Assembly: GCA_964247055.1 (NCBI GenBank)
Contig: OZ176057.1
Coordinates: 2,542,001 to 2,606,000, forward strand
Source: Paragordius varius
Taxonomy: Eukaryota > Animalia > Nematomorpha
DNA: 64,000 bases
Direction of reading: 5' to 3'
Positions 1 to 64,000 of the stretch are shown here, one piece after another (within the stretch, counting starts at the first letter, position 1; each line of letters opens with the position of its first letter). Both the position numbers and the translations under genes were made by a program. The notes under the pieces are model-generated. The model was not told the origin of the DNA. It did no database searches and was given only the letters and a program-made list of their open reading frames with translations.

Positions 1-2324
1 GTCGTAATTAATAGTTTATAAGGCAAAAATTACGGTTAAAAAAGTATGATTGTCTGAAAAATTAGCCTTTATATGTATACATCAATTCAAATTCACCCTG
101 AAATTAATTATTTGTTAAGAATATACTTATATTTTTTTATATTTCAAAAAATGTAATTTTGTTAAAATAATTAATACCGAAAATATAATAACTTTTCCCA
201 TAAAAGTTATTTTTTTAATAATGCTGAGTTGTATAGGCTCGAAATTTCATAAATATTTTTACGATGACATTTGAAATGATCAAGGGTGAAGTTGAATTGT
301 AAATGGTACATTCGTTTTTGTCTGTATTTCAATTTAATGTCATTTCTATTTATTTTATAATATTTTATATTTAGAATAAAAATATCTACTTAAGAATTTC
401 GCATTAGCTTGTTTTAAACAACCAGAATGGTTTAATAAATTAGTTAATTTTCCAGATTTTTTAGTCATCATTGGTTCAATGTTGATCTAGTTGGATTTAC
501 ACTCTATTATGCATATAAAATATGCAGGCCTCGTAATGAAGAGTTAAGTGAAAAATAAATGTTTTTAAGTTTAATAAATAGCACAATTGCTAGGAAAAAT
601 GAATATTGTTAGTCAAAAGTTCTCGTTGAATATCTAAAAAATTTTCATATTTCATCTTGCGTTTCGCCAACAATATTGCTCTTTACTGGTTATATATTTA
701 ATAAATATTACAAATGTATTTTCCGTAGTGTTGTGATGAAGTTTCTGCAATAAAAATTTTTTATACTTAGATGCTTTTAAATGATATAGTAAAAATTGAA
801 TTAACGAGTAATTCGTGAAAACTAAAAGACAACTATATTTTTAAACCTTTTTTTTAATTAACTCTCGTTTTGGGTTGCAAAAATAGGGAATAATGGTAAC
901 ATACCCATAACATTAATTTTTTTATTGTGAATGGAAGTTAGTGGCTTTTGTCGGTATGGTTATCTTTTCAAAAAATATTTGTCTTTTAGTTTTACTTTCT
1001 GTCTGTATAATTTAAATTTTTACAGTTAATAAATGATATCTTAGCATATGAAATTACCCTTAAACATATTTTTATTTATATAAGGTTACAATGGACAACC
1101 ATAATATTCATGAATATTTACGCATTTTCAACAAACCCGATCTTACATTGATTGAAATAACCAAATAAATTAAATTTACTTATGAAGTCTTCAAACAATA
1201 TTTTGTTGTAACATCTGCATTTTACATATCACGTTTTATTGGAAAAGCATTTGATTTAATTTGATTCATTATAGAAATCTTAAATATTATGAAAAATATT
1301 TAGCAATATCTAGGTGAAAAAATTTAATTAATTTATCTTAACAATTGTTAAAATATGATGGATATTTTATAATAAAAATTTCATTGGTAAAAAAAAGATT
1401 TTATTTAATATTATAGTTGTTAGCCGAATCAATTCGCATTTTTACGCACATTGGGTCGAATAAAAAACATCTCGTGAAACGTGTCTGCAAAATTAAAATA
1501 TATTTATATGGGCCAAAAAACTTGTCTGATACATTTTTAAACGTTTGCTCTTTTATTTTATGGAGATACATAAAATATAGTCATATCTTGATACGCCAAG
1601 CATATTTTATTGGAAAAACAGCAAATTAATTTAATAATAACGTTTAAAATAATTTATTTCATGTCTAAATTATGTTGATTGACTATATCAAAATTAAGTA
1701 TAAAAAACACCAAACTTAATTTATCGGTACTTCATAACATGATATACCATATACAAAGCTAATATATAATTTGAAACCAGGCTTGACAACCATGTGATAC
1801 CCAAATACTTTTTTGTTCGCGCATAATTCCATATGACTTTCCAAATATACAAGGTTTGGAACCTGGAATCATTTGTTTCATCAATAGTAATTTGATTGAT
1901 TTTTTATTGACTGATTCTATCAAATATATATAAAATTATAGATATAAATTGGGATAAAATGGTGACTTAATGTTAGAATTTAGCAGAAAGAGAACAGCTC
2001 TTTGAGACATAATGCTCGGTCCTAGAATTTTGAAATTGTCGTATAATTGCGAAACAATGTATAGAATATGTTCACAAAATTTTAGTAAAATGTTGTCATT
2101 AGTTTAATTTGACAAATTTTCTGAATAATTTTTTAATTGGCAATGAACTAGCTAAAATTGGTGAAATAAATGATGTTACTATTTTTTTTTAATTTGGGAA
2201 TTTGTTTAAAATCTAATAAAATAATTATAAATTCCCCTATAGCTTTTGAATGGATCTAGCCGCCGATTATAAATGAAAAATGCGGTTCTCAAAGCCATTT
2301 TTTTGTAGGAACGCCTGATGTGGA

Positions 2325-2892
2325 TTATACAAACACTTTTAAAATTAAAATCTTAAATTTTTTGTAACCTTTGGCTGTGTTCTCATGTTCAATATTCAAT
2401 TGGCATTCTACTATGGTTTCCAAATTTTTTGTTTCCTTTTTTAATAATTGCTCTTTGGTATCAGGGCATTTTTTAAGGTAAACTCCATCCGTAGTACCAC
2501 CAACGTTTGGTTGAGAAGCACTATCAACATAATTATTGTTTGGTCTGAAAAATCTTTTGTGCCTTTGATAATTTTGCACATATTTATCGGCAAAGGATTC
2601 GTTTGAAACTTTAGTTTCAAACAACACTGCATCCGAGCTTTCCAATTTATGTTTGATTAGCTTATTATTATTATTATTATTATCATATTCATTCTTGCGG
2701 TTGGAATTTAAATGAATAATATATTTTGGGTAACGTTGTGCTGGTAGTTTTTTGTTGTTGTTAAGGATATCTTTGGATTCTAAATAAAATAAATTATTAA
2801 TAATGGTAAAAATTACAGTTAAATCTCCCGCACCCAAAAGCGTTCGATTTGTAGGAGAAAAATATCTTTTCATGGTAATATTAAAGTAATCT
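2325..2892 (-). CDS. Probable further exon (3' part of the gene above, or a separate gene)
   Basis: 182-aa open frame with the same Asn/Lys-rich composition. An upstream AAAAACAG acceptor gives a phase-1 start (xAT TAC TTT AAT ATT ACC ATG). The join to the 3119-5375 exon is not established. Confidence 0.4.
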
Positions 2893-3118
2893 GTTTTTTG
2901 AATTATATTTTCCCAATAATAGTTAATATAATATTTATTTCAATAGATACATTTCTAAAAACTTAAAAATTAAATTTTGACATTTCTATCTCCATATAAG
3001 AACTGGTAGGACCTAATTTAAAGATCGGAAAATTTTCCCATTAGAATATCTACATTAGCCGATTCACTTATATGCGCTATTTATGTTAAGCACTATACCA
3101 AAGGGGAAAAGGGACATT

Positions 3119-6100
3119 TTATGTAAAATATAAATTTAAATAACTTTGAAAACTGGTAAAATAATTTTTGATTGGTGTATCCGATAAGATTTTCGATTTT
3201 TTTGCATGAACATGATATGGCAACACATCATCAGAATCAAAATTCCTTAGCATTTTCCCTTTATATGAAATTATACTCCGTTTTTTACCAACAATGTTAT
3301 TCGTTGATATCCTTTCAATTTCATCTTTCCTATTATTATATAAATTCAATTGTTTATCACTTTTAAGACTTGTATGAGAATGTAGTGTTGAGGTTAGGGT
3401 TGGTTTAATGCTAAATGTTTGACTGCGTACAATTAGGGTCGTAGGCTCATTATAGTAATTAGGTTGTGGTCTTATAGTTTTTTTAATATTATATGTTGAC
3501 AATTTTTTATTGGAACTCATGTCTATGCCATTGTATTTTGAGGCATTTATAGCTTTAAGCTCTTGATAATCATGTAAGTTGTAAAGTTTAACTGGGATCC
3601 AATCAGGCCATTCAGTACGGATTTTATGCTTGTCAGCGTTAATTTCAGTTTTAGAGTTGTCACCCCAAACCTTCTTATTTTGTTTAAGATTATGATTGAG
3701 GTTTTGCAATGCTAATCCCTTGAATTTCTTCGTTTGAGGCATTCTAGTAGTTTTCGTCGAAGCCATCTTATTGAAAGGGTACTCATCTATTTTGGGGGAC
3801 CTGAATGTTACATCTAAACCATTTATATGGTAATATGAATTTTGTTGACTTTTTTTAATAGTTCTTCCTTCCTTATTATTTTGTGGGTTATTAGAATATG
3901 TTTTGGTGTTTAAATTTGGATCAAAATACCATTTTTTAGGAGTATTTGATGTTGATGATAATATAGTGGCCGTTTGTTTTACAGTGTTTGTCGGTTTTTG
4001 TTCTCTAATGAATCTTATATTTTTAGTTTTCTCACGATACTGTTTATTTGTTAATGGTGTTAAAATCAAAGGTTTTTGCGTTTTTGGCTCATTATGGCTT
4101 AATTTCGTGGTTAATGAGGAATGTGAATTTCTAGTACTTAAGATATTTGGGTAAGTTATTGCGTTCGTTATATTAATAAACGACGTGGATTGATAATTAC
4201 GGGGTTTTTTGAATTGTGCCGGGTACATTTTTTGCATGTAATAATGTATCATTTCATTGGTTTTATCATCTATGATCCCATACTTACTATCGTAAGATAA
4301 ACGACGCCCTTTAGCACCACGTAAGGATTTTTTGCCGTTTTTTTCGCTTTTTAGCTTCCTTTCAGAAGATTCAAGAATATTATTATTATGATGATAGGAC
4401 AGTTTTCTTTTCTTTTCAACAATTCTATTCCGAGCATAGGGATGTGGATATGTGTCAAAACCTAAAGCAGCGGAAACTGAGTTTTTCCTTTTCTTAAAGT
4501 TTGACTGTGTGCTAACCATATTTTGAAGTTTTTGGCTTCGTTGATTTATTGAAACAATCTTTTTACTTTGTTTATCAACATCAGCATCAATAATGATATT
4601 AGAAGGATTATCATTTCTACCTTTGGTATAGGCATGTCGCGCTTCTAATGTCACCAAATAAAAGCCATATTTATCGGGAGTAGACAAAGGTGAAGACCTT
4701 GAAACTGATAATTTCTTGTTAGCTTCTGAAAGCAATTCATTATTTTTCTTATAAGGTTTTGCGTGGGTTGGAGATGAAAATAAAACTTTTGTACTGGTTA
4801 AAGTTGTTGAACTAGCTATAAGGGGATTGTTATGCACATCAAACCAGGAATAAGGACTTGAAGCATATATTTGATTCAAATTTTGCCCATATTTGCCCTT
4901 AGATAAATGATTGTTTTTTGTATGGTAGTAGGGATTCGTATATATGTTATCTAAATAAGCTGGGGATGAGGAGAAACTTTGGTCTACATCATCATTTTTG
5001 GTTCCAGAAGTAGGGATATTACCGCTTTTTCGATTTACCATTTGATTATAATTGTTGGTTGGTAGTAAATAGTTGAATTTTTTCTCTTGTTTGTGTGTAT
5101 GTTTTTTATGACTGGAAAATGAAGTTGGGGAATATGAGTACCTAGGAGCCCAGTATTGATGTTTATTGTTAGGATCACTGAAAATATGTCTTTGTTGGTC
5201 ATATATGTAATCAGAATTTTGATTCTGGGTAAGTTGCGTTTGATAAAAATTATTATTTTGATCATCATACAAGTAGTATGGATTTGAATGTTGCACCATT
5301 TTTCTCTTAGATGGTACGGTATATGTATTTCGATAAGTAACAGAATTGTGATGTGTAGATATGACAGGATTAGTCCTAAAATATATAAAATATGACACAC
5401 AAAATATTATATCATATAACCATTTGCACCTCAAATTCACCCTAAAAATAGATTATTTGTTGTAAATATAACTCATCATTAATATGAAAGACTTTATGGC
5501 ATAGTTTATTATTAGTGTATTATTAATTTTAAACCGAATTCCATTTTTTCAATATATAAACAATGGGTAATTTTTAATCTTAAAAATCACATAATTTTGT
5601 TAGGGTGAATGTATTGTTTGAGGGTTTATTTGAGGTGTAAATGGTCTATATATTGAATAAAAGAAAATTGGTTTTCGTTAATTCATAATTAACATACTAG
5701 CGTTTAAATAAATTTGTCGAAATTTAATCAGATATATGATTAATAATAATAATTTACCTAGAATTTTTATTATAATTATAATTATTATAATTAGTATTGG
5801 CGTTATTCGTTTGGTACATGTGATATTTGTTAAAAGCAGACGATGATGACATCATGGGTATATCTTGGTTACGGGAAGGGTAAACATTTTGATGTATATT
5901 AGCATTATGATTATTTTGACTACCATGAGCACCATCCTCGTCGGAATTCAAACCGCTTATCAAATTTTCCAATAACTCCTGTTCACTGCTTGGATCTGTT
6001 AAGCCAGGAATCGAGGAACGTCCATCCTCTTCCTCGGGATGTAAATCATTACTTTCCTGGTGTGCTACCACATCCCCTGATTGGGCCAAAAGTTTTTGCT

Positions 6101-7265
6101 CCAAAGCATCAGCTGATTCGTCGTCATGGTAACCGCCGTGACCATATGCTCGCAACAAAAATTCTCCTTTGCAACCCTGTCAAATATATTTTACACTGTT
6201 ACAAGAGTAAAAAATGGCTTAATTTTTATTTTGAATCAGATGAATGGATATAAATTACGTGTTAAAGGGTAAATATCCCAATACATGATGACCTTTTATG
6301 AATTTATCAGCTCTTATTAATCTGCTTATTATGCATCTCTTTGATTAAAATAGATTGACAGTTTGATATTTTGCTGAAAACTAATGGCTATTAAACCATA
6401 ATAACACATAATATACAATATTTTTCAAATGCGTATAATTGTTGAAAGGGTCATAATGTAAGTAATGAGCACTAAAAAATTCTACAATCATATAAACAAG
6501 GGTAAATTATTAAAGTTCAAATAACTAACATTACCCGATTCCTGTAAACAGAAATCAACTTTAAAATATATTCACAACATCCATATATTTAATTAACCAC
6601 CTTTGAGACCCAAATATAATCCCAGCGGATGATACCATAACTGGCACCAAGTTTGCATTCATGATCATCCATTTCTCGGAGCAAAGAGATGTGATAGGGA
6701 TTTTTGTCTGAGATGGCGCATTTATGGAAGTCTCCTTCGCCAGAGCTATAACATGCAATTTTGCGGTGATACAAACTCTGGCCCAAACTAAATTCTATAT
6801 ATATATATATATATATGATTTACAATTCATCACCCTTGAACAATTCATGTTCCCCCTTGAACAATTCAAATTCACCCTAAAAATAAATTATGTGTTTTTG
6901 GGCTAAAACAACTCATCATTAAAAGGAAATATATTCTTGTGGCAGAGTATATTATTTTTTCGGTATTATATTAATTTTAAACGAAGTGTCATTTTTTAAA
7001 AATATTAAAAATATGGGTAATTATTAATCTGAAAAACACATAATTTATTTTAGGGTAAATGTTGAAATTGTTCAGGGGGGGATTTAAATTGTTCAAGGGC
7101 GAATATAAACTGTAAATGGTATTTATATATTGTTTTCTCAAAAAAAGTACAAAAATAAAAAAAGGGTATTAAATGACCTAATAAAAGGAAAAGGTGTATT
7201 ATACAAGTCAGGAATGGTAGTTTCAAAGAAAATTGTTTTTTTGATATCCCAAAGTATGATTCCAT
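3119..7265 (-). CDS. Secreted protein: signal peptide + DUF3011-like (ADEL-lectin-like) Cys domain + long Asn/Ser/Lys-rich low-complexity tail. Exons 7265-7178, 6794-6601, 6176-5758, 5375-(3119 or an earlier donor)
   Basis: All three introns are GT-AG and phase-compatible (1, 0, 2). Spliced N-terminus: MESYFGISKKQFSLKLPFLTCIIHLFLLLEFSLG|QSLYHRKIACYSSGEGDFHKCAIS...ECKLGASYGIIRWDYIWVSK^GCKGEFLLRAYG. The C..G.SYG...IWV.KGC.GEF motif is recalled as DUF3011. About 985 aa if it ends at the stop at 3119. The 3' end is unresolved. Confidence 0.7.
5420..5644. mobile_element. Foldback MITE family A copy (in an intron)
   Basis: CCATTT...AAATGG inverted ends with CAAATTCACCC subterminal units. Confidence 0.75.
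6818..7119. mobile_element. Foldback MITE family A copy (in an intron)
   Basis: Tandem TTGAACAATTCAAATTCACCC-like units on the left, reverse-complement units ending in TGTAAATGG|TA on the right. Confidence 0.75.
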
Positions 7266-10200
7266 GTTTGAAGAATGCTAGAATCTTGCAGTTTCCGATC
7301 CAAATTGGCCTAGAATCTTAAAGAGATTGCTTTTTATTTGGAATAATCATGTCGTACAATATAATTTTCACATTAATGGGCAAAATTTTATTGAATAAAA
7401 AAAGGAATATATCAATTATTCGACAATTGAGTGATATGGTTAAATGATATTAATAAAATATATATGTGAGAAAATATATGAATTAATTTATTTTATATAA
7501 AAATGTAAATATAAATTGTAAAAACTAAGGGATGAAATCATCAATGGGCGTGTTTTATATTTATTGAAATCATTTTTTAAAAAAATAAAATATAGTGACA
7601 AATTATAATTAAAATTATAATAAGTATTAAAATCAGCTGATTATTGGGCTCTACGAGAGTTTAGATTAAATCAAAAATATAATTTTTCAGGGAAAAATAT
7701 CACTTGTTTGTTATAATCATAAAATATTTATATATTTAAAAACCAATATTTAAAATTTTATTAAATTATTTTATATATAAATAAGCATAAGTATGTCAAG
7801 TTTAGTAGAATATAGCAAAAAAAAATTTTAAAAAGCAAAACAACTTACCTGTAAAAATGATAAAATTAAAAAGTTACAATGTATTTTGTGTTCTTTGTTT
7901 AAAACAAAAAAAACGCACACATATTTCACCATATAATTCTTGCTACACAATCTAATCTAATTAATTAATTTTAATATTATCAATAATTAAGTTTGATGTG
8001 TTGGAAAATTAAGTTATTAAAATATTAAATGTATAATAATTAATCTTTAATTACATTATAACAACACTTTCTAATGATTTTCCTTTTTTGACACTGTTCG
8101 ACTTTCCATTTTACATTATTTTTCATTATTTACAAAAAACATAACTTTTACTTACATTGTATAATTTTTAATATATAAAAAGTAAAAAATGAATAAGTAT
8201 TGACCTAAAAACTATTTAGGACAGCGTGAATAATGTTTAAAATGAAAATGGTATGCCTATTTTAAAAAAGTTCGATCCTTTTTTTAAATTTCAATAGCTC
8301 TGCTGCATACTAGGGTTGTGCAAAACCAATTAAAAAAAGGGATCAATTTTTATAATTACAAAAGTTTTTAAAAGGACTTCCGCACGAAATGAAATTAACA
8401 CAAAAAACTATGGATCTATGATAGGGCCCCAACAGTCTTTAGGTAAAATTGTGTAACTGAAACCAAAATCAGAATTAAATTGGGAACCATACATGTTAAC
8501 CATAGCTCTCTCTATAAGGCAAGTTTAGTTGACAAGAAGTTTATCAGCAATCAAAAATTTAGAAAGGAAAAATACGTAACGCTCTAAAAACGTAACTTAA
8601 TTTATTGGTAAATAGTAAAATAATCAATAGTTTGGTATAAATATTACAAAATTTAGACAAATAAACATTTTGATGACCAAATAAAGACTAAAAAAAACTA
8701 CCAATCCTATATTTAATTTTTTTATAAGATGGCGAAACTATAAATACCAAACCAAAACTTAACGACAAAGTATCCAGTTAAAAATATTCTGTTGAAGGGT
8801 GGCTAAATAACATTTGTAAATTATTTGTCGTTAAAAAAAATTAACCAACAACACTAAAAACTATAATCCCAATAAACGATTTGAGGCAAACCCATATTTT
8901 TATTTTAATATTTTTACCCTTTTAGAGACCTAAAAAGATCCTAAAATAAAAGATGTCAGCATCGAGCCAGATAGTTTGAATAAGCGAAAATATCATATTA
9001 AAATGTTTTTTGGGGAAATATACCTTGTTTAAAAAATCTTGTGCTTTTAAAAATTAAAATATAATTTAGTGGCTAACGAATTCTTTAAAACCAATTTGAA
9101 CCCGCGGTTGTTAATAATGATTTGTATTTGCTCTATATGCCTTAAAAGACAAAACTTAGCTATGGATTTTTTTTCTCAAAATATCAACCTAAGAAAGATT
9201 GCAAAGACCAAAAAAACGTAGTTACCCATTTAAGCCTAAATCTCAAAATAAATGTTAATTTCATAAAATCATCGTCACAAATTTACCACGAATTAAGTTT
9301 TATGTTTTATGGCTAAAAAATGGTATATATAGAAATAAGTTATGGAATAGAATACACATGCCCAGAATTCTACAATAAATGCATTATAAAACAGTTTTGT
9401 TTTTTAATTGGATTTGGTTGCATAATATCTTGTATATGTTAGAACAAATCCTAAAAAGTATATTTAAAAATTTATTAAATGGTTTTTTTGAAAGAAACTT
9501 GGGGGTAAAATACCGCAAAATTTATAAAAACCATTTTTAAATAAAGTGTTTAAGCCAATATGCCTATAAAAAAATTATATTTTGTATGATAATCTACTAT
9601 ACCGATATGGCACTAAAGAACCATATTAATTAAACTCTCTCAATAATTTTTAGGCACAAAGATAATAGCATCAATCCTCATTATACTTTTAATACATTTG
9701 ATTGCGGGAATTTGTGCGCTTTAAAAATTTTTTGGATATAAGCAATTTCATATTTATGTCTCTATCTTACAATATCTTAACATCAGTTATTTTTGATGAT
9801 TCTAATTCCATAAATTTAGCATGTTTTTTGTATTAATCCCTGGAATTTAAGTCAATATTTAACTTTGTTTGTTATAATTAAGACAGAGGAAAAAAGTCAA
9901 AATTGTTTATTTTTGTTTATTATTTAATGCTGCACGATGTTTGCTTTTTACCTTATCTTGGTTTTGGCCCGCATGATTTAAAGAAGTTATTTGGATAGCA
10001 CTGCGCTTTTTAAAAAATTTTCACAAAACAAGTGATCTTTTACTCAAACTCTGCTCATAAATTTTCAGCATGAGCGATTTTATAGAAAAATGTTAAATCT
10101 TTAAACGATATTTTACTGTTACCACTCTGCTAAACGTCATGGCACTTCAACAAATTTTTATAAAATAAAATTTTAAAACAATATATGCATTTTTTAAATA

Positions 10201-10938
10201 CTTTATCTTTGGCCATTGTCTATTTTATTATTTATAAGCAAACAAGATTTTTCCCTTTCTTTTGAAATTATCCCAAAGGGGGTTGGGGTGCAAAACTTTG
10301 CCACTTCGGACTGCGTTAACAATTATTGAGTGATGTTTAGCTTGTTAATAGTTTATTATCTATTTAAATTCTATTTGTGTGTTGAAGCTCTTAGCTTTTA
10401 CCGAAACAAATTAATAATATAATGTGAGCTAATTTTGTGATTCTCAATATGCATATACCACAATAGAATAACTTCTCAAATCATGATATAACCAAAGACA
10501 TCAGGATAATCCTGCATTTTTCTACCATTTCCATATAAACAGGATATTTTTTGCTTGTACTAACGCAGTGCTCACAAAAAATAACCTGATGAAACATATA
10601 TTCTGATAGGAAATTAGATTATTGTGGTGGATTTAAGAGGGATCTAATAAAGTTATACTTTTGCTGTGCTCCATATTGGAAAATGCCAAATCCGCATATT
10701 TTTTTTAATAATTTTGGTAAAAACCAGAGGCTTTATTTCAAAAAACACCAATATATATCATAAACTACATCTAAAAAGAAAAAACAATATTTCAAAAAAA
10801 TTTATTTTTTGGGCTACAAAAATCCTAAATTTTTTGCTCTCTAAAATGGAATATTTCTCTTAAAAAACGAAAAAATGCCGGTGAAGAATATTTAAAACTT
10901 CTATCGTGCAATATAAGCATTTTATCGTTTTATTTTAA

Positions 10939-11464
10939 CACTTGAAAAAATACATTCATTTCAGTCGTTCGATTCAAATTGGGATAGTTGGATACTTCAG
11001 TCCTGTTTCAAAAATACTTTGAATAATATGAAAGAAATCGGAACCATGGCATTTTGCACTAGTATAATATATAAACCTAAATATATAAAAAATTTTATTT
11101 AAAAATACATGATATTACTTATTTTGTTGTGAAACTCGAAGGTAAAAATTTACTCAACTTAACATGTGTGCATTGGCTAAATTGGAAAATAATACAAAAA
11201 AACACTTTTTCTATTTCTATCAATGTTAGATGTAATTTAAATAAAAATTATAACTTTACCTTGACAATTTGCAAAAAATTTGTAAAATATGGCGTAGTTG
11301 TTAGACATGATTTTTTTTCAAAACGAAATTTTATTTAGATATAGCCTATTTATATAATTTTTAATAGGATATAAGCATAAAATTAAATTGGTACCGTTTC
11401 TAGTTTTTTAAAATTAACTTAAATATAGTCTGGGGTATTTAGATACCCGAATTGAATAAAAGTG
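10939..11464. mobile_element. TTAA-flanked MITE family C (~530 bp, piggyBac-like)
   Basis: TTAA|CACTTG...AAGTG|TTAA with a subterminal ATTCAAATTGGGG / CCCAATTTGAAT inverted motif. Confidence 0.72.
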
Positions 11465-12049
11465 TTAAGAGAACTAGCCCATATTAAAATGACGAAAAAT
11501 TTTAGAACCTTCGGGCCCACATCTAAAAAATTAAATTTTTAGAATACTTTATTAGCTTTTATATGAAGTTGATTATGTTTTTTTATGATAGTTTTGGAAT
11601 AAAGCCTTTAGCTTACACCAAAAAATTTCTGTAATTAAATGTTAGCAACTATAATTTTATGTAAATACCTCTTTTAAATCACTTGTAATGATAAAAACCA
11701 AAAACATCAATTTTACTAGCAGAATATATAATTTAGAGCTTATTTTTTCACCACCGATTTTGAACGCACTGTATATACAGTGTATTTTTCATTTTATCAA
11801 AAATTTATTTTTTTTGTTAAATGGGTATAAATATTTAGTAAAGGATGGAAATAAGAGCTTAATGGTAACAATATCAAATTGAAAAATGTTTATGAATTAC
11901 CATCGAGTTTTTTTTCCATTCTTTACCAAATATTTATTATTTAACCAAAAAATAAATTTTTGAAATAAAGGATACATGGCTGTATATACAATGTCATACG
12001 GTATATAATAATTTTTAACACATGATTAATCTTTTTGCTTTAGAACAGC

Positions 12050-13708
12050 ATGCTAATAATTCAAATTATAAGAAAATTTTCAATTTTACCTTCGCAACAG
12101 TCTTTCCCCACTATTTACCCAATCTATGATTATTGTATTCATCATTTATTGGAGCCACGGATAAAATATAAGAAGTTGATGACTGATTATGACGCTATTT
12201 CATTAAGCGCAAAGTTACGCCATGAACACGGGATGCCAGAAAGCGCTCATTGTATTACGCCCCAAATTTTAGGAGAATATTTTAAACCTATTATCGCTCT
12301 TGAATATGAAGCCGCTGAAATGAAATATCGGAGGTTAAAAAATAAATTTAAATATATAACGTCACCTAATCAACATATTATAGACCAACATGCCGCTCTT
12401 CAACGATTAAAGACATCTAAAATGTCCCTAATAAATTGCGTTTTGCAATTTCCAAACACACTTATGCGGGATTTTGGCTGTGATTTATTATCTATCAAAG
12501 TTGTTAGTAATAATAATTTTCAAAGTTCTTCCAAAATTCTTAATTCACATATTTTACAAGCTACAAACTTAATAACTAATCTTGAATATGGTCACTCGGA
12601 ATACCAACAAATCTTATTGGAAGATGAAATTTACAATTATTTATGCAATCAAAAAATGGGAACTGACGAAACAAATATCACCCCAACCTCGAACCTACAT
12701 GTAATGACCCTACCCGATTGGGTCAAAATGCCAATAATTGAGGGATGTGGGCTGGCTAATTATAGTTCCGATGTTGCTAATAATCATTTGCTACCAGTTA
12801 CTGACAATCAAGATTTTTTAAAAACTGACACAGAAGGATGGAATGAAGCCAAAAAGCTATTCACCATCAATAAAAATACCCTCTGTTTAAATCCTAACCC
12901 GTTAAGTGTATATGCCGCATATTTTACTAAAATGTCAAGTCAAATAAATGATCCCGAAAATGGGGTTAATAAGGCACCAAAACTCAAATGGGTTGATCAA
13001 GGGTTTTTTACTGTAGCCAATTTATACCGTAATTATCACGTAGCTGAATTATACAGCGATTATAATACTCAAAATTATAGCCAGGATTTAAATCTCCTCC
13101 GTTTACATAAATATTTGAAAGAGAATGGTATTGAGATTGGTTCCGCTAGAATACCATATCAAACGAGGAGTGCCACCTTATTTGTCGCATGTCACAATTA
13201 CGAATCTTCACGAATAAGTTTTCAAAACTCAATTAACATCATTACGGGTCTTTATAAACACTTGGGTGTTTCATCGTCCGATTTTCAGCTTGTAGAAGCT
13301 CCCTTGGCTGAATATGAATTAGCAGACGCTTATAGAATAAATATTCAGGTAGGGGTATCGCTTCAGACAATTAAAATGGCTTTCATCGATAATGCAAGTA
13401 GATGGCCTCACGACCATAATTTAGACACGATGTTATCGGACAAAGACACAAAAATATATGTGAATCTCGGTTATCTGGCATATGTCGGTGATTATGTCAG
13501 CCAAAGATTAGCTATGCTAGGAAAATATTGCATTGATGAAGAGGACATTAATGACAAAAGCAACGCGCTTAATGCTCCTAATAAAATTAGCAAATCAAAT
13601 GTCGCAATTACACCTCAAAAGCATTTTTTCATCCATGGCATATATGGTGAAATATGTAATATACCCTTATTAACCAAAATTTTAAACGTTCGATCCAACA
13701 ATTTATAG
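12050..13708 (+). CDS. Slimp: SLIMP-like degenerate mitochondrial seryl-tRNA synthetase paralogue, intronless CDS, 552 aa
   Basis: Presequence-like N-terminus (MLIIQIIRKFS) followed by a coiled-coil region. Class II SerRS landmarks are recognisable but altered: LYRNYH (cf. LYRVHQ), LAYVGDYVSQRL (cf. ASNCTDYQSRRL), HGIYGEICNIPLL (cf. HTLNGTACAIPRL). Motif 2 FRxE and the motif 3 Arg are absent. Confidence 0.75.
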   Translation: MLIIQIIRKFSILPSQQSFPTIYPIYDYCIHHLLEPRIKYKKLMTDYDAISLSAKLRHEHGMPESAHCITPQILGEYFKPIIALEYEAAEMKYRRLKNKFKYITSPNQHIIDQHAALQRLKTSKMSLINCVLQFPNTLMRDFGCDLLSIKVVSNNNFQSSSKILNSHILQATNLITNLEYGHSEYQQILLEDEIYNYLCNQKMGTDETNITPTSNLHVMTLPDWVKMPIIEGCGLANYSSDVANNHLLPVTDNQDFLKTDTEGWNEAKKLFTINKNTLCLNPNPLSVYAAYFTKMSSQINDPENGVNKAPKLKWVDQGFFTVANLYRNYHVAELYSDYNTQNYSQDLNLLRLHKYLKENGIEIGSARIPYQTRSATLFVACHNYESSRISFQNSINIITGLYKHLGVSSSDFQLVEAPLAEYELADAYRINIQVGVSLQTIKMAFIDNASRWPHDHNLDTMLSDKDTKIYVNLGYLAYVGDYVSQRLAMLGKYCIDEEDINDKSNALNAPNKISKSNVAITPQKHFFIHGIYGEICNIPLLTKILNVRSNNL

Positions 13709-13802
13709 ATAATAATTCCCTTGACAAGAAACACTATGATTCGAAAATGTAACAAGATTTGATCCTTTGGAGAAATAAAAATATAAGAAATAAATTTATT
13801 AT

Positions 13803-15307
13803 TTATGCAAAGTATGCATAAAATTCTTTGGCCAAATTAAGCGTCTTAAAGCGTAAGAGATATGTTGTTGGGCTTGGTTCACCGGCAATGACTATCATTA
13901 CACTATTCTTTCCTAAAATATATATTTATGTAAAATATTAAAACAAAATAATCAAATTTTCTAATACTTATAAATAAGCAAACAAAAAATAACCTTCGGT
14001 AAGGGTTACAGGTGTTTTCGCTTTAGCTACTATACTATTTAAGATGACAGTTCCAGAAGCATTTGCGGCCCGTATCAAAAGTTGGTATTTAGAGTCAACG
14101 GGCGTATTGATTATATTATCGTTTTCAGTGCTTTTTATGTAACAAAATCCAACTCCTATAAAAAGAAGATTAATATAATTAAGAGAAACAATAAATGTTT
14201 ATAAACCCGTATTTTAGAAAAAAATATTTATAAAATTTAACCATATTTTACGGATATTAATATAAAGTCGATTTCTCTTCCAATATTTAATGAATTTCTC
14301 TGGTTAAAACAAAATTTGAAACATTATATACCAAGTAAATAGGTTAAAAACCCCAAAAATATGGTTGTTAAAATATTTTTAGTTACCTATATCTTTAAAA
14401 GCGGATTGTTCCTTTCGGTAAAGTTTACATTTATTGACCCATAAACAATTTGATTCCTGGAATTGAGGTTCATCTGCATCATTGGTTGTCATGACAACCA
14501 TATTATCGCCCGCAGACGATTCCACTTCATCCTTTTCATCATTGTTCTCGTCAGAATTTGTAATCACAGGATTATTTTTGGGCGTTTGGGGTGTAAACGA
14601 AAATTGAAATTTTGATAAACTATTATCATTATTGTATGAACCAGCCTTCAAATTTGGTTTTGAATCTGTAGATATGGGTTTAAACGAAAATGTTTGTAAT
14701 GGAGTTGATATAGCAATCGAACATTGATTATTTAACAAATTTTGGGTATTTGTATTATCTTGCGAATGATGCGTTATATTAACATGTTTAGGAGAGGTAT
14801 GAAAACCATTTATACCTGATAAGGTAAATGGTTTAAATTCCAAAGATTTTGTTTTAGTTTCAATCTGTAAATCTAGTTTTAATTGATTATTTTGTTGGCT
14901 GTAATCATTAAATATGGGCGTAAGATCACATTGCGGATTAACATCCAAAACTTTATTTACCCAATTAACAAACATTTTGTTAAGATGTGAAAGTGAGGCA
15001 AGATAATAAATTTCAATGTCTTTTTGAGATTCAAAATATGTGTCCTTTACTAATTTACCATTAATATAAATGCGTTTGTTATCAGGTTCGGGTTTTATCT
15101 TACTAATAGGTGTGCTTTTATTTACAGGGGTGTTTGGGCCACTACTCAAACGCTTTGCTTTTATTATTTTCCGCTTTGATATGTCCTCCGTTGAATCATT
15201 AAAATTTTGTTCAATATCTAATGTTATCACATAATACCTTCCTCGGAACTAATTTCATCCCAATTATCTTTGGTTTTTTGAGTTAGCGCTCTACGTTTAG
15301 CTGACAT
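13803..15307 (-). CDS. NUP50: Nucleoporin Nup50, 390 aa. Exons 15307-15238, 15217-14387, 14155-13994, 13912-13803
   Basis: N-terminus MSAKRRALTQKTKDNWDE...KRKIIKAKR; conserved FVNWVNKVLDVNPQCDLTPIFNDY; C-terminal Ran-binding domain (KCKLYRK...DIG^GVGFCYIK...YQLLIRAANASGTVILN...G^KNSVMI...YLLRFKT). All introns are GT-AG and phase 1 (20, 231 and 81 nt). Confidence 0.93.
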
Positions 15308-18300
15308 ATCTAGCAAAATGTTTGCATATGATTTATATTCATCAGATAGCCATAAATTGATAAAAAATATTTCTGGGGGATTCTCTTTTGAGTTATTTGT
15401 CGAATATATATAATAATTTACATTTTATCCTAAAAATGACTCAAATACTACTTTATTAATAAACTCTAAGACAAATATTTAGACATGCAATTTGTACATG
15501 AAATAACATTTGGATACAACACATTCATTTTTAGTACTTTGATCCAAATTGGGCTAGTTAAATACCCCAGGCCTTAAAATTAAATTTTTTACAAAATATG
15601 GAAATACACCATGGTAAAATTTTGCACTTATATATCATAAATAAACCTAAATATAAAAAAAAATTATTCAAAAATATTTTATATTATTATAAGCTAAAAC
15701 CGAAAGTTAAAAATTTAGTCAACGTGATATGTGTGCAATGATAAAATTAAAAATAATACAAAATGAACCGCTTTCTCTATATCTATCAATGTTAAATGTA
15801 ATATAAATATAAAAATTAGCTTTAATTTTACCCTAAAAATTAAATGAAGACGACATTTTGCAAAATAAAATATAAATGGCATCGAAGTAGTTTGACATGG
15901 AACTTTTTTTAAAAAAAGATATTTTGGCATATTTTATAAATTTAATAGTATAGAATCATAAATTTAAGTTTGAACCGTTTCATTCAGTAGTTATTTTAAC
16001 TCAAATTTATTCAGGCGTATTTAAATAACCCCAATTTTAATCGGATTATTAATATATATTTGACCATTTTTCAGGTATTCTATAAGAAAAGTTGTTAAAC
16101 ACAATAAATTTTTAAAACATCATATAAAATGAAATTTATGCCATATAACAAGAACATCTTTCCCTTCTAAAAGTATTTTTTGTTTGAGGCTTATTTACGC
16201 GGTGTACCACAGGGTGATTTTATATTCTTATTTAAATGACATAGGTATTTAACCAAATTTATAATAAGATGCTTTATAACTTTTGCTCTTACTTCAAAAA
16301 CATTTTTAACACTTGATTCAAATTGGGGTATCTAAATACTCAGATAAAATTTGAGTCAGGACTTGTAAAAAACTACTGAAGGAAACGGTCTTAATTTAAA
16401 TTTATGCTTTTATCTTAATAAAAATTATATAAATATGCCAAAACATCTATATAAAATTTTGTTTTGAAAAAAAAGTTCCATGTCAAACTTTTTCGATGCC
16501 ATTTTTACTTTACCAAATTTTTGCAAAATATCGTCTTCATTTAATTTTTAGGGTAAAATTAAAGCTAATTTTTTATTTAAATTACATTTAACATTGATAG
16601 AAATAGAGAAAGCGGTTTATTTTGTATTATTTTTCAATTTTATCATTGACACATGTCACGATGACGAAATTTTTACCTTTCGGTTTGAGCTTAAAATATG
16701 TCAATATTTTTGAATAAAATTTTTATATATTTCGGTTTATTAATGTTATATAAGTGCAAAATTTTGCCATGGCTTCGATTCCTTCCATATTTATTAAAAT
16801 TTAGTTCTAAAGAGGCCTGGGGTATATAACTACCCCAATTTGAATCAAAGGACTAAAATGAATGTGTTGTATACAAATGTTAAAAATGTAAAATTATAAA
16901 TAATAATCCTTGTTAATTATTTATATGGATATGTATGAAATTGTATTTACTACAAATTATATTTTATATGACATTATAAATATTTATATGGATTATTTAT
17001 ATGATATTGTATCTAATATATATAGTATTCTAATTTACTTATTGTAAACTATCCTTGCTAAAATATATATATACACCTATACAATCACAAAGGAATCACT
17101 TATAAAATGAAATAAATTCTATTTTATTATATTAAATTTGTTCAATCTTATCACTTGGATACATATATATTTCTGTCTTCTAACATGGATCTTTTGAGAA
17201 CCCAAACCTGTTAAAATATGGAGCAAATAAAAACTATTGTAAAAAAATGCATATATTACATTAATGAAATACAAAGAAGTTGAGCATCAAAGTAAGTGTC
17301 ACATGTCATGTGTGCATTATCTAAATATAAAAAGAATGCAAATTAACCAATTTTTCTGCTTACAGCAATCTTAGACTTAAATGAAAATAACTTCAATTTT
17401 AGCGTTGAATCAAATGAATACTATTTTGAAAAAAATTGTGAAATAAAATGGCGTCGAACTAGTTTGATATGGAACCTTTTTCAAAAACCAAATTATTTGG
17501 ATATTTTGTCCTGTGCCTAAATTTAAATTAAAACCGTTTGTTTTAATAATTTTGAAAATATGAACTTAAGTTGGTCTGAGTGTCCCAGATCCCCCAATTT
17601 GAACAAAGTGTTAGACTTTTTTAGGGCCATTTTTTCTAAATTATTTGAATCGCTAATATACAGGCAAAATATATATTGTAATTAACACTTATGCCCTTTG
17701 GGGGTAGTATTATATCCCAGAGCAATTTGAAATTAAATATCTTAGTATTTAAGATGTTAAGCCGAATTAGAGTTTTAAGCGCAGTAAAATTGTGAAAAAA
17801 TCATCATATTAAACTTCTTTGACGCCATTTTTGTTTTTGAACTTTTTATTGCAAGTGCAAGAGGCAAATATTTACATATTATGGTTAGAAAATGTAAACA
17901 ATTAATTTTTGAAAGTTCTCAGGTTTTACCAGCAAAATTGATGCTTATTAATTTTAATATCTGGTTATGTTTCGGAGCTGTCAATATCAGACTCTACAAG
18001 TCACAAATAAATATAAAAGTTTGTCTAATACATAAAAACAATATTTGATAATTTTAATAAAAATAACTGTAAAAACACTAGTTTTCAACATTGATATGAG
18101 ATTTAAACCATCCCAATATGTCAGCGCGCACAAAAAAATGAATACGTCATGAGGTGTTAGATGAACAATGAAGTTCAGAAATCAGAATTATATTTTAACA
18201 GTTGAATTTTATAAAGTTATTGTTACCTGGTTTGAAATCATTTGATTTTAAACTATAGAAGTTAAGAAAGTGTAAAAATTATGAGCTTTACATAAGAAAT

Positions 18301-18459
18301 ATTTAATGATTAAATCCTAACCACTAGAACTTTGTAAACAGTAGTTTATTGGGTTTGAACGCTTGTGCATAAAATTCAACCTAAATGCAATAGTCCATAA
18401 AAAAATGAGGTGATAATAGATACCATGTATAATTTAAATTTAAAACTATCTAAATTGCC

Positions 18460-18955
18460 ATCGCAAAGGCAGTTATCAAATATAATAAGGTTTAATGACA
18501 TCAAACCAAAAACCAACCAAAGTTAGATTAATCAAGGCAACAGTTTTCCCCACATGAGGGGGGGGGAGCTGTACACTAAAAAAATATGAAAAACGACTAA
18601 TAAATTCTTTCGAATTTGGAGGAAACTTCTCCAAATATGAACAGGCAAAATTTCTACGCCACTATTTTAAATAAAATTAATCTGGAAATGTCACTTTTAG
18701 GCAGCCTAATACGGCAAAAACTATCCATTTAGGGCCACATAATGAGATCTAACTCACTTGAAAAGTCACTGATGCTGAAAGTGAGTGGTGCACGTAAAAG
18801 AGGGAGAAGACGAACTCGTTGGATGGATAACACCCTCAAAGAAATCAACCAATCATTATCCGAACTATAGGCTAGATCCGGTATTCGCATTGAATGGAGA
18901 AGTTATATTCTCAATGTTGCAGTTAGTCGGAATCGACCTTGGCAATAACAACACT
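18460..18955 (+). mobile_element. Decayed 3' fragment of an RTE-type LINE
   Basis: IRQKLSI*GHIMRSNSLEKSLMLKVSGARKRGRRRTRWMD parallels the 52677 ORF. It carries stops and frameshifts and ends in CAATAACAACAC. Confidence 0.8.
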
Positions 18956-21274
18956 ATATAATAAAGCTTGTTTCAAAAGTATGATTATCAATATATAAAA
19001 TTCAATTGGGTAAAAAGCCTTCATTTTACAGTTTTCAAAGATCTAAAGCAGGTTTGCTTATCATACTTTAGGTTGTGCCATCGTTTACGCTCTGATTTTT
19101 TCATTTGTGACTTATACAGTGTGCACAAAATGAGATGATATAAAAAGCACCTGATGAAATTCTGAAAGATTAAAGTGTAAGAATTCATTTGGTTTTATGC
19201 GTTATAGTTATATAGGACAAAAAACTTTTAATTTTTTTAATCCAAATTGAGATAACTGAACGTGATTAAACGAACGGCTGATATTTAAGTTGATAAATAT
19301 CAAAAATGGTAAATTTAATTAAAAAGATTATTAAAGTTAATTATTTATTTTCCATAAAAGACAATGTGACTTTTATAGTCACGATTTAAAAAAATAAAGA
19401 AAAAAAACGGCGGCGAAAGACATTTTTAAATTTTTTCATGTATCTTGCTCCTAAAATGATTTTAAATATCCTAATGGCAAAATTATTTTTTAAGATATTT
19501 AAATTTCAAAAGACCCTATGTAAAACTACCCCAAACGGTCAGCATATGCAAATAGCATAACTTAAACATAAAAAGCAACACAACATTTTGGCAAATTAAT
19601 ATTAGATGTGAGCTCCAAATATCGCAAATTTTTAAACCCGTATAAAACGGGCAAGTTTTCTTAAACTAAACGCGATGAAATCTTTAAATATGTGCTAAAT
19701 TTCGACATCAAGAAAAGTTAAATTGAGAAATTGCTACTTTGTTTAATGTTTATTTTTTACCATAATTTTATTAGAGAATACTTTGGGCGTTTGATGCATG
19801 CAAACGGTAAAAAAAGCTAAAATCCAGTTTTTTATGCAATTTATGTGCTGTAAAAAATTCGATATATTTCTATAAATAGATTTTTATAAAAATTTTCCCA
19901 ATTAGTAGGCCACCAACTTTTAAATTAAAATTTTGGGTAGATAGAAATGGTAAATTTACATCGAAAAGGTGTTTTTTAAAATATTAAAGCGTTTTTTCTA
20001 TTTAATCAAAACTCAAAATCGCAAAAACTGCGTTTCAATAAAATTTTAATAAAAATTAAATTTCAAAGAAATGTATTTTTTAAAATGTTTCTTTCTTTTT
20101 AGATGTCATAATCTACCATATATTAATTATTGTTTTCGTGCGACCTCAGCCATTCCAAAAATCTGAATTCGAACACTACATCTAAATTTTTAAAAATATT
20201 GTTTCGCCTTTAAAGTTTATGATCAATTTTTGATAAGCGTTTAACTTTCACAAAAAAATATTCGATTGCGCATAATTTGTACAAATTTTATTCAGTATAG
20301 ACTGATTTCCACAAAGTGTAATAATATATTTTAAATAATTCCTAAGACCCAAAACCAACATAACCTTGAGAATTCTGATATAATATTTATAAAAAAATAA
20401 ATTTCGCCAAGTTATTTTTATGTGCAGTGTGTATCCCAACTACAGATCCAAGAAATGATTTCGTAACTGTTTAGTCCGATCTCGGATAGAGTTATTACAC
20501 CATTTTAGCTAATTGTACAAAATAATGCGACTTTGCATTAATTCCAAAAAAAACAAAAGTGTTTTTATTCAATTATTTTAACACACTTTTTTTATATTTT
20601 AGTCGAGATTTTTGGCTTCTAAAATGGTGCTTAATGTTAATTTATCCCATTTGACATGATGCCACTACTATTTACATATCAAAACAACTTGAATCCATGA
20701 TATAGCCAAAAAATTAAAGGGCTGCAAAAAATATTTGATCTCGCCCCAAGGGCCATATACCATATAATACCGATAAAAAATAGCTGTGTTAAACATATGA
20801 TTCTTAATTATAATAATAAAAAGTGAAATTATACGGACAAAACTTAAAAATGTAGATACGAATATTTTTATTTAAAAAACAACCATACTTTTTTCTCCAT
20901 TTTTAAAGATATAACTCATTGTTTCCAATTACAAATGATAAAATTAATATGTATATTGGTTACACAATCAATTTTATAAAAACAATTGTAATTAAATAGC
21001 TTGCATAGAAAAAAACTAACGTTTGAAGAAGTATGGTTGACTGTTAGGTAAAAATATTTGTCTTTAAATTTTTACGTTTTGTCCGTATAGTTTCAGTTTT
21101 TACCGTATTACTTAAAATAGAGCTTCCAAATATTCAAAAAATATGGCGCCATAAAAAATCACTCATGCAGCGTGTAAATTGCGGTTTAACTACCACTGGC
21201 TTGTCACCGATTTTATGTTAAAATTTGTTTTAAATTTGATGTTTAAAAGGTAATAAAAAAATTTATTTATATAT

Positions 21275-24200
21275 TTAAGGATAAAGATATGAACGTATCC
21301 AGTTTCCATTTTCATCTTTGCGATATTCGAAAATTCCACGTTTCCATTGATCAGACGACTTTGTCAGCTGATTCTCAGCAGTTTTTTGATCAGCTGTTGT
21401 TTCATCTGGCTTGTTTGGAGTTGTTTGATAACATTCTTTGTTTAAAACGTCAGGGGTTCGATTTGTTTCTATTCCATAAAATAAATTATACGTTTGAAGG
21501 AATATAAAAGAATTAAACATTTTACTTACATAACTTTTGAATACATTTTAGTTATTTTTTGAAATGTATTATATTCAGTAAGAAGCACAATTATAGATCA
21601 TATATCTATTTTAAAAGGCTAAAGGAGTATATTTACATCTTATTTGCTATGTATGAGGTTCTCAATTAATTAAATTTTTAATTAGCACTGTATTTTTTTC
21701 TCCACAATTTTCAAAACGTAATTAAAAAAAACGAATAAGCTCATACATGGCTACACACTTGTAAATTAAATAACCTTTACACCATTTAAAATATAGTACA
21801 AGCCTATAATAGTGATCCTTACCATATATCCATGTCTAAATACATTTACAAAATGTTAATACTATACTATTTTAAGGGTTTATTTTATATATTTTTTTGT
21901 TCGATCCATATTTTTTAACAAATCGCAACAAATTAGTTTATTTACCCTTGAAAGCACCCTACTTAATTCCCCAATAATTATTCAAAACTATGGTTTATTT
22001 CATACTTGAAACCATTAAAAGTGTTCGATACTTTGCATACAACAGGAAAAAAGCAATCGTCATAGCTATTGTCAAAAAACCAAAAACCCACACAAATATA
22101 GTAATAATAAGAGTGTTTGAGACGCTGTTTAAATTCCCATTTTGCATTGAATGAACGTTGGAATTATCCATTGATGAGAGGAGCCCATTTTTAGTACTAA
22201 TCTCATTTTTGTAAGGTGCTGCTTTCCAAATTTTATAATTTAAATTTACATCCTTATCTAAACTGTCCCCTGCCTGTGGATTTTGGTGGGGAATTTCAAC
22301 TTTAGTGGTAATTATGTTAGCCTTGTCAAATGAATGTAATGGCCGTTTTTTGTCTAAAAAATGTATAACAATTTACGATCGTTAATTTATTATAGATTCG
22401 AGTTCATCAAATTAAAAAATTAAAAAACCTTTATAGTGGAGATTATCTCTCCTGCTAAAACCGTATGAAAAATTTCATGGCTAATTATCCGAATTTTAAT
22501 ATTACAGTAAAAATATAAATTATACGAACAAAACGTAAAAGTATAAAGACAAATATTTTTATTTAAAAGACATTCCATACTTTTTTAAACTTCATTTTTA
22601 AAAAAATAACTCATTGTTTCCAATTGTGCAAATTATAAAATTTATATGTATATTGTTGACACAATCATTTTTATATAAAACAATTGTAATTAAATAGCTT
22701 ATAAAGAAAAAACTAAAGTTTGAAAAAGTATGATTGTCTTTTGGAAAAAAATATTTGTCTTTATTTTTACGTTTTGTCGTATAATTTCATTTTTACTGTA
22801 AATTTGCTTTGATAAATAAATAATATTTTAATATTATTAAATATTTTGAATAAAAAAAATAATTTCACCAAAAACATGAATTTTAAGGACTTTTATTCAA
22901 TTAATTCAAAAAGGCGTCGTATTTAACGCGGGGTGGAACTTAAGGTGCTGGTAACTTATGAAAACACCTCAAATATAACCGGAAACGCAATTAATAAAAT
23001 AAATTAATTAAAATAAATCTGCCAGTTCTGTCTAAAAGCCTACATATGCAAAAATTATATACCCATTTCATTATGCTCAATCACATGGTATTGTTTGATA
23101 AGTTTTGGCCTTAAAATTGTCGTATACTCAGGCTCTCTTTGATTTGATGTCACATTTTCAAAATTTTGTGGCTTATTATCCTTATTAAAATTATGGTAAC
23201 AATAGGCATCCCATCTAACGCATGAATAGACACCCTGATATAAATAGCTTAGATTCTTGGAATTTTGTTCCATCGTTCCCAATTCAAATGTTGTAGTTAT
23301 TAGTGTTTCAGATAGTGCGCTTTCTTGCCAAAGGGCCTATTTTGATAGAAAAAAAATTTATTTTTTCATAGTGCGCCCACAAGTGAAAATGAAAAGATTA
23401 AACGTCAACACTAAAGGGCAATATTTTCTAATGGTAACCATATCATTTTTTTAAAAATTGGATTTATTTACAAGAAATATGAGGAATAAAGATGTAAATT
23501 GATCATGTATTGTTTATAATTTCAGAAATTTCAATCATTAGGGCAGGGGTGTCCAAGAAACGACCCGTAAAAAATTTCTGAAATTCATAATTTGTAAAAA
23601 TATAGTCAAAAATTTTTAGTGTTATTGATATTCTCAAACAATTTTCTGAATAAGCCAATTTAATAGACAAAGCACTACCCAAATTTGTTATAATATGTTT
23701 GCATTTTACAGTCTTATGTTTGATAACTAATAATAAAATATTTTACAAATGTCCAAATATATATTTTATGCCGCCCACCGAGTTTTGAGTCGATGTTAGA
23801 CACATCTAATTTAGGTTATGTTTTTGTTGATGTAAATAAAATTTTTAGTATAATTTTTAACATTTTGTCTTTACAAACTTTAAATGGCGTACGAAAACCT
23901 GTTGATATCCCCGTAAAAATCCTTGATGAGTTAAATAAGCTGCAGTGATGTTGGAATTTAGCTTGATAGCAACGGCTAATGGTATATTATTTTGTCTTTC
24001 ATTATTTTCGTTGTGAGCACCCCTAAGCCAATCATCAAAATCAATATCTGATGATAAAAAATCAAGGGAAAAGGGTAAAGTTTTGCCCAAATCTTTTGTA
24101 CCGCTATATGTTGACCAGGAATGTGGCTGGTTATTCAAGTTATTACCTTTATATATCGTATAAATTGAAATTATAATATGGACAAAATTTAAAAGCCAAA

Positions 24201-25318
24201 ACAAATATATTTTTTAATTTTTTGAATAACCTACAGTTTTTCATGGCAAAATAATGGAATAGAGATTTGGTTAAAAACCAAATTTAAATTATATATACCA
24301 TTTATACCTCCGATTTACCCTTGAACAATTCAAATCAATTTAACCCTAAATAAATTATATGTTTTTGGGCTAATATAACTAATTATTAATATAAATATTT
24401 TTTTATGGATTTTTATCTGTATTAAGTTGACAATGAAGTTATATTTTTTTAAAAAAATCTAAAAATATATGATGTGTAATTTTCAAAACATACAATTTAT
24501 TCAAGGGTGAAATGGAAATGTTCAAGGGTAAATTTGAGGTGCGAATGGTATCTAAAAAATGAGCAGACTTAAAAATTGGCTATATATAAAACAGATCTAT
24601 AATTTTTACATTTTATTGCATTATAACTTTAATTATTACAGAATACGTTTATAGTAGAGGTATATTTTGCTAAAATGTTATTAATTATTGCCAAATATAT
24701 TCTGGTCTAATAATAGAGTAAAAGTGAAAAAAATAACTAAAAGCCAATAATACTGCCCTTTGTTGTATATGTTCTTTGGCCATAATAATTACCAACTTTC
24801 TAGCAATGTATATTTTACTCATATACTGTATATTATAAAATATTGTAATCAAAGGCTGTTAGTAAAAATATTTTTATCAATCAAAAATGCTGGTAACTAA
24901 TTGGTTCTAATAAAATTTCTGTGCACATAAAATATACTCGAATAGTCATTCGAATCATGCGTAAAATTTTGCTCAGCACATTTCACAAACCCATAAATGC
25001 CTTCATTAGAATCTTGACACGTGGAAGGACAGTCACCATTTTCGCGAAAACAACTGGCTTAAATATTGTGTTAGATTAGTAAAATTCATTTTTACAATTA
25101 TAAGTATTTCATATATGAAAGCCTTTTCTATAGCCAAGTTTGGATTTGAAAAAAATTAATGGATTATTTAGTTTTACTTTTTAAAGGGCAGAATGCCTCA
25201 TCACTGGAATCGAAACAATCAATTTTGCTGTCACATAATTTTTCCACCGATAAACATTGCGTTGAATTGGTATTTAGGTTAGATGGACATGTAAAATATC
25301 CCACGTTATCTGGACACG
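21275..25318 (-). CDS. Single-pass receptor-like protein: LDLa module + Cys-rich segment + Ig-like motif + TM helix + short tail. Exons 25318-25178, 25057-24938, 24146-23899, 23336-23063, 22353-22006, 21468-21275; 5' end further upstream
   Basis: Exon 25318-25178 encodes CPDNVGYFTCPSN...CLSVEKLCDSKIDCFDSSDEAFC, a canonical LDL receptor class A module. YQGVYSCV resembles the Ig DxGxYxC motif. TM segment TLIITIFVWVFGFLTIAMTIAFFLLYAKYR. All junctions are GT-AG and phase-compatible (1,1,0,1,1). Confidence 0.78.
22505..22798. mobile_element. Tc1/mariner-type MITE family B (~290 bp)
   Basis: TA|CAGTAAAAAT...ATTTTTACTG|TA with long TIRs containing CGGACAAAACGTAAAA. Confidence 0.78.
24298..24548. 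mobile_element. Foldback MITE family A copy (in an intron)
   Basis: TA|CCATTT...GAATGG|TA with the same internal spacer (taaattatatgtttttgggctaatataact). Confidence 0.75.
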
Positions 25319-25747
25319 CTAAATTTTGAAAATTAAAATACGAAAAAAAATATTTAAAAGAGATCTTTTGTATTCAATAAATAATTGCACGCATAGAGAA
25401 TATTTTGGTATTTGTGAAAACTGGGAGTAGTCGATAAAGGAAAAATGAAATAAACCGTTAAGCTCTGTATGAAATATCATTTAATTTAAACAAATATTTA
25501 ATAATATTTACATTAAACCAAGAAACACATTGAACTTTAAATTATATATATATATATATTTCAGTTTTATATAATATTTGAAAAAAGGGACAATAAAATG
25601 ATCAACATATGTGGATTATTTCGAAACATTATTTAATAGCTATGATCTCATAGGAATTATAATACGGTGCATTCATACATTGATTGTTTACTTGAGGGAA
25701 AAATAGATTTAAAAAAATATTTATACGTATGATAGAAACTCCTTACT

Positions 25748-26705
25748 CAGCAGCTATCATTAAAGAAACGCTTGACTAAAATTTTTGCCCTTTAACAGGC
25801 AATACGAAAAAACCTTCTCGAATTTTTAGAGTCACATACCTTGGGCAAAAAAATACAATCAAAAAATTATTTTTGTGGACTTTGTTTTTATTTTGAAAAA
25901 AATGGCATTTTACGGGGGTAGCGGGTAAAAAGAGGGCCTAAATCAAAAAAGTGAGTCGACTATGTTCAGCGCGATCAAAAATAAGTAAACCAAAATTATA
26001 TTTAAAATTGAATGGTCCAACACGTTCTCCAAAAAATTGACTCAACCCATTTTTCACACGGGGTGGGCCCGAACTGGGGACCTAATTCCAAAAAAGGGTA
26101 AAGCTATTGTCGGGGCATTCATTAATGATTATATTTTTTTGATGTTTGGATTTGATTGGGTTCACCGGTTTTCCGGAAACAGATCACAAAGTTACATGAA
26201 ATATCGTTTTTTAGCGGGTAGCTAAGTACCCACCAGCTATCATCATGGAAACGCTTGACTAAAATTTTTGCCTTTCAACAGGGAATACGTGGAATCCATA
26301 TAGAATTTTTACGATCTCATACCTAGGGCGAAAAATCGATTTAAAAAATCATTTTTATGGACTTTGTTTTTTGAAAACAATGGCATTTTACGGGGGTAGG
26401 GGGTAAAAAGAGGGCTAAATCAAAAAAGTGACTCGACTATGTTCGGCGCAATCGAAAATAAGTAAATAAAAATTATATTTGAAATTGAATGGTCCAACAC
26501 GTTCTCCGGAAAATTGTCTCAAAAACACGATTTTTGTGGACTTCTGTTTTCAAAAAAAACCGTTTTTCATACGGGGTGGGCCCGAACTGGGGGCCTATTT
26601 CAAAAAAGGGCGAAGCTATTGTCGGGACATTTATTAATGATTATATTTTTTCGATATTTGGATTTGATTGGGTCTACCGGTTTTCCTGTACCAGATCACA
26701 AACCA
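25748..26705. repeat. Direct tandem duplication, unit ~485 bp (25748-26232 and 26233-~26705)
   Basis: Both units start CAGCTATCAT..GAAACGCTTGACTAAAATTTTTGCC and contain GGGGTGGGCCCGAACTGGGG. ORFs 26037 and 26514 are paralogous. Confidence 0.85.
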
Positions 26706-28122
26706 GCATTTTCCATTTTTATAAATATATAGATTACTGATAAAAAACGAGTAATGTGACAATGTCAAGCGCAATTATATATTTCAATTTATTGTAAGTT
26801 TTTTATATTTTAGTATTAAAAATATTTTTTTTAGTTAAAATAACGCGAGACTATTGAAATGCAGATTTACATTATAAACAAAAAGTAGCATGGTTTCAGG
26901 AAATTTTATTTAAACACTGAAAATATTGGAATCTATTTTACCATTTTTCCTTTCCTCAAATTATTTTAGAAAAAGCGTACGCATTTACCTAACCTATTTT
27001 TGTTTGTCCTATTTGGACGGTTACATACACATTTCAATTTTTGTAATGGAATTTTTGTAATATATAAATTAAAGTTCATGAAAACGAGACGATCAAAAGT
27101 TGAAACAATGATAAAATGATATCTAAATGTTAAAATCTCTTTAATTAAATTTTAAGTTAAAGTGTAGTTTTGAAAAATATTATGACACACATTGAGCAAT
27201 TACAAATGGAATGGTATACCGTTAAATGGAAGGAATCATTTTTGAATCCAATTTAAATTATAACATAGCACCAGTCATAAACTTTTGAATGACTCTATAT
27301 AAAGCATTATATTCTCTTTTTTGAATAAACAAACAATAGAATACTATTTAAACCCAAAAAAACAATTTAAACCCTTTTAAATGCATACTTTTACAACTAA
27401 ACGTTTAAAATCAGTGGCATTCTAAAAGAGGTGTATCCAACACGCGATCATTCAAAAAATTTTTGCGAATTCGAATATAAAAATTTATACTATATTTTAT
27501 AAATTTAAGAAATTATCTAGCTATAGTATAAAATTTATATGTTATATTTTAATAACTAAATTCAAATTTCTATGTTTATGATAAATGTAGGTAAATGAAT
27601 GTTTTAATTTGCCAAGTGAAAGGTACAAAAATTTCATTGAGTCGCCGCAATTTTTTTTACAGTTATATGATTGAAATATAATAAAAAATTTGTTATCCTT
27701 TTTGTTTGATCAATGCTGCCCGCAAAATTTTTCAAGATAAAAATGCGGTTCGCGAAGCGATTTGTGATGGTCACACTTGATCAAAAAATAGATAATTTGA
27801 TTTTTTTGCCATTTTTTAGATTACCTGCATCATAATTTATACCATTATTTTGTGATTGCGCTAAATATATGTTTGAAGTTTTAATTTTTCAGTATAATCA
27901 AAAATTATAACATAAGATCAAGAAATAAATTAAAAGTTTTAAACAATAATTACTAAGGACAACATCAATAGGTCCACTTTAAACACCCTGAGATAATATC
28001 ATCAATCTGTCTCTTCTTGCTAAAATTTTCAACTTTATTTTTGATAAAAAATTATTTTGATATAGCCCATGTTTGGTATTATGATATGTGTGCAGTCAAA
28101 AATTAAGTTACAATATGCTAAC

Positions 28123-28401
28123 CTAAGGAATCAAATAACCAAACTACAAAAGATGATATTCCATTAGTTGTTTGTGGAATTATTACATTTTTAGGCAAAT
28201 TTTGTTCACCAAATGATGGATTTAAGAAACAATGATTAGGGGCCAGCAATTCGAAATCGGACGAGATTTCACAATCTAAATTTAGAGGGAACGTGGCGGG
28301 TAAAATAATAGGATCAGTGCTTTGTATGTTTGACAGAATATTCCAGAAAAGTCCAATTGATAGGATTAATAAAGTTTTAAATGATGTTGCTATGATGAAT
28401 T
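28123..28401 (-). CDS. Candidate upstream exon (signal-peptide-like) of the LDLa receptor gene
   Basis: 92 open codons between TATAG and a G|GTTAGC donor. Contains LLILSIGLFWNILSNIQS. Its phase-1 end fits the phase-1 start of the LDLa exon. No ATG, and the link is inferred from phase only. Confidence 0.4.
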
Positions 28402-29218
28402 CTATAAGATAATTTGTTAAAAGTTTTGATCAATATTTGATTTTAATTAGTTTTTTAAGGGATTAATTAAGGAGATTTCAAATACAAATTTTAGCTTGTG
28501 CGCGTAAGATAAAATAGGCCTCTTTTTATGTTAAATATGAAATAGAATACAGTCAAATTCGATACTTTAATTTTTAATGTTTTTAAAAAAAGTATGTTAA
28601 ATTAGTCAACCACAGAAATCACCTCAACTTTTTGTAATTTTACAGCTATAATAAATATTTGAGCAGGGAACTTCTTATAAAAACCCCTATTGTGTAAAAA
28701 AAGACATGGCTCTTTTTTAAAATATGCAAAAAATTAATTTTATTTGATGATGTTTTAATTAATGTGTATTATGATTAATAATATATAATAATACAAATAT
28801 TTGCAAAAACTCATAAGATTATTAAGCTTATTTTGTGGTTTCCCTACAACCTAAATTATGGGCTAAAAATTAAACTTTAGATAGGAAAAGAACAAGATTA
28901 TCATCATCAATTAATTTTTATGCGCTTTTAATTAAAAAAATGTATTATCAGAGGCAGGATTCAATTAACATAATCTGCATATGTTTAAGGATTTTAAGAT
29001 TAACGGATTAAAACTTATATATGCGGAGTATAGAGCGCGTTAAAAAGATATGAAGAACATTCAAAAACAATAATTTTGGATTTTAGGAACTAGTTTTAAG
29101 TAATCTGATAAATATTATGATTATAGTTTGCCAAATAATTTATAGCGATGATGTTGTTTATAAAAATTTGTAATGAATTTATTTTGTAATATTCCTAATA
29201 TCATGGACTGAATACTTA

Positions 29219-29490
29219 CAGTAAAAATTGAAATTATACGGACAAAACGTTATGATATATAGATAAATATTTTCTAAAAGACAAGCATACTTTTATGAAC
29301 CTTGATTTTTTTTATATAAGCTATTTAGTTATATTTGTAAAATATAGAATTGATTGTGTTAATAATTTATATCGATTTCACACGTTGTCATTTAAAACAA
29401 TGAGTTATATCGAAATAAGTCAAGATCAAAAATGGTTGTATTTTAGAAAAATTTATTTGTCTTTACGTTTTGTCCGAATAGTTTTTACTG
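29219..29490. mobile_element. MITE family B copy. Others at ~20815-21110, 31248-31525, ~32246-32536, ~35545-35884 and 40813-41112
   Basis: TA|CAGTAAAAATTGAAATTATACGGACAAAACG...CGTTTTGTCCG...TTTTTACTG|TA. Confidence 0.78.
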
Positions 29491-29662
29491 TAATATAAAT
29501 ATCCTGAATAAAATCAGTTAATTACTTTAAATAAACAATATATAATATAATCCAGTAATTTATTCATATGCGAGACTACAATGTAAAAGTTAAGATATAT
29601 ATATATATATATATATAAAAAGTAGATATTTTGCGGAGCTTTTATTATGCCCAAAGAATTAT

Positions 29663-32600
29663 TTATCGATTATGTTGCGTGATTCGTTGTCGGAGTTCGT
29701 TTAAAACTTTAGATTCCTCCCTGGGGTCCAAAATATCAGCTGATCGCCCTAAATCATTTCCGCCATCAACAATTCCATGGTGGTGTTCCTTATATTGAAT
29801 GACAGGTAAATTTGGTGGAACTGCCTTAGTAGGAAATGCAGATGGTATATTAATTTTGTCAGCTGTGACACCCAACCCTAAACCGGTTGGGTCATAATCA
29901 TATGTTTTGGGAACTGGGCCAAGACCGGCTTGTTTAAATTGAAAAGCATCTGTTCTTTGACGATCTTCAATTTCACGGAGAATGGATGCGTTATTCATAC
30001 CTAAAGTATAGATAAAAATATTTTTTAAACAAAAATTAAAAACACCTTAATATATTTTAAAATTGTTTTTTGTAAATAAAAATATCTTTAAAACAAATTT
30101 ATGATCGTGAGCTCTAATATAAAAAATCCATTTTTTGACCTATTTGGCGCAATATTTTTGAACAGTATAAATACTCATTTCATACTTCGTACCATATTTT
30201 ATCAAAAAATTACTAAAAATACTAACAAAAAAATTGTTAGGAATATTATATATTTATTAATTTTATATGCAGATTTTAAAATAATGTATATACAAAAAAC
30301 TGTGTTTTATTAATCAATTTTTACTTATAATATCCATAAAATGATTTAAACAAGAAACACCCCTTTTGTTTGATTTCTTTTTTCGATAAATAATAAAATA
30401 AACCATGAAGCCCTGAAACAATATAACCAGCAAGAAATCTTGAACACAATCATAAAAAACTAAGAAAAAATATTTGTTCAAATAAATTTTTTGTATAAGA
30501 TGAGTTTTGACAATGAACGAGTAACAATGATGGTTAAAATAAACACAATAGTTTAGACAGTCTCTTTTAAAATCTAATAAAATATTTTTGTTAATTCCCA
30601 CAAAATATTTAGCGAATCCGTCGATTTTTTAATCTAAAAATGCGACCCGCAAAGCTATTTGTGTTTAACACCCCTGTTTTAGAGTATATTCTTTCAAAAC
30701 TATCGAATTAATATTTAGGTAATTTAATTATATATAAATACTATAAAACATGAATAAACCATTCATAAACGATATTTTAGTGTTTACATCCAATTATAAT
30801 TTCTGAAATCAACACCATCTTCTTGTTATAAATAAATTAAAGAAAAATCATTATGCATGGCTAGTCGTAAGCAATTTTCTGGCAAAAAATTTTCAGGAAA
30901 AAGTAATTATAATTTTACATGTTTAAAATAAACCCAATCTAATTTATATTTGACAAATGTAATTATAAAACAACTGACAAATGGATATTATTCAATTAAA
31001 CTATGATTATGGGTCACAAACATACCTTTTTTCAACCATACACAACACTTACTTTTTGAATTATTAGACATATTTAAAAATTATTTTTTAGTATTTGAAA
31101 GTTTGATATTCCTATATAACGCTTAAACATTCAATTTGATTTTCTTAATTTGATTAGCTTTAGGAGTGTTGAATTAAATAAACCCAGTTGTTTGTCTGGT
31201 AAACTTTAAAATCTTGAATTATTAAAATAAAAAAAATTGAGAAAATACAGTTAAAACTGAAATTATACGGATAAAATGTAAAAATATAAAGACAATTTCA
31301 ACCATACTTTCATAAATTTACCTTATTTTTCACAAATAAATTATTTAATTACAATCGTAAAATATATAATTGATTGTATTACCAATATCCTTGTGTAATT
31401 CATACATAAAAATTCTAAACAGTAAGTTATAAGTCAAAAAATCAAGATTTAAAAAATATATGTAATTTTTTCGAAAAATATTTGTCTTTATATATTAACG
31501 TTTTTTATAATTCCAATTTTTACCTGCATTATAATTTATAAATGCATTTATCAAACAAATTCAATGCAATATGCTATAAAAACAAATTTTTTTGTGACAT
31601 TAAAGAAAAATGTTAAATTTAATTGGCAAAATTGTTGCGTGTTTGGTTAAAAAAGATTTTTTAATTTAGAGATTGGAACCGGTTCCCTTAACTTTTTGAC
31701 GAAAAATATTGGCTGTAAGTATTAATTCACAAAATATTAGTACACACTTTATAAAATCGACATAGTAATCACACAATGCAACTTTTTCTCGTAAAATCAT
31801 AAAAATCAGTTAGTTTGATTTAATTTTGAATAAGATTGATAGGAAAATTAACCATAATAATGTTTAACATATGTTTGAAAAAAATTGTCAAAAAATGATT
31901 AAAAAGATGGGTCAAAAAAAGTTAAATAAAAAAACTGTTAAAAAAGAAAAATAGACCCGTTTTTGGAAAAATAGTTGTGGTTCCAAAACGATTCCAAATC
32001 CAATCCCTGGTTTAAATCACAATCAAAGAAAAAGATTTTAAAAGCCAAAAAATTGATAACTTTATTTAAAATTTATACTCTCTTTAAAACTCATTTTCGA
32101 CGAAGTTTTTCCTTTTGATTCAGTCATGGTATGTTTAATTTTTCTTTCAATACCAAAGTAAGTCCGGACCCCTGGAATACGGAGAAATCCAACTTGTAAA
32201 AGACTAAGGAAATTGTTGCAACACCAATAACATAAAATGGCCTATAAAATTGAAAATATATACAACGGACAAAACGTAACAATATAAAGATAAATATTTT
32301 TTTCTCCAAGATACTACCATACTTTTTAAATCAGGATTTTTTTAATATATATTATTACTGATTGTTTTAAATTCCAAATTACAAAATAGACATGTATGTT
32401 TGTACCATAATCAATTACATGTATTTTACGATTGTTATTAAATGATGTTTATAGGACAAATAATGTTTAAAAAACTATGGTTGTCATTTAAAAAAAAATT
32501 TTCTTTTCTCCGTATAATTTCATTTTTTACTAACTGTAAAAACCGCTTGAAATTAGATGAAAATATGTGTAGCTATATTGAAAAAGATTACCTTTTAAAA

Positions 32601-32702
32601 AGCTAATATAATTTTAAAAATATAGTCATTATTACATAAAATCTAAAAGTATATGTCATTAGAAATAAAAAAAAACACTGTATTCCCAAAATCCTATCAA
32701 AT

Positions 32703-32745
<43 letters not shown>

Positions 32746-35688
32746 CTAGGTAAAAAATGGTAAAATCTAAAATAACTTAATAAACCGCTTGAAATTTGAA
32801 ACTAAAAATCAGGGCACCAATAGGCATTGCTCTAAGGAACCATTTTACATAAGGCGCCGCATTTGGTTGCATACCTTCAGTTCCAAGCTAAAACAAAAAA
32901 ATTAAAAATAAAAAAAATTAAAAATAGAAATTAAAAATATAAATTAAAAAAAATAAATAAATTTTTTCACACTCAAAATAAAAAATATGGAAAGAGGGTT
33001 AGTATAAGATTAAGAAACATTTGTTAGAAAATTATATATATTTTAACTTTGCCCTTTTTTCTGTGTAAAAATAGGGTGTAAAAAGAAAATATTTTGGGAC
33101 AACACATATAATGTTTCAAACATTATCTTTTCTTCAAACCAAAAATTATAGTTTTTGGAAAAAAAATTAATTTAAACATATATGATCTGACCTAAACTAA
33201 ATAAACTTATTGCAATTTTAAACATTTTTTAACATAAAATATGATGTTAGAGTAGACAAAGTTACGCATAAATGTTAAAATTATAAAAAAAGTTATTAAA
33301 ATATTTTTTATCTCATATATCCCATTTAGGTACACTTAAAACAAAATTATTAAATTAAAATAATTTAACCTAAAAAAAAATAAACCAAAACAATTTTATA
33401 CAATTTTTGTAAAAAAAAATAATGTATGGTTTAATTACATAATATATAAAATTGTCAAATTTTACGCTTTTTATTTTTTCAATTAAATTATCGCTTTTAA
33501 CTTTTTTCTCAAAACTCACAATTTAGACTAAACATTTTACTTTTTTCTTTTAATTTAAATTTATAAAACAAATTCTCAATGGAATTCAAAATACAATATT
33601 TCTAAAAGATACAACCATGTGAAAAATATGTAAAAAATAAACATGTTTGCTTTGAGGTTACTGTATATACCATTTATAATTTAAATTCACGCTTGAACAA
33701 TTCCTAGTTCACCCTCAAACAATTCAAATTACCCCTAAAAATAAATTATGTGTTTTCGAGCTAATATAACTCATCATTAATATACCATTTGCAGTTCAAA
33801 TTTACCCTTAAACAATTCAAATTCACCTTTAAAATTTATATTCATCCTCGAACAATTCAAATTCACCCTCAAATAAATAACATGTTTTTAAGATTAAAAA
33901 ATACCTATATTTTACAATATTTTTTAAAACAATATTGAAAAATAATAAATTATGCCATAAAGATATAATTTGTATTAATACTATATTAGTTCGAAAACAC
34001 ATAATTTATTTATAGGGTAAATTTAAATTGTTCGAGGGTGAATTTGAATTGTTCAAGGGTGAATTTGAATTGTTCAAAGGTGAATTTAAATTGTTCGAGG
34101 GTGAATTTCAAGTGTAAATAGTATATCTTAATACACTCAATACAGTATAGAGCACTTTTTAAGACCATATATCAGTATTTTAAATAACTAAAATACAAAT
34201 TAATTTAAATGTCATTAAAATGACATTTTTTCATTTTTATAATTAAAATCATTTTGAAAAAAAATGTGTGGAAAAAAATTGTTGAGTAATAAATAAGTAT
34301 GTAGCTACTAATATAAAACCTAAGGATCTTATAAAGAAAATTATAAAATGAATGATTTGGTTGCACATTATGCCTTTAAATGCAAACATAAAATAAATTA
34401 GGATACGAAGTTAAAAGGATATGCAAAAAAAATATTAAAGGAAACTTTTTATATAGACAAAGAACAAAAAATTATGAATAGAAAGAAAGATCTTAACAAT
34501 ATAAATAACATTACAAACTTAAATATATTTACTTTATACTTTATATATTAGTTTATATTTTAATTTTTACGTTTGACAAAGATTACTTGTAGAATCAAAA
34601 CGCTCAATAAATTCACTTAATTTTAGCTAAATTATCATTCAAATAACAATTTAGCCATTTTATACAATTAACTTTTTTTGTCTTATATACCATTTACAGT
34701 TCAAATTTACCCTTGAACAATTCTAATTCACCTTTAAACAATTCAAATTCACCTTAAAAATAAATTATGTGTTATCGAACTAATATAACTCATTATTAAT
34801 ATGAAATATATGTTTATGGTATAGTTTATTATTTTTTTAGTATTATTTTAATTTAAAACAAAATTTTTATTTTTGAAAAATATATAAAATATAGGTAATT
34901 TTTAATTTTAAAAAACATGTATTTTATTTGCGGGTGAATTTGAATTGTTCAAGAATGAATTAGGAGTTATTCAATAATAAATTTTGAATTGTTCAAGGGT
35001 GAATTTGAATTGTTCAAAAGTAAATTTTAGTTGTTGCTTAAGGGTAAATTTTAATTATTGTTCCAGAATGAATTAGGAATTGTTCAAGGGTAAATTAGGA
35101 ATCGTTCAAGGGCAAAATAAACATTGTTAAAAGGGTGAATTATAATTGTTCAAGGGTGAATTAGAAATCGTTAAAGAGTGAATTAGGAATTGTTCAAGGG
35201 CAAATTAATAATTGTTCAAAGGTATATCATTCGTATAATATCATCAAAAAAAAATTATTTAACTTAGGAGGTATACTTACTTCAATCGTAAAAAACAGCG
35301 TTGCAGCCGTAATAATTGGCAAGGCATAATAAGGATCAGGTATTGTAAGATCTGGGAACCATAAAATCCCTCCGTTTTTCATACTTTCTATGGGGGCTTG
35401 GGCCATGGCCCTCAAACCAAAAAACATGGAAATAAATACGGGCGCCTATTGATTTATTCATATTCATTAATTCCAAACATATATAATGGTAAAAAATAAT
35501 TTTTTATAGTGTTGATTGAAAAAAAAATTGAAAATTTCAAGTAAAAAAATGTGAAATTATACGGACAAAATGTAAAAATATAAGAAAAACTGAAATTTTC
35601 AAAAGACAACCAACCATACTTTTTAAATCTTGATTTATTTGAATATAACTAACTTATTGTTTAAAATGGTAAAGTGTGAAATAGAGAG

Positions 35689-35730
<42 letters not shown>

Positions 35731-38700
35731 TACTAACACAATCAATTCTATATTTTACAATTGTAAGTCAAATAACTTATATGAGTAATACTAAGGGTTT
35801 AAAAAGCATGGTTGATTGTCTTTTAGATAAAAATATTTGTCTTTATATTTTTACGTTTTGTCCGTATAATTTCATTTTTTACTGTATAAATAAAAATTGT
35901 AAAATTTTGGCAAAAATTAAGTAAAACTGAATGAAATTTATGGAAACGATATATATAGAAATAAATATTAGAGCTTTAAAATAAATTGCAGTAAAAAATT
36001 TTTTGATTAATTAATAATTTTGGAAAGTTGTTAAAATACATGGAAAAAATGGAAAATGTATATTTTGCATTATAGGCTATTGGATTGTTATAGTTTTATA
36101 CTAAAGTTTATAAAATTTAAGTGTAAACATACCATTGACAGTTATAATTCGCCTTTAAACAATTCTGATACACCCTCAAACAATTCACCAAAATAAATTA
36201 TGTGTTTTACAAGATTAGAATTACCTATATTTTTTATATCTAAAAAATTTCTTTTAATTAATATAATACTGAAAAAATGATAAACTATGCCATAAAAATA
36301 TATTTATTATTTGATGAGTTATATGAGCAGCCCGAAAACACATAATTTTTTAGGGTGAATATTTATTGTTGAAGGATAATTTGAATTTATTAGGGTAAAT
36401 TTAAATTGTTAAAGGGTGAATTTGAATTGTAAATGGTAAATTATAGAGTATGGAGAAAATTTAAAAAAAATAATTTATAACGGAATTTATTATAAAATTA
36501 ATGATATGTTAATAAAATATTTCCTTTGTTTATATATTAAAGTTTTTATTAAAGACATTCGATTATAACTTAATTAAGTCTAACGTACGATTTCTAAAAC
36601 ATGGCATTACTATTAAAATTAATAAATGTTTTTTTATTTAATACTAACAATACAATTCTTACAACTTATAATTACTTTTACCACTTTCTGAAAGTTATAA
36701 CTGTTTAAATATTTCTACAAATAAGGCGGTGAAAGGGCGAACTATCAATATTTGTTAAGTATGCAAAAAAATATATATTTTTCTTATTAATAATGTCAAA
36801 AAATTATATATTTAGAGAAACCACTTTAAATTAAATTTTAGCCTTGAAACATAAAAATTCAATCAAATCGGCATTCAAAATGATGATTCATTTCTTAGAT
36901 ATTAATTTATACAATTTTTTAAAAAAATTTCCAACCACATTATAATTTATAAATACTTTGCATAAATAATATATTACCCGCTCCAATTTATTGAAAAATA
37001 TAATTTTAGAAACATATATATATATATATATGATTGTTTTAAGAAAAAAAACCAATTTTATACTTGTAGTAAAGGCATTAACATAGATCTAATGGGTCTG
37101 ATATCGTGTTGCTGAAAAAGTTTTTTCATTAACAAACTGTTGCGTAAAACTAAATATATAAATACAAATTTATATTTCTTTTTATAAAACATATATAATA
37201 CAAAAAGGAATATATTTTTTTGGGGGGAAAAGGAAATATTTTATTTTAAATTAATATTATATTTTTGCGCAAAAATATTTTTTTTGGTGAAAAAAAAACT
37301 GTGAATTATGGTACAGTTTTTTAAATTAGAAACAAATCAATCATCTCCTACATAAACACGCAAAAAACACATAATGTCTATATATTATAAATTTATATTC
37401 AAAATTTTAACGAAAACACAGTATAAAAATTTATGAAAATCAAACCCCCCTTGAACAATTCAAATTCACCCTTAAGCAATTTGAATTCCCCCTTAAACAA
37501 TTTAAATTCCCCCTTAAACAATTTAAATTTACCCTAAAACTAATAAAGTGTTTTTTGAAATTAAATATTTCATATATTTATATTGTTTCTAAAAATTGAG
37601 ATTTCGTTTGTAATCAAAATAATACTAGGAAAAATAATAAACTAAGCCATAAAAATATATATTACCATATTATAATAATGAGTTATATTAGTGCCCGGAA
37701 AACACATAATTTATTTTTTAGGGTGAATTTAAATTCTAAATGATACAAATTTGAATTTTTTGATTTTTTTTGTTGTAAAAAAATTAAACCAATTGAAGAA
37801 TTAATATTTTTACTTTCTTTGTAATCGCCTTCCTGACGAGCCGACATAACTGCCATCTGATATTTTTGGATTTGTGGCATATAATTGGCCATTTTTATAC
37901 TGTTTCTTTGATTTTTTATCATAAGTGGGAATAGGAGGAATCGTATACAACAAGTTGCTAGTTTTAAAGAGAATATGATCGAGTTTTTTATTTTCATAAA
38001 AAAGAATTCAGACATTAGTGTAAAATTATAAATAGATTTAGTTTGAAATTGCTATTTTAATGAAATTGCTTTAATATTTAATCATATGTGGAAATAGACA
38101 TATTAGTAAAAAGGTTGCTTAATTTATATAGGTTAGATTTTAAAATTAACAAAAATTAATAACAATAAAGTATAATCTATAAGAAAAAATATAAATTAGA
38201 GAGATAGATTAAAAGGTAAAAACTAATTTATTTTTTGTAGAGATACCCATATTTTTTAAAATCAAATATGTAAATTAGTATACAGTTGATAACATATTTT
38301 GTAATTGTAATGATATTTTAAATAAAAAAAGATATGGGTTTTCCTTGATAAAAATAAATGTATTTTACGTATTTTAAATTTTATATCATTAAAATACCGT
38401 ATGTATATTTATATTATATATACTTGCAATTATACTGCCCCACCAAGGTAAACCCCAAACATGAAAATTTTCTATGATTGTTTCAACTAGACCTGCTGGA
38501 GTGTTGTGACCCAAATTATAACTGCTTAAAGCTGGTTCTCCAAGAGCATTTAAAGGGATATTTAATATCGGTTCAATAATTTTATTGGTATTACCAGTTA
38601 AATTTGCGGATAAATCTGCCAAACTAATTTTTGAAGTGGTTATAGTGTCTGAAACATTAGAAAGACTGTCAAATATTTGGCCAGGCTTAGCGTTATTTGC

Positions 38701-38862
38701 TATGGAATTGGCAGAATTTACCAACTAAATGCTCATTAAAAATATATATTACTGTTTCTGATAAATTGGATATTCCTCTAACTATATAAACTAAACAAAA
38801 TTCCCTAATAAGATGAAAAATGTCATAAACCTTTGAAAAACTTTTGCACCTAGTCGAAGCAT
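29663..38862 (-). CDS. OXA1L: Mitochondrial inner-membrane insertase OXA1L (YidC/Oxa1 family), 460 aa. Exons 38862-38831, 38804-38753, 38724-38424, 37957-37814, 37149-37064, 35445-35281, 32887-32786, 32241-32079, 30000-29663
   Basis: Motifs: GLPWWGSIIATTCCIRFLLFPLMIK, PLLQ^APVFISMFFGLRAMA...GGILWFPDLTIPDPYYALP, LRAMP, AILCYWCCNNFLSLLQVGFLRIP, GPVPKTYDYDP. Nine exons total 1383 nt in frame; all introns are GT-AG. The first two exons are less certain than the core. Confidence 0.92.
32701..32742. repeat. (TA)n microsatellite. Others at ~6796-6815, ~29597-29616, ~35691-35730, ~37014-37030 and ~53663-53692
   Basis: Direct reading of the sequence. Confidence 0.9.
33670..34121. mobile_element. Foldback MITE family A copy with a duplicated left arm (OXA1L intron)
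   Basis: Two TATACCATTT starts (33670 and ~33784) and arrays of 21-bp units on both arms. Confidence 0.75.
34330..34620 (+). mobile_element. Penelope-like element remnant (GIY-YIG C-terminus and 3' flank)
   Basis: ILKETFYIDKEQKIMNRKKDLNNI resembles the RxxxESxYI...MNxKxD end of Penelope GIY-YIG endonucleases. It shares its 3' sequence with 41760-42000. Confidence 0.5.
34690..35223. mobile_element. Foldback MITE family A copy with an expanded right-arm 21-bp array
   Basis: TA|CCATTTACAG start and more than 10 degenerate GAATTGTTCAAGGGTGAATTT units at ~34930-35223. Confidence 0.75.
36132..36436. mobile_element. Foldback MITE family A copy (OXA1L intron). Further copies at ~80-306, ~37443-37745, 42313-43793 (split) and ~44604-44790 (left arm only)
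   Basis: TA|CCATTG...AAATGG|TA with the family's 21-bp units. Confidence 0.7.
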
Positions 38863-41639
38863 GGGTTTAGCTCATTTAAAATAACATCTGTTTAATCTGT
38901 TTAACTGATGAAGTATATTTACTTAGCGTTTGATTTAAGGGTATTAAAATTGAACATCGTTATAATCATTAAAATGCAGGTATTTGGCTAGTACTAATTA
39001 TCCTAAAATTAGATAGTAACGACTTCGAAAATTAACAGTTTATTACTTCTTATTTTAAAGAACGTAAGTTTTTACCTCATAGGAAATAATTGATTTATAT
39101 GTCCCTTACAAAATATATAATTTAGATAGATTCTTTATAAAAAATAATAGATGCGTCTTAAAGAATAAATTCATAAATTTAACCCATAACATCGGTTTTA
39201 ATATTTTATTTGAATTTTCTTTTAATATGCATCAGTGCATAAAATCGGGTAATATTTCGATGAAGTCTACATGTTACTGTAGAAAGCATCATAATTTTAG
39301 GAGTCTAATTATAACCCTTAAGTGTCATTTAACATTGGATACAAGACATTTATTTCAGTCCCTGGATATTGGAGTAGTTGATGCCCGGCTTGTAAAAATA
39401 TTTCAAAAAATTTGGAAAATATTAAGATGACATAAGGTTGAACTTATATAACATTAATGAACCGAAATATAAAATAATTCATTCTAAAATACTCGATATT
39501 ACTTATTCAGAGGTAAACCCCAAAGGTAATAATTTAGCCATGACATGTGAGAATAAGCTAAATATATAGTGTTATAGGTGATTTTTATATAAATAAACTT
39601 AATTTAGTCTTAATATTAACTATAAGATAAAACACACTCATTTAATTCAAATTGGGGTAGTTGGATACCACAGGCCTGTTTACTATCAAATACTTTAAAA
39701 GGTATGGAAGGAATCGAAACCATGGCAAACTTTTGCACTTATATAACTTTAATAAACCAAAATATATAAAAAAATTTATTCAAAAATACTTGATATTACT
39801 TATTTTAAGCTAAAATCCAAATGTAAAAATTTTGTCAATGTGACATGTGTCAAAATGTAAAATTAAAAAAAATACAAAATAAACCGCTTTTTTATTTTTC
39901 TCAATGTTCGATGTAATTCATATTAAAAATTAGCTTTGGTTTTACCCTTAAAATTAAATGAAGTCGATATTCTGCAAAAATTTTGTAAAATAAAAATGGC
40001 GTCGAAGTAGTTTGAGATGAAACTTTTTTTCATAATAAAATTTAACAATATATTTTGGCATATTTATATAATTTTTATCAGGATAGACGCATAATTTAAA
40101 ATTCGGACCAATTTAAATTTAGTCTGGGGTAATTTAGATAACCCAATTTGAATCGAAGTGTTAAATATACACTTAGCAAAAATGTTGTAAAAAATGGCGT
40201 AGTTTGGTACGAAACTTTTTTTTCCAAGTACGAATTTTATTTAGATATTGTGACTTATTTCTATAAATATTAGGACAGTAGCATAAATTTAAATGCAACC
40301 GTTTCTTTCAGTAGTTTTAAAAATGTCAAACAAAATATTGTCTGAATATCTAGATAGCCCAATTAGAATCGAAAATGCCATATTTTTCGTGCACTATCAA
40401 GAATCGCGAATTTCGCTAAAGCATAACATTAGAACTAAATAAATATATTTTTATTTGGGCCCAACTCAATGGACGCCTCGAAAATGGAATGGCTGTTTTG
40501 ATGGTATAAAATATCATATGCTGTTACATATGAAAAATTTTTTACCAAATTTTTTGAAAAAAACGGTCTATTAATTTTATAAATAAGATAAGATTTATAA
40601 GCGAAAATAATATAAAATTTTTATAAAATATGCTGAAATTATGTTTAAATATAAATCCACCAGGATTCTCATGGTAGAGTTTTAAGCAGAAATTATGATG
40701 AAGCCTATCTCATCGTTGGTTATTCGATGAATCGTGGACACGCTATTATAAATTTTATAAGAAATATGCTTATCATTTATATTAGTAAAGAATTAAAAAA
40801 ACATTTTTCCTTTTCAAATATACAGTAAAAATTGAAATTATGCTGACAAAAGGTGAAAACATAAAGATAAATAATTATTTCTAAAAAACAACCATACTTT
40901 TTAAATTTGGATATGAAATATAACTCATTGTTCAAAAATGTGAAGCATGAAATAAAGATATATATTGGTAACACATTCAATTATATATTTAATATTGTTA
41001 ATAAATATTTTATATGGGAAAAATTTAGATATAATAAAAGTTTGATAGTCTTTTAGAAAACAATATTTATCTTTATATTTTTACTTTTTGTCCGTATAAT
41101 TTCAGTTTTTATTTAGTTGTGTTTCTTCTAAAAAATCTCTTTAATTTTGAACTCGAACGGATGTTATAATTCTGTGATGGAGATGATCAGCGTCAATAAA
41201 CTTTTTTAGAAAAATTGTTTTTATAATTTAATAAAGTGCTTTTATATTAAATCAACTTTATTTTAAAATAAAAAATAATACGCTTCAACAAAATTTTGTC
41301 AAAAATTCTATATTTGAAAAGTATGCTTTTTTCAAAAAATATTATTTTTAATGTCATAATGCAGCATATAATTAGGAATAATCTTATCATGTAATAACGG
41401 CAATTATGCTTTTTGTTGAAGTTAGCCAATTTAATTGAGGCCGAAAATGTAACCTTCCCAAATCCATAAATTTACACCCTATATAAATATTGTTTGCTCT
41501 AGTTAATAACATATTCAAATAATATTTTTTGAAATGAAACATTTATTTTTTATTAAAAAATCAATTAACATAAGGTGTGAGAAAATTAGTTATATAATTT
41601 GGTGAGTAATTACCATAAAAGTGGTCTAAATGTCGATTG

Positions 41640-42000
41640 AAAGAATATAAAACGGCATTTAACAAAAATTAAATTTTGGCTTTAACATATCAAGCTTCCT
41701 ATAATTGCTACATAAAATTAACCGGAGGGCCAAAGTTGTTTATAAAGAATAAAATAGGACCAAGGGAATATTAAGGGAAAGTTTCTATCAAAACAAGTAA
41801 AATATAATGAACAGAAAGAAAGATATCAACAATATAAATAGCATTACAAATTTTTTATTCTAAATAACATTACAAACATGTTTTTTAGCTTCATTTCTCA
41901 TTTAATATTTTTAGATTTCATTTTAATTTTTAGTTTATATTTAAATTTTATTTTTACGTTTGACAAAGATTACTTGTAGTAATTGATTCACTTTAATAAA
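41640..42000 (+). mobile_element. Second Penelope-like remnant
   Basis: ILRESFYQNK*NIMNRKKDINNI, followed by the same TTTACGTTTGACAAAGATTACTTGTAG as at ~34567. Confidence 0.5.
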
Positions 42001-42444
42001 TTCATTTCAATTATAGAATTATAACCTCAATATTTATAAGATGATAACTTTCTCAAATAACTCTTAGGGATTAAAACCATGGCATCTTGAGAATTTTGTA
42101 ACATATATATATCAAAATACATATATTTCATCTGGATATAAATATTAATCCCCATATTTTGAGTCATAAATTGGTCTTAAAAACATTAATTAAACATAAA
42201 GTGAAATTTTACTAAATGATCCCATCCCCGACGCCCGTCATTATAATTAACTTTGTTATCCATACTGATTACATTATCTTCTCCAGATTTTATATTAAGG
42301 ATTCATAATATACCATTTGCAATTCAAATTCACCCTTAAACAATTCAAATTCACCCTCGAACAATTCTAATTCATCCACAAATAAAATATAAGTTTTTTA
42401 TGATAAAAACCTATATATTTATAAATTTTTAAAAAATAAAATTA

Positions 42445-43580
42445 CACTAGTCGACAAATTTGGACATTTTTTAGCACCACCACTCAAACTTTTTAAATTA
42501 TGACTAATTTCAGTGTTTTAAAATCGAATTTGAAAAAAATTTTGATCCCGCCAATCAGAATTTTTAAATTTTAAACGTTTTTCAATTTTTTAAAAACAAA
42601 AGAAAATCGAGAGAAAATTAAATATAACTTTATAATAAAATGTTATTATATTATAAACTTAATATCATTTAATAAAGCGTTTAAACTCTATCTTTTGAAT
42701 ATAAATATGTCATTTAAATATCAGAGATAAAAAAATAGTACGGACTTAAACGTCAAAATTTAGTCTTTTTTTTCAATTGAATTTTTAACACATATAAAAA
42801 ATTTTTAAAAAAATACTAAAAAAGGCATTCTATGGTTTATACCTTCGGCTTTCAGATAGGCTATATTTTTTTGTTAGATTTCGTTCTTTCGAGTACTTAT
42901 TAAGCTTTTTCTCTTGAGTTGGTTCTTATAAAAAATCCTTTATTTATACCTAGTGGATATACCTTATTTTTTTAAAATTATTGGTTGTTTTGTATTTTGA
43001 ATTTCAGATGGATGTTGTGTAGCCACTTTTAGTAGAATTTACTGTTATGGGGTTGGACCATTTGTATTTACCTAATTTATATTCAATTTAATTGTAGAAT
43101 TTATCTAACTTTATTCTGTAAATTGGTTAATTTGACATTCAATTTGCCACGATTTTGCTTGCAAGTCTCTCTTATCGGACTTTACGATTACTTATTGTTA
43201 TCTTTGCCATATCTGGCATAATTATAGGATCGCTTGGGGGATATGCAGAGCTTGTGCAGCCGCCCATATCTATCACACTATACATAAGCCCCTTTTAGAT
43301 TTTTAATACTTTGGCTCTTAGCTTGTTTAGTATCTTAATTAATGCCTAGAATTTTGTTATTCATGCATGGAATATTACTTGTATCGACTTGTTCGTTTGA
43401 ATATTTAAACATATATACACGAGGAATGATTGTTATATTTGAATTAAATACAAATTTAAAAATTAAATTTTGGAAAAATCCTATTGGTGGCCTCAATTTT
43501 CTTTTTTATTTTGGCCTTTCCATGCAATTAGGTATCAGAAAATGCAAAAATAATGGGGTGGTAAACCTTGTTGAGCAGTG
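42445..43580. mobile_element. 1136-bp CACT...AGTG element (CMC-type) inserted into a foldback MITE
   Basis: TTA|CACTAGTCGACAA...TTGTTGAGCAGTG|TTA, with a 3-bp TTA duplication. The flanks rejoin the MITE consensus. Confidence 0.6.
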
Positions 43581-44147
43581 TTATTTAAATTAAAATAATA
43601 TTGAAAAAATAATAAACTATGCCATAAAGATATATTAAATATTAATAATGAGTTATATTAGATCGAAAACATATAATTTCTTTTTAGGGTGAATTTGAAT
43701 TGTTCAAGAGAGAATTTGAATTGTTCGAGTGTGAATTTGAATTGTTCAAGGGTGAATTTGAATTGTTCAAGAGTGGATTTGACTTGTAAATGGATACGTT
43801 CAAAGTAACATATGTTAGTATTTTGGACACGTAATAAAAGCCAAAAGAATAATATTTATTCAAATATATACAAAATATTATTAAATATTGTATCATAAAA
43901 TTTAATAATAAAATTTTAATTGACTACCATAGTTCAAAAGAACCCTTTTTAAACAAAACTAACTCTACATTTCGACCCAAGATTATTTGACAAAGTATGA
44001 TTAGGTAACATTCATACTTATAAAAACAAAAGTTATTGTTAATTAAATTATGAAACATATATTTTAAATAATGGTTATAAATATCAAATATATTATCACA
44101 ATGGCAAACATTTCGCTTTGTAATTTTGACATTCATTAGAGCACATT

Positions 44148-46345
44148 TCATTGACTTAACATGTGATAGAGGTAAGCCCGCGGATTTTGGCCACCGTTAT
44201 AACCGTTGTGTTGATGATGGTGTGCTGTCCTATTTTTATACCGTATATTAGCGTAATATCCCATAACTAGGAAACAAAAAACGAAAATTGATGGGCACAA
44301 GGAACCCAAGATAATGTACAAGATTTGAAGTGTTGTGTTACGCTTATAGGGACGGATTGAGACATGAACTACGCATGAACTCAACAAAAATTTCTCCTCA
44401 ACTCCATCCGAATCGTAATCGCGTTGTTTGAAACAAAGAAACTTTCCAGAATCTTCGAGGGAAACGTTTGAAATATTAAGTGTAAGTCCATCAGACGAAA
44501 TATTTAACCTTGGTCGAACGGTTTGATCCAAAAACCGCCAATCAACCACTAATCCCTTGTGAGCTTTAATCTGTAATGCAAGCAACAAAAAGTACATTAA
44601 ATACCATTTACAATTCAAATTCACCTTCGAACAATTCAAATTTACCCTTAAAAATATTATATATTTTTTAAAGATTAAAATATACCTATATATTTATGTA
44701 TTTTTGAAAAATAATATTATGTTTAAAATAAATAAATATTGAAAAAATTATAAACTATGCCATCTAGATGTATTTCATATGAATAATGCGTTATATTAGT
44801 TAAAAAAGGTTGAATACGGTCAGGTATTATATTTTAACCATATATATTCTTCAAAAAGACTACTATTGTTAATAAAGTTGAGGATTTCATAACTTCGATT
44901 TCATTAACCCAATTCAAGTAAGCTAATAAATAGTTGATTATAGAAAAATGGTTAATTTAAAAGAACAGACTTATTCTTACTATTAAAGAACTAAAATTTT
45001 TTTATGGTGGGGGAATACTATTTACATCCAAAGTAGATGGTGTTTTTATCATCAAAATTATATATTCGCAAATTATATGAAAAAACATTTGAAAGTAATA
45101 ATAATCTTAAAAGTTAGTAATTTATTATTAAAGGTCGAGGAATTAAAGTTTATTAAAGAACTAAAAAACTTGGTCACCCCCCTTTTCCCAAGGACTGATA
45201 ATTTTTTCTAAATTTGACATAATCGCTTAGATAGTGTTACAAACCCAACCTTAACTATTCTAAACCATAGATTTTTATAATAAAGTATGCATATTAATGT
45301 TGGTCAATTCAATTATTTTAGGCTAATTTGCAATACAGTAGCGTATGGTATATAACAAATTTTGTCCCCAAAATTATTTAAAATTTATATTGTAGGATAG
45401 GAAAGGTCCGTAATCTCAACCATATGTTGTTTTTTACCCATACGCTAGTATTTTGCCAATCGGCCAAAAATAATGTAAATTGACTAACATTAATGGGCAT
45501 ATCATATATAATAAGAGGGTATAAACTTGATTCTTCTGTAAAGTTTTGTAATTTTTAGTGGTATTTCTGGTTACAGAAATTCGATCTTTTTTAAAACTTT
45601 TCAGCTTACTAAGATATCTATCAAAGTAGGATGTTTTAGTCAAATTCATATATTTATTATTATTACTGTTATTATAATAATTTAATATGTAGTTTAAAAT
45701 GTGCATTTTCTTTTCCGACAAAGCTTTCAAACTATCAGACTTGTTTACAGGCAAAAATAAATGATTGTACAGAGTTTGTGCACTCATGGTTATATTTGCA
45801 TTTTGAAAGATTTTATCTGTTTGACAAGTGCAGGTGGCCGTATCACCCACAAAAGTAAATACATTATGCCGAGGACTAGATAATAAATAGGCATCGAAAC
45901 ATTCCGATTCCCAGGATTTCAGAGCATTTTCATTCAGGATTCCGTAGTCTTTAAATTTAACACCAACGCGAAATAATTTGTCACAATCAAGTGAAACCTG
46001 ACCACCGTTTGTCGCATTGCTCATAAAATAAGGAATAGGAGGGAATAAAATGGAATGATTTGAATTTGAAGTGGAATTACTAATTATTGTTGTTTGCAAA
46101 ACTATTTTGTCCGCATTGTATATCTTTGGAGTTTGGATATCGTCATGAGAATTATTTTGTGGTGTTTTATTTGCTCCTTGTTTTTGGGCGGGAAAAGGAA
46201 TTTTGGTTTCATTTAGGGCGACGATAAAGGGATTAGAAATTATCAATATCATCATTACATTTTTTATTACTTTATATCTGAGGATAGTATTTAAATGTGT
46301 GGTAAAAATTTTTGATTTATAACTAAAATATATACGGGTTAACAT
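44148..46345 (-). CDS. Ig-domain type I membrane protein. Exons ~46345-45500 and 44570-44148; internal structure unresolved
   Basis: Last exon (after a TTACAG acceptor): RLNISSDGLTLNISNVSLEDSGKFLC (Ig F-strand DSGxYxC), then TM LQILYIILGSLCPSIFVFCFLVMGYYA and a basic stop-transfer RYKNR. The upstream ORF has Cys-containing ectodomain sequence (GDTATCTC). Confidence 0.68.
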
Positions 46346-47987
46346 TACCCTTCTTAATATACAATAGTAGTTAATTCATACAAAGCGTATCGAAATTGCC
46401 AACAATATTTTCATATAAACGATGAAAGATTTTACCATATTATATAGTTATTAATTATGTATTTTTGTGAAATATTTTTATGTCAAAATACAGCTTGGAG
46501 GTAATCTAAAATATTATTAATTTATATCTTATATTTCATTATTTATATTAACAAGTTACTATGTATAAATTTTACTAGTATTTATAGATATTTATGGTGA
46601 ATCTCATTTAAATGATTTATAGAAATTTAATTATAAAACTTTAGATATCAACATTTAAATAACCCTCCGCAAATTTTCAATACGCTATTTTTAGTTTCTA
46701 GTTGAGCCAAATTTGGTTGAAATATAATTTTTCTAATTCGGAGCTTTCATATGATTAATTTTAATTAAAAAAACTAATTTTAAGCAGCAAAATATAGATA
46801 ATTTTCCTTACATTATTTGTAAAATATTGGATATTTTTAAAACCAAGCGCGACTAAAATGCAAAATTAGATTTTTCGGATATAGTTTAAGGGGTATATAA
46901 TAAAATTTTTGTAAAAAACATGATAAACCCGTTCGGTACCTTACAAAAATGGCTGTTTTAAATAAATAATATTTGAAAATCTAGCAATATGTAGAAAGCT
47001 TGCTTTTACATTCTATTCCCCAAATCCTCCAAACTTCTAATTTTTGAATTTAAATTAAAATCCGGCGCCCTAAGTTTTTTTCTGGATTGATTTATCAATT
47101 TAATATTATGGAACAAAACTATAAATTTTTAAAACATACCCAAAATAAATTTATTTATTTGTAATTATCGCAATATTGAAATGCTTTTAGAATATATAGT
47201 TTAGTAATCAATAACACTGTGCAACAAAATATGGGTTGAATTTTCTGGACTCAATTTTCTAAATATTTTCTGATTCCTTATAGTATTGTGATCAGATTTG
47301 CGTAAAAAATTTTTTTACTTACCCAGCTCGTTTTCGAGATATGGGACTTTTTCCATATTTGGACATATCCAAAATTTTCTTGTTTGTAAATATTTTTCGC
47401 TATGTAAACAAATAATATGTGGCTTACATAAGTATTTTTACGAGAAATTACCAATTTATCTTCAAAATAAAACAAAAATTTACTCAAAATATCCAATACT
47501 TTTTGTTTTAGGGGGCAAAAACCCTCAAAAATTGGGTAACTTAACATTTTTTCACACAAATATTTTTTATCAATTTATTAAAACAAAACAAACTTTATTA
47601 TATGTTCTTGGATGTTAATAATGTTTGTTCAAATATAAATATCACTTTGTAAGAGCTTTGTGGACTTTTATTTTTAAAAATAAATTTAATTTTTACAGCT
47701 TTTTTGTTGATTTTTTTATGTAAAAAATGATTTAATTTTACTCAGCTGCATATAATATATTCTTTATTTCATATGATATTTTTAAATATTTCCCACACTT
47801 AAATATACTCCATATCAGTTTTTTCATCAAGAAATATTATTATATACCCAAAAGGTACAAAAAATATAATTACTACCCAAGTATATATATATATATATAT
47901 TTATAATTTTAGGATAGATAAAAATATTGTTTGCCATACTAATAGTATAAACATTACCACTTACATAAAAAACTATTTTTTTATATT

Positions 47988-48290
47988 ATGGCGAACCTAG
48001 ATTTGGGCCCCGAACACCGTTTTCGGACATGTAGCATTAGTTTAGGAGCATGGTACCACAAAACCGGACCTGGACTCCTTTGGGGTATCCCTATGTGGCG
48101 AGAGCCAAAATCTAATTCTGAATGTTTTTGTGCAGTTCCAAAACCATTTCTTATTAACATTACCAAAAAAAACAAAAAACGAATATCCAAACTTTTCCTG
48201 TGCAATTCGTCCTGTTTATCATTCCATTGACCTTCCCGTACCGTCATCTCCAACCATTTATATCGATTTATTTGATATGATGGATGATAC
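47988..48290 (+). pseudogene. Frameshifted transposase N-terminal remnant (Chapaev3-like)
   Basis: GIPMWREPKSNSECFC and, in the next frame, EYPNFSCAIRPVYHSIDLPVP match the recalled motif FGIPMVWREPxNHxxDCYFC...YPNxxSAIRPVPHxxxLPVP. Confidence 0.62.
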
Positions 48291-48834
48291 TGATTTGGAA
48301 TTTTATCATCAAGATAAAAAGGACACTAATAAATTAAGTGGCACTGAGGTAATATATCTAATCAAAAAATTGCATCTCAAAACGGTATTTTTAGAAAACC
48401 CTTCGAAAAAACCTATCGAAACAATATAAATTTAATTTGCGATTATATATATATATAAATAAATATATTATTATTTTATTTTTTCTACACCTAATTTACT
48501 TTATATAAAGTCTAGATTAGATTATCCGTGTCTTAACATCTGTCAAAATATATTCTAAATATTCACTCTAATAACTGATTATAATTTGGATTTGCATATA
48601 GTTTAATATATTATGATGAAATTATTTATTAATGGTATTATATTTTATTTAAACGTTTTTAATAAGATAAGGCATATCCAATTTTCTCTGCACAGTCGTC
48701 CATATTGAAAGCTAATCTATTAGCTGATGTGATATAGAAATTGTTGCGATTGGGTACTTTGTCATGTACCTGATCGATATTTTGTTTTTATAAGAAATGA
48801 AAGAAATCAATAAAATACTTTTATATGGCAGACG

Positions 48835-48940
48835 CCAAAATCGAATTGGTAAATAATTTTAAATACTTGGGCGATGTCATACATTGCCTAGGTAGAATAA
48901 ACCAATCAGTTAAATATAGATCCCAACAGGCTGGGGTAAA
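48835..48940 (+). mobile_element. Short LINE RT fragment nested inside the Chapaev-like element
   Basis: KIELVNNFKYLGDVIH matches the IExVxxFKYLG motif of non-LTR RT domain 7. Confidence 0.5.
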
Positions 48941-50234
48941 AAATCATTAACTTAAATTTATGTTTAAAAATAAACACATATCAGTAAAAAACAAAGGTTT
49001 GATTAGAGTTGTTGATAAGCGACAATAGTTTAAATTAAATGAAACGTTAACGACAAAAAACAATAATTACCGAAGAGACGATAACCCAAATAAAATTTAT
49101 AAGAATATATGGTTAAAATTATTAAAAATATAATTTAGTATAGGAGGGTGCTTTCCTTTGATTTCCCTGTGGCATACGTACTGTTCTAAACAACTGAATT
49201 ATGGGTGATTACACTTTAATTAAAAAAGAATTCATTTCTGAGTATCGTAAAACTCATCAGGGTAATAAGCTTCTTTAGATTGCACTCTTGACAAAGAGGG
49301 AATCATCCAATCCCTAAAGTATATATATATAGAATGTATTTGATGGTATCAAGGTGTGTTCTTCTCTTATCCAAAAGGCAAAAGATTTTTCCGATTCAGA
49401 ATTCAATTACAAATTTATATAAGAATCATTGTCCATTTCATATTATTTTAAAATATTTAAAAATGAAGCAAACGAATCAACATATCTGAGACCATATATG
49501 GTCAAAATTTAAAAATTTTAGATGAAAAAATGAAATTAGTATTTACAGCTGAGTAAATTTAATCATTTTTTACGTAAAAAAAGCAACAAAAAAGCTGTAA
49601 AAATTAAATTTATTTTTAAAAATAAAAGTCCACAAAGCTATTACAAAGTGATATTTATATTTAAACAAACATTATTAACATTCAAGAACATATAATAAAG
49701 TTTGTTTTGATTTAATAAATTGGTAAAAAATATTTGTGTGAAAAAATGTTAAGTTACCCAATTTTTGAGGGTTTTTGCCCCCTAAAACAAAAAGTATTGG
49801 ATATTTTGAGTAAATTTTTTCTTTATTTTGAAGTTAAATTGGTAATTTCTTGTAAAAATACTTATGTAAGCCACATATTATTTGTTTACATAGCGAAAAA
49901 TATTTACAAACAAGAAAATTTTGGATATGTCCAAATATGAAAAAAGTCCCATATCTCGAAAACGAGCTGGGTAAGTAAAAAAATTTTTTACCCAAATCTG
50001 ATCACAATACTATAAGGAATACGAAAATATTTAGAAAATCGAGTCCAGAAAAAGTTGTGTCACAGTGTAATTTATCATGTTTTGTGTCAAAATAAAAAAA
50101 TGTAACCCCATATATATATATCGGTTTTTTAATTTTAAAAAGAAACTTTATAAAAGCTAAAAAAAAATAAACACTTGAATAAAATATTTATTTTAAATAT
50201 ATATGACAAAATATAATTATTTATCACAATTAAA

Positions 50235-50675
50235 TCAAATTTTGTCTTTTATATTAAATGAAACTCCACATGAACACCCACTTTGTGCATTTGGATTATT
50301 TACAATGCGGAAAGCAGATCGAATTAACTCATCTTGATAATCCAAAGTTGAATTTTCTAAATACTGAAGCGAAAGTTCGTCTATTACAACTTTTGCACCT
50401 TGTTTTGTTATGACTCTAAAAATAAAAGTATATTGATAACATAAAATACTTGTCATCGGAATTAACGGAGGAATCAAGTTCAAATTTGTATTGGAAACCT
50501 GAGCAACCCCCACCATCAACAATGATGCGCAAAAATTTGCCCTGTTCTAATTCTAAAATTTTCTAATCTATAAACAAATTATAACTTTAATTGCGGTGTC
50601 TGATATATTGATGGTTGAAAGTTTGTTAACATAAGTTTTAACCAAATGGAATATAGAATTTTTGGAGAATATCAT
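50235..50675 (-). CDS. ISCA2: Iron-sulfur cluster assembly protein ISCA2, 127 aa. Exons 50675-50586, 50562-50450, 50415-50235
   Basis: Spliced product: INISDTAIK^[27 protein letters not shown]...DD^[17 protein letters not shown]...[25 protein letters not shown]. Contains the HesB-family GGGCSG and CSCG motifs; NNPxAQxGCSCG is ISCA2-like. Introns are 23 and 34 nt. Confidence 0.93.
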
Positions 50676-51728
50676 TAAAATGTACGTATTTTTGAGATTT
50701 CATTGAAGGCGTAGAACTAAGTTGTATTTAGTACCAAATGTCCATAAAGACATAAATCAATACGGGTTTAAATCTTTATCTTATGCATACGAAGAAAAAA
50801 ATATTATGATATATATAAAATATTTAATAGGACTCATTTTGTAATTCGATGCAAACTAGAATTACTGATTCCTGCATATTTGTATTGTAATACAAAATAT
50901 ATTTTCAATATTTTATGGGCCATGCATAGCTTATACGCACCATAAAACTATTTCTTAAAATTAATATATCAAATAAAAAATTTAGAGGATATTATTTACA
51001 CTGCCTCCCAAATCGGGATGATTAAATATATACACTGCGTCCAAAATCGGGGGTATAAAAAACCATGGTGCCTTTGGTTTTGGCCCTTACGAGTGATTTA
51101 AGAAAGTTATTTTTCACTTTTGTTTTAAGTGCTCCATAATCAGAATGGCAAAATTTGTGCATATTTATTGATTAATTTTTTTTGGTGAAATCTAGCGGCT
51201 ATTTCCAATAATTCTTAAATATATTATAACATATTTTAAAAAAAATAGATGTGGGCTCCGAAAGTACCAATTTTTTCATTCTTTTAAATAGGCTAGATCT
51301 CTTGAAAAACGCGAAAAGGCCGAGATTTGCGATAAAATTTTTGATAATATGCTAAATTTTAATATCAATTAAAAATATTTTTTTTAAAATGCATATTTTT
51401 ATTATTTTTAAGCAAATTTTTTATGCTGTTTTGAGTGATGATGAAAACAGTTAAACGCCTTGAAAATTCATAAAACACTATTCTTAATATTTTGATGATG
51501 CTGAACATTTTCTTCCCCTTAGAATTTCGATAATATTTCCTTTCAATATATATTAGATCAATATTGGGTTTTTAAAAAAACACCAAAATTTTAAGCAACA
51601 CACCTTAAAAAATGTCTAAGCGATAGAAATTTTGCCATTATCGATTATACAGTAATAGTGTTTTTAAATATTTTAACACGTTTAAAACAGTTTCTATCAT
51701 GACTTAAAATAGTATGAAGTACGCTTAA

Positions 51729-52264
51729 CTCTTGAATACACACATTCATTTCAGTCCTTCGATTCAAATTGGGGAGTTGCCCAGGCCCTTTAAAATTAAA
51801 TTAAAAAAATACGGAATGAATTGAAACAATGGCAAAAATTTGCACATATATAACATTAATGTACCTAAATCTAAAAAAAATCAAATACTTTATAATACTT
51901 ATTTTAAGGTAAAACTCAAGATAAAAATGTGGTCAACATGACATGTGTGCATTAGCAAAATTTTAAAATAATGCAAAATAAACCACTATTTCTATTTCTA
52001 TCAATGTTTGGTTTTAAATGAAAATTTAGCCTCCATTTTAGCTTAAACAAATAAACACGATATTTTGCAAAAATGTTGTAAAATAAAAAATGGCGTCGTA
52101 GTAGTTTGATATAGAATTTTTTTTTCAAAACCAAATTCTATATAAAAATTTGGCTTATATATATACTTTTTATTAGGATAGAAGCACAAATTTTAGTTGA
52201 GACCGTTTGTGTCAGTAGTTTTTAATATAATCTGGTGTATTTTACCCAAATTTGAATCCAAGTG
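51729..52264. mobile_element. MITE family C copy. Others at ~15504-16050, 16310-16883 (inverted), ~17440-17618 (partial) and ~39620-40160
   Basis: TTAA|CTCTTG...CAAGTG|TTAA with the same internal sequence as 10939-11464. Confidence 0.72.
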
Positions 52265-52603
52265 TTAAACAAAATTTATCTAAAATCTATTGAAAATATT
52301 ATGCATTTTTAGAAAGCATTTTTAGTTGATATCAAAATTTAGCATATAGTACAATATTTAACCCACAACCGGCTTTTCCTAATAGCTTATTTTAAAAGAG
52401 CAAAAAAATGGGACTTTTAAAGCCCGCATAGTAAAATTAGTTTTTTTTAAAATATCGTTTTGCTTTTTATATATAGTTTATGATATATTTTAGCGATATT
52501 TTCTGGAATGAAGCCTCTAGATTCAGAAAAAAATTATTTATTATGCTTAATTTTATCATTTTCTGATATGGATTTACCAGAAAAGTGTAAATAACTTTCT
52601 TTA

Positions 52604-53603
52604 ACTAATTAAATCCATATACTCCAACTCCTACCTATCACTTAACACCCCGCATGGCCCAACCTCTTGGAGCCCAATGAACATAGGTCTGCGTCAAGGC
52701 TGCATTTTATCCCCCATGTTGTTCAACATATATTTGGAATGTATCATGAGGGATCTAAATCTGCCAGGAATAAAAGTAGGGGGTCACACTCTGACGACTC
52801 TCCACTACGCAGACGACACGGTTATCTTAGCAAATTCACAAACAAACCTCGAAAACAGTCTCCAAACTTTTATAAATGTGTGCAAAAAATACAATCTTAC
52901 ATTAAACCTCAACAAAACTAAAATTTTACATATCAACTCCCCTCATTCCTATGACTCGCTTCGGATTAATGGCGAAACAATTCAAGTAGTCAACGAATAC
53001 ACATACCTTGGAAGCATAATCAACAACTTAAGCTCCAGTTCCCAAGAAATAAGAAGACGCATAGCTATCGCCAAATGCGCTCTATCCTCACACTACAAAT
53101 TATGGAAATCTCATGACATAACCCTTAAAACAAAAATCCGACTAGTAAATGCATTAATCTTTCCTATCATGTTATACGGGTGTGAAAGCTGGACTATCAA
53201 AAGTGAAGACGAAAAAAGAATAAACGCGTTTGAAATGTTTTGCTGGAGAAAGATACTTGGTATAACATGGAAGGACAAAATAAAGAATATCGACATTGTA
53301 AATAAAATTAACGCACAAACAACGCTTCGGGGTAAAATAATAAAACAAAAATTCGGTTACTTTGGACACATTATTCGGGGCAATTCTTTGGAAAAGGATA
53401 TTATGTTAGGAAAAGTAAATGGTAAGAGAGGAAGAGGCCGCAGACGTATTCGCTGGGTAGACGAAATCTTATCACTTTCCAAATTGTCACTGCAAAAACT
53501 ATCTCAAAAAGGTCACGACAGAACCGAATGGAGGAAGTTTTCCTACAAAATCGCTAATGGTCGATAACCGACTACAAGCTCAACAACAACAACAACAACA
53601 ACA
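52604..53603 (+). mobile_element. 5'-truncated RTE-clade non-LTR retrotransposon with an uninterrupted RT C-terminal frame and an (AAC)n tail
   Basis: IGLRQGCILSPMLFN, LHYADD, YTYLG, MLYGCESWT, FEMFCWRKIL, GHIIR...EKDIMLGK..G.RGRGR..RW. The frame extends upstream to ~52604 (LIKSIYSN...TPHGPT). The (AAC) tail at 53581-53603 follows the stop. Confidence 0.92.
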
Positions 53604-56600
53604 AGAGCCAAAGCTAAAAGCGTTATAATAATACTAGTGCATTTTCCTATCAGAATATATTAATATATATATCTATATATATATATATATATAAGCTTAT
53701 TTCTTTTGTGGACACTGTGTATAGGGAAATGTATGAGGATTACAATGGTGCTATTGTTTCTGGCCCGATTAGAAATTTATTTATTTTAGTAGTAACTGCT
53801 TTAAAATGCCAAATTTTGTGTCCATTTTGCTAAAAAACAATTGGTGAAAGCTAAATGCTCCTAAAAAAGCACTAAAGTATATGACCTAAAATATTTTTAT
53901 AAATTTCAATGTTTTGCCCTTTATGGGCTCGTTCTCTGAAAGTAAACGCGAAAATTCCGAGATTGCATTATTATAGTTAAATCAATTTTGACAAATATCC
54001 AAAAATATGGATATTTCAAAATTTAAATTAAAAAATCTTGTTGAGCATGATGAAAACGGTCGCTTTAAGATGTTAAAAAATTCTATAATATTTTATGATG
54101 CTTAACATTTCAACCACCTCGAGATTTTTATTTGAAGGTTTGTTTGCTTTGAAATTTGGTTTAGTTATTACAATTTATATTTAGCATAAATTTTAACACG
54201 AAATTCTTATCAAAATATTGAGAGGATAGAAGTGTTAAGGGTCATTCTATTTTATAGAAAACAACCAATTTTTCTACCATTCGAGTGCTTTCCATCTGAT
54301 ATTTATTATTATTTTAACAGTAAATCTGAAATTAAAATTATAATTCCACATAACAATTTTGTATAATTTGATATTTTACTAAAAAAAGGGGTTTTTTTGA
54401 AAATATACAATAAATTCCAATTTGTAATATATCGTTGAAAGAGTAAAAACTCTATAAAATGCATACTGATATGTTTTACATCGATAGTTATTATTGGACA
54501 TAGGAACCAACAAACGCGCGTGCGCCCTATTCTTAATTAATAAATTTTTAAAATGGAAGAAAATAGCATAAACTTTGTCTAGATGGCAAAGAAGTCCAAA
54601 AAAATAACACAAAAAGTATTTTATTTAAACATATTTATTGCTTTAACGTCACTCAAAACAGCTTTTTTTTAGCGTTTTGTCTTTAAAAATGCCATCTCAA
54701 TAATAATTCTTTTTCTTTCAGAGGCTTTTAATTTCAAAATTTAAAGACTAGAAACAAAGATTATGGTATTTTTGATCTTTTTAATTCGGTAAAATAATTT
54801 TGATAATGATAATTTTTATTTAAAAAGCAAACCAAAAACTTTTTAAAAGATATTTTTAAATTGTTTACTATACTAACCCTAATAATCATATATAATTATT
54901 TATATGATTTTAATATTAGTTTGTCCGTGTAAATTTTTGACTTTTTAAGGGTTATATTAACCCAAATAACTTGTACAGATTGATTTAACTTACCAACTAC
55001 GATTCGAAAGATACAGTATTTCGCGCTCTTTCAAATATAAAATACATGACTCTATCTAAATCTTTTAATTTTGAAATTTCGAGTTTAATGTAATATCGGG
55101 GCCAAATTATCGATAATACTTAATAAAAAATAATTTGGTGTTAGACCAATTTATTTTTCAGATACTATTTATGTGCTTTAATGAAATAAATTTTGATTTT
55201 ACAAGAATGGTTAAAAAATTCAAAATTTGTTGTCTAGTGTAAGTGTCATATCTTAAACGCTTATATACCGTTTCCATCATCATTCATAGCATTGTACGCT
55301 TTAATAAAATTTGATATAAATTATTTTTTTAAAAAATATTCATCTTTTCAACTTTTTTGTGTTATCATATTCATAAAAATTTTATAGCGCAATCTCGGTA
55401 TATTTGCGTTTATTTTAAAAGAACTGGTCCTTTTTAGAAAAAAATGGGAATTTCAGAGCCCGCACTAAAAATAAAAATTTATAAAAATATGTTTTGCATT
55501 TTATATGTAATATTTTTTGGGATGAAGCATTTTTTTAACAAAATGTGCCAAAATTTTGCCATTTTCTGATATGTAGTATATACAACTTTTTTCCCCGTAA
55601 GGACCAAGACCAAAAGGACCATGATAATCTTGATACATTTATCTATCACAAACATATCGATTTAAAATGAGTTAACTTCAGGCCAATTTCAAATATATAT
55701 TTATTCAAAAGCTCTTAAAGCGGATGGTTTTAATTTAATTTTTCTACCTTAATACTCCATTACCTTTTGGGGTAGTTTTGTATTTCATCATTTTTATACT
55801 TCAATGAGTATGTTAAACATAAATGAATATTTAATCATAGTTGGAACAAAAATAATATTTAATTACTATTTTTTAATATGTTTCTCTAAGTTATCCCAAG
55901 ATGTATCCATCATGTAAATTTCAAAATGTAATAAAGGGTTCTAACACGCTTTCAAATAACCTCAAAATAAATTTACCATATTTTTCATTTTAAATCAACC
56001 ACATATAAATTTGGAGACCCTGAGCAAATTTTATTTTTTGAAATTTACAAAATTGTGTTAAATCTTTAATTATTAGAATAAATAGGTATTGATCATCATT
56101 ATTAGCGAATAGCAACATAGTATAAAGATGCAAAACAAGGGAAATAATTATTAAGTATCAAAAAAAATTAATTATATGTGGTATAAAGTTCAAGTTTTCA
56201 AAAATGTTACAAGATGTTAGTTGAGTACGATCTTTTAATTGATTTTCACACATCAAAAAATAATTTTTTTCGTCGAAGTAAAGTTTATTGACAATAAATA
56301 ACTGCTACATTTTATCAGTTTAGTTCATCTAAAATTTGAAAATCATGAATTATTTTTCTTTTTAATGATTTTTTTTAGGAATTCAATAAAGTTCAATATA
56401 AAATCAAAATGTTTAACAGTTATTCAGCAAAAACTTACATATAAGGTTATTCACCTTTTAACTAATTAGTTAATAAAAATTAATAATTTATTATTTTTTT
56501 CATCAAATTATCTAAAAAATTATTTTTAATTGTTTTGCGCGCGCCATATTTTTATAATTTATATAAATATATATTTTAAATGGGTCAAATTTGGAAAAAT

Positions 56601-58793
56601 ATGAAAATTTATTAATGTTCAATTTTAAAAAAATAAAATTAATTTAAAAGTTAAGTTAATTATCCGTGTAAGGATTAAACAATATTTAAGGAGATATAAA
56701 AAATGAATCATGCAGAGTTAGGAACTCTCAAATACATTGCAAATTTATTTTATTAAAGTAAATTTTTTTATTAACAATTAAAAATTTAGCACAAAATACC
56801 GCATTTTCAAATAGTGTGTTCAATTAATATTTTTGAAATATAATTGGTGTAACCTTATCGATCAAATTTTTAGCATTACAAACTAGATCATTTTGGGAGT
56901 ACTTTTTTTGTAATTGGAAAATTTTTCTAAAATATATATACATATATATATTTTAATTAAATATATACGTAATATTATTGCTAATATTATTATTGATTTT
57001 TTTTATCAAATATTGAGATTGAAAATAAATTTTTATAAACTTTTTTTTTGATTTTAGTACACTCGTTCATTATACTTGAAGATGATTTACAATAACATGA
57101 AAAAATCTAACAAATTATGTTTTAAAATAATTTATTTATAAACAAACACACTAAGGTCAGATCTTATATATTTATGTGAAAATATGATGTTTATTTATAT
57201 TTTTATTCAAAAATATATATATATTAATTGTAAAAATCCTTCAAAATCCCATATAAAAATATTCTTTTAATATATATTTTAAATTTTATTTTTATTACGA
57301 GGAGCGATATAAAAGATAAAATCTCTCCGTTAAATGTTGCGCTATACTCTTCAATTTTATCATATTTAAATTTAACCTTTAAAAACATTAAACCTCTATT
57401 AATACGATATATTATTATATGAAAAAATCTAAATATTTATATTTTATTAAAATAATTATACCAATTAAGGCTCATTATCTATATATTTATCTATATATAA
57501 AATATCTCAAACAGGTGGGTCAAGGTAAAGAGAAAAGGCAAAAATAGGTCTTATATTTTAGAAAAAAATCAATATAGATAGAAACAAATATAAAAGTATT
57601 TATATTCAAAAAATACGTTAAAATATATATATTTTATGATTTTCTTAATTTTAGATTTTGAAGAAAACAGTTTAGTTATGTGTGTTGTCATGCCAACCAA
57701 ACACTTTATATTCGCCAAGATTTTTTAATTTTGCGGTTAGGTCCAAAGAAACCTTTATATCAAGATAGCAAATTTATTTTAATATGACATTATAGATATA
57801 ATATATAAAATTATAGTAGGCTAAATTTTCGCATTTATAGTTACAAATGAAAATGTACAAAACATATAATTGAATTTTATGAAAACACAATACAATATAG
57901 CACAAATGTAATAAACAGTAAGATAATAATTAAATGATTAGGTATTAAGATGTGATTTTTTGGTGAATTTCGGCCATATTCCGAAACTAATAAGGTTTAA
58001 ATAATAAAATTGCGTCTTTTAATAAGGCAAACGTAGAAAAAGCTCATGATTTTTTTTTGAAAAAGCTTCTATAAATAATATGTCAAAAAAAGTGCAATAT
58101 CCAAATAAAAGGCAGTTTTTTATGCGAAAATATCTAAATATATATGATAGATGTGCATATATACTATACAGGAAATGCTTTAAAGTACAATAGACTGATA
58201 AAAAAGATAGATAAAAACAGTTAAAGCTGTAAAATGAGACGATAAGCTTAATTTTAATAATAACAAATATTGCTTAATCCCTTGTGAAGGTTAATTATTA
58301 TGATTATCGCTTTTATTATAAAACAGAATTTTTGTGCATTAATAAAATTATTTCGTCAACTATTTTGATATCATCATAGGTGAAATTATAATTATGTGTA
58401 ATTGTTACAAAGCCTTTTAATCTGTTTGGAAAAATGTATATATAAAGTTAGCGCATAAATAATTAGATTATATCATATGTCAGAGCTGACTTATTTACAA
58501 AATAAAGTATATATGATATAATAGATAGATAATTTTGTTAAAATGGTGATGGTAAGATTAAATGTAGAAAAGTATTGTATGTATTCAATGCCATATATTC
58601 TTAAATTTTTTAATATTATATGTCTATCCATTGGTGTGTGTATGGTTTTAATTATTATGAGATTTGCAATTAAGGTATAACAGGAATCTATCTTGAACTC
58701 AATATATTCTGCCAAATTAATTTAGGATCACAAACCAAAAATCATGAGCGACTTACAAATCACGACCCGAGCCCCCGTCAAAGAAGTTGTTAA

Positions 58794-61700
58794 CTAAACT
58801 ATTTCAATATCTCGGACGCTATGAAGCTTTGCCCGTTCAGCCTCTAATGCGAGCTCCATAAACTTATCAGCGGATGGAGTATGTGCATGCCTGAAGGCCG
58901 ATGCTGAGTAGGGCAAAGCTTGATAACCCCCTTCATTGCGATTAGGTGTAGTGGCGTTTGTATCATAATTTTTATTGTTTGTTCGATTTACATAATTTGG
59001 TGTTAAAAATTTCTTTATGTGTTGACTCTCATTAACATATGTAAAGGGAGCTAAACTATTTAAATTGTGATTCAAAGTGCGCTTTTGGTTGTAAGATGAT
59101 GGATTGTCTTTTCGATAAAGATTGGTATTACTATTATCATTATTATTGTAATCTATGCCGGTGTTACGTAAAGCTAAAACACCAATACCTGCGCCAGATT
59201 GGGGTCGAGGAGCACGAGACAAGAGGCAAACATTAGATTTAGGATCCAAATTGTTGTCAGCATGCATATTAGCAAATAACCTTCGCTTGTGAGGCTTTAT
59301 ATTTTTTCGATCGGACCTAGATGTATGAGATATATCAGTATTGGTGTGGTAACCCAAAATTTCTGGTAAATTTGTTTGACGGTTTAAATCTAAGCATTGC
59401 TTCTGATACTGTTGTACGTTGTATGTTCGTTTTGAAGCAAGTGGGTTATAATCAAGTGGTTTAGTGTACGAAGCGTCATCTTTTTTAACATCAATAGTGT
59501 TAATTAAGGAATCGGATGAAATGTAGGGAGGACCTCTTTTAACCATGTATTGAGAAAGGCACCATGCAAACAGAATCAATCCTTTGATATTGAGGAAAAC
59601 TAAGAATAACATCCAAAACACACTACATGATTGTTTGATTGGAGATTTAGCAATAAAATTTAATTCACCATCACCGTTTGCCATAAATAGAATGTATTGC
59701 AAAAAGGTAAGTAGGATCACCACGATCGCTAGCACAAAATCATGATTAGATTGAGTTATCATAGCTCTATTATTTGTTCTTAAGTGCTGCCCGTTTATAC
59801 TAAACCATTCACATAGGTGTTTTTTAAAGCCAGCAAAGATATGCCTAGTAGAATGCGAAGTTGACGAAGATAATGGTCGATTATCACGATTCGTTGTTAG
59901 AAGTTCGGTTGATTTATCGTTTTGATTAGGTTCGCCTGAACTGGTTGCACTAGTATACTGTTCGCTATTATTGCTATTGCTTGAAATATTGTCATCTGCT
60001 TCTGCGACCAATAAAGTTTTTGCCTTTGAAACTTTTCCTTGATCCTTTCCCTTTTCTACAGAATTGCGATCATAACTGTTTAAAGTATCATCCACAGTAG
60101 TATTGTTCTGATAGGATCCAGTAGATGAGGAGACACTCCTGCTATCTTTTTCGTTATTTGAGCTCGTGTAGGCCCCATTTTTGGATGTAATGTTAGGCGT
60201 ATTTGAAAACGTTTGTTTATGTAACTGACGGTTAATTCGATGTGACAAACTTACAAGTAGGATAGCCAATAGAGTGGAACATATAATCACCGGTAAAAGG
60301 TATGGAATAATGAAAAGGGAATTAAGAGGTGGTAAACAATAACATTGATCCATACATAAAGAATTAGCAGGATTATTATCCAAGTAATTATTAATGTTAT
60401 ATTGTGAATCTAAACCACGACGTTTAAGAGATGGATTAAAGGTATCATTCCAAAGACCGCTATTTTCTGGTGCAGTAAATAGGTATGAAGTTAGATTACT
60501 AGATGTGTTATTAGCATCATAATGATGATAATTGGATATCATGTAGAAAAGGGTTGTAACAAACAGTGCCAAAATCCATACACACAATTGCAAACTTAAG
60601 CACCGGATCCAGGGCTTATGGGCTATTAGAGCTGAATTCCACACATTGTAAGTTTTATGAGTCGTACCAAAGGCATTATCAAATCCATACAAATCATCCT
60701 CATCATCATCGTTGGCGCATTTTACTTTTTGATCATTGGTTAAAACATTCCTTTTTGAAGTGACAATATGATTATTATTGTTATTATTAAAGTTATTTCC
60801 GACATAGAGTTGATTTATGTAAGTTAACATTTTTTCTTGTTCTCCAGCTGTGTCATCGTTCCTACCCGGTGGTAAAAGATGTGGAATGTTATTTGACGAC
60901 TTCCCATGCAATTTTTGAGGTATCACCGGTTTCCCGTAATATTTATTATAATTTATAGCGGTACTAACATTCACACCATTGTCATCATGTTGTGAAAATT
61001 TGAAGCGTCGATAAGCCAAATAAAAGTGGTTAAGTCCATAAGCTATGAGCCAAAATGCTTGACTAAATAGCAAATATATTATTAGGGGTTGTAAGAGGTA
61101 CAAGGAGAATCGAGACATTAAAAGTTTGATGTATCGACTATAGTGGTAACCTGTTTTCACCATGGTAATTTCATCACCACAAGAAGGAAATAATGAGGCC
61201 GTGTATAAGTCGTTATCGAAAATAGTGATATTCATTCTATCACTAATATCTTGTGGCAGAGAACGTTTCCTAAGAGACGGGTAATTCAAGTCGAGCTCAT
61301 TTGTTTGAAATATAAATTCGGGATCATTATTTTGGACTGCCGTCACTAAAGTATCATTATTAGTGTATTCATCAATAAATGTATGAGGTGGAAACTTAAT
61401 GTAATCGGTTGTTCCATTAAAATTAGACTTTTGGCCCGAATTGGGATAATTGGACGGGCTAATATACCGTTCGCTCCCATAAAAATATAGCATAGCTATA
61501 AGCATAAGTCCGGCACACAACAAATTTTCCAGTGTATGTACCCAAAGGAGAACGGTATTCGTGTTTAGTGATGGTTTTATTATATTTCTTTCGTGGTTAT
61601 GAGATTTTTTATCTATCGTGTAAGTATGGTTCCCATCTTGATTAGGTTTATTCTTATTTGCAAAGCGATTATTCCTGTATTTCGACATTGACAACACGCG

Positions 61701-64000
61701 ACGTAATGTATATAAAATAAGTGTAATTGCAAACAAACAACAGGCCAGAATCAAGGCTAAATAGGTTATAGTGCGTTTGCGTCGGCAAATAAAATGTTTT
61801 TCAGCCGTAAGCTTTGCATTATGGCGTTGGAAATGTGATTGGCTCTCAGGATCTTGGGCATATTTTAAAAGCGTTTCTTTGCAAACATAGACGGTATCTA
61901 TATCCGGATTGAGTGTGTTACTGCTGTTTAGGATTCGGCGTTTAGTTCGACCGTGTGCAGACGATTTTTTCATCTTGGCAATATCTTGTGCACTAAGTGA
62001 CAGAAATGAAAGTAATACTTTGTTATTGTGTTCAGACATGTCAAATTGTGGATCAGGAGTTACGGTATTTATTGGGTTTGAAGCTGCAATGTTGCGAGAT
62101 GATGGATCAAAGTTGTAAAAGTAGTAATCACTTGCATTTAAACGTATTATGGATTGTCTAGTGTGATAAAAGATTTGTTGGGTTTGTATAAGATCCATTG
62201 AAAGAGAGATTTGAGGGTATTCTACAAATAGATCGGAATCATAAATTTGTTTAACACTATCTCTGTCAGATCTTAACATACTATCTCCATGTACAATGCT
62301 GTAACTGCCTGGCTCCCATACCGTAAATGGTAATTTCAAAAATGGTTCCTGTGATAATTGCTCACTGTTTACTAAAGATTTCGTACTATGCTTGGTATTT
62401 TGCGTAGATCCCAAAACCTTTTGCAATTGATCACTTTGCATGCATGGTATGTTTTGTCCAAACACATTTTTTATGTTTGGTAAAATGAGTTTGGCATCTA
62501 ACAAAACTTTAGTTTTCTTAACAGTCGTTTTTGCCTGCTCTTTTGGTGTATACAAGAGTATATCGTCTGCTGTAACTTGAATATTTTTATCTTTAATATT
62601 TTGCAAAATCGTATTTCGATCCAATTCAACACAATGTACTGGGGTACCATCATTATGGTTTAATAATATTTTAGGGTCTGTTTTATAACCCCAACCCAAC
62701 GGACAAATGTTTAACGGTTTACAAAGTTTGGTAAATGGGTCATATATAGTTCCTGGCCACTCAGAACAGTGCTGCTTTTTTTGGTTTTCGTTTAGCGATG
62801 ATCTGCTTGTAAAAGGACCGAAATTGAGTTTCATAAATCTCTTGGGTTCAAACGCATATGTAAAACGAGCGAATCGGGCATCATTACTGTATTTATATCG
62901 TTTGTTATCAATTGGTGAAGGCGATGAAAATATATCATAGCAACTAAGTTCATCGGTAACAAAATTTGCATATATATCGTTTGCTTTTGCATTGCTAGAG
63001 GTCATAGAGAAAAGTTTATTATCACGATCGGTCTGATTTTTGATTATTTGCATAGTTATATAAGCTTCCAAAGCCGTACCATTATTACAAAGAGCACAGT
63101 GGGCATTTCGATACACTTTACCCTTGGCTGACCATATGCGACCGGTATAAGCCAGGCATAACTGATTAACATCAGCCAGCATGTTATCTACATATTGTTG
63201 GTTCATATTGTTTTGAATCAAATTTTCACGGGAAATTTGAACCACAGACGCTGAACAGGAGTAAATAACTGAAGGAACACATTTCCTTATTCCAATTATT
63301 GTCCTTTTCTCATTTTGATTTGAGGGAAAATTTGAGTCCGCAAGGTAATTTTGTCGCCGATCTCTTGTCGATGTTACAAGTTTCATTGCAGGATGCTCAA
63401 ACCTCCACCAGCAGGTGTTACCACCTTGTTTACCTTGAAGATTTTGAGTTGGGTAGATTTTATTACCACTTTTGGATGATAAGGCTTCCACCAAGGTTCT
63501 ATTAACTTTCCATACCAAATATTTTCCATAGCGATCATATGACAGTTGGGAGGTGTTAGGATTTAAGTATTTAGACAAAAAATTATTATCATTAATTTTA
63601 TCGTGTGAAGACTCAGTGTCGAAATCACAGCTGATTGTGGACGACCAGGGAATTAGATTATCTAGATGTATAGCCAATTCTTCATTCGAATATAATTCCG
63701 GTACATTACAAAGACTACAATATACGTTTCGATACGTGATATTTGTGTTTGCATCAGTGTATGGTATGAACGTAAACGCCTCAGCTAAAACTTGCTCTTC
63801 GTCTTCACATTTGGCTCGTAGCAAATTTAGAAGATGAAAAGGCATGTGTCTTAGGGTAGTTGCTATGGTAACAGGGGAACATCTATCAATCATATACACG
63901 TCATAGAGACCGGTAACGTGGCGACAATTAAAATCTTTTGCTTGTTTTATTGACGCCTCAGTGGATACCGATGTTTTATCATTATGAGGACTGGGAACTG
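58794..64000 (-). CDS. Large class B2 / Methuselah-like 7TM GPCR, one very long exon, 5' end beyond the window
   Basis: The frame stays open from the window edge to the stop at 58794 (>1700 aa). The ectodomain has two YRNxxCxLCN motifs. Seven hydrophobic segments from ITYLALILACCLFAITLILY to FWMLFLVFLNIKGLILFAWCL (cf. LNSLQGxFIF). TM3 FSQAFWL; C-x-C before TM5. Confidence 0.78.
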   Translation of the reverse strand, partial: VPSPHNDKTSVSTEASIKQAKDFNCRHVTGLYDVYMIDRCSPVTIATTLRHMPFHLLNLLRAKCEDEEQVLAEAFTFIPYTDANTNITYRNVYCSLCNVPELYSNEELAIHLDNLIPWSSTISCDFDTESSHDKINDNNFLSKYLNPNTSQLSYDRYGKYLVWKVNRTLVEALSSKSGNKIYPTQNLQGKQGGNTCWWRFEHPAMKLVTSTRDRRQNYLADSNFPSNQNEKRTIIGIRKCVPSVIYSCSASVVQISRENLIQNNMNQQYVDNMLADVNQLCLAYTGRIWSAKGKVYRNAHCALCNNGTALEAYITMQIIKNQTDRDNKLFSMTSSNAKANDIYANFVTDELSCYDIFSSPSPIDNKRYKYSNDARFARFTYAFEPKRFMKLNFGPFTSRSSLNENQKKQHCSEWPGTIYDPFTKLCKPLNICPLGWGYKTDPKILLNHNDGTPVHCVELDRNTILQNIKDKNIQVTADDILLYTPKEQAKTTVKKTKVLLDAKLILPNIKNVFGQNIPCMQSDQLQKVLGSTQNTKHSTKSLVNSEQLSQEPFLKLPFTVWEPGSYSIVHGDSMLRSDRDSVKQIYDSDLFVEYPQISLSMDLIQTQQIFYHTRQSIIRLNASDYYFYNFDPSSRNIAASNPINTVTPDPQFDMSEHNNKVLLSFLSLSAQDIAKMKKSSAHGRTKRRILNSSNTLNPDIDTVYVCKETLLKYAQDPESQSHFQRHNAKLTAEKHFICRRKRTITYLALILACCLFAITLILYTLRRVLSMSKYRNNRFANKNKPNQDGNHTYTIDKKSHNHERNIIKPSLNTNTVLLWVHTLENLLCAGLMLIAMLYFYGSERYISPSNYPNSGQKSNFNGTTDYIKFPPHTFIDEYTNNDTLVTAVQNNDPEFIFQTNELDLNYPSLRKRSLPQDISDRMNITIFDNDLYTASLFPSCGDEITMVKTGYHYSRYIKLLMSRFSLYLLQPLIIYLLFSQAFWLIAYGLNHFYLAYRRFKFSQHDDNGVNVSTAINYNKYYGKPVIPQKLHGKSSNNIPHLLPPGRNDDTAGEQEKMLTYINQLYVGNNFNNNNNNHIVTSKRNVLTNDQKVKCANDDDEDDLYGFDNAFGTTHKTYNVWNSALIAHKPWIRCLSLQLCVWILALFVTTLFYMISNYHHYDANNTSSNLTSYLFTAPENSGLWNDTFNPSLKRRGLDSQYNINNYLDNNPANSLCMDQCYCLPPLNSLFIIPYLLPVIICSTLLAILLVSLSHRINRQLHKQTFSNTPNITSKNGAYTSSNNEKDSRSVSSSTGSYQNNTTVDDTLNSYDRNSVEKGKDQGKVSKAKTLLVAEADDNISSNSNNSEQYTSATSSGEPNQNDKSTELLTTNRDNRPLSSSTSHSTRHIFAGFKKHLCEWFSINGQHLRTNNRAMITQSNHDFVLAIVVILLTFLQYILFMANGDGELNFIAKSPIKQSCSVFWMLFLVFLNIKGLILFAWCLSQYMVKRGPPYISSDSLINTIDVKKDDASYTKPLDYNPLASKRTYNVQQYQKQCLDLNRQTNLPEILGYHTNTDISHTSRSDRKNIKPHKRRLFANMHADNNLDPKSNVCLLSRAPRPQSGAGIGVLALRNTGIDYNNNDNSNTNLYRKDNPSSYNQKRTLNHNLNSLAPFTYVNESQHIKKFLTPNYVNRTNNKNYDTNATTPNRNEGGYQALPYSASAFRHAHTPSADKFMELALEAERAKLHSVRDIEIV

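What the first reader, a model, noticed from the sequence alone, without database searches (positions are those of the whole stretch)
15218..15237. A 20-nt GT-AG intron in Nup50
Read through, the first exon (MSAKRRALTQKTKDNWDEISSEE) hits TGA three codons later, and the rest of Nup50 is in another frame. Removing GTATTATGTGATAACATTAG (20 nt, phase 1) fuses the two frames. It also gives 24 residues between NWD and xKAKR, the spacing I recall for human Nup50. Twenty nt is far below the usual animal minimum (commonly ~40-70 nt) and comparable to ciliate and nucleomorph introns.
Basis: partly seen in the sequence, partly recalled or inferred. Interest (0 to 1): 0.85.

Follow-up and report, generated by a model that had tools for sequence, protein, structure and literature searches.

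The report
Twenty-base intron in Nup50 gene
A nuclear-pore gene (Nup50) in this AT-rich animal genome reads through only if a 20-base GT-AG intron is removed; that would be among the shortest introns known in animals, and its nearest relative, a horsehair worm, has an ordinary 189-base intron at exactly the same spot.

Summary
On the minus strand, ATG 15307 opens 23 codons plus one base. Read-through stops at TGA 15229-15227, and the rest of Nup50 lies in another frame.

Removing 15237-15218 (GTATTATGTGATAACATTAG, phase 1) gives a 390-aa, four-exon Nup50. Its N-terminus scores 37.2 bits on Pfam NUP50. The rival models score lower:
- retained 20 nt plus an indel: 27.5 bits
- 32-nt intron: 32.3 bits
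- 80-nt intron: 17.8 bits

The closest homologue is Nup50 of the hairworm Gordionus (Nematomorpha; 41% identity, 100/100 sister in a tree). Its locus has the same GC content (26%). Its first intron sits in the same alignment column and the same phase, splitting the same G|AT Asp codon, but it is 189 nt long.

An ISCA2-like gene in the window also needs 23-nt and 34-nt introns, so very short introns look like a class in this genome.

No transcript data could be reached, so splicing is inferred. Introns under 30 nt are already described in myxobolid myxozoans and dicyemids. I found no report for hairworms. The species is not identified.

Verdict: very probably a real ultra-short intron, a new member of a known kind, possibly in a new lineage.

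The parts
15238..15307 (-). Nup50 exon 1: ATG plus 23 codons plus 1 base (phase 1). It encodes MSAKRR...NWDEISSEE.
   Evidence: On its own it matches Pfam NUP50 profile positions 1-16 (17.3 bits). It is 65% identical to Gordionus exon 1 by tblastn.
15218..15237 (-). Candidate 20-nt GT-AG intron, GTATTATGTGATAACATTAG. It contains the in-frame TGA (15229-15227) that ends read-through, and a UGAUAAC stretch (15229-15223) with adenosines 6-7 nt upstream of the 3' end of the intron that could serve as the branch site.
   Evidence: Removing it raises the Pfam NUP50 score to 37.2 bits. Same column, phase and split codon as Gordionus intron 1. The branch site is inference only.
14387..15217 (-). Nup50 exon 2. 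It encodes the importin-alpha-binding KRKIIKAKR segment, the conserved LNxxFVNWV...NP.CDLTPIFNDY block, FG-type repeats, and the start of the Ran-binding domain.
14156..14386 (-). Nup50 intron 2: 231 nt, GTAACT...TATAG, phase 1.
   Evidence: The junction FKDIG|VGFCY restores the RanBD alignment. This position is not shared with Gordionus.
13994..14155 (-). Nup50 exon 3 (core of the Ran-binding domain).
   Evidence: tblastn to Gordionus locus L008 gives E 1e-14.
13913..13993 (-). Nup50 intron 3: 81 nt, GTTATT...TTTTAG, phase 1.
   Evidence: Same column and phase as the last Gordionus intron, which is 4777 nt.
13803..13912 (-). Nup50 exon 4 with stop codon TAA at 13805-13803.
50563..50585 (-). 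23-nt GT-AG intron (phase 0) in an ISCA2-like gene, between ...INISDTAIK and [10 protein letters not shown]...
   Evidence: The nine residues of the upstream exon add 9.9 bits and extend the Pfam Fe-S_biosyn match from profile position 19 back to position 3.
50416..50449 (-). 34-nt GT-AG intron (phase 2) in the same ISCA2-like gene, between ...NSDD(K) and [12 protein letters not shown].
   Evidence: PDB chain 2apn_A aligns without a gap across the junction (E 3.6e-13).

Best explanation
The 20 bases at 15237-15218 (minus strand) are a true U2-type GT-AG spliceosomal intron in the first codons of the Nup50 gene of a fast-evolving, AT-rich, repeat-rich animal. That animal is most likely a horsehair worm (Nematomorpha) or a close ally.

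How it works:
- The pre-mRNA is cut after AAG|GUAUUA and before UUAG|AU.
- An adenosine in UGAUAAC, 6-7 nt upstream of the 3' end of the intron, probably serves as the branch point.
- Joining G to AU makes an Asp codon and moves the ribosome into the frame that encodes the rest of the 390-aa protein.
- Without splicing, translation ends after 26 residues at a UGA that lies inside the intron, so splicing is obligatory for Nup50 expression.

The intron is the shrunken homologue of an ordinary (189 nt in Gordionus) ancestral first intron. It belongs to a class of 20-34-nt introns that coexist in this genome with introns of 80 nt to several kb.

Shown: the sequence anatomy, the homology of both flanks, the better fit of this model than all rivals, and the positional homology of the intron.

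Inferred: actual removal from the mRNA, the branch point, and the identity of the organism.
For: 1. The anatomy is exactly as described.

2. Pfam NUP50 (PF08911, gathering score 22.5):
- pieces alone: 17.3 and 11.8 bits
- joined by the 20-nt splice: 37.2 bits, one stretch covering profile positions 1-60
- retained 20 nt with an indel: 27.5 bits
- 32-nt intron: 32.3 bits
- 80-nt intron: 17.8 bits

3. An HMM built only from four orthologue N-termini gives the same ranking: 30.4, 26.5, 20.5 and 17.7 bits.

4. The four-exon model aligns along its whole length with Nup50 orthologues.

5. The closest homologue is Gordionus Nup50 (CAK9291358.1 / XP_065324729.1). It scores 129.5 bits with the 20-nt model, against 125.8, 121.5, 110.5 and 106.3 for the rival models. 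Identity is 41%, and the two are sisters at 100/100 support.

6. Exact mapping of that protein onto its locus shows intron 1 in phase 1, inside a G|AT Asp codon, in the same alignment column as here. The last intron is shared too. Two independent annotations of Gordionus agree on that junction.

7. The peptide ISKRKI(I/L).AKR, just downstream of the 20 nt, is conserved with Gordionus. So the acceptor must lie upstream of it.

8. The assembly looks accurate. About 11 kb of stop-free ORFs hold 29 homopolymer runs of 6 or more bases without a frameshift, and the critical 25 nt contain no run longer than 2.

9. Two more very short introns (23 and 34 nt) are required by a conserved ISCA2-like gene in the same window.

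10. Precedent: introns of 20-27 nt are spliced in other parasitic animals (PMC13644364, PMC4986447).
Against: - No transcript, EST or read evidence for this genome could be reached.
- A frame-fusing GT..AG pair of this size is not itself improbable in AT-rich DNA.
- A 32-nt alternative scores only 4-5 bits lower.
- Thirteen nt from the 5' splice site to the branch point is far below what well-studied animal spliceosomes accept.
- In Gordionus the shortest intron I saw is 42 nt, so ultra-short introns are not shown for hairworms in general.
- Only three such introns could be verified in 64 kb.
Confidence: 0.82

Rival explanations
1. The two frames are separated by an assembly indel or a real frameshift mutation (a pseudogene), not by an intron. 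The 20 nt would then be coding or dead sequence.
For: Frame-fusing GT..AG pairs arise by chance at this rate. Some related genomes were assembled from error-prone long reads (the methods of the Gordionus paper). No reads were available here.
Against: - The read-through version with a break scores 27.5 against 37.2 bits on Pfam, and 121.5 against 129.5 bits on Gordionus Nup50.
- It would insert a hydrophobic GI.VITL stretch into an acidic linker and stretch the NWD-KAKR spacing to about 32, against 25-27 in the orthologues.
- There is no homopolymer at the site, and 11 kb of other ORFs are unbroken.
- The other exons of the gene are intact and conserved, which argues against a pseudogene.
- The break falls exactly where the relative has an intron.
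Confidence: 0.06
2. The intron is real but uses the upstream donor at 15249 (GTTCCG) with the same acceptor. That makes a 32-nt intron and the protein reads ...NWDEI-N-IEQNF.
For: It keeps the frame, is also phase 1, and still passes the Pfam threshold at 32.3 bits. It scores 125.8 bits against Gordionus. It could exist as a minor alternative 5' splice site.
Against: - It scores 4-5 bits lower in all three scorings.
- It shortens the NWD-KAKR spacing to 21.
- The donor GTTCCG is unlike the other four donors fixed in this window (GTAACT, GTTATT, GTTATA, GTATTT).
- It would move the split codon off the Asp shared with Gordionus.
Confidence: 0.07
3. Exon 1 is spliced to a farther acceptor (15158), giving an ordinary 80-nt intron. 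The open frame in between would then be fortuitous.
For: Eighty nt is a normal size here: intron 3 is 81 nt, and Gordionus also has an 81-nt intron. The frame is kept.
Against: - It deletes DIEQNFNDSTEDISKRKIIK, which includes the ISKRKI motif conserved with Gordionus and other orthologues.
- The Pfam score falls to 17.8 bits, below threshold, and the score against Gordionus falls to 110.5 bits.
Confidence: 0.02
4. The mRNA keeps the 20 nt and the ribosome changes frame (programmed frameshift), or Nup50 starts downstream without exon 1.
For: None specific.
Against: - No slippery site or stimulatory structure is evident in the 25-nt window (read directly).
- The first ATG in the exon-2 frame lies about 90 codons in and would remove the whole importin-alpha-binding domain.
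- Exon 1 matches the very start of the family profile and of Gordionus Nup50.
Confidence: 0.01

Closest known systems
Ultra-short introns of myxobolid myxozoans (Thelohanellus kitauei, Myxobolus rasmusseni, Henneguya salminicola)
   Same: - Animal GT-AG introns with a mode of 20-27 nt and a minimal GTA-type donor.
- A few A residues shortly upstream of the AG as the presumed branch point.
- They coexist with long introns (T. kitauei: most are 20-25 bp, the mean is 240 bp).
- The hosts are AT-rich, fast-evolving parasite genomes (PMC13644364; PMC4986447; GC table).
   Different: The window's Nup50 groups with a hairworm (Ecdysozoa), not with cnidarians. No myxozoan protein was recovered in any search. 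In myxobolids such introns are the majority; here three of the five introns I could fix are this short, and neighbouring genes have kb-sized introns.
Dicyemid (Dicyema) miniature introns
   Same: The median is about 26-27 nt, two thirds are under 30 nt, and positions are conserved with other animals (PMC6543705; PMC6736024).
   Different: Dicyema japonicum has 36.7% GC and almost uniformly short introns (mean 38 bp). This window has 26.8% GC and many long introns, and nothing links it to dicyemids.
First intron of Gordionus (hairworm) Nup50
   Same: Same alignment column, same phase 1, same split G|AT Asp codon and the same flanking motifs (MSAKR...NWD upstream, ISKRKI..AKR downstream). The last intron of the gene is shared as well.
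   Different: It is 189 nt with a strong GTGAGT donor and a TTCAG acceptor, against 20 nt with GTATTA and TTAG here. The shortest Gordionus intron seen in this gene is 42 nt.
Tiny introns of ciliates (Paramecium about 25 nt, Stentor 15-16 nt) and chlorarachniophyte nucleomorphs (18-21 nt)
   Same: The length range is the same, and canonical GT-AG ends fit into too little room for the textbook arrangement of U1, branch point and polypyrimidine tract (Stentor and ciliates: PMC13644364; Paramecium: PMC8997360 abstract; the nucleomorph figure is from my own knowledge).
   Different: These are unrelated lineages in which nearly all introns are tiny. Here tiny and long introns are mixed within one gene.
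Human ultra-short introns (about 43-65 nt, SPF45/RBM17-dependent)
   Same: They are short introns with truncated polypyrimidine tracts that need a modified 3' splice-site recognition route (bioRxiv 10.1101/784868; abstract only).
   Different: They are more than twice as long. No factor dependence can be tested here.

Membership tests
U2-type GT-AG spliceosomal intron | GT at the 5' end and AG at the 3' end | tested here: met
   GTATTA...TTAG at 15237-15218.
U2-type GT-AG spliceosomal intron | Removal restores one open reading frame whose product matches the family better than any unspliced or otherwise spliced version | tested here: met
   Pfam NUP50 scores 37.2 bits against 27.5, 32.3 and 17.8. 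An orthologue HMM and Gordionus phmmer give the same ranking.
U2-type GT-AG spliceosomal intron | Absent from the mature mRNA | not testable with these tools
   No transcript or read data for this genome are in any collection.
U2-type GT-AG spliceosomal intron | Branch-point adenosine upstream of the 3' splice site | tested here: inconclusive
   UGAUAAC has adenosines 6-7 nt upstream of the 3' end of the intron. This fits the A-run described for 20-27-nt animal introns (PMC13644364), but no consensus could be derived from three introns.
U2-type GT-AG spliceosomal intron | Position and phase shared with orthologous genes | tested here: met
   Same column, phase 1 and G|AT codon as Gordionus intron 1. 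Three echinoderm-like orthologues have a phase-0 intron 1-2 codons away, and one orthologue has none there.
Ultra-short (<35 nt) animal intron class | Length 20-34 nt with canonical ends | tested here: met
   20 nt.
Ultra-short (<35 nt) animal intron class | Other introns of this size in the same genome | tested here: met
   ISCA2-like gene: 23 nt and 34 nt, each supported by Pfam and PDB alignments. The frame-only scan had no power to count more.
Ultra-short (<35 nt) animal intron class | Host belongs to a lineage where the class is documented (Myxobolidae, Dicyemida) | tested here: not met
   The closest homologue and the shared intron positions point to Nematomorpha. The species itself is not identified.
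Nup50 / Npap60 family | N-terminal NUP50 domain (PF08911) above the gathering score | tested here: met
   37.2 bits against a gathering score of 22.5, but only after the 20-nt splice.
Nup50 / Npap60 family | C-terminal Ran-binding domain | tested here: inconclusive
   A 77-aa piece spanning intron 2 scores 17.2 bits on Ran_BP1 (gathering score 23.2; profile positions 10-69 of 122). The whole domain aligns well with orthologues. The full spliced domain was not sent to Pfam because it has no reference and is long.
Nup50 / Npap60 family | Central conserved block and FG repeats | tested here: met
   The LN..F.NWV....NP.CDLTPIFNDY block drives the exhaustive phmmer hits to annotated Nup50 proteins. 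FSFKP and FQFSFTP repeats are present.

The most novel reading that the evidence does not exclude
The window comes from a horsehair worm (Nematomorpha), and introns of 20-34 nt are a regular class in that genome. This would be a third, independent origin of sub-30-nt introns in animals and the first in Ecdysozoa, again in a parasite. Here the shrinkage can be traced intron by intron, because the same Nup50 intron is 189 nt in Gordionus. It also occurs in a repeat-rich genome that keeps kb-sized introns, so genome compaction cannot be the driver.
Probability: 0.33. Interest if true: 0.75.

Novelty: new member of a known kind. Interest (0 to 1): 0.6.

Why it matters
Introns under 30 nt were long held to be impossible for animal spliceosomes. 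A 2026 survey of 51 animal genomes found them in only two parasitic lineages and predicted that more would turn up (PMC13644364).

If this 20-nt intron is spliced, and if the genome is a hairworm's, it adds an ecdysozoan lineage. It also supplies a matched pair of homologous introns (20 nt against 189 nt) for asking what the minimal 5' splice site, branch point and 3' splice site arrangement is, and which spliceosome components changed.

There is a practical side. Aligners and gene predictors with default minimum intron sizes would break such genes. That would inflate the apparent 'gene loss' reported for these parasites.

Tried and rejected
- **Frame-only scans.** I counted GT..AG pairs of 15-150 nt that join open frames against six to eight control dinucleotide pairs, with and without a codon-usage score. 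There was no enrichment, so 64 kb has no power for this test.
- **PDB phmmer with the two N-terminal pieces.** No Nup50 chain was found.
- **k-mer protein searches.** Exon 2 and the 1701-aa ORF gave nothing. The RT ORF gave only distant RTE/BovB-type elements, useless for naming the organism.
- **Exact look-up of the 552-aa ORF.** Not on record.
- **Metagenome scans.** I searched for relatives and for the spliced or unspliced junction; there were no matches.
- **Rfam and tRNA scans.** Nothing found.
- **Working hypothesis that the window is a myxobolid myxozoan.** GC (26.8% overall, 34% coding, 25% non-coding) and the mix of intron sizes fit T. kitauei. I dropped the idea once local phmmer with the full spliced protein picked out Gordionus Nup50.
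- **Dicyemid origin.** Disfavoured by GC and by the long introns.
- **Literature on intron sizes in Nematomorpha.** Nothing in the held library. Cunha et al. 2023 is not held.
- **Not done.** I did not send the whole spliced protein or the whole RanBD to Pfam, to structure prediction or to exact look-up, because a spliced product has no reference and is long.

Full report
**What is there.**
The gene lies on the minus strand. An ATG at 15307 opens MSAKRRALTQKTKDNWDEISSEE, followed by one extra G (15238). Read straight on, the frame gives G-I-M and stops at TGA 15229-15227. A second frame is open from 15248 down to 14382. From 15217 it encodes (D)IEQNFNDSTEDISKRKIIKAKR....

The 20 nt at 15237-15218 are GTATTATGTGATAACATTAG. 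Removing them joins G to AT (Asp) and fuses the two frames in phase 1.

**Is it more than chance?**
Not by frames alone. In this 27%-GC window, GT..AG pairs of 15-40 nt that link two open frames are as frequent as control dinucleotide pairs, with or without a codon-usage filter. The case rests on homology.

- Against Pfam NUP50 (PF08911, gathering score 22.5), exon 1 alone matches profile positions 1-16 (17.3 bits). The start of exon 2 matches positions 32-60 (11.8 bits).
- Joined by the 20-nt splice, they give one stretch over positions 1-60 at 37.2 bits, E 4.4e-9.
- I enumerated every GT/GC-AG and AT-AC pair that keeps the frame and scored the serious rivals:
  - the 20 nt retained, with an X at a hypothetical indel: 27.5 bits
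  - a 32-nt intron from the donor GTTCCG at 15249: 32.3 bits
  - an 80-nt intron to 15158: 17.8 bits

**The whole gene.**
Two further introns complete the gene: 231 nt at 14386-14156 and 81 nt at 13993-13913, both phase 1. The result is a 390-aa protein that ends at TAA 13805-13803. An exhaustive phmmer search with exon 2 found only 20 weak hits, the best at E 2e-6, and several of them are annotated Nup50 proteins.

The spliced model aligns with them along its whole length. The shared features are the KRR...NWD, acidic-run and KR.IKKAKRR N-terminus, the LN...W....NP.CDLTP.F.DY block, the FG repeats and the C-terminal Ran-binding domain. A 77-aa piece across intron 2 scores 17.2 bits on Ran_BP1.

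**The closest relative and the homologous intron.**
I re-scored the fetched proteins locally with the full spliced product. One of them, P0135, rose from 36.6 bits with exon 2 alone to 129.5 bits; all others stayed at 81 or below.

P0135 is CAK9291358.1. It clusters with XP_065324729.1, 'nuclear pore complex protein Nup50-like', of Gordionus sp. m RMFG-2023, a horsehair worm.

- Identity is 41% over 359 aligned columns. The two are sisters with 100/100 support in a small tree, although both are long, compositionally odd branches.
- The Gordionus locus (L008) has 26.1% GC, against 26.8% for the window. The published Gordionus genome has 26.9% GC and 64% repeats. The window is likewise full of dispersed repeats.
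- Exact mapping of the Gordionus protein onto L008 gives exon 1 as 24 codons plus 1 nt, phase 1. The intron splits a G|AT Asp codon...NWDQDPTSNS|D|NDDTVNVQNKDLISKRKILVAKRR.
- In the pairwise alignment this falls in the same column as the window's ...NWDEISSEE|D|IEQNFNDSTEDISKRKIIKAKR.
- The Gordionus intron is 189 nt (GTGAGT...TTCAG).
- The last intron (...TPVTL(S/TE)|GKNS..., phase 1) is shared as well, at 4777 nt against 81 nt. The middle intron is not shared.
- Against this homologue the models rank as follows: 20-nt 129.5 bits, 32-nt 125.8, retained 121.5, 80-nt 110.5, no exon 1 106.3.
- Outside the Nup50 exons the two loci share no detectable similarity. The conserved ISKRKI..AKR peptide just downstream of the 20 nt must therefore be coding, which rules out the 80-nt model.
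- Three further orthologues have their first intron 1-2 codons away but in phase 0. A fourth has none there. This is suggestive only.

**Not an assembly error.**
The five longest stop-free stretches total 11 kb. They contain 29 homopolymer runs of six or more bases without a frameshift. The 25-nt interval in which an indel would have to fall has no run longer than two. A pseudogene is unlikely, because the coding exons are intact and conserved.

**Other very short introns in the window.**
An ISCA2-like gene (50675-50238, minus strand) needs two:
- A 34-nt intron (50449-50416, phase 2). The junction ...NSDDK|[12 protein letters not shown] aligns without a gap to PDB 2apn_A (E 3.6e-13).
- A 23-nt intron (50585-50563, phase 0). 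The spliced 69-aa piece matches Fe-S_biosyn in one stretch at 46.3 bits. The nine residues of the upstream exon add 9.9 bits and extend the match to the start of the profile.

So three of the five introns whose ends I could fix are 20-34 nt. An OXA1-like gene (about 32-38.7 kb) has introns of several hundred nt to a few kb; these boundaries were read only approximately.

**Mechanism.**
The most likely mechanism is ordinary U2-type splicing. The 5' site would be AAG|GUAUUA and the 3' site UUAG|A, with a branch adenosine in UGAUAAC 6-7 nt upstream of the 3' end of the intron. That leaves about 13 nt between the donor and the branch point.

This matches what is described for 20-27-nt introns of myxobolids and Dicyema: a donor reduced to GTA, a short A-run near the AG, and a conserved U2 branch-interaction region (PMC13644364).

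Unspliced mRNA would yield a 26-residue peptide, so splicing is obligatory. All of this paragraph is inference.

**What is known.**
- Introns under 30 nt are the norm in myxobolid myxozoans. In T. kitauei the majority are 20-25 bp (PMC4986447). Medians are 22-27 bp (PMC13644364).
- They are also the norm in dicyemids, with a median of 27 bp (PMC6543705).
- The 2026 survey of 51 animal genomes reported no other lineage. Its main text does not mention Nematomorpha.
- I found no statement on intron sizes in hairworms in the held library. One key paper, Cunha et al. 2023, is not held.
- The kind is therefore known. This instance, and possibly the lineage, is new.

**Limits.**
- The species is not identified. 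None of its proteins is in any collection searched.
- The placement with hairworms rests on one gene, its intron positions and base composition.
- No transcript evidence exists here.

Noticed in passing
50238-50675 (-): An ISCA2-like iron-sulphur assembly gene needs two very short GT-AG introns: 23 nt at 50585-50563 and 34 nt at 50449-50416. The possible start codon is at 50675.
   Followed up: yes
52605-53564 (+); also 18733-18867 (+): A reverse-transcriptase ORF of an RTE/BovB-type LINE. The best hits, at 40-44% identity, are BovB-like elements of Anolis, cattle and a tick. A second C-terminal fragment of the same kind lies at about 18.8 kb. BovB is known for horizontal spread via parasites, so its presence in a parasite genome may be worth a look.
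   Followed up: partly
10921-11468, 15504-16042, 16305-16900, 39645-40183, 51725-52269: At least five copies (70-84% identical, both orientations) of a dispersed element of about 550 nt. One copy ends only about 200 nt upstream of the Nup50 start codon. A second family of about 300 nt has eight or more copies (e.g. 20765-21107, 22456-22800, 29211-29493, 40815-41113).
   Followed up: partly
47241-47790 and 49504-50052: A 550-nt inverted pair, 94.7% identical, encloses about 1.7 kb just beyond the 3' end of the ISCA2-like gene. It could be the arms of a recent DNA transposon or a foldback element.
   Followed up: no
58797-63998 (-): A stop-free stretch of at least 1701 codons that runs off the window end, at 32-36% GC. 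It has several predicted hydrophobic segments and a repeated Y-R-N-x-[YH]-C-[SA]-L-C-N motif. No Pfam family and no homologue turned up in the k-mer search. The 773-aa ORF (3122-5440, -) and the 552-aa ORF (12050-13705, +) are likewise orphans.
   Followed up: partly
32065-38724 (-): An OXA1/60KD_IMP-like mitochondrial insertase gene is spread over about 7 kb. Exons lie near 38422-38724, 37863-38000, 35281-35445 and 32065-32241. Its introns run from hundreds of nt to a few kb, in contrast with the 20-34-nt introns nearby. Only the 37863-38000 exon was tested against Pfam (22.4 bits, below the cut-off of 35); the other exons were assigned by eye.
   Followed up: partly
25167-25373 (-); 44151-44639 (-): An isolated LDL-receptor class A exon (27.9 bits) and an Ig I-set-like exon followed by a hydrophobic segment (21.5 bits, just below threshold). 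Both support an animal origin. A 23-nt GT..AG lies directly upstream of the LDLa exon (25341-25319), but its upstream flank does not look coding.
   Followed up: partly
34942-35224; 43689-43787; similar runs near 6700-7300, 33765-33935 and 37411-37596: Tandem arrays with a 21-22-nt unit (consensus about GAATTGTTCAAGRGTAAATTW). They translate as FKFTLEQ repeats and recur at several places, often inside the dispersed repeats.
   Followed up: no
L008:4644-4685 (Gordionus Nup50): A 42-nt in-frame intron is spliced in one annotated isoform (CAK9291358.1) and retained in another (XP_065324729.1). It is the shortest intron seen in the hairworm relative.
   Followed up: partly

What the first reader, a model, noticed from the sequence alone, without database searches (positions are those of the whole stretch)
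29663..38862. OXA1L mixes 26- and 28-nt introns with six 0.47-2.4 kb introns
The 5' end resolves to ATG 38862 through introns 38830-38805 (26 nt) and 38752-38725 (28 nt), giving the presequence-like MLRLGAKVFQREFCLVYIVRGIS. The downstream introns are 466, 664, 1618, 2393, 544 and 2078 nt. One spliceosome would have to handle both ~25-nt and kilobase introns in the same pre-mRNA. Lineages known for tiny introns mostly have uniformly tiny ones, so this bimodality could point to an undescribed splicing regime or a modified or reduced spliceosome.
Basis: partly seen in the sequence, partly recalled or inferred. Interest (0 to 1): 0.8.

Follow-up and report, generated by a model that had tools for sequence, protein, structure and literature searches.

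The report
OXA1L gene: tiny 5' introns unproven
This is an ordinary, intact mitochondrial insertase gene (OXA1L) with six confirmed long introns. The two 26- and 28-base introns proposed at its start are the best single reading but unproven, although neighbouring genes in the same window do carry real introns of 20-34 bases.

Summary
Collinearity with full-length homologues confirms them.

The large exon 38724-38424 has no in-frame ATG and begins right after a TAG, so an upstream coding exon is needed. It is not unique:
- 26+22 nt is also possible.
- Single introns of 72-165 nt from the same ATG also work.
- Other upstream ATGs are possible.

The 52-nt middle exon looks non-coding by codon usage. 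I put the exact model at about 0.3-0.35. No close relative of the N-terminus was found.

Tiny introns are real in this window:
- ISCA2 has introns of 23 and 34 nt.
- Nup50 has a 20-nt intron beside ordinary ones of 81 and 231 nt.

Splice signals look the same in both size classes, and nothing points to an altered spliceosome. Parasitic flatworms already show 5'-proximal mini-introns together with long introns.

This scan has flagged the same tiny-intron class many times in other windows of this genome, so this locus is one of the weaker examples.

The parts
38831..38862 (-). Candidate first coding exon, starting at ATG 38862 (peptide begins MLRLGAKVFQ)
   Evidence: GC is 37.5%, against 17-22% in the introns. 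Codon log-likelihood is +2.4 bits, reached by 2% of open intronic windows. The peptide is basic and looks like a presequence. The mini-model gives this start a posterior of 0.44-0.72. Inferred, with no RNA.
38805..38830 (-). Candidate 26-nt GT-AG intron, phase 2
   Evidence: The donor scores 7.1 bits (top 4% of intronic GTs). The acceptor scores 8.2 bits (top 0.5% of intronic AGs). Model posterior is 0.16-0.53. Unproven.
38753..38804 (-). Candidate 52-nt middle exon (EFCLVYIVRGISNLSET)
   Evidence: It is open in the required frame. GC is 25% and codon log-likelihood is -3.9 bits. That is lower than any 17-codon window of the verified OXA1L exons, and only 1% of coding windows score as low. This is the weakest part of the model.
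38725..38752 (-). Candidate 28-nt GT-AG intron, phase 0
   Evidence: The donor scores 6.1 bits, but the acceptor scores -1.8 bits, which is poor. The rival is a 22-nt intron at 38721-38700. Model posterior is 0.19-0.43.
38424..38724 (-). Exon A: N-terminal region up to the start of the first transmembrane helix (ends ...GLPWWGSIIA)
   Evidence: It is an open frame of 101 codons with no Met, and a TAG lies immediately upstream. It aligns to human OXA1L 107-146 and gave 65 homologue hits. Its first 8 codons are coding-like, at +2.7 bits.
37958..38423 (-). Intron of 466 nt, GT-AG, phase 1
   Evidence: Many homologue fragments break at the same point after PWWG.I.A/G. Collinearity is shown.
37814..37957 (-). 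Exon B (first transmembrane helix and following loop)
   Evidence: Pfam 60KD_IMP positions 7-47; tblastn collinearity.
37150..37813 (-). Intron of 664 nt
   Evidence: GT-AG ends and frame.
37064..37149 (-). Exon C
   Evidence: Gap-free match to P0042 and P0060.
35446..37063 (-). Intron of 1618 nt, carrying 20-22-nt satellite arrays
35281..35445 (-). Exon D, the most conserved exon
   Evidence: 50-60% identity to homologues, E down to 5e-19.
32888..35280 (-). Intron of 2393 nt, carrying satellite arrays
32786..32887 (-). Exon E
   Evidence: Aligns to P0060 residues 299-330.
32242..32785 (-). Intron of 544 nt, with donor GTTTAT
32079..32241 (-). Exon F
30001..32078 (-). Intron of 2078 nt
   Evidence: The junction reads ...FKES|MNNAS..., matching P0060 ...FKESYSNMKAS.
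29663..30000 (-). Exon G, with the stop codon at 29663-29665
50563..50585 (-). Comparator: verified 23-nt intron in ISCA2
   Evidence: The two flanks lie in different frames. They map to residues 5-15 and 27-57 of one uninterrupted exon in L006.
50416..50449 (-). Comparator: verified 34-nt intron in ISCA2, phase 2
   Evidence: The flanks map contiguously to 2apn_A 32-59 and 62-114, and to P0067 52-91 and 93-137. L006 has an intron of about 94 nt at the same codon and phase.
15218..15237 (-). Comparator: 20-nt intron in Nup50, the gene's first intron
   Evidence: Pfam NUP50 positions 1-16 lie upstream and 32-60 downstream, in different frames. The same gene has ordinary introns at 14386-14156 (231 nt) and 13993-13913 (81 nt).

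Best explanation
This is an intact, ordinary OXA1L gene. OXA1L is the mitochondrial inner-membrane insertase of the Oxa1/YidC family.

Shown: seven main exons are joined by six long GT-AG introns.

Inferred:
- Translation most probably starts at ATG 38862, which gives a basic, presequence-like N-terminus (MLRLGAK...).
- Under that reading, OXA1L follows the pattern of its neighbours Nup50 and ISCA2, with tiny introns at the 5' end and ordinary or kilobase introns downstream.
- Both size classes carry the same GT[A/T]...[T/A]TAG signals. They are most simply removed by one canonical U2-type spliceosome that pairs the two ends across the intron. No special machinery is needed.
For: Gene and long introns.

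Need for an upstream exon: exon A has no Met and a TAG sits at 38727-38725.

First exon: it is coding-like in GC and in codon usage.

- With introns of 18-40 nt, only two parses exist within 400 nt, and both use ATG 38862 and the 26-nt intron.
- Donor scores are 7.1 and 6.1 bits, and the 26-nt intron's acceptor scores 8.2 bits (top 0.5% of intronic AGs).
- Only 0.15% of random 117-nt intron fillers give a two-tiny-intron parse that scores as well.
- It is the best-scoring (Viterbi) parse of a mini splice model when tiny introns make up 27-50% of introns.

Tiny introns are verified in the same window, as first introns of Nup50 and ISCA2.

One machinery: published animals with ultra-short introns keep canonical U2 and U2AF (PMC13644364).
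Against: - No RNA evidence was obtained. The listed RNA-type runs hold next to none of the gene's words.
- There is no homology support, because the region is a non-conserved presequence and no close relative was found.
- The 52-nt middle exon is intron-like, at -3.9 bits. That is below every 17-codon window of the real OXA1L exons.
- The 28-nt intron's acceptor scores -1.8 bits.
- The posterior of the exact parse in the crude model is only about 0.1-0.28. The 26-nt intron alone gets 0.16-0.53.
- A path through two or fewer tiny introns exists by chance for 44-60% of random upstream sequences.
Confidence: 0.33

Rival explanations
1. The start is the same (ATG 38862), but one ordinary short intron joins it to exon A and OXA1L has no tiny introns. 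Candidate introns are 38841-38725 (117 nt, giving MLRLGAK|LVNS...), 38849-38700 (150 nt), or 38830-38666 (165 nt).
For: - All of these are GT-AG and in frame.
- The 117-nt version treats the intron-like 52-nt segment as intron. It keeps only the coding-like parts: the first 7 codons score +3.8 bits and the first 8 codons of exon A score +2.7 bits.
- Its composition is typical of introns, with GC 23% and T 44%.
- Ordinary introns of 81 and 231 nt exist in this window.
- A random 117-nt intron gives a spurious tiny-intron path in 13-27% of trials.
Against: - The donor GTTTTT scores only 5.5 bits and the acceptor -1.8 bits.
- The 117-nt intron has a model posterior of 0.02-0.04.
- This reading leaves unexplained a very good donor and acceptor pair spaced exactly 26 nt apart.
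Confidence: 0.2
2. The true first coding exon lies further upstream, between 38.9 and 41.4 kb or beyond. It is joined by an ordinary intron to the acceptor at 38725 or 38700, and ATG 38862 is a coincidence.
For: - Many in-frame ATG and donor combinations exist within 500 nt upstream.
- The mini-model gives a total posterior of 0.28-0.56 to starts other than 38862.
- With few tiny introns assumed (10%), the best parse uses ATG 39328 with a 616-nt intron.
Against: - None of these first exons stands out. The 38862 exon is coding-like in both GC and codon usage, and it encodes a typical basic presequence start.
- Several of these parses discard the coding-like first 8 codons of exon A.
Confidence: 0.25
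3. The start and the 26-nt intron are, but the frame is restored by a 22-nt intron at 38721-38700 rather than the 28-nt one.
For: It is the only other parse using introns of 18-40 nt. Its acceptor at 38700 scores 7.4 bits, against -1.8 bits for 38725. Model posterior is 0.09-0.26.
Against: Its donor scores only 2.0 bits. It would read the AT-rich 28-mer as coding, which scores -4.5 bits. It would also discard 8 coding-like codons scoring +2.7 bits.
Confidence: 0.12
4. The tiny introns are recognised by a separate or altered splicing pathway, distinct from the one that removes the kilobase introns of the same transcript. Possibilities are a variant U1, loss of U2AF or SF1 dependence, or an SPF45-type factor.
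For: - Introns of 20-28 nt are shorter than the spacing usually assumed between 5' splice site, branch point and 3' splice site.
- Here, 7 of 11 verified exons end in A rather than G before the GT.
Against: - Donor and acceptor motifs do not differ between the 3 tiny and 8 longer verified introns.
- Myxozoans and Dicyema with 22-27-bp introns keep a canonical U2 and U2AF1/2.
- No snRNA gene lies in this window to examine.
Confidence: 0.07

Closest known systems
Ultra-short introns of myxobolid Myxozoa and Dicyema japonicum (PMC13644364, Mol Biol Evol 2026)
   Same: They are GT-AG spliceosomal introns under 30 bp in animals, in parasitic lineages, with reduced donor information (GTa). Gene finders tend to miss them.
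   Different: In those lineages the tiny class is the norm (median 22-27 bp) in compact genomes. Here tiny introns sit beside introns of 81 nt to 2.4 kb in a repeat-rich genome, and the acceptors keep a clear [T/A]TAG. That paper does not mention the animal group this genome seems to belong to.
Bimodal intron lengths of parasitic flatworms: Gyrodactylus salaris, with modes near 32 and 58 bp, and tapeworms (PMC4040987)
   Same: Mini-introns are concentrated at intron positions 1 and 2, with long introns (up to about 20 kb) further down the same genes. One spliceosome handles both classes.
   Different: The short mode there is about 32-37 bp, not 20-28. It is a different phylum. The flatworm result is genome-wide, whereas here it rests on a handful of genes per window.
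OXA1L / Oxa1 / YidC insertase family (Pfam PF02096; human OXA1L in PDB 6zm5 and 9olf)
   Same: The conserved core is collinear. The intron after the PWWG motif sits where many animal homologue fragments also break. The N-terminus is basic and presequence-like.
   Different: The core is ordinary. Only the joining of the first coding exon is uncertain.
Human ultra-short introns (about 43-65 nt) that depend on SPF45/RBM17 instead of U2AF.
   Same: It shows that short and long introns of one genome can use different early recognition factors.
   Different: Those introns are twice as long as the ones here. No factor inventory could be made from a single 64-kb window.

Membership tests
OXA1L / Oxa1-YidC insertase (PF02096) | 60KD_IMP core domain collinear with known members | tested here: met
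   Exon B hits PF02096 positions 7-47 at E=1.2e-4, as a piece below the whole-protein cut-off. Exon A aligns to human OXA1L 107-146. Exons A-G align in order to P0060, P0042 and P0052.
OXA1L / Oxa1-YidC insertase (PF02096) | N-terminal mitochondrial presequence | tested here: inconclusive
No predictor was available, and the exon joining is unresolved.
Spliceosomal tiny introns (under about 35 nt) - the two OXA1L candidates | GT-AG ends, and removal restores the reading frame | tested here: met
Spliceosomal tiny introns (under about 35 nt) - the two OXA1L candidates | Removal is required to keep a conserved protein collinear with homologues | tested here: not met
   The flanks are a non-conserved presequence. 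No homologue covers them, and in-frame alternatives without tiny introns exist.
Spliceosomal tiny introns (under about 35 nt) - the two OXA1L candidates | The spliced junction is seen in RNA | not testable with these tools
RNA-type runs hold next to none of the gene's words.
Spliceosomal tiny introns (under about 35 nt) - the two OXA1L candidates | Flanking exons look coding | tested here: inconclusive
   The first exon and exon A are coding-like (+2.4 and +2.7 bits). The 52-nt middle exon is intron-like (-3.9 bits).
Spliceosomal tiny introns - ISCA2 and Nup50 comparators in this window | Removal is required for collinearity with homologues or solved structures | tested here: met
   ISCA2 34 nt. 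ISCA2 23 nt. Nup50 20 nt: where each half matches only weakly (E about 0.01).
Two-class (bimodal) intron regime of the flatworm type | The short class is concentrated at the first intron positions, with long introns downstream in the same genes | tested here: met
   Nup50 has introns of 20 nt, then 231 and 81 nt. ISCA2 has 23 and 34 nt. OXA1L has its candidates first, then 0.47-2.4 kb. The sample is small, and no genome-wide histogram is possible from one window.
Modified or reduced spliceosome | Distinct splice signals for the tiny class, or missing core factors | tested here: not met
   Donor and acceptor motifs are the same in 3 tiny and 8 longer verified introns. A factor inventory is not testable from this window, and there are no Rfam hits.

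The most novel reading that the evidence does not exclude
This animal is said by earlier scan notes to be a horsehair-worm relative, which I did not test. It would have a discrete class of 20-34-nt introns at gene 5' ends, recognised by an early splicing pathway of its own. That pathway would be distinct from the one removing kilobase introns in the same pre-mRNA, for example through a variant U1 or U2AF-independent recognition. OXA1L would be a transcript on which both pathways act.
Probability: 0.08. Interest if true: 0.85.

Novelty: new member of a known kind. Interest (0 to 1): 0.4.

Why it matters
Introns under 30 bases are published for only two animal lineages, both with compact genomes (PMC13644364). 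A third lineage that mixes them with kilobase introns would show that extreme intron shortening does not require genome compaction.

There is also a practical point. Gene finders and read aligners with minimum-intron settings will break such genes. That could inflate apparent gene loss in this group; for example, BUSCO completeness is 71.6% for Gordionus.

The general point is already carried by better cases, both in this window (ISCA2, Nup50) and in other windows of this genome. OXA1L itself adds only a plausible, unproven example and no evidence about the splicing machinery.

Tried and rejected
1. RNA test. The look-up of sequencing runs listed four DNA-type holders, and five RNA-type runs with next to none of the gene's words. 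No reads were therefore seen.

2. Close relatives of the N-terminus.
- Word searches with exon A and with the last exon found nothing.
- The full HMMER search with exon A gave 65 hits. All were distant, at 32-59% identity over the conserved C-terminal part only.
- The contigs looked up (P0008, P0023, P0007) were short transcript or metagenome pieces of unrelated organisms.
- The metagenome scan found nothing.

3. Open-frame bridging scan. I scanned the whole window for segments of 15-60 nt with GT-AG ends that bridge two open frames. It was too noisy to give a length histogram.

4. Models rejected.
- The 72-nt single intron (38796-38725): its donor scores -6.3 bits and its read-through scores -7.9 bits.
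- Assembly frameshift: four in-frame stops lie between the ATG and exon A, so no single indel can explain the break.
- Start inside exon A: it contains no Met.

5. No snRNA or any other Rfam family lies in the window.

6. I did not search or fold the joined, spliced protein.
Full report
**The gene.** The window is AT-rich, with GC of 20-36% per 2 kb, and it carries animal genes. On the minus strand between 29663 and 38724, seven open-frame pieces encode an OXA1L-type insertase.
- Exon B hits Pfam 60KD_IMP.
- Exon A residues 62-100 align to residues 107-146 of human OXA1L from solved mitoribosome structures.
- Full-length homologues returned by the HMMER search (P0060, P0042, P0052, P0044, P0012, P0008) align in order through all seven pieces.
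- The junction peptides match homologues without gaps. Many homologue fragments from other animals break at the same point after the PWWG motif.

**The 5' end: what the sequence shows.** Exon A (38724-38424) is open for 101 codons, contains no methionine, and is preceded directly by a TAG that doubles as a possible acceptor. A start codon must therefore come from upstream.

It is a correct GT-AG, in-frame construction.

I enumerated all paths from any ATG within 400 nt, using up to two GT-AG introns of 18-40 nt. Only two exist, and both use ATG 38862 and the 26-nt intron. They close the frame with either the 28-nt intron or a 22-nt one at 38721-38700.

Once ordinary intron lengths are allowed, the solution is no longer unique.
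- From the same ATG, single introns of 117 nt (38841-38725), 72, 150, 156 and 165 nt are in frame.
- A dozen more parses start at ATGs up to 500 nt further upstream.

**Is it more than chance?** The mere existence of a tiny-intron path is not. I placed random 400-nt non-coding pieces of this window upstream of the TAG and exon A. A path with two or fewer tiny introns appeared in 44-60% of trials. It also appeared in 13-27% of trials when a random 117-nt intron was placed between the same exons.

Quality measures pull in both directions.

- The 32-nt first exon is exon-like. Its GC is 37.5%, against 17-22% in the six introns, and its codon log-likelihood of +2.4 bits is reached by 2% of open intronic windows.
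- I built position weight matrices from 11 introns of this window verified by homology. The two donors score 7.1 and 6.1 bits, and the acceptor of the 26-nt intron scores 8.2 bits, better than 99.5% of intronic AGs.
- Only 0.15% of random 117-nt fillers reach the parse's combined site and codon score.

- The 52-nt middle exon has GC of 25% and a codon score of -3.9 bits. That is lower than any 17-codon window in the verified OXA1L exons (minimum -2.0), and only 1% of coding windows score as low.
- The acceptor at 38725 scores -1.8 bits, worse than most random AGs.

I then ran a crude forward/Viterbi splice model. It used site scores, codon scores, a two-class length prior, and every ATG up to 41400.
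- Its posterior is only about 0.1-0.28.
- The marginal posteriors are 0.44-0.72 for start 38862, 0.16-0.53 for the 26-nt intron, 0.19-0.43 for the 28-nt intron, 0.09-0.26 for the 22-nt intron and 0.02-0.04 for the 117-nt intron.

These numbers rest on 11 training introns and guessed priors, so I treat them as rough. My overall odds are:

| Model | Probability |
|---|---|
| Exact reader model (26+28) | about 0.33 |
| 26+22 variant | 0.12 |
| Same ATG with one ordinary intron | 0.2 |
| Another upstream first exon | 0.25 |

**Independent evidence that could not be had.**
- The RNA-type runs of the same species label hold next to none of the gene's words.
It was still counted, so no reads were seen. 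I kept those 36 places out of every later search call.
- No protein from this species or a close relative covers the N-terminus. Two word searches were blank. The exhaustive HMMER search gave only distant hits over the conserved end of exon A. A metagenome scan was blank.

**Tiny introns are real in this window.**

ISCA2, 34-nt segment (50449-50416):
- The piece upstream maps to residues 32-59 of the solved IscA-family protein 2apn_A, and the piece downstream maps to residues 62-114.
- The same pieces map to residues 52-91 and 93-137 of a full-length homologue, P0067.
- Only the split codon lies between them.
- A metagenome contig (L006) has an intron of about 94 nt at the same codon and phase.

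ISCA2, 23-nt segment (50585-50563):
- Its two flanks are in different frames.
- They map to residues 5-15 and 27-57 of one uninterrupted exon of L006.

Nup50:
- Pfam NUP50 positions 1-16 and 32-60 lie on either side of the 20-nt segment 15237-15218, in different frames.
- The same gene then has ordinary introns of 231 and 81 nt.

The window therefore shows tiny introns at gene 5' ends and ordinary ones downstream. That raises the prior for the OXA1L model but does not prove it.

**Mechanism.**
- Across the 11 verified introns, the tiny class (3) and the longer class (8) share donors of the form GT[A/T] followed by A/T.
- They also share acceptors ending in [T/A]TAG.
- Seven of the 11 upstream exons end in A.

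Nothing separates the classes, so the simplest reading is one canonical U2-type spliceosome pairing sites across the intron. No snRNA gene is in the window, so the machinery itself could not be examined.

**Comparison with the literature.**
- A 2026 survey of 51 animal genomes found introns under 30 bp only in myxobolid myxozoans and Dicyema japonicum. Donor and acceptor motifs were reduced, but U2 and U2AF1/2 were canonical (PMC13644364). It does not mention Nematomorpha.
Gyrodactylus salaris has modes near 32 and 58 bp. The short mode dominates intron positions 1 and 2, and 69% of introns exceed 100 bp, reaching about 20 kb. Tapeworms are also bimodal (PMC4040987).
- My searches found no paper reporting tiny introns in horsehair worms. 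The Gordionus genome preprint never uses the word intron, and it reports GC of 26.9% and BUSCO completeness of 71.6%.

**Earlier notes of this scan.** Many other windows of this same genome were flagged for introns of 20-35 nt beside ordinary ones. The notes often place them at gene starts and take the genome for a horsehair-worm relative. One note reports RNA showing such introns being removed in another gene. I used these only as leads. I tested the two that lie in my window (ISCA2, Nup50) and did not test the organism assignment.

**Verdict.** The gene and its long introns are real and ordinary. The two tiny introns at its start are the best single parse but unproven, at about one in three. 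The two-class intron system is real and, as far as I could find, unpublished for this animal group. It is already better shown elsewhere, and nothing here supports an altered spliceosome.

Noticed in passing
window 33795-33873, 34014-34115, 34696-34758, 34942-35224, 36344-36442, 37448-37540: One satellite family with a period of 20-22 nt (unit like AGGGTGAATTTAAATTGTTCA) occurs as short arrays in both orientations. It lies inside three different OXA1L introns.
   Followed up: no
window 25319-25341 (minus strand), next to 25167-25316: A 23-nt GT-AG segment has open frames of 46 and 50 codons on its two sides. It sits directly upstream of an exon encoding an LDL-receptor class A domain (Pfam E=1.2e-6). 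It may be another 5' tiny intron after a signal-peptide exon.
   Followed up: partly
window 52677-53567 (plus strand): A 296-aa open frame carries the C-terminal half of a reverse-transcriptase domain (RVT_1, E=6e-19). It is a truncated non-LTR retrotransposon copy.
   Followed up: partly
window 58794-63899, 3119-5440, 12050-13708, 45434-46345: Four very long single-exon open frames (1701, 773, 552 and 303 aa) are rich in Asn and Ser and have no Pfam match. The neighbouring 44148-44639 encodes an Ig I-set-like piece.
   Followed up: partly
11 verified introns of the window (OXA1L, Nup50, ISCA2): The last exon base before the GT is A in 7 of 11 cases and G in 4. This fits an earlier scan note about a U1 gene with a changed base at the position that reads it (note s1-326614).
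   Followed up: partly
L006 4560-5260 (JGI metagenome contig Ga0210040_10003068): An unidentified eukaryote in a metagenome has an ISCA2 gene 64-65% identical to this one. It has an intron of about 94 nt at the codon where this genome has 34 nt, and no intron where this genome has 23 nt. It also has a separate presequence exon upstream.
   Followed up: partly
   Followed up: no
window 38874-38876 (minus strand): A two-codon upstream open frame (ATG AGC TAA) lies 14 nt before ATG 38862.
   Followed up: no
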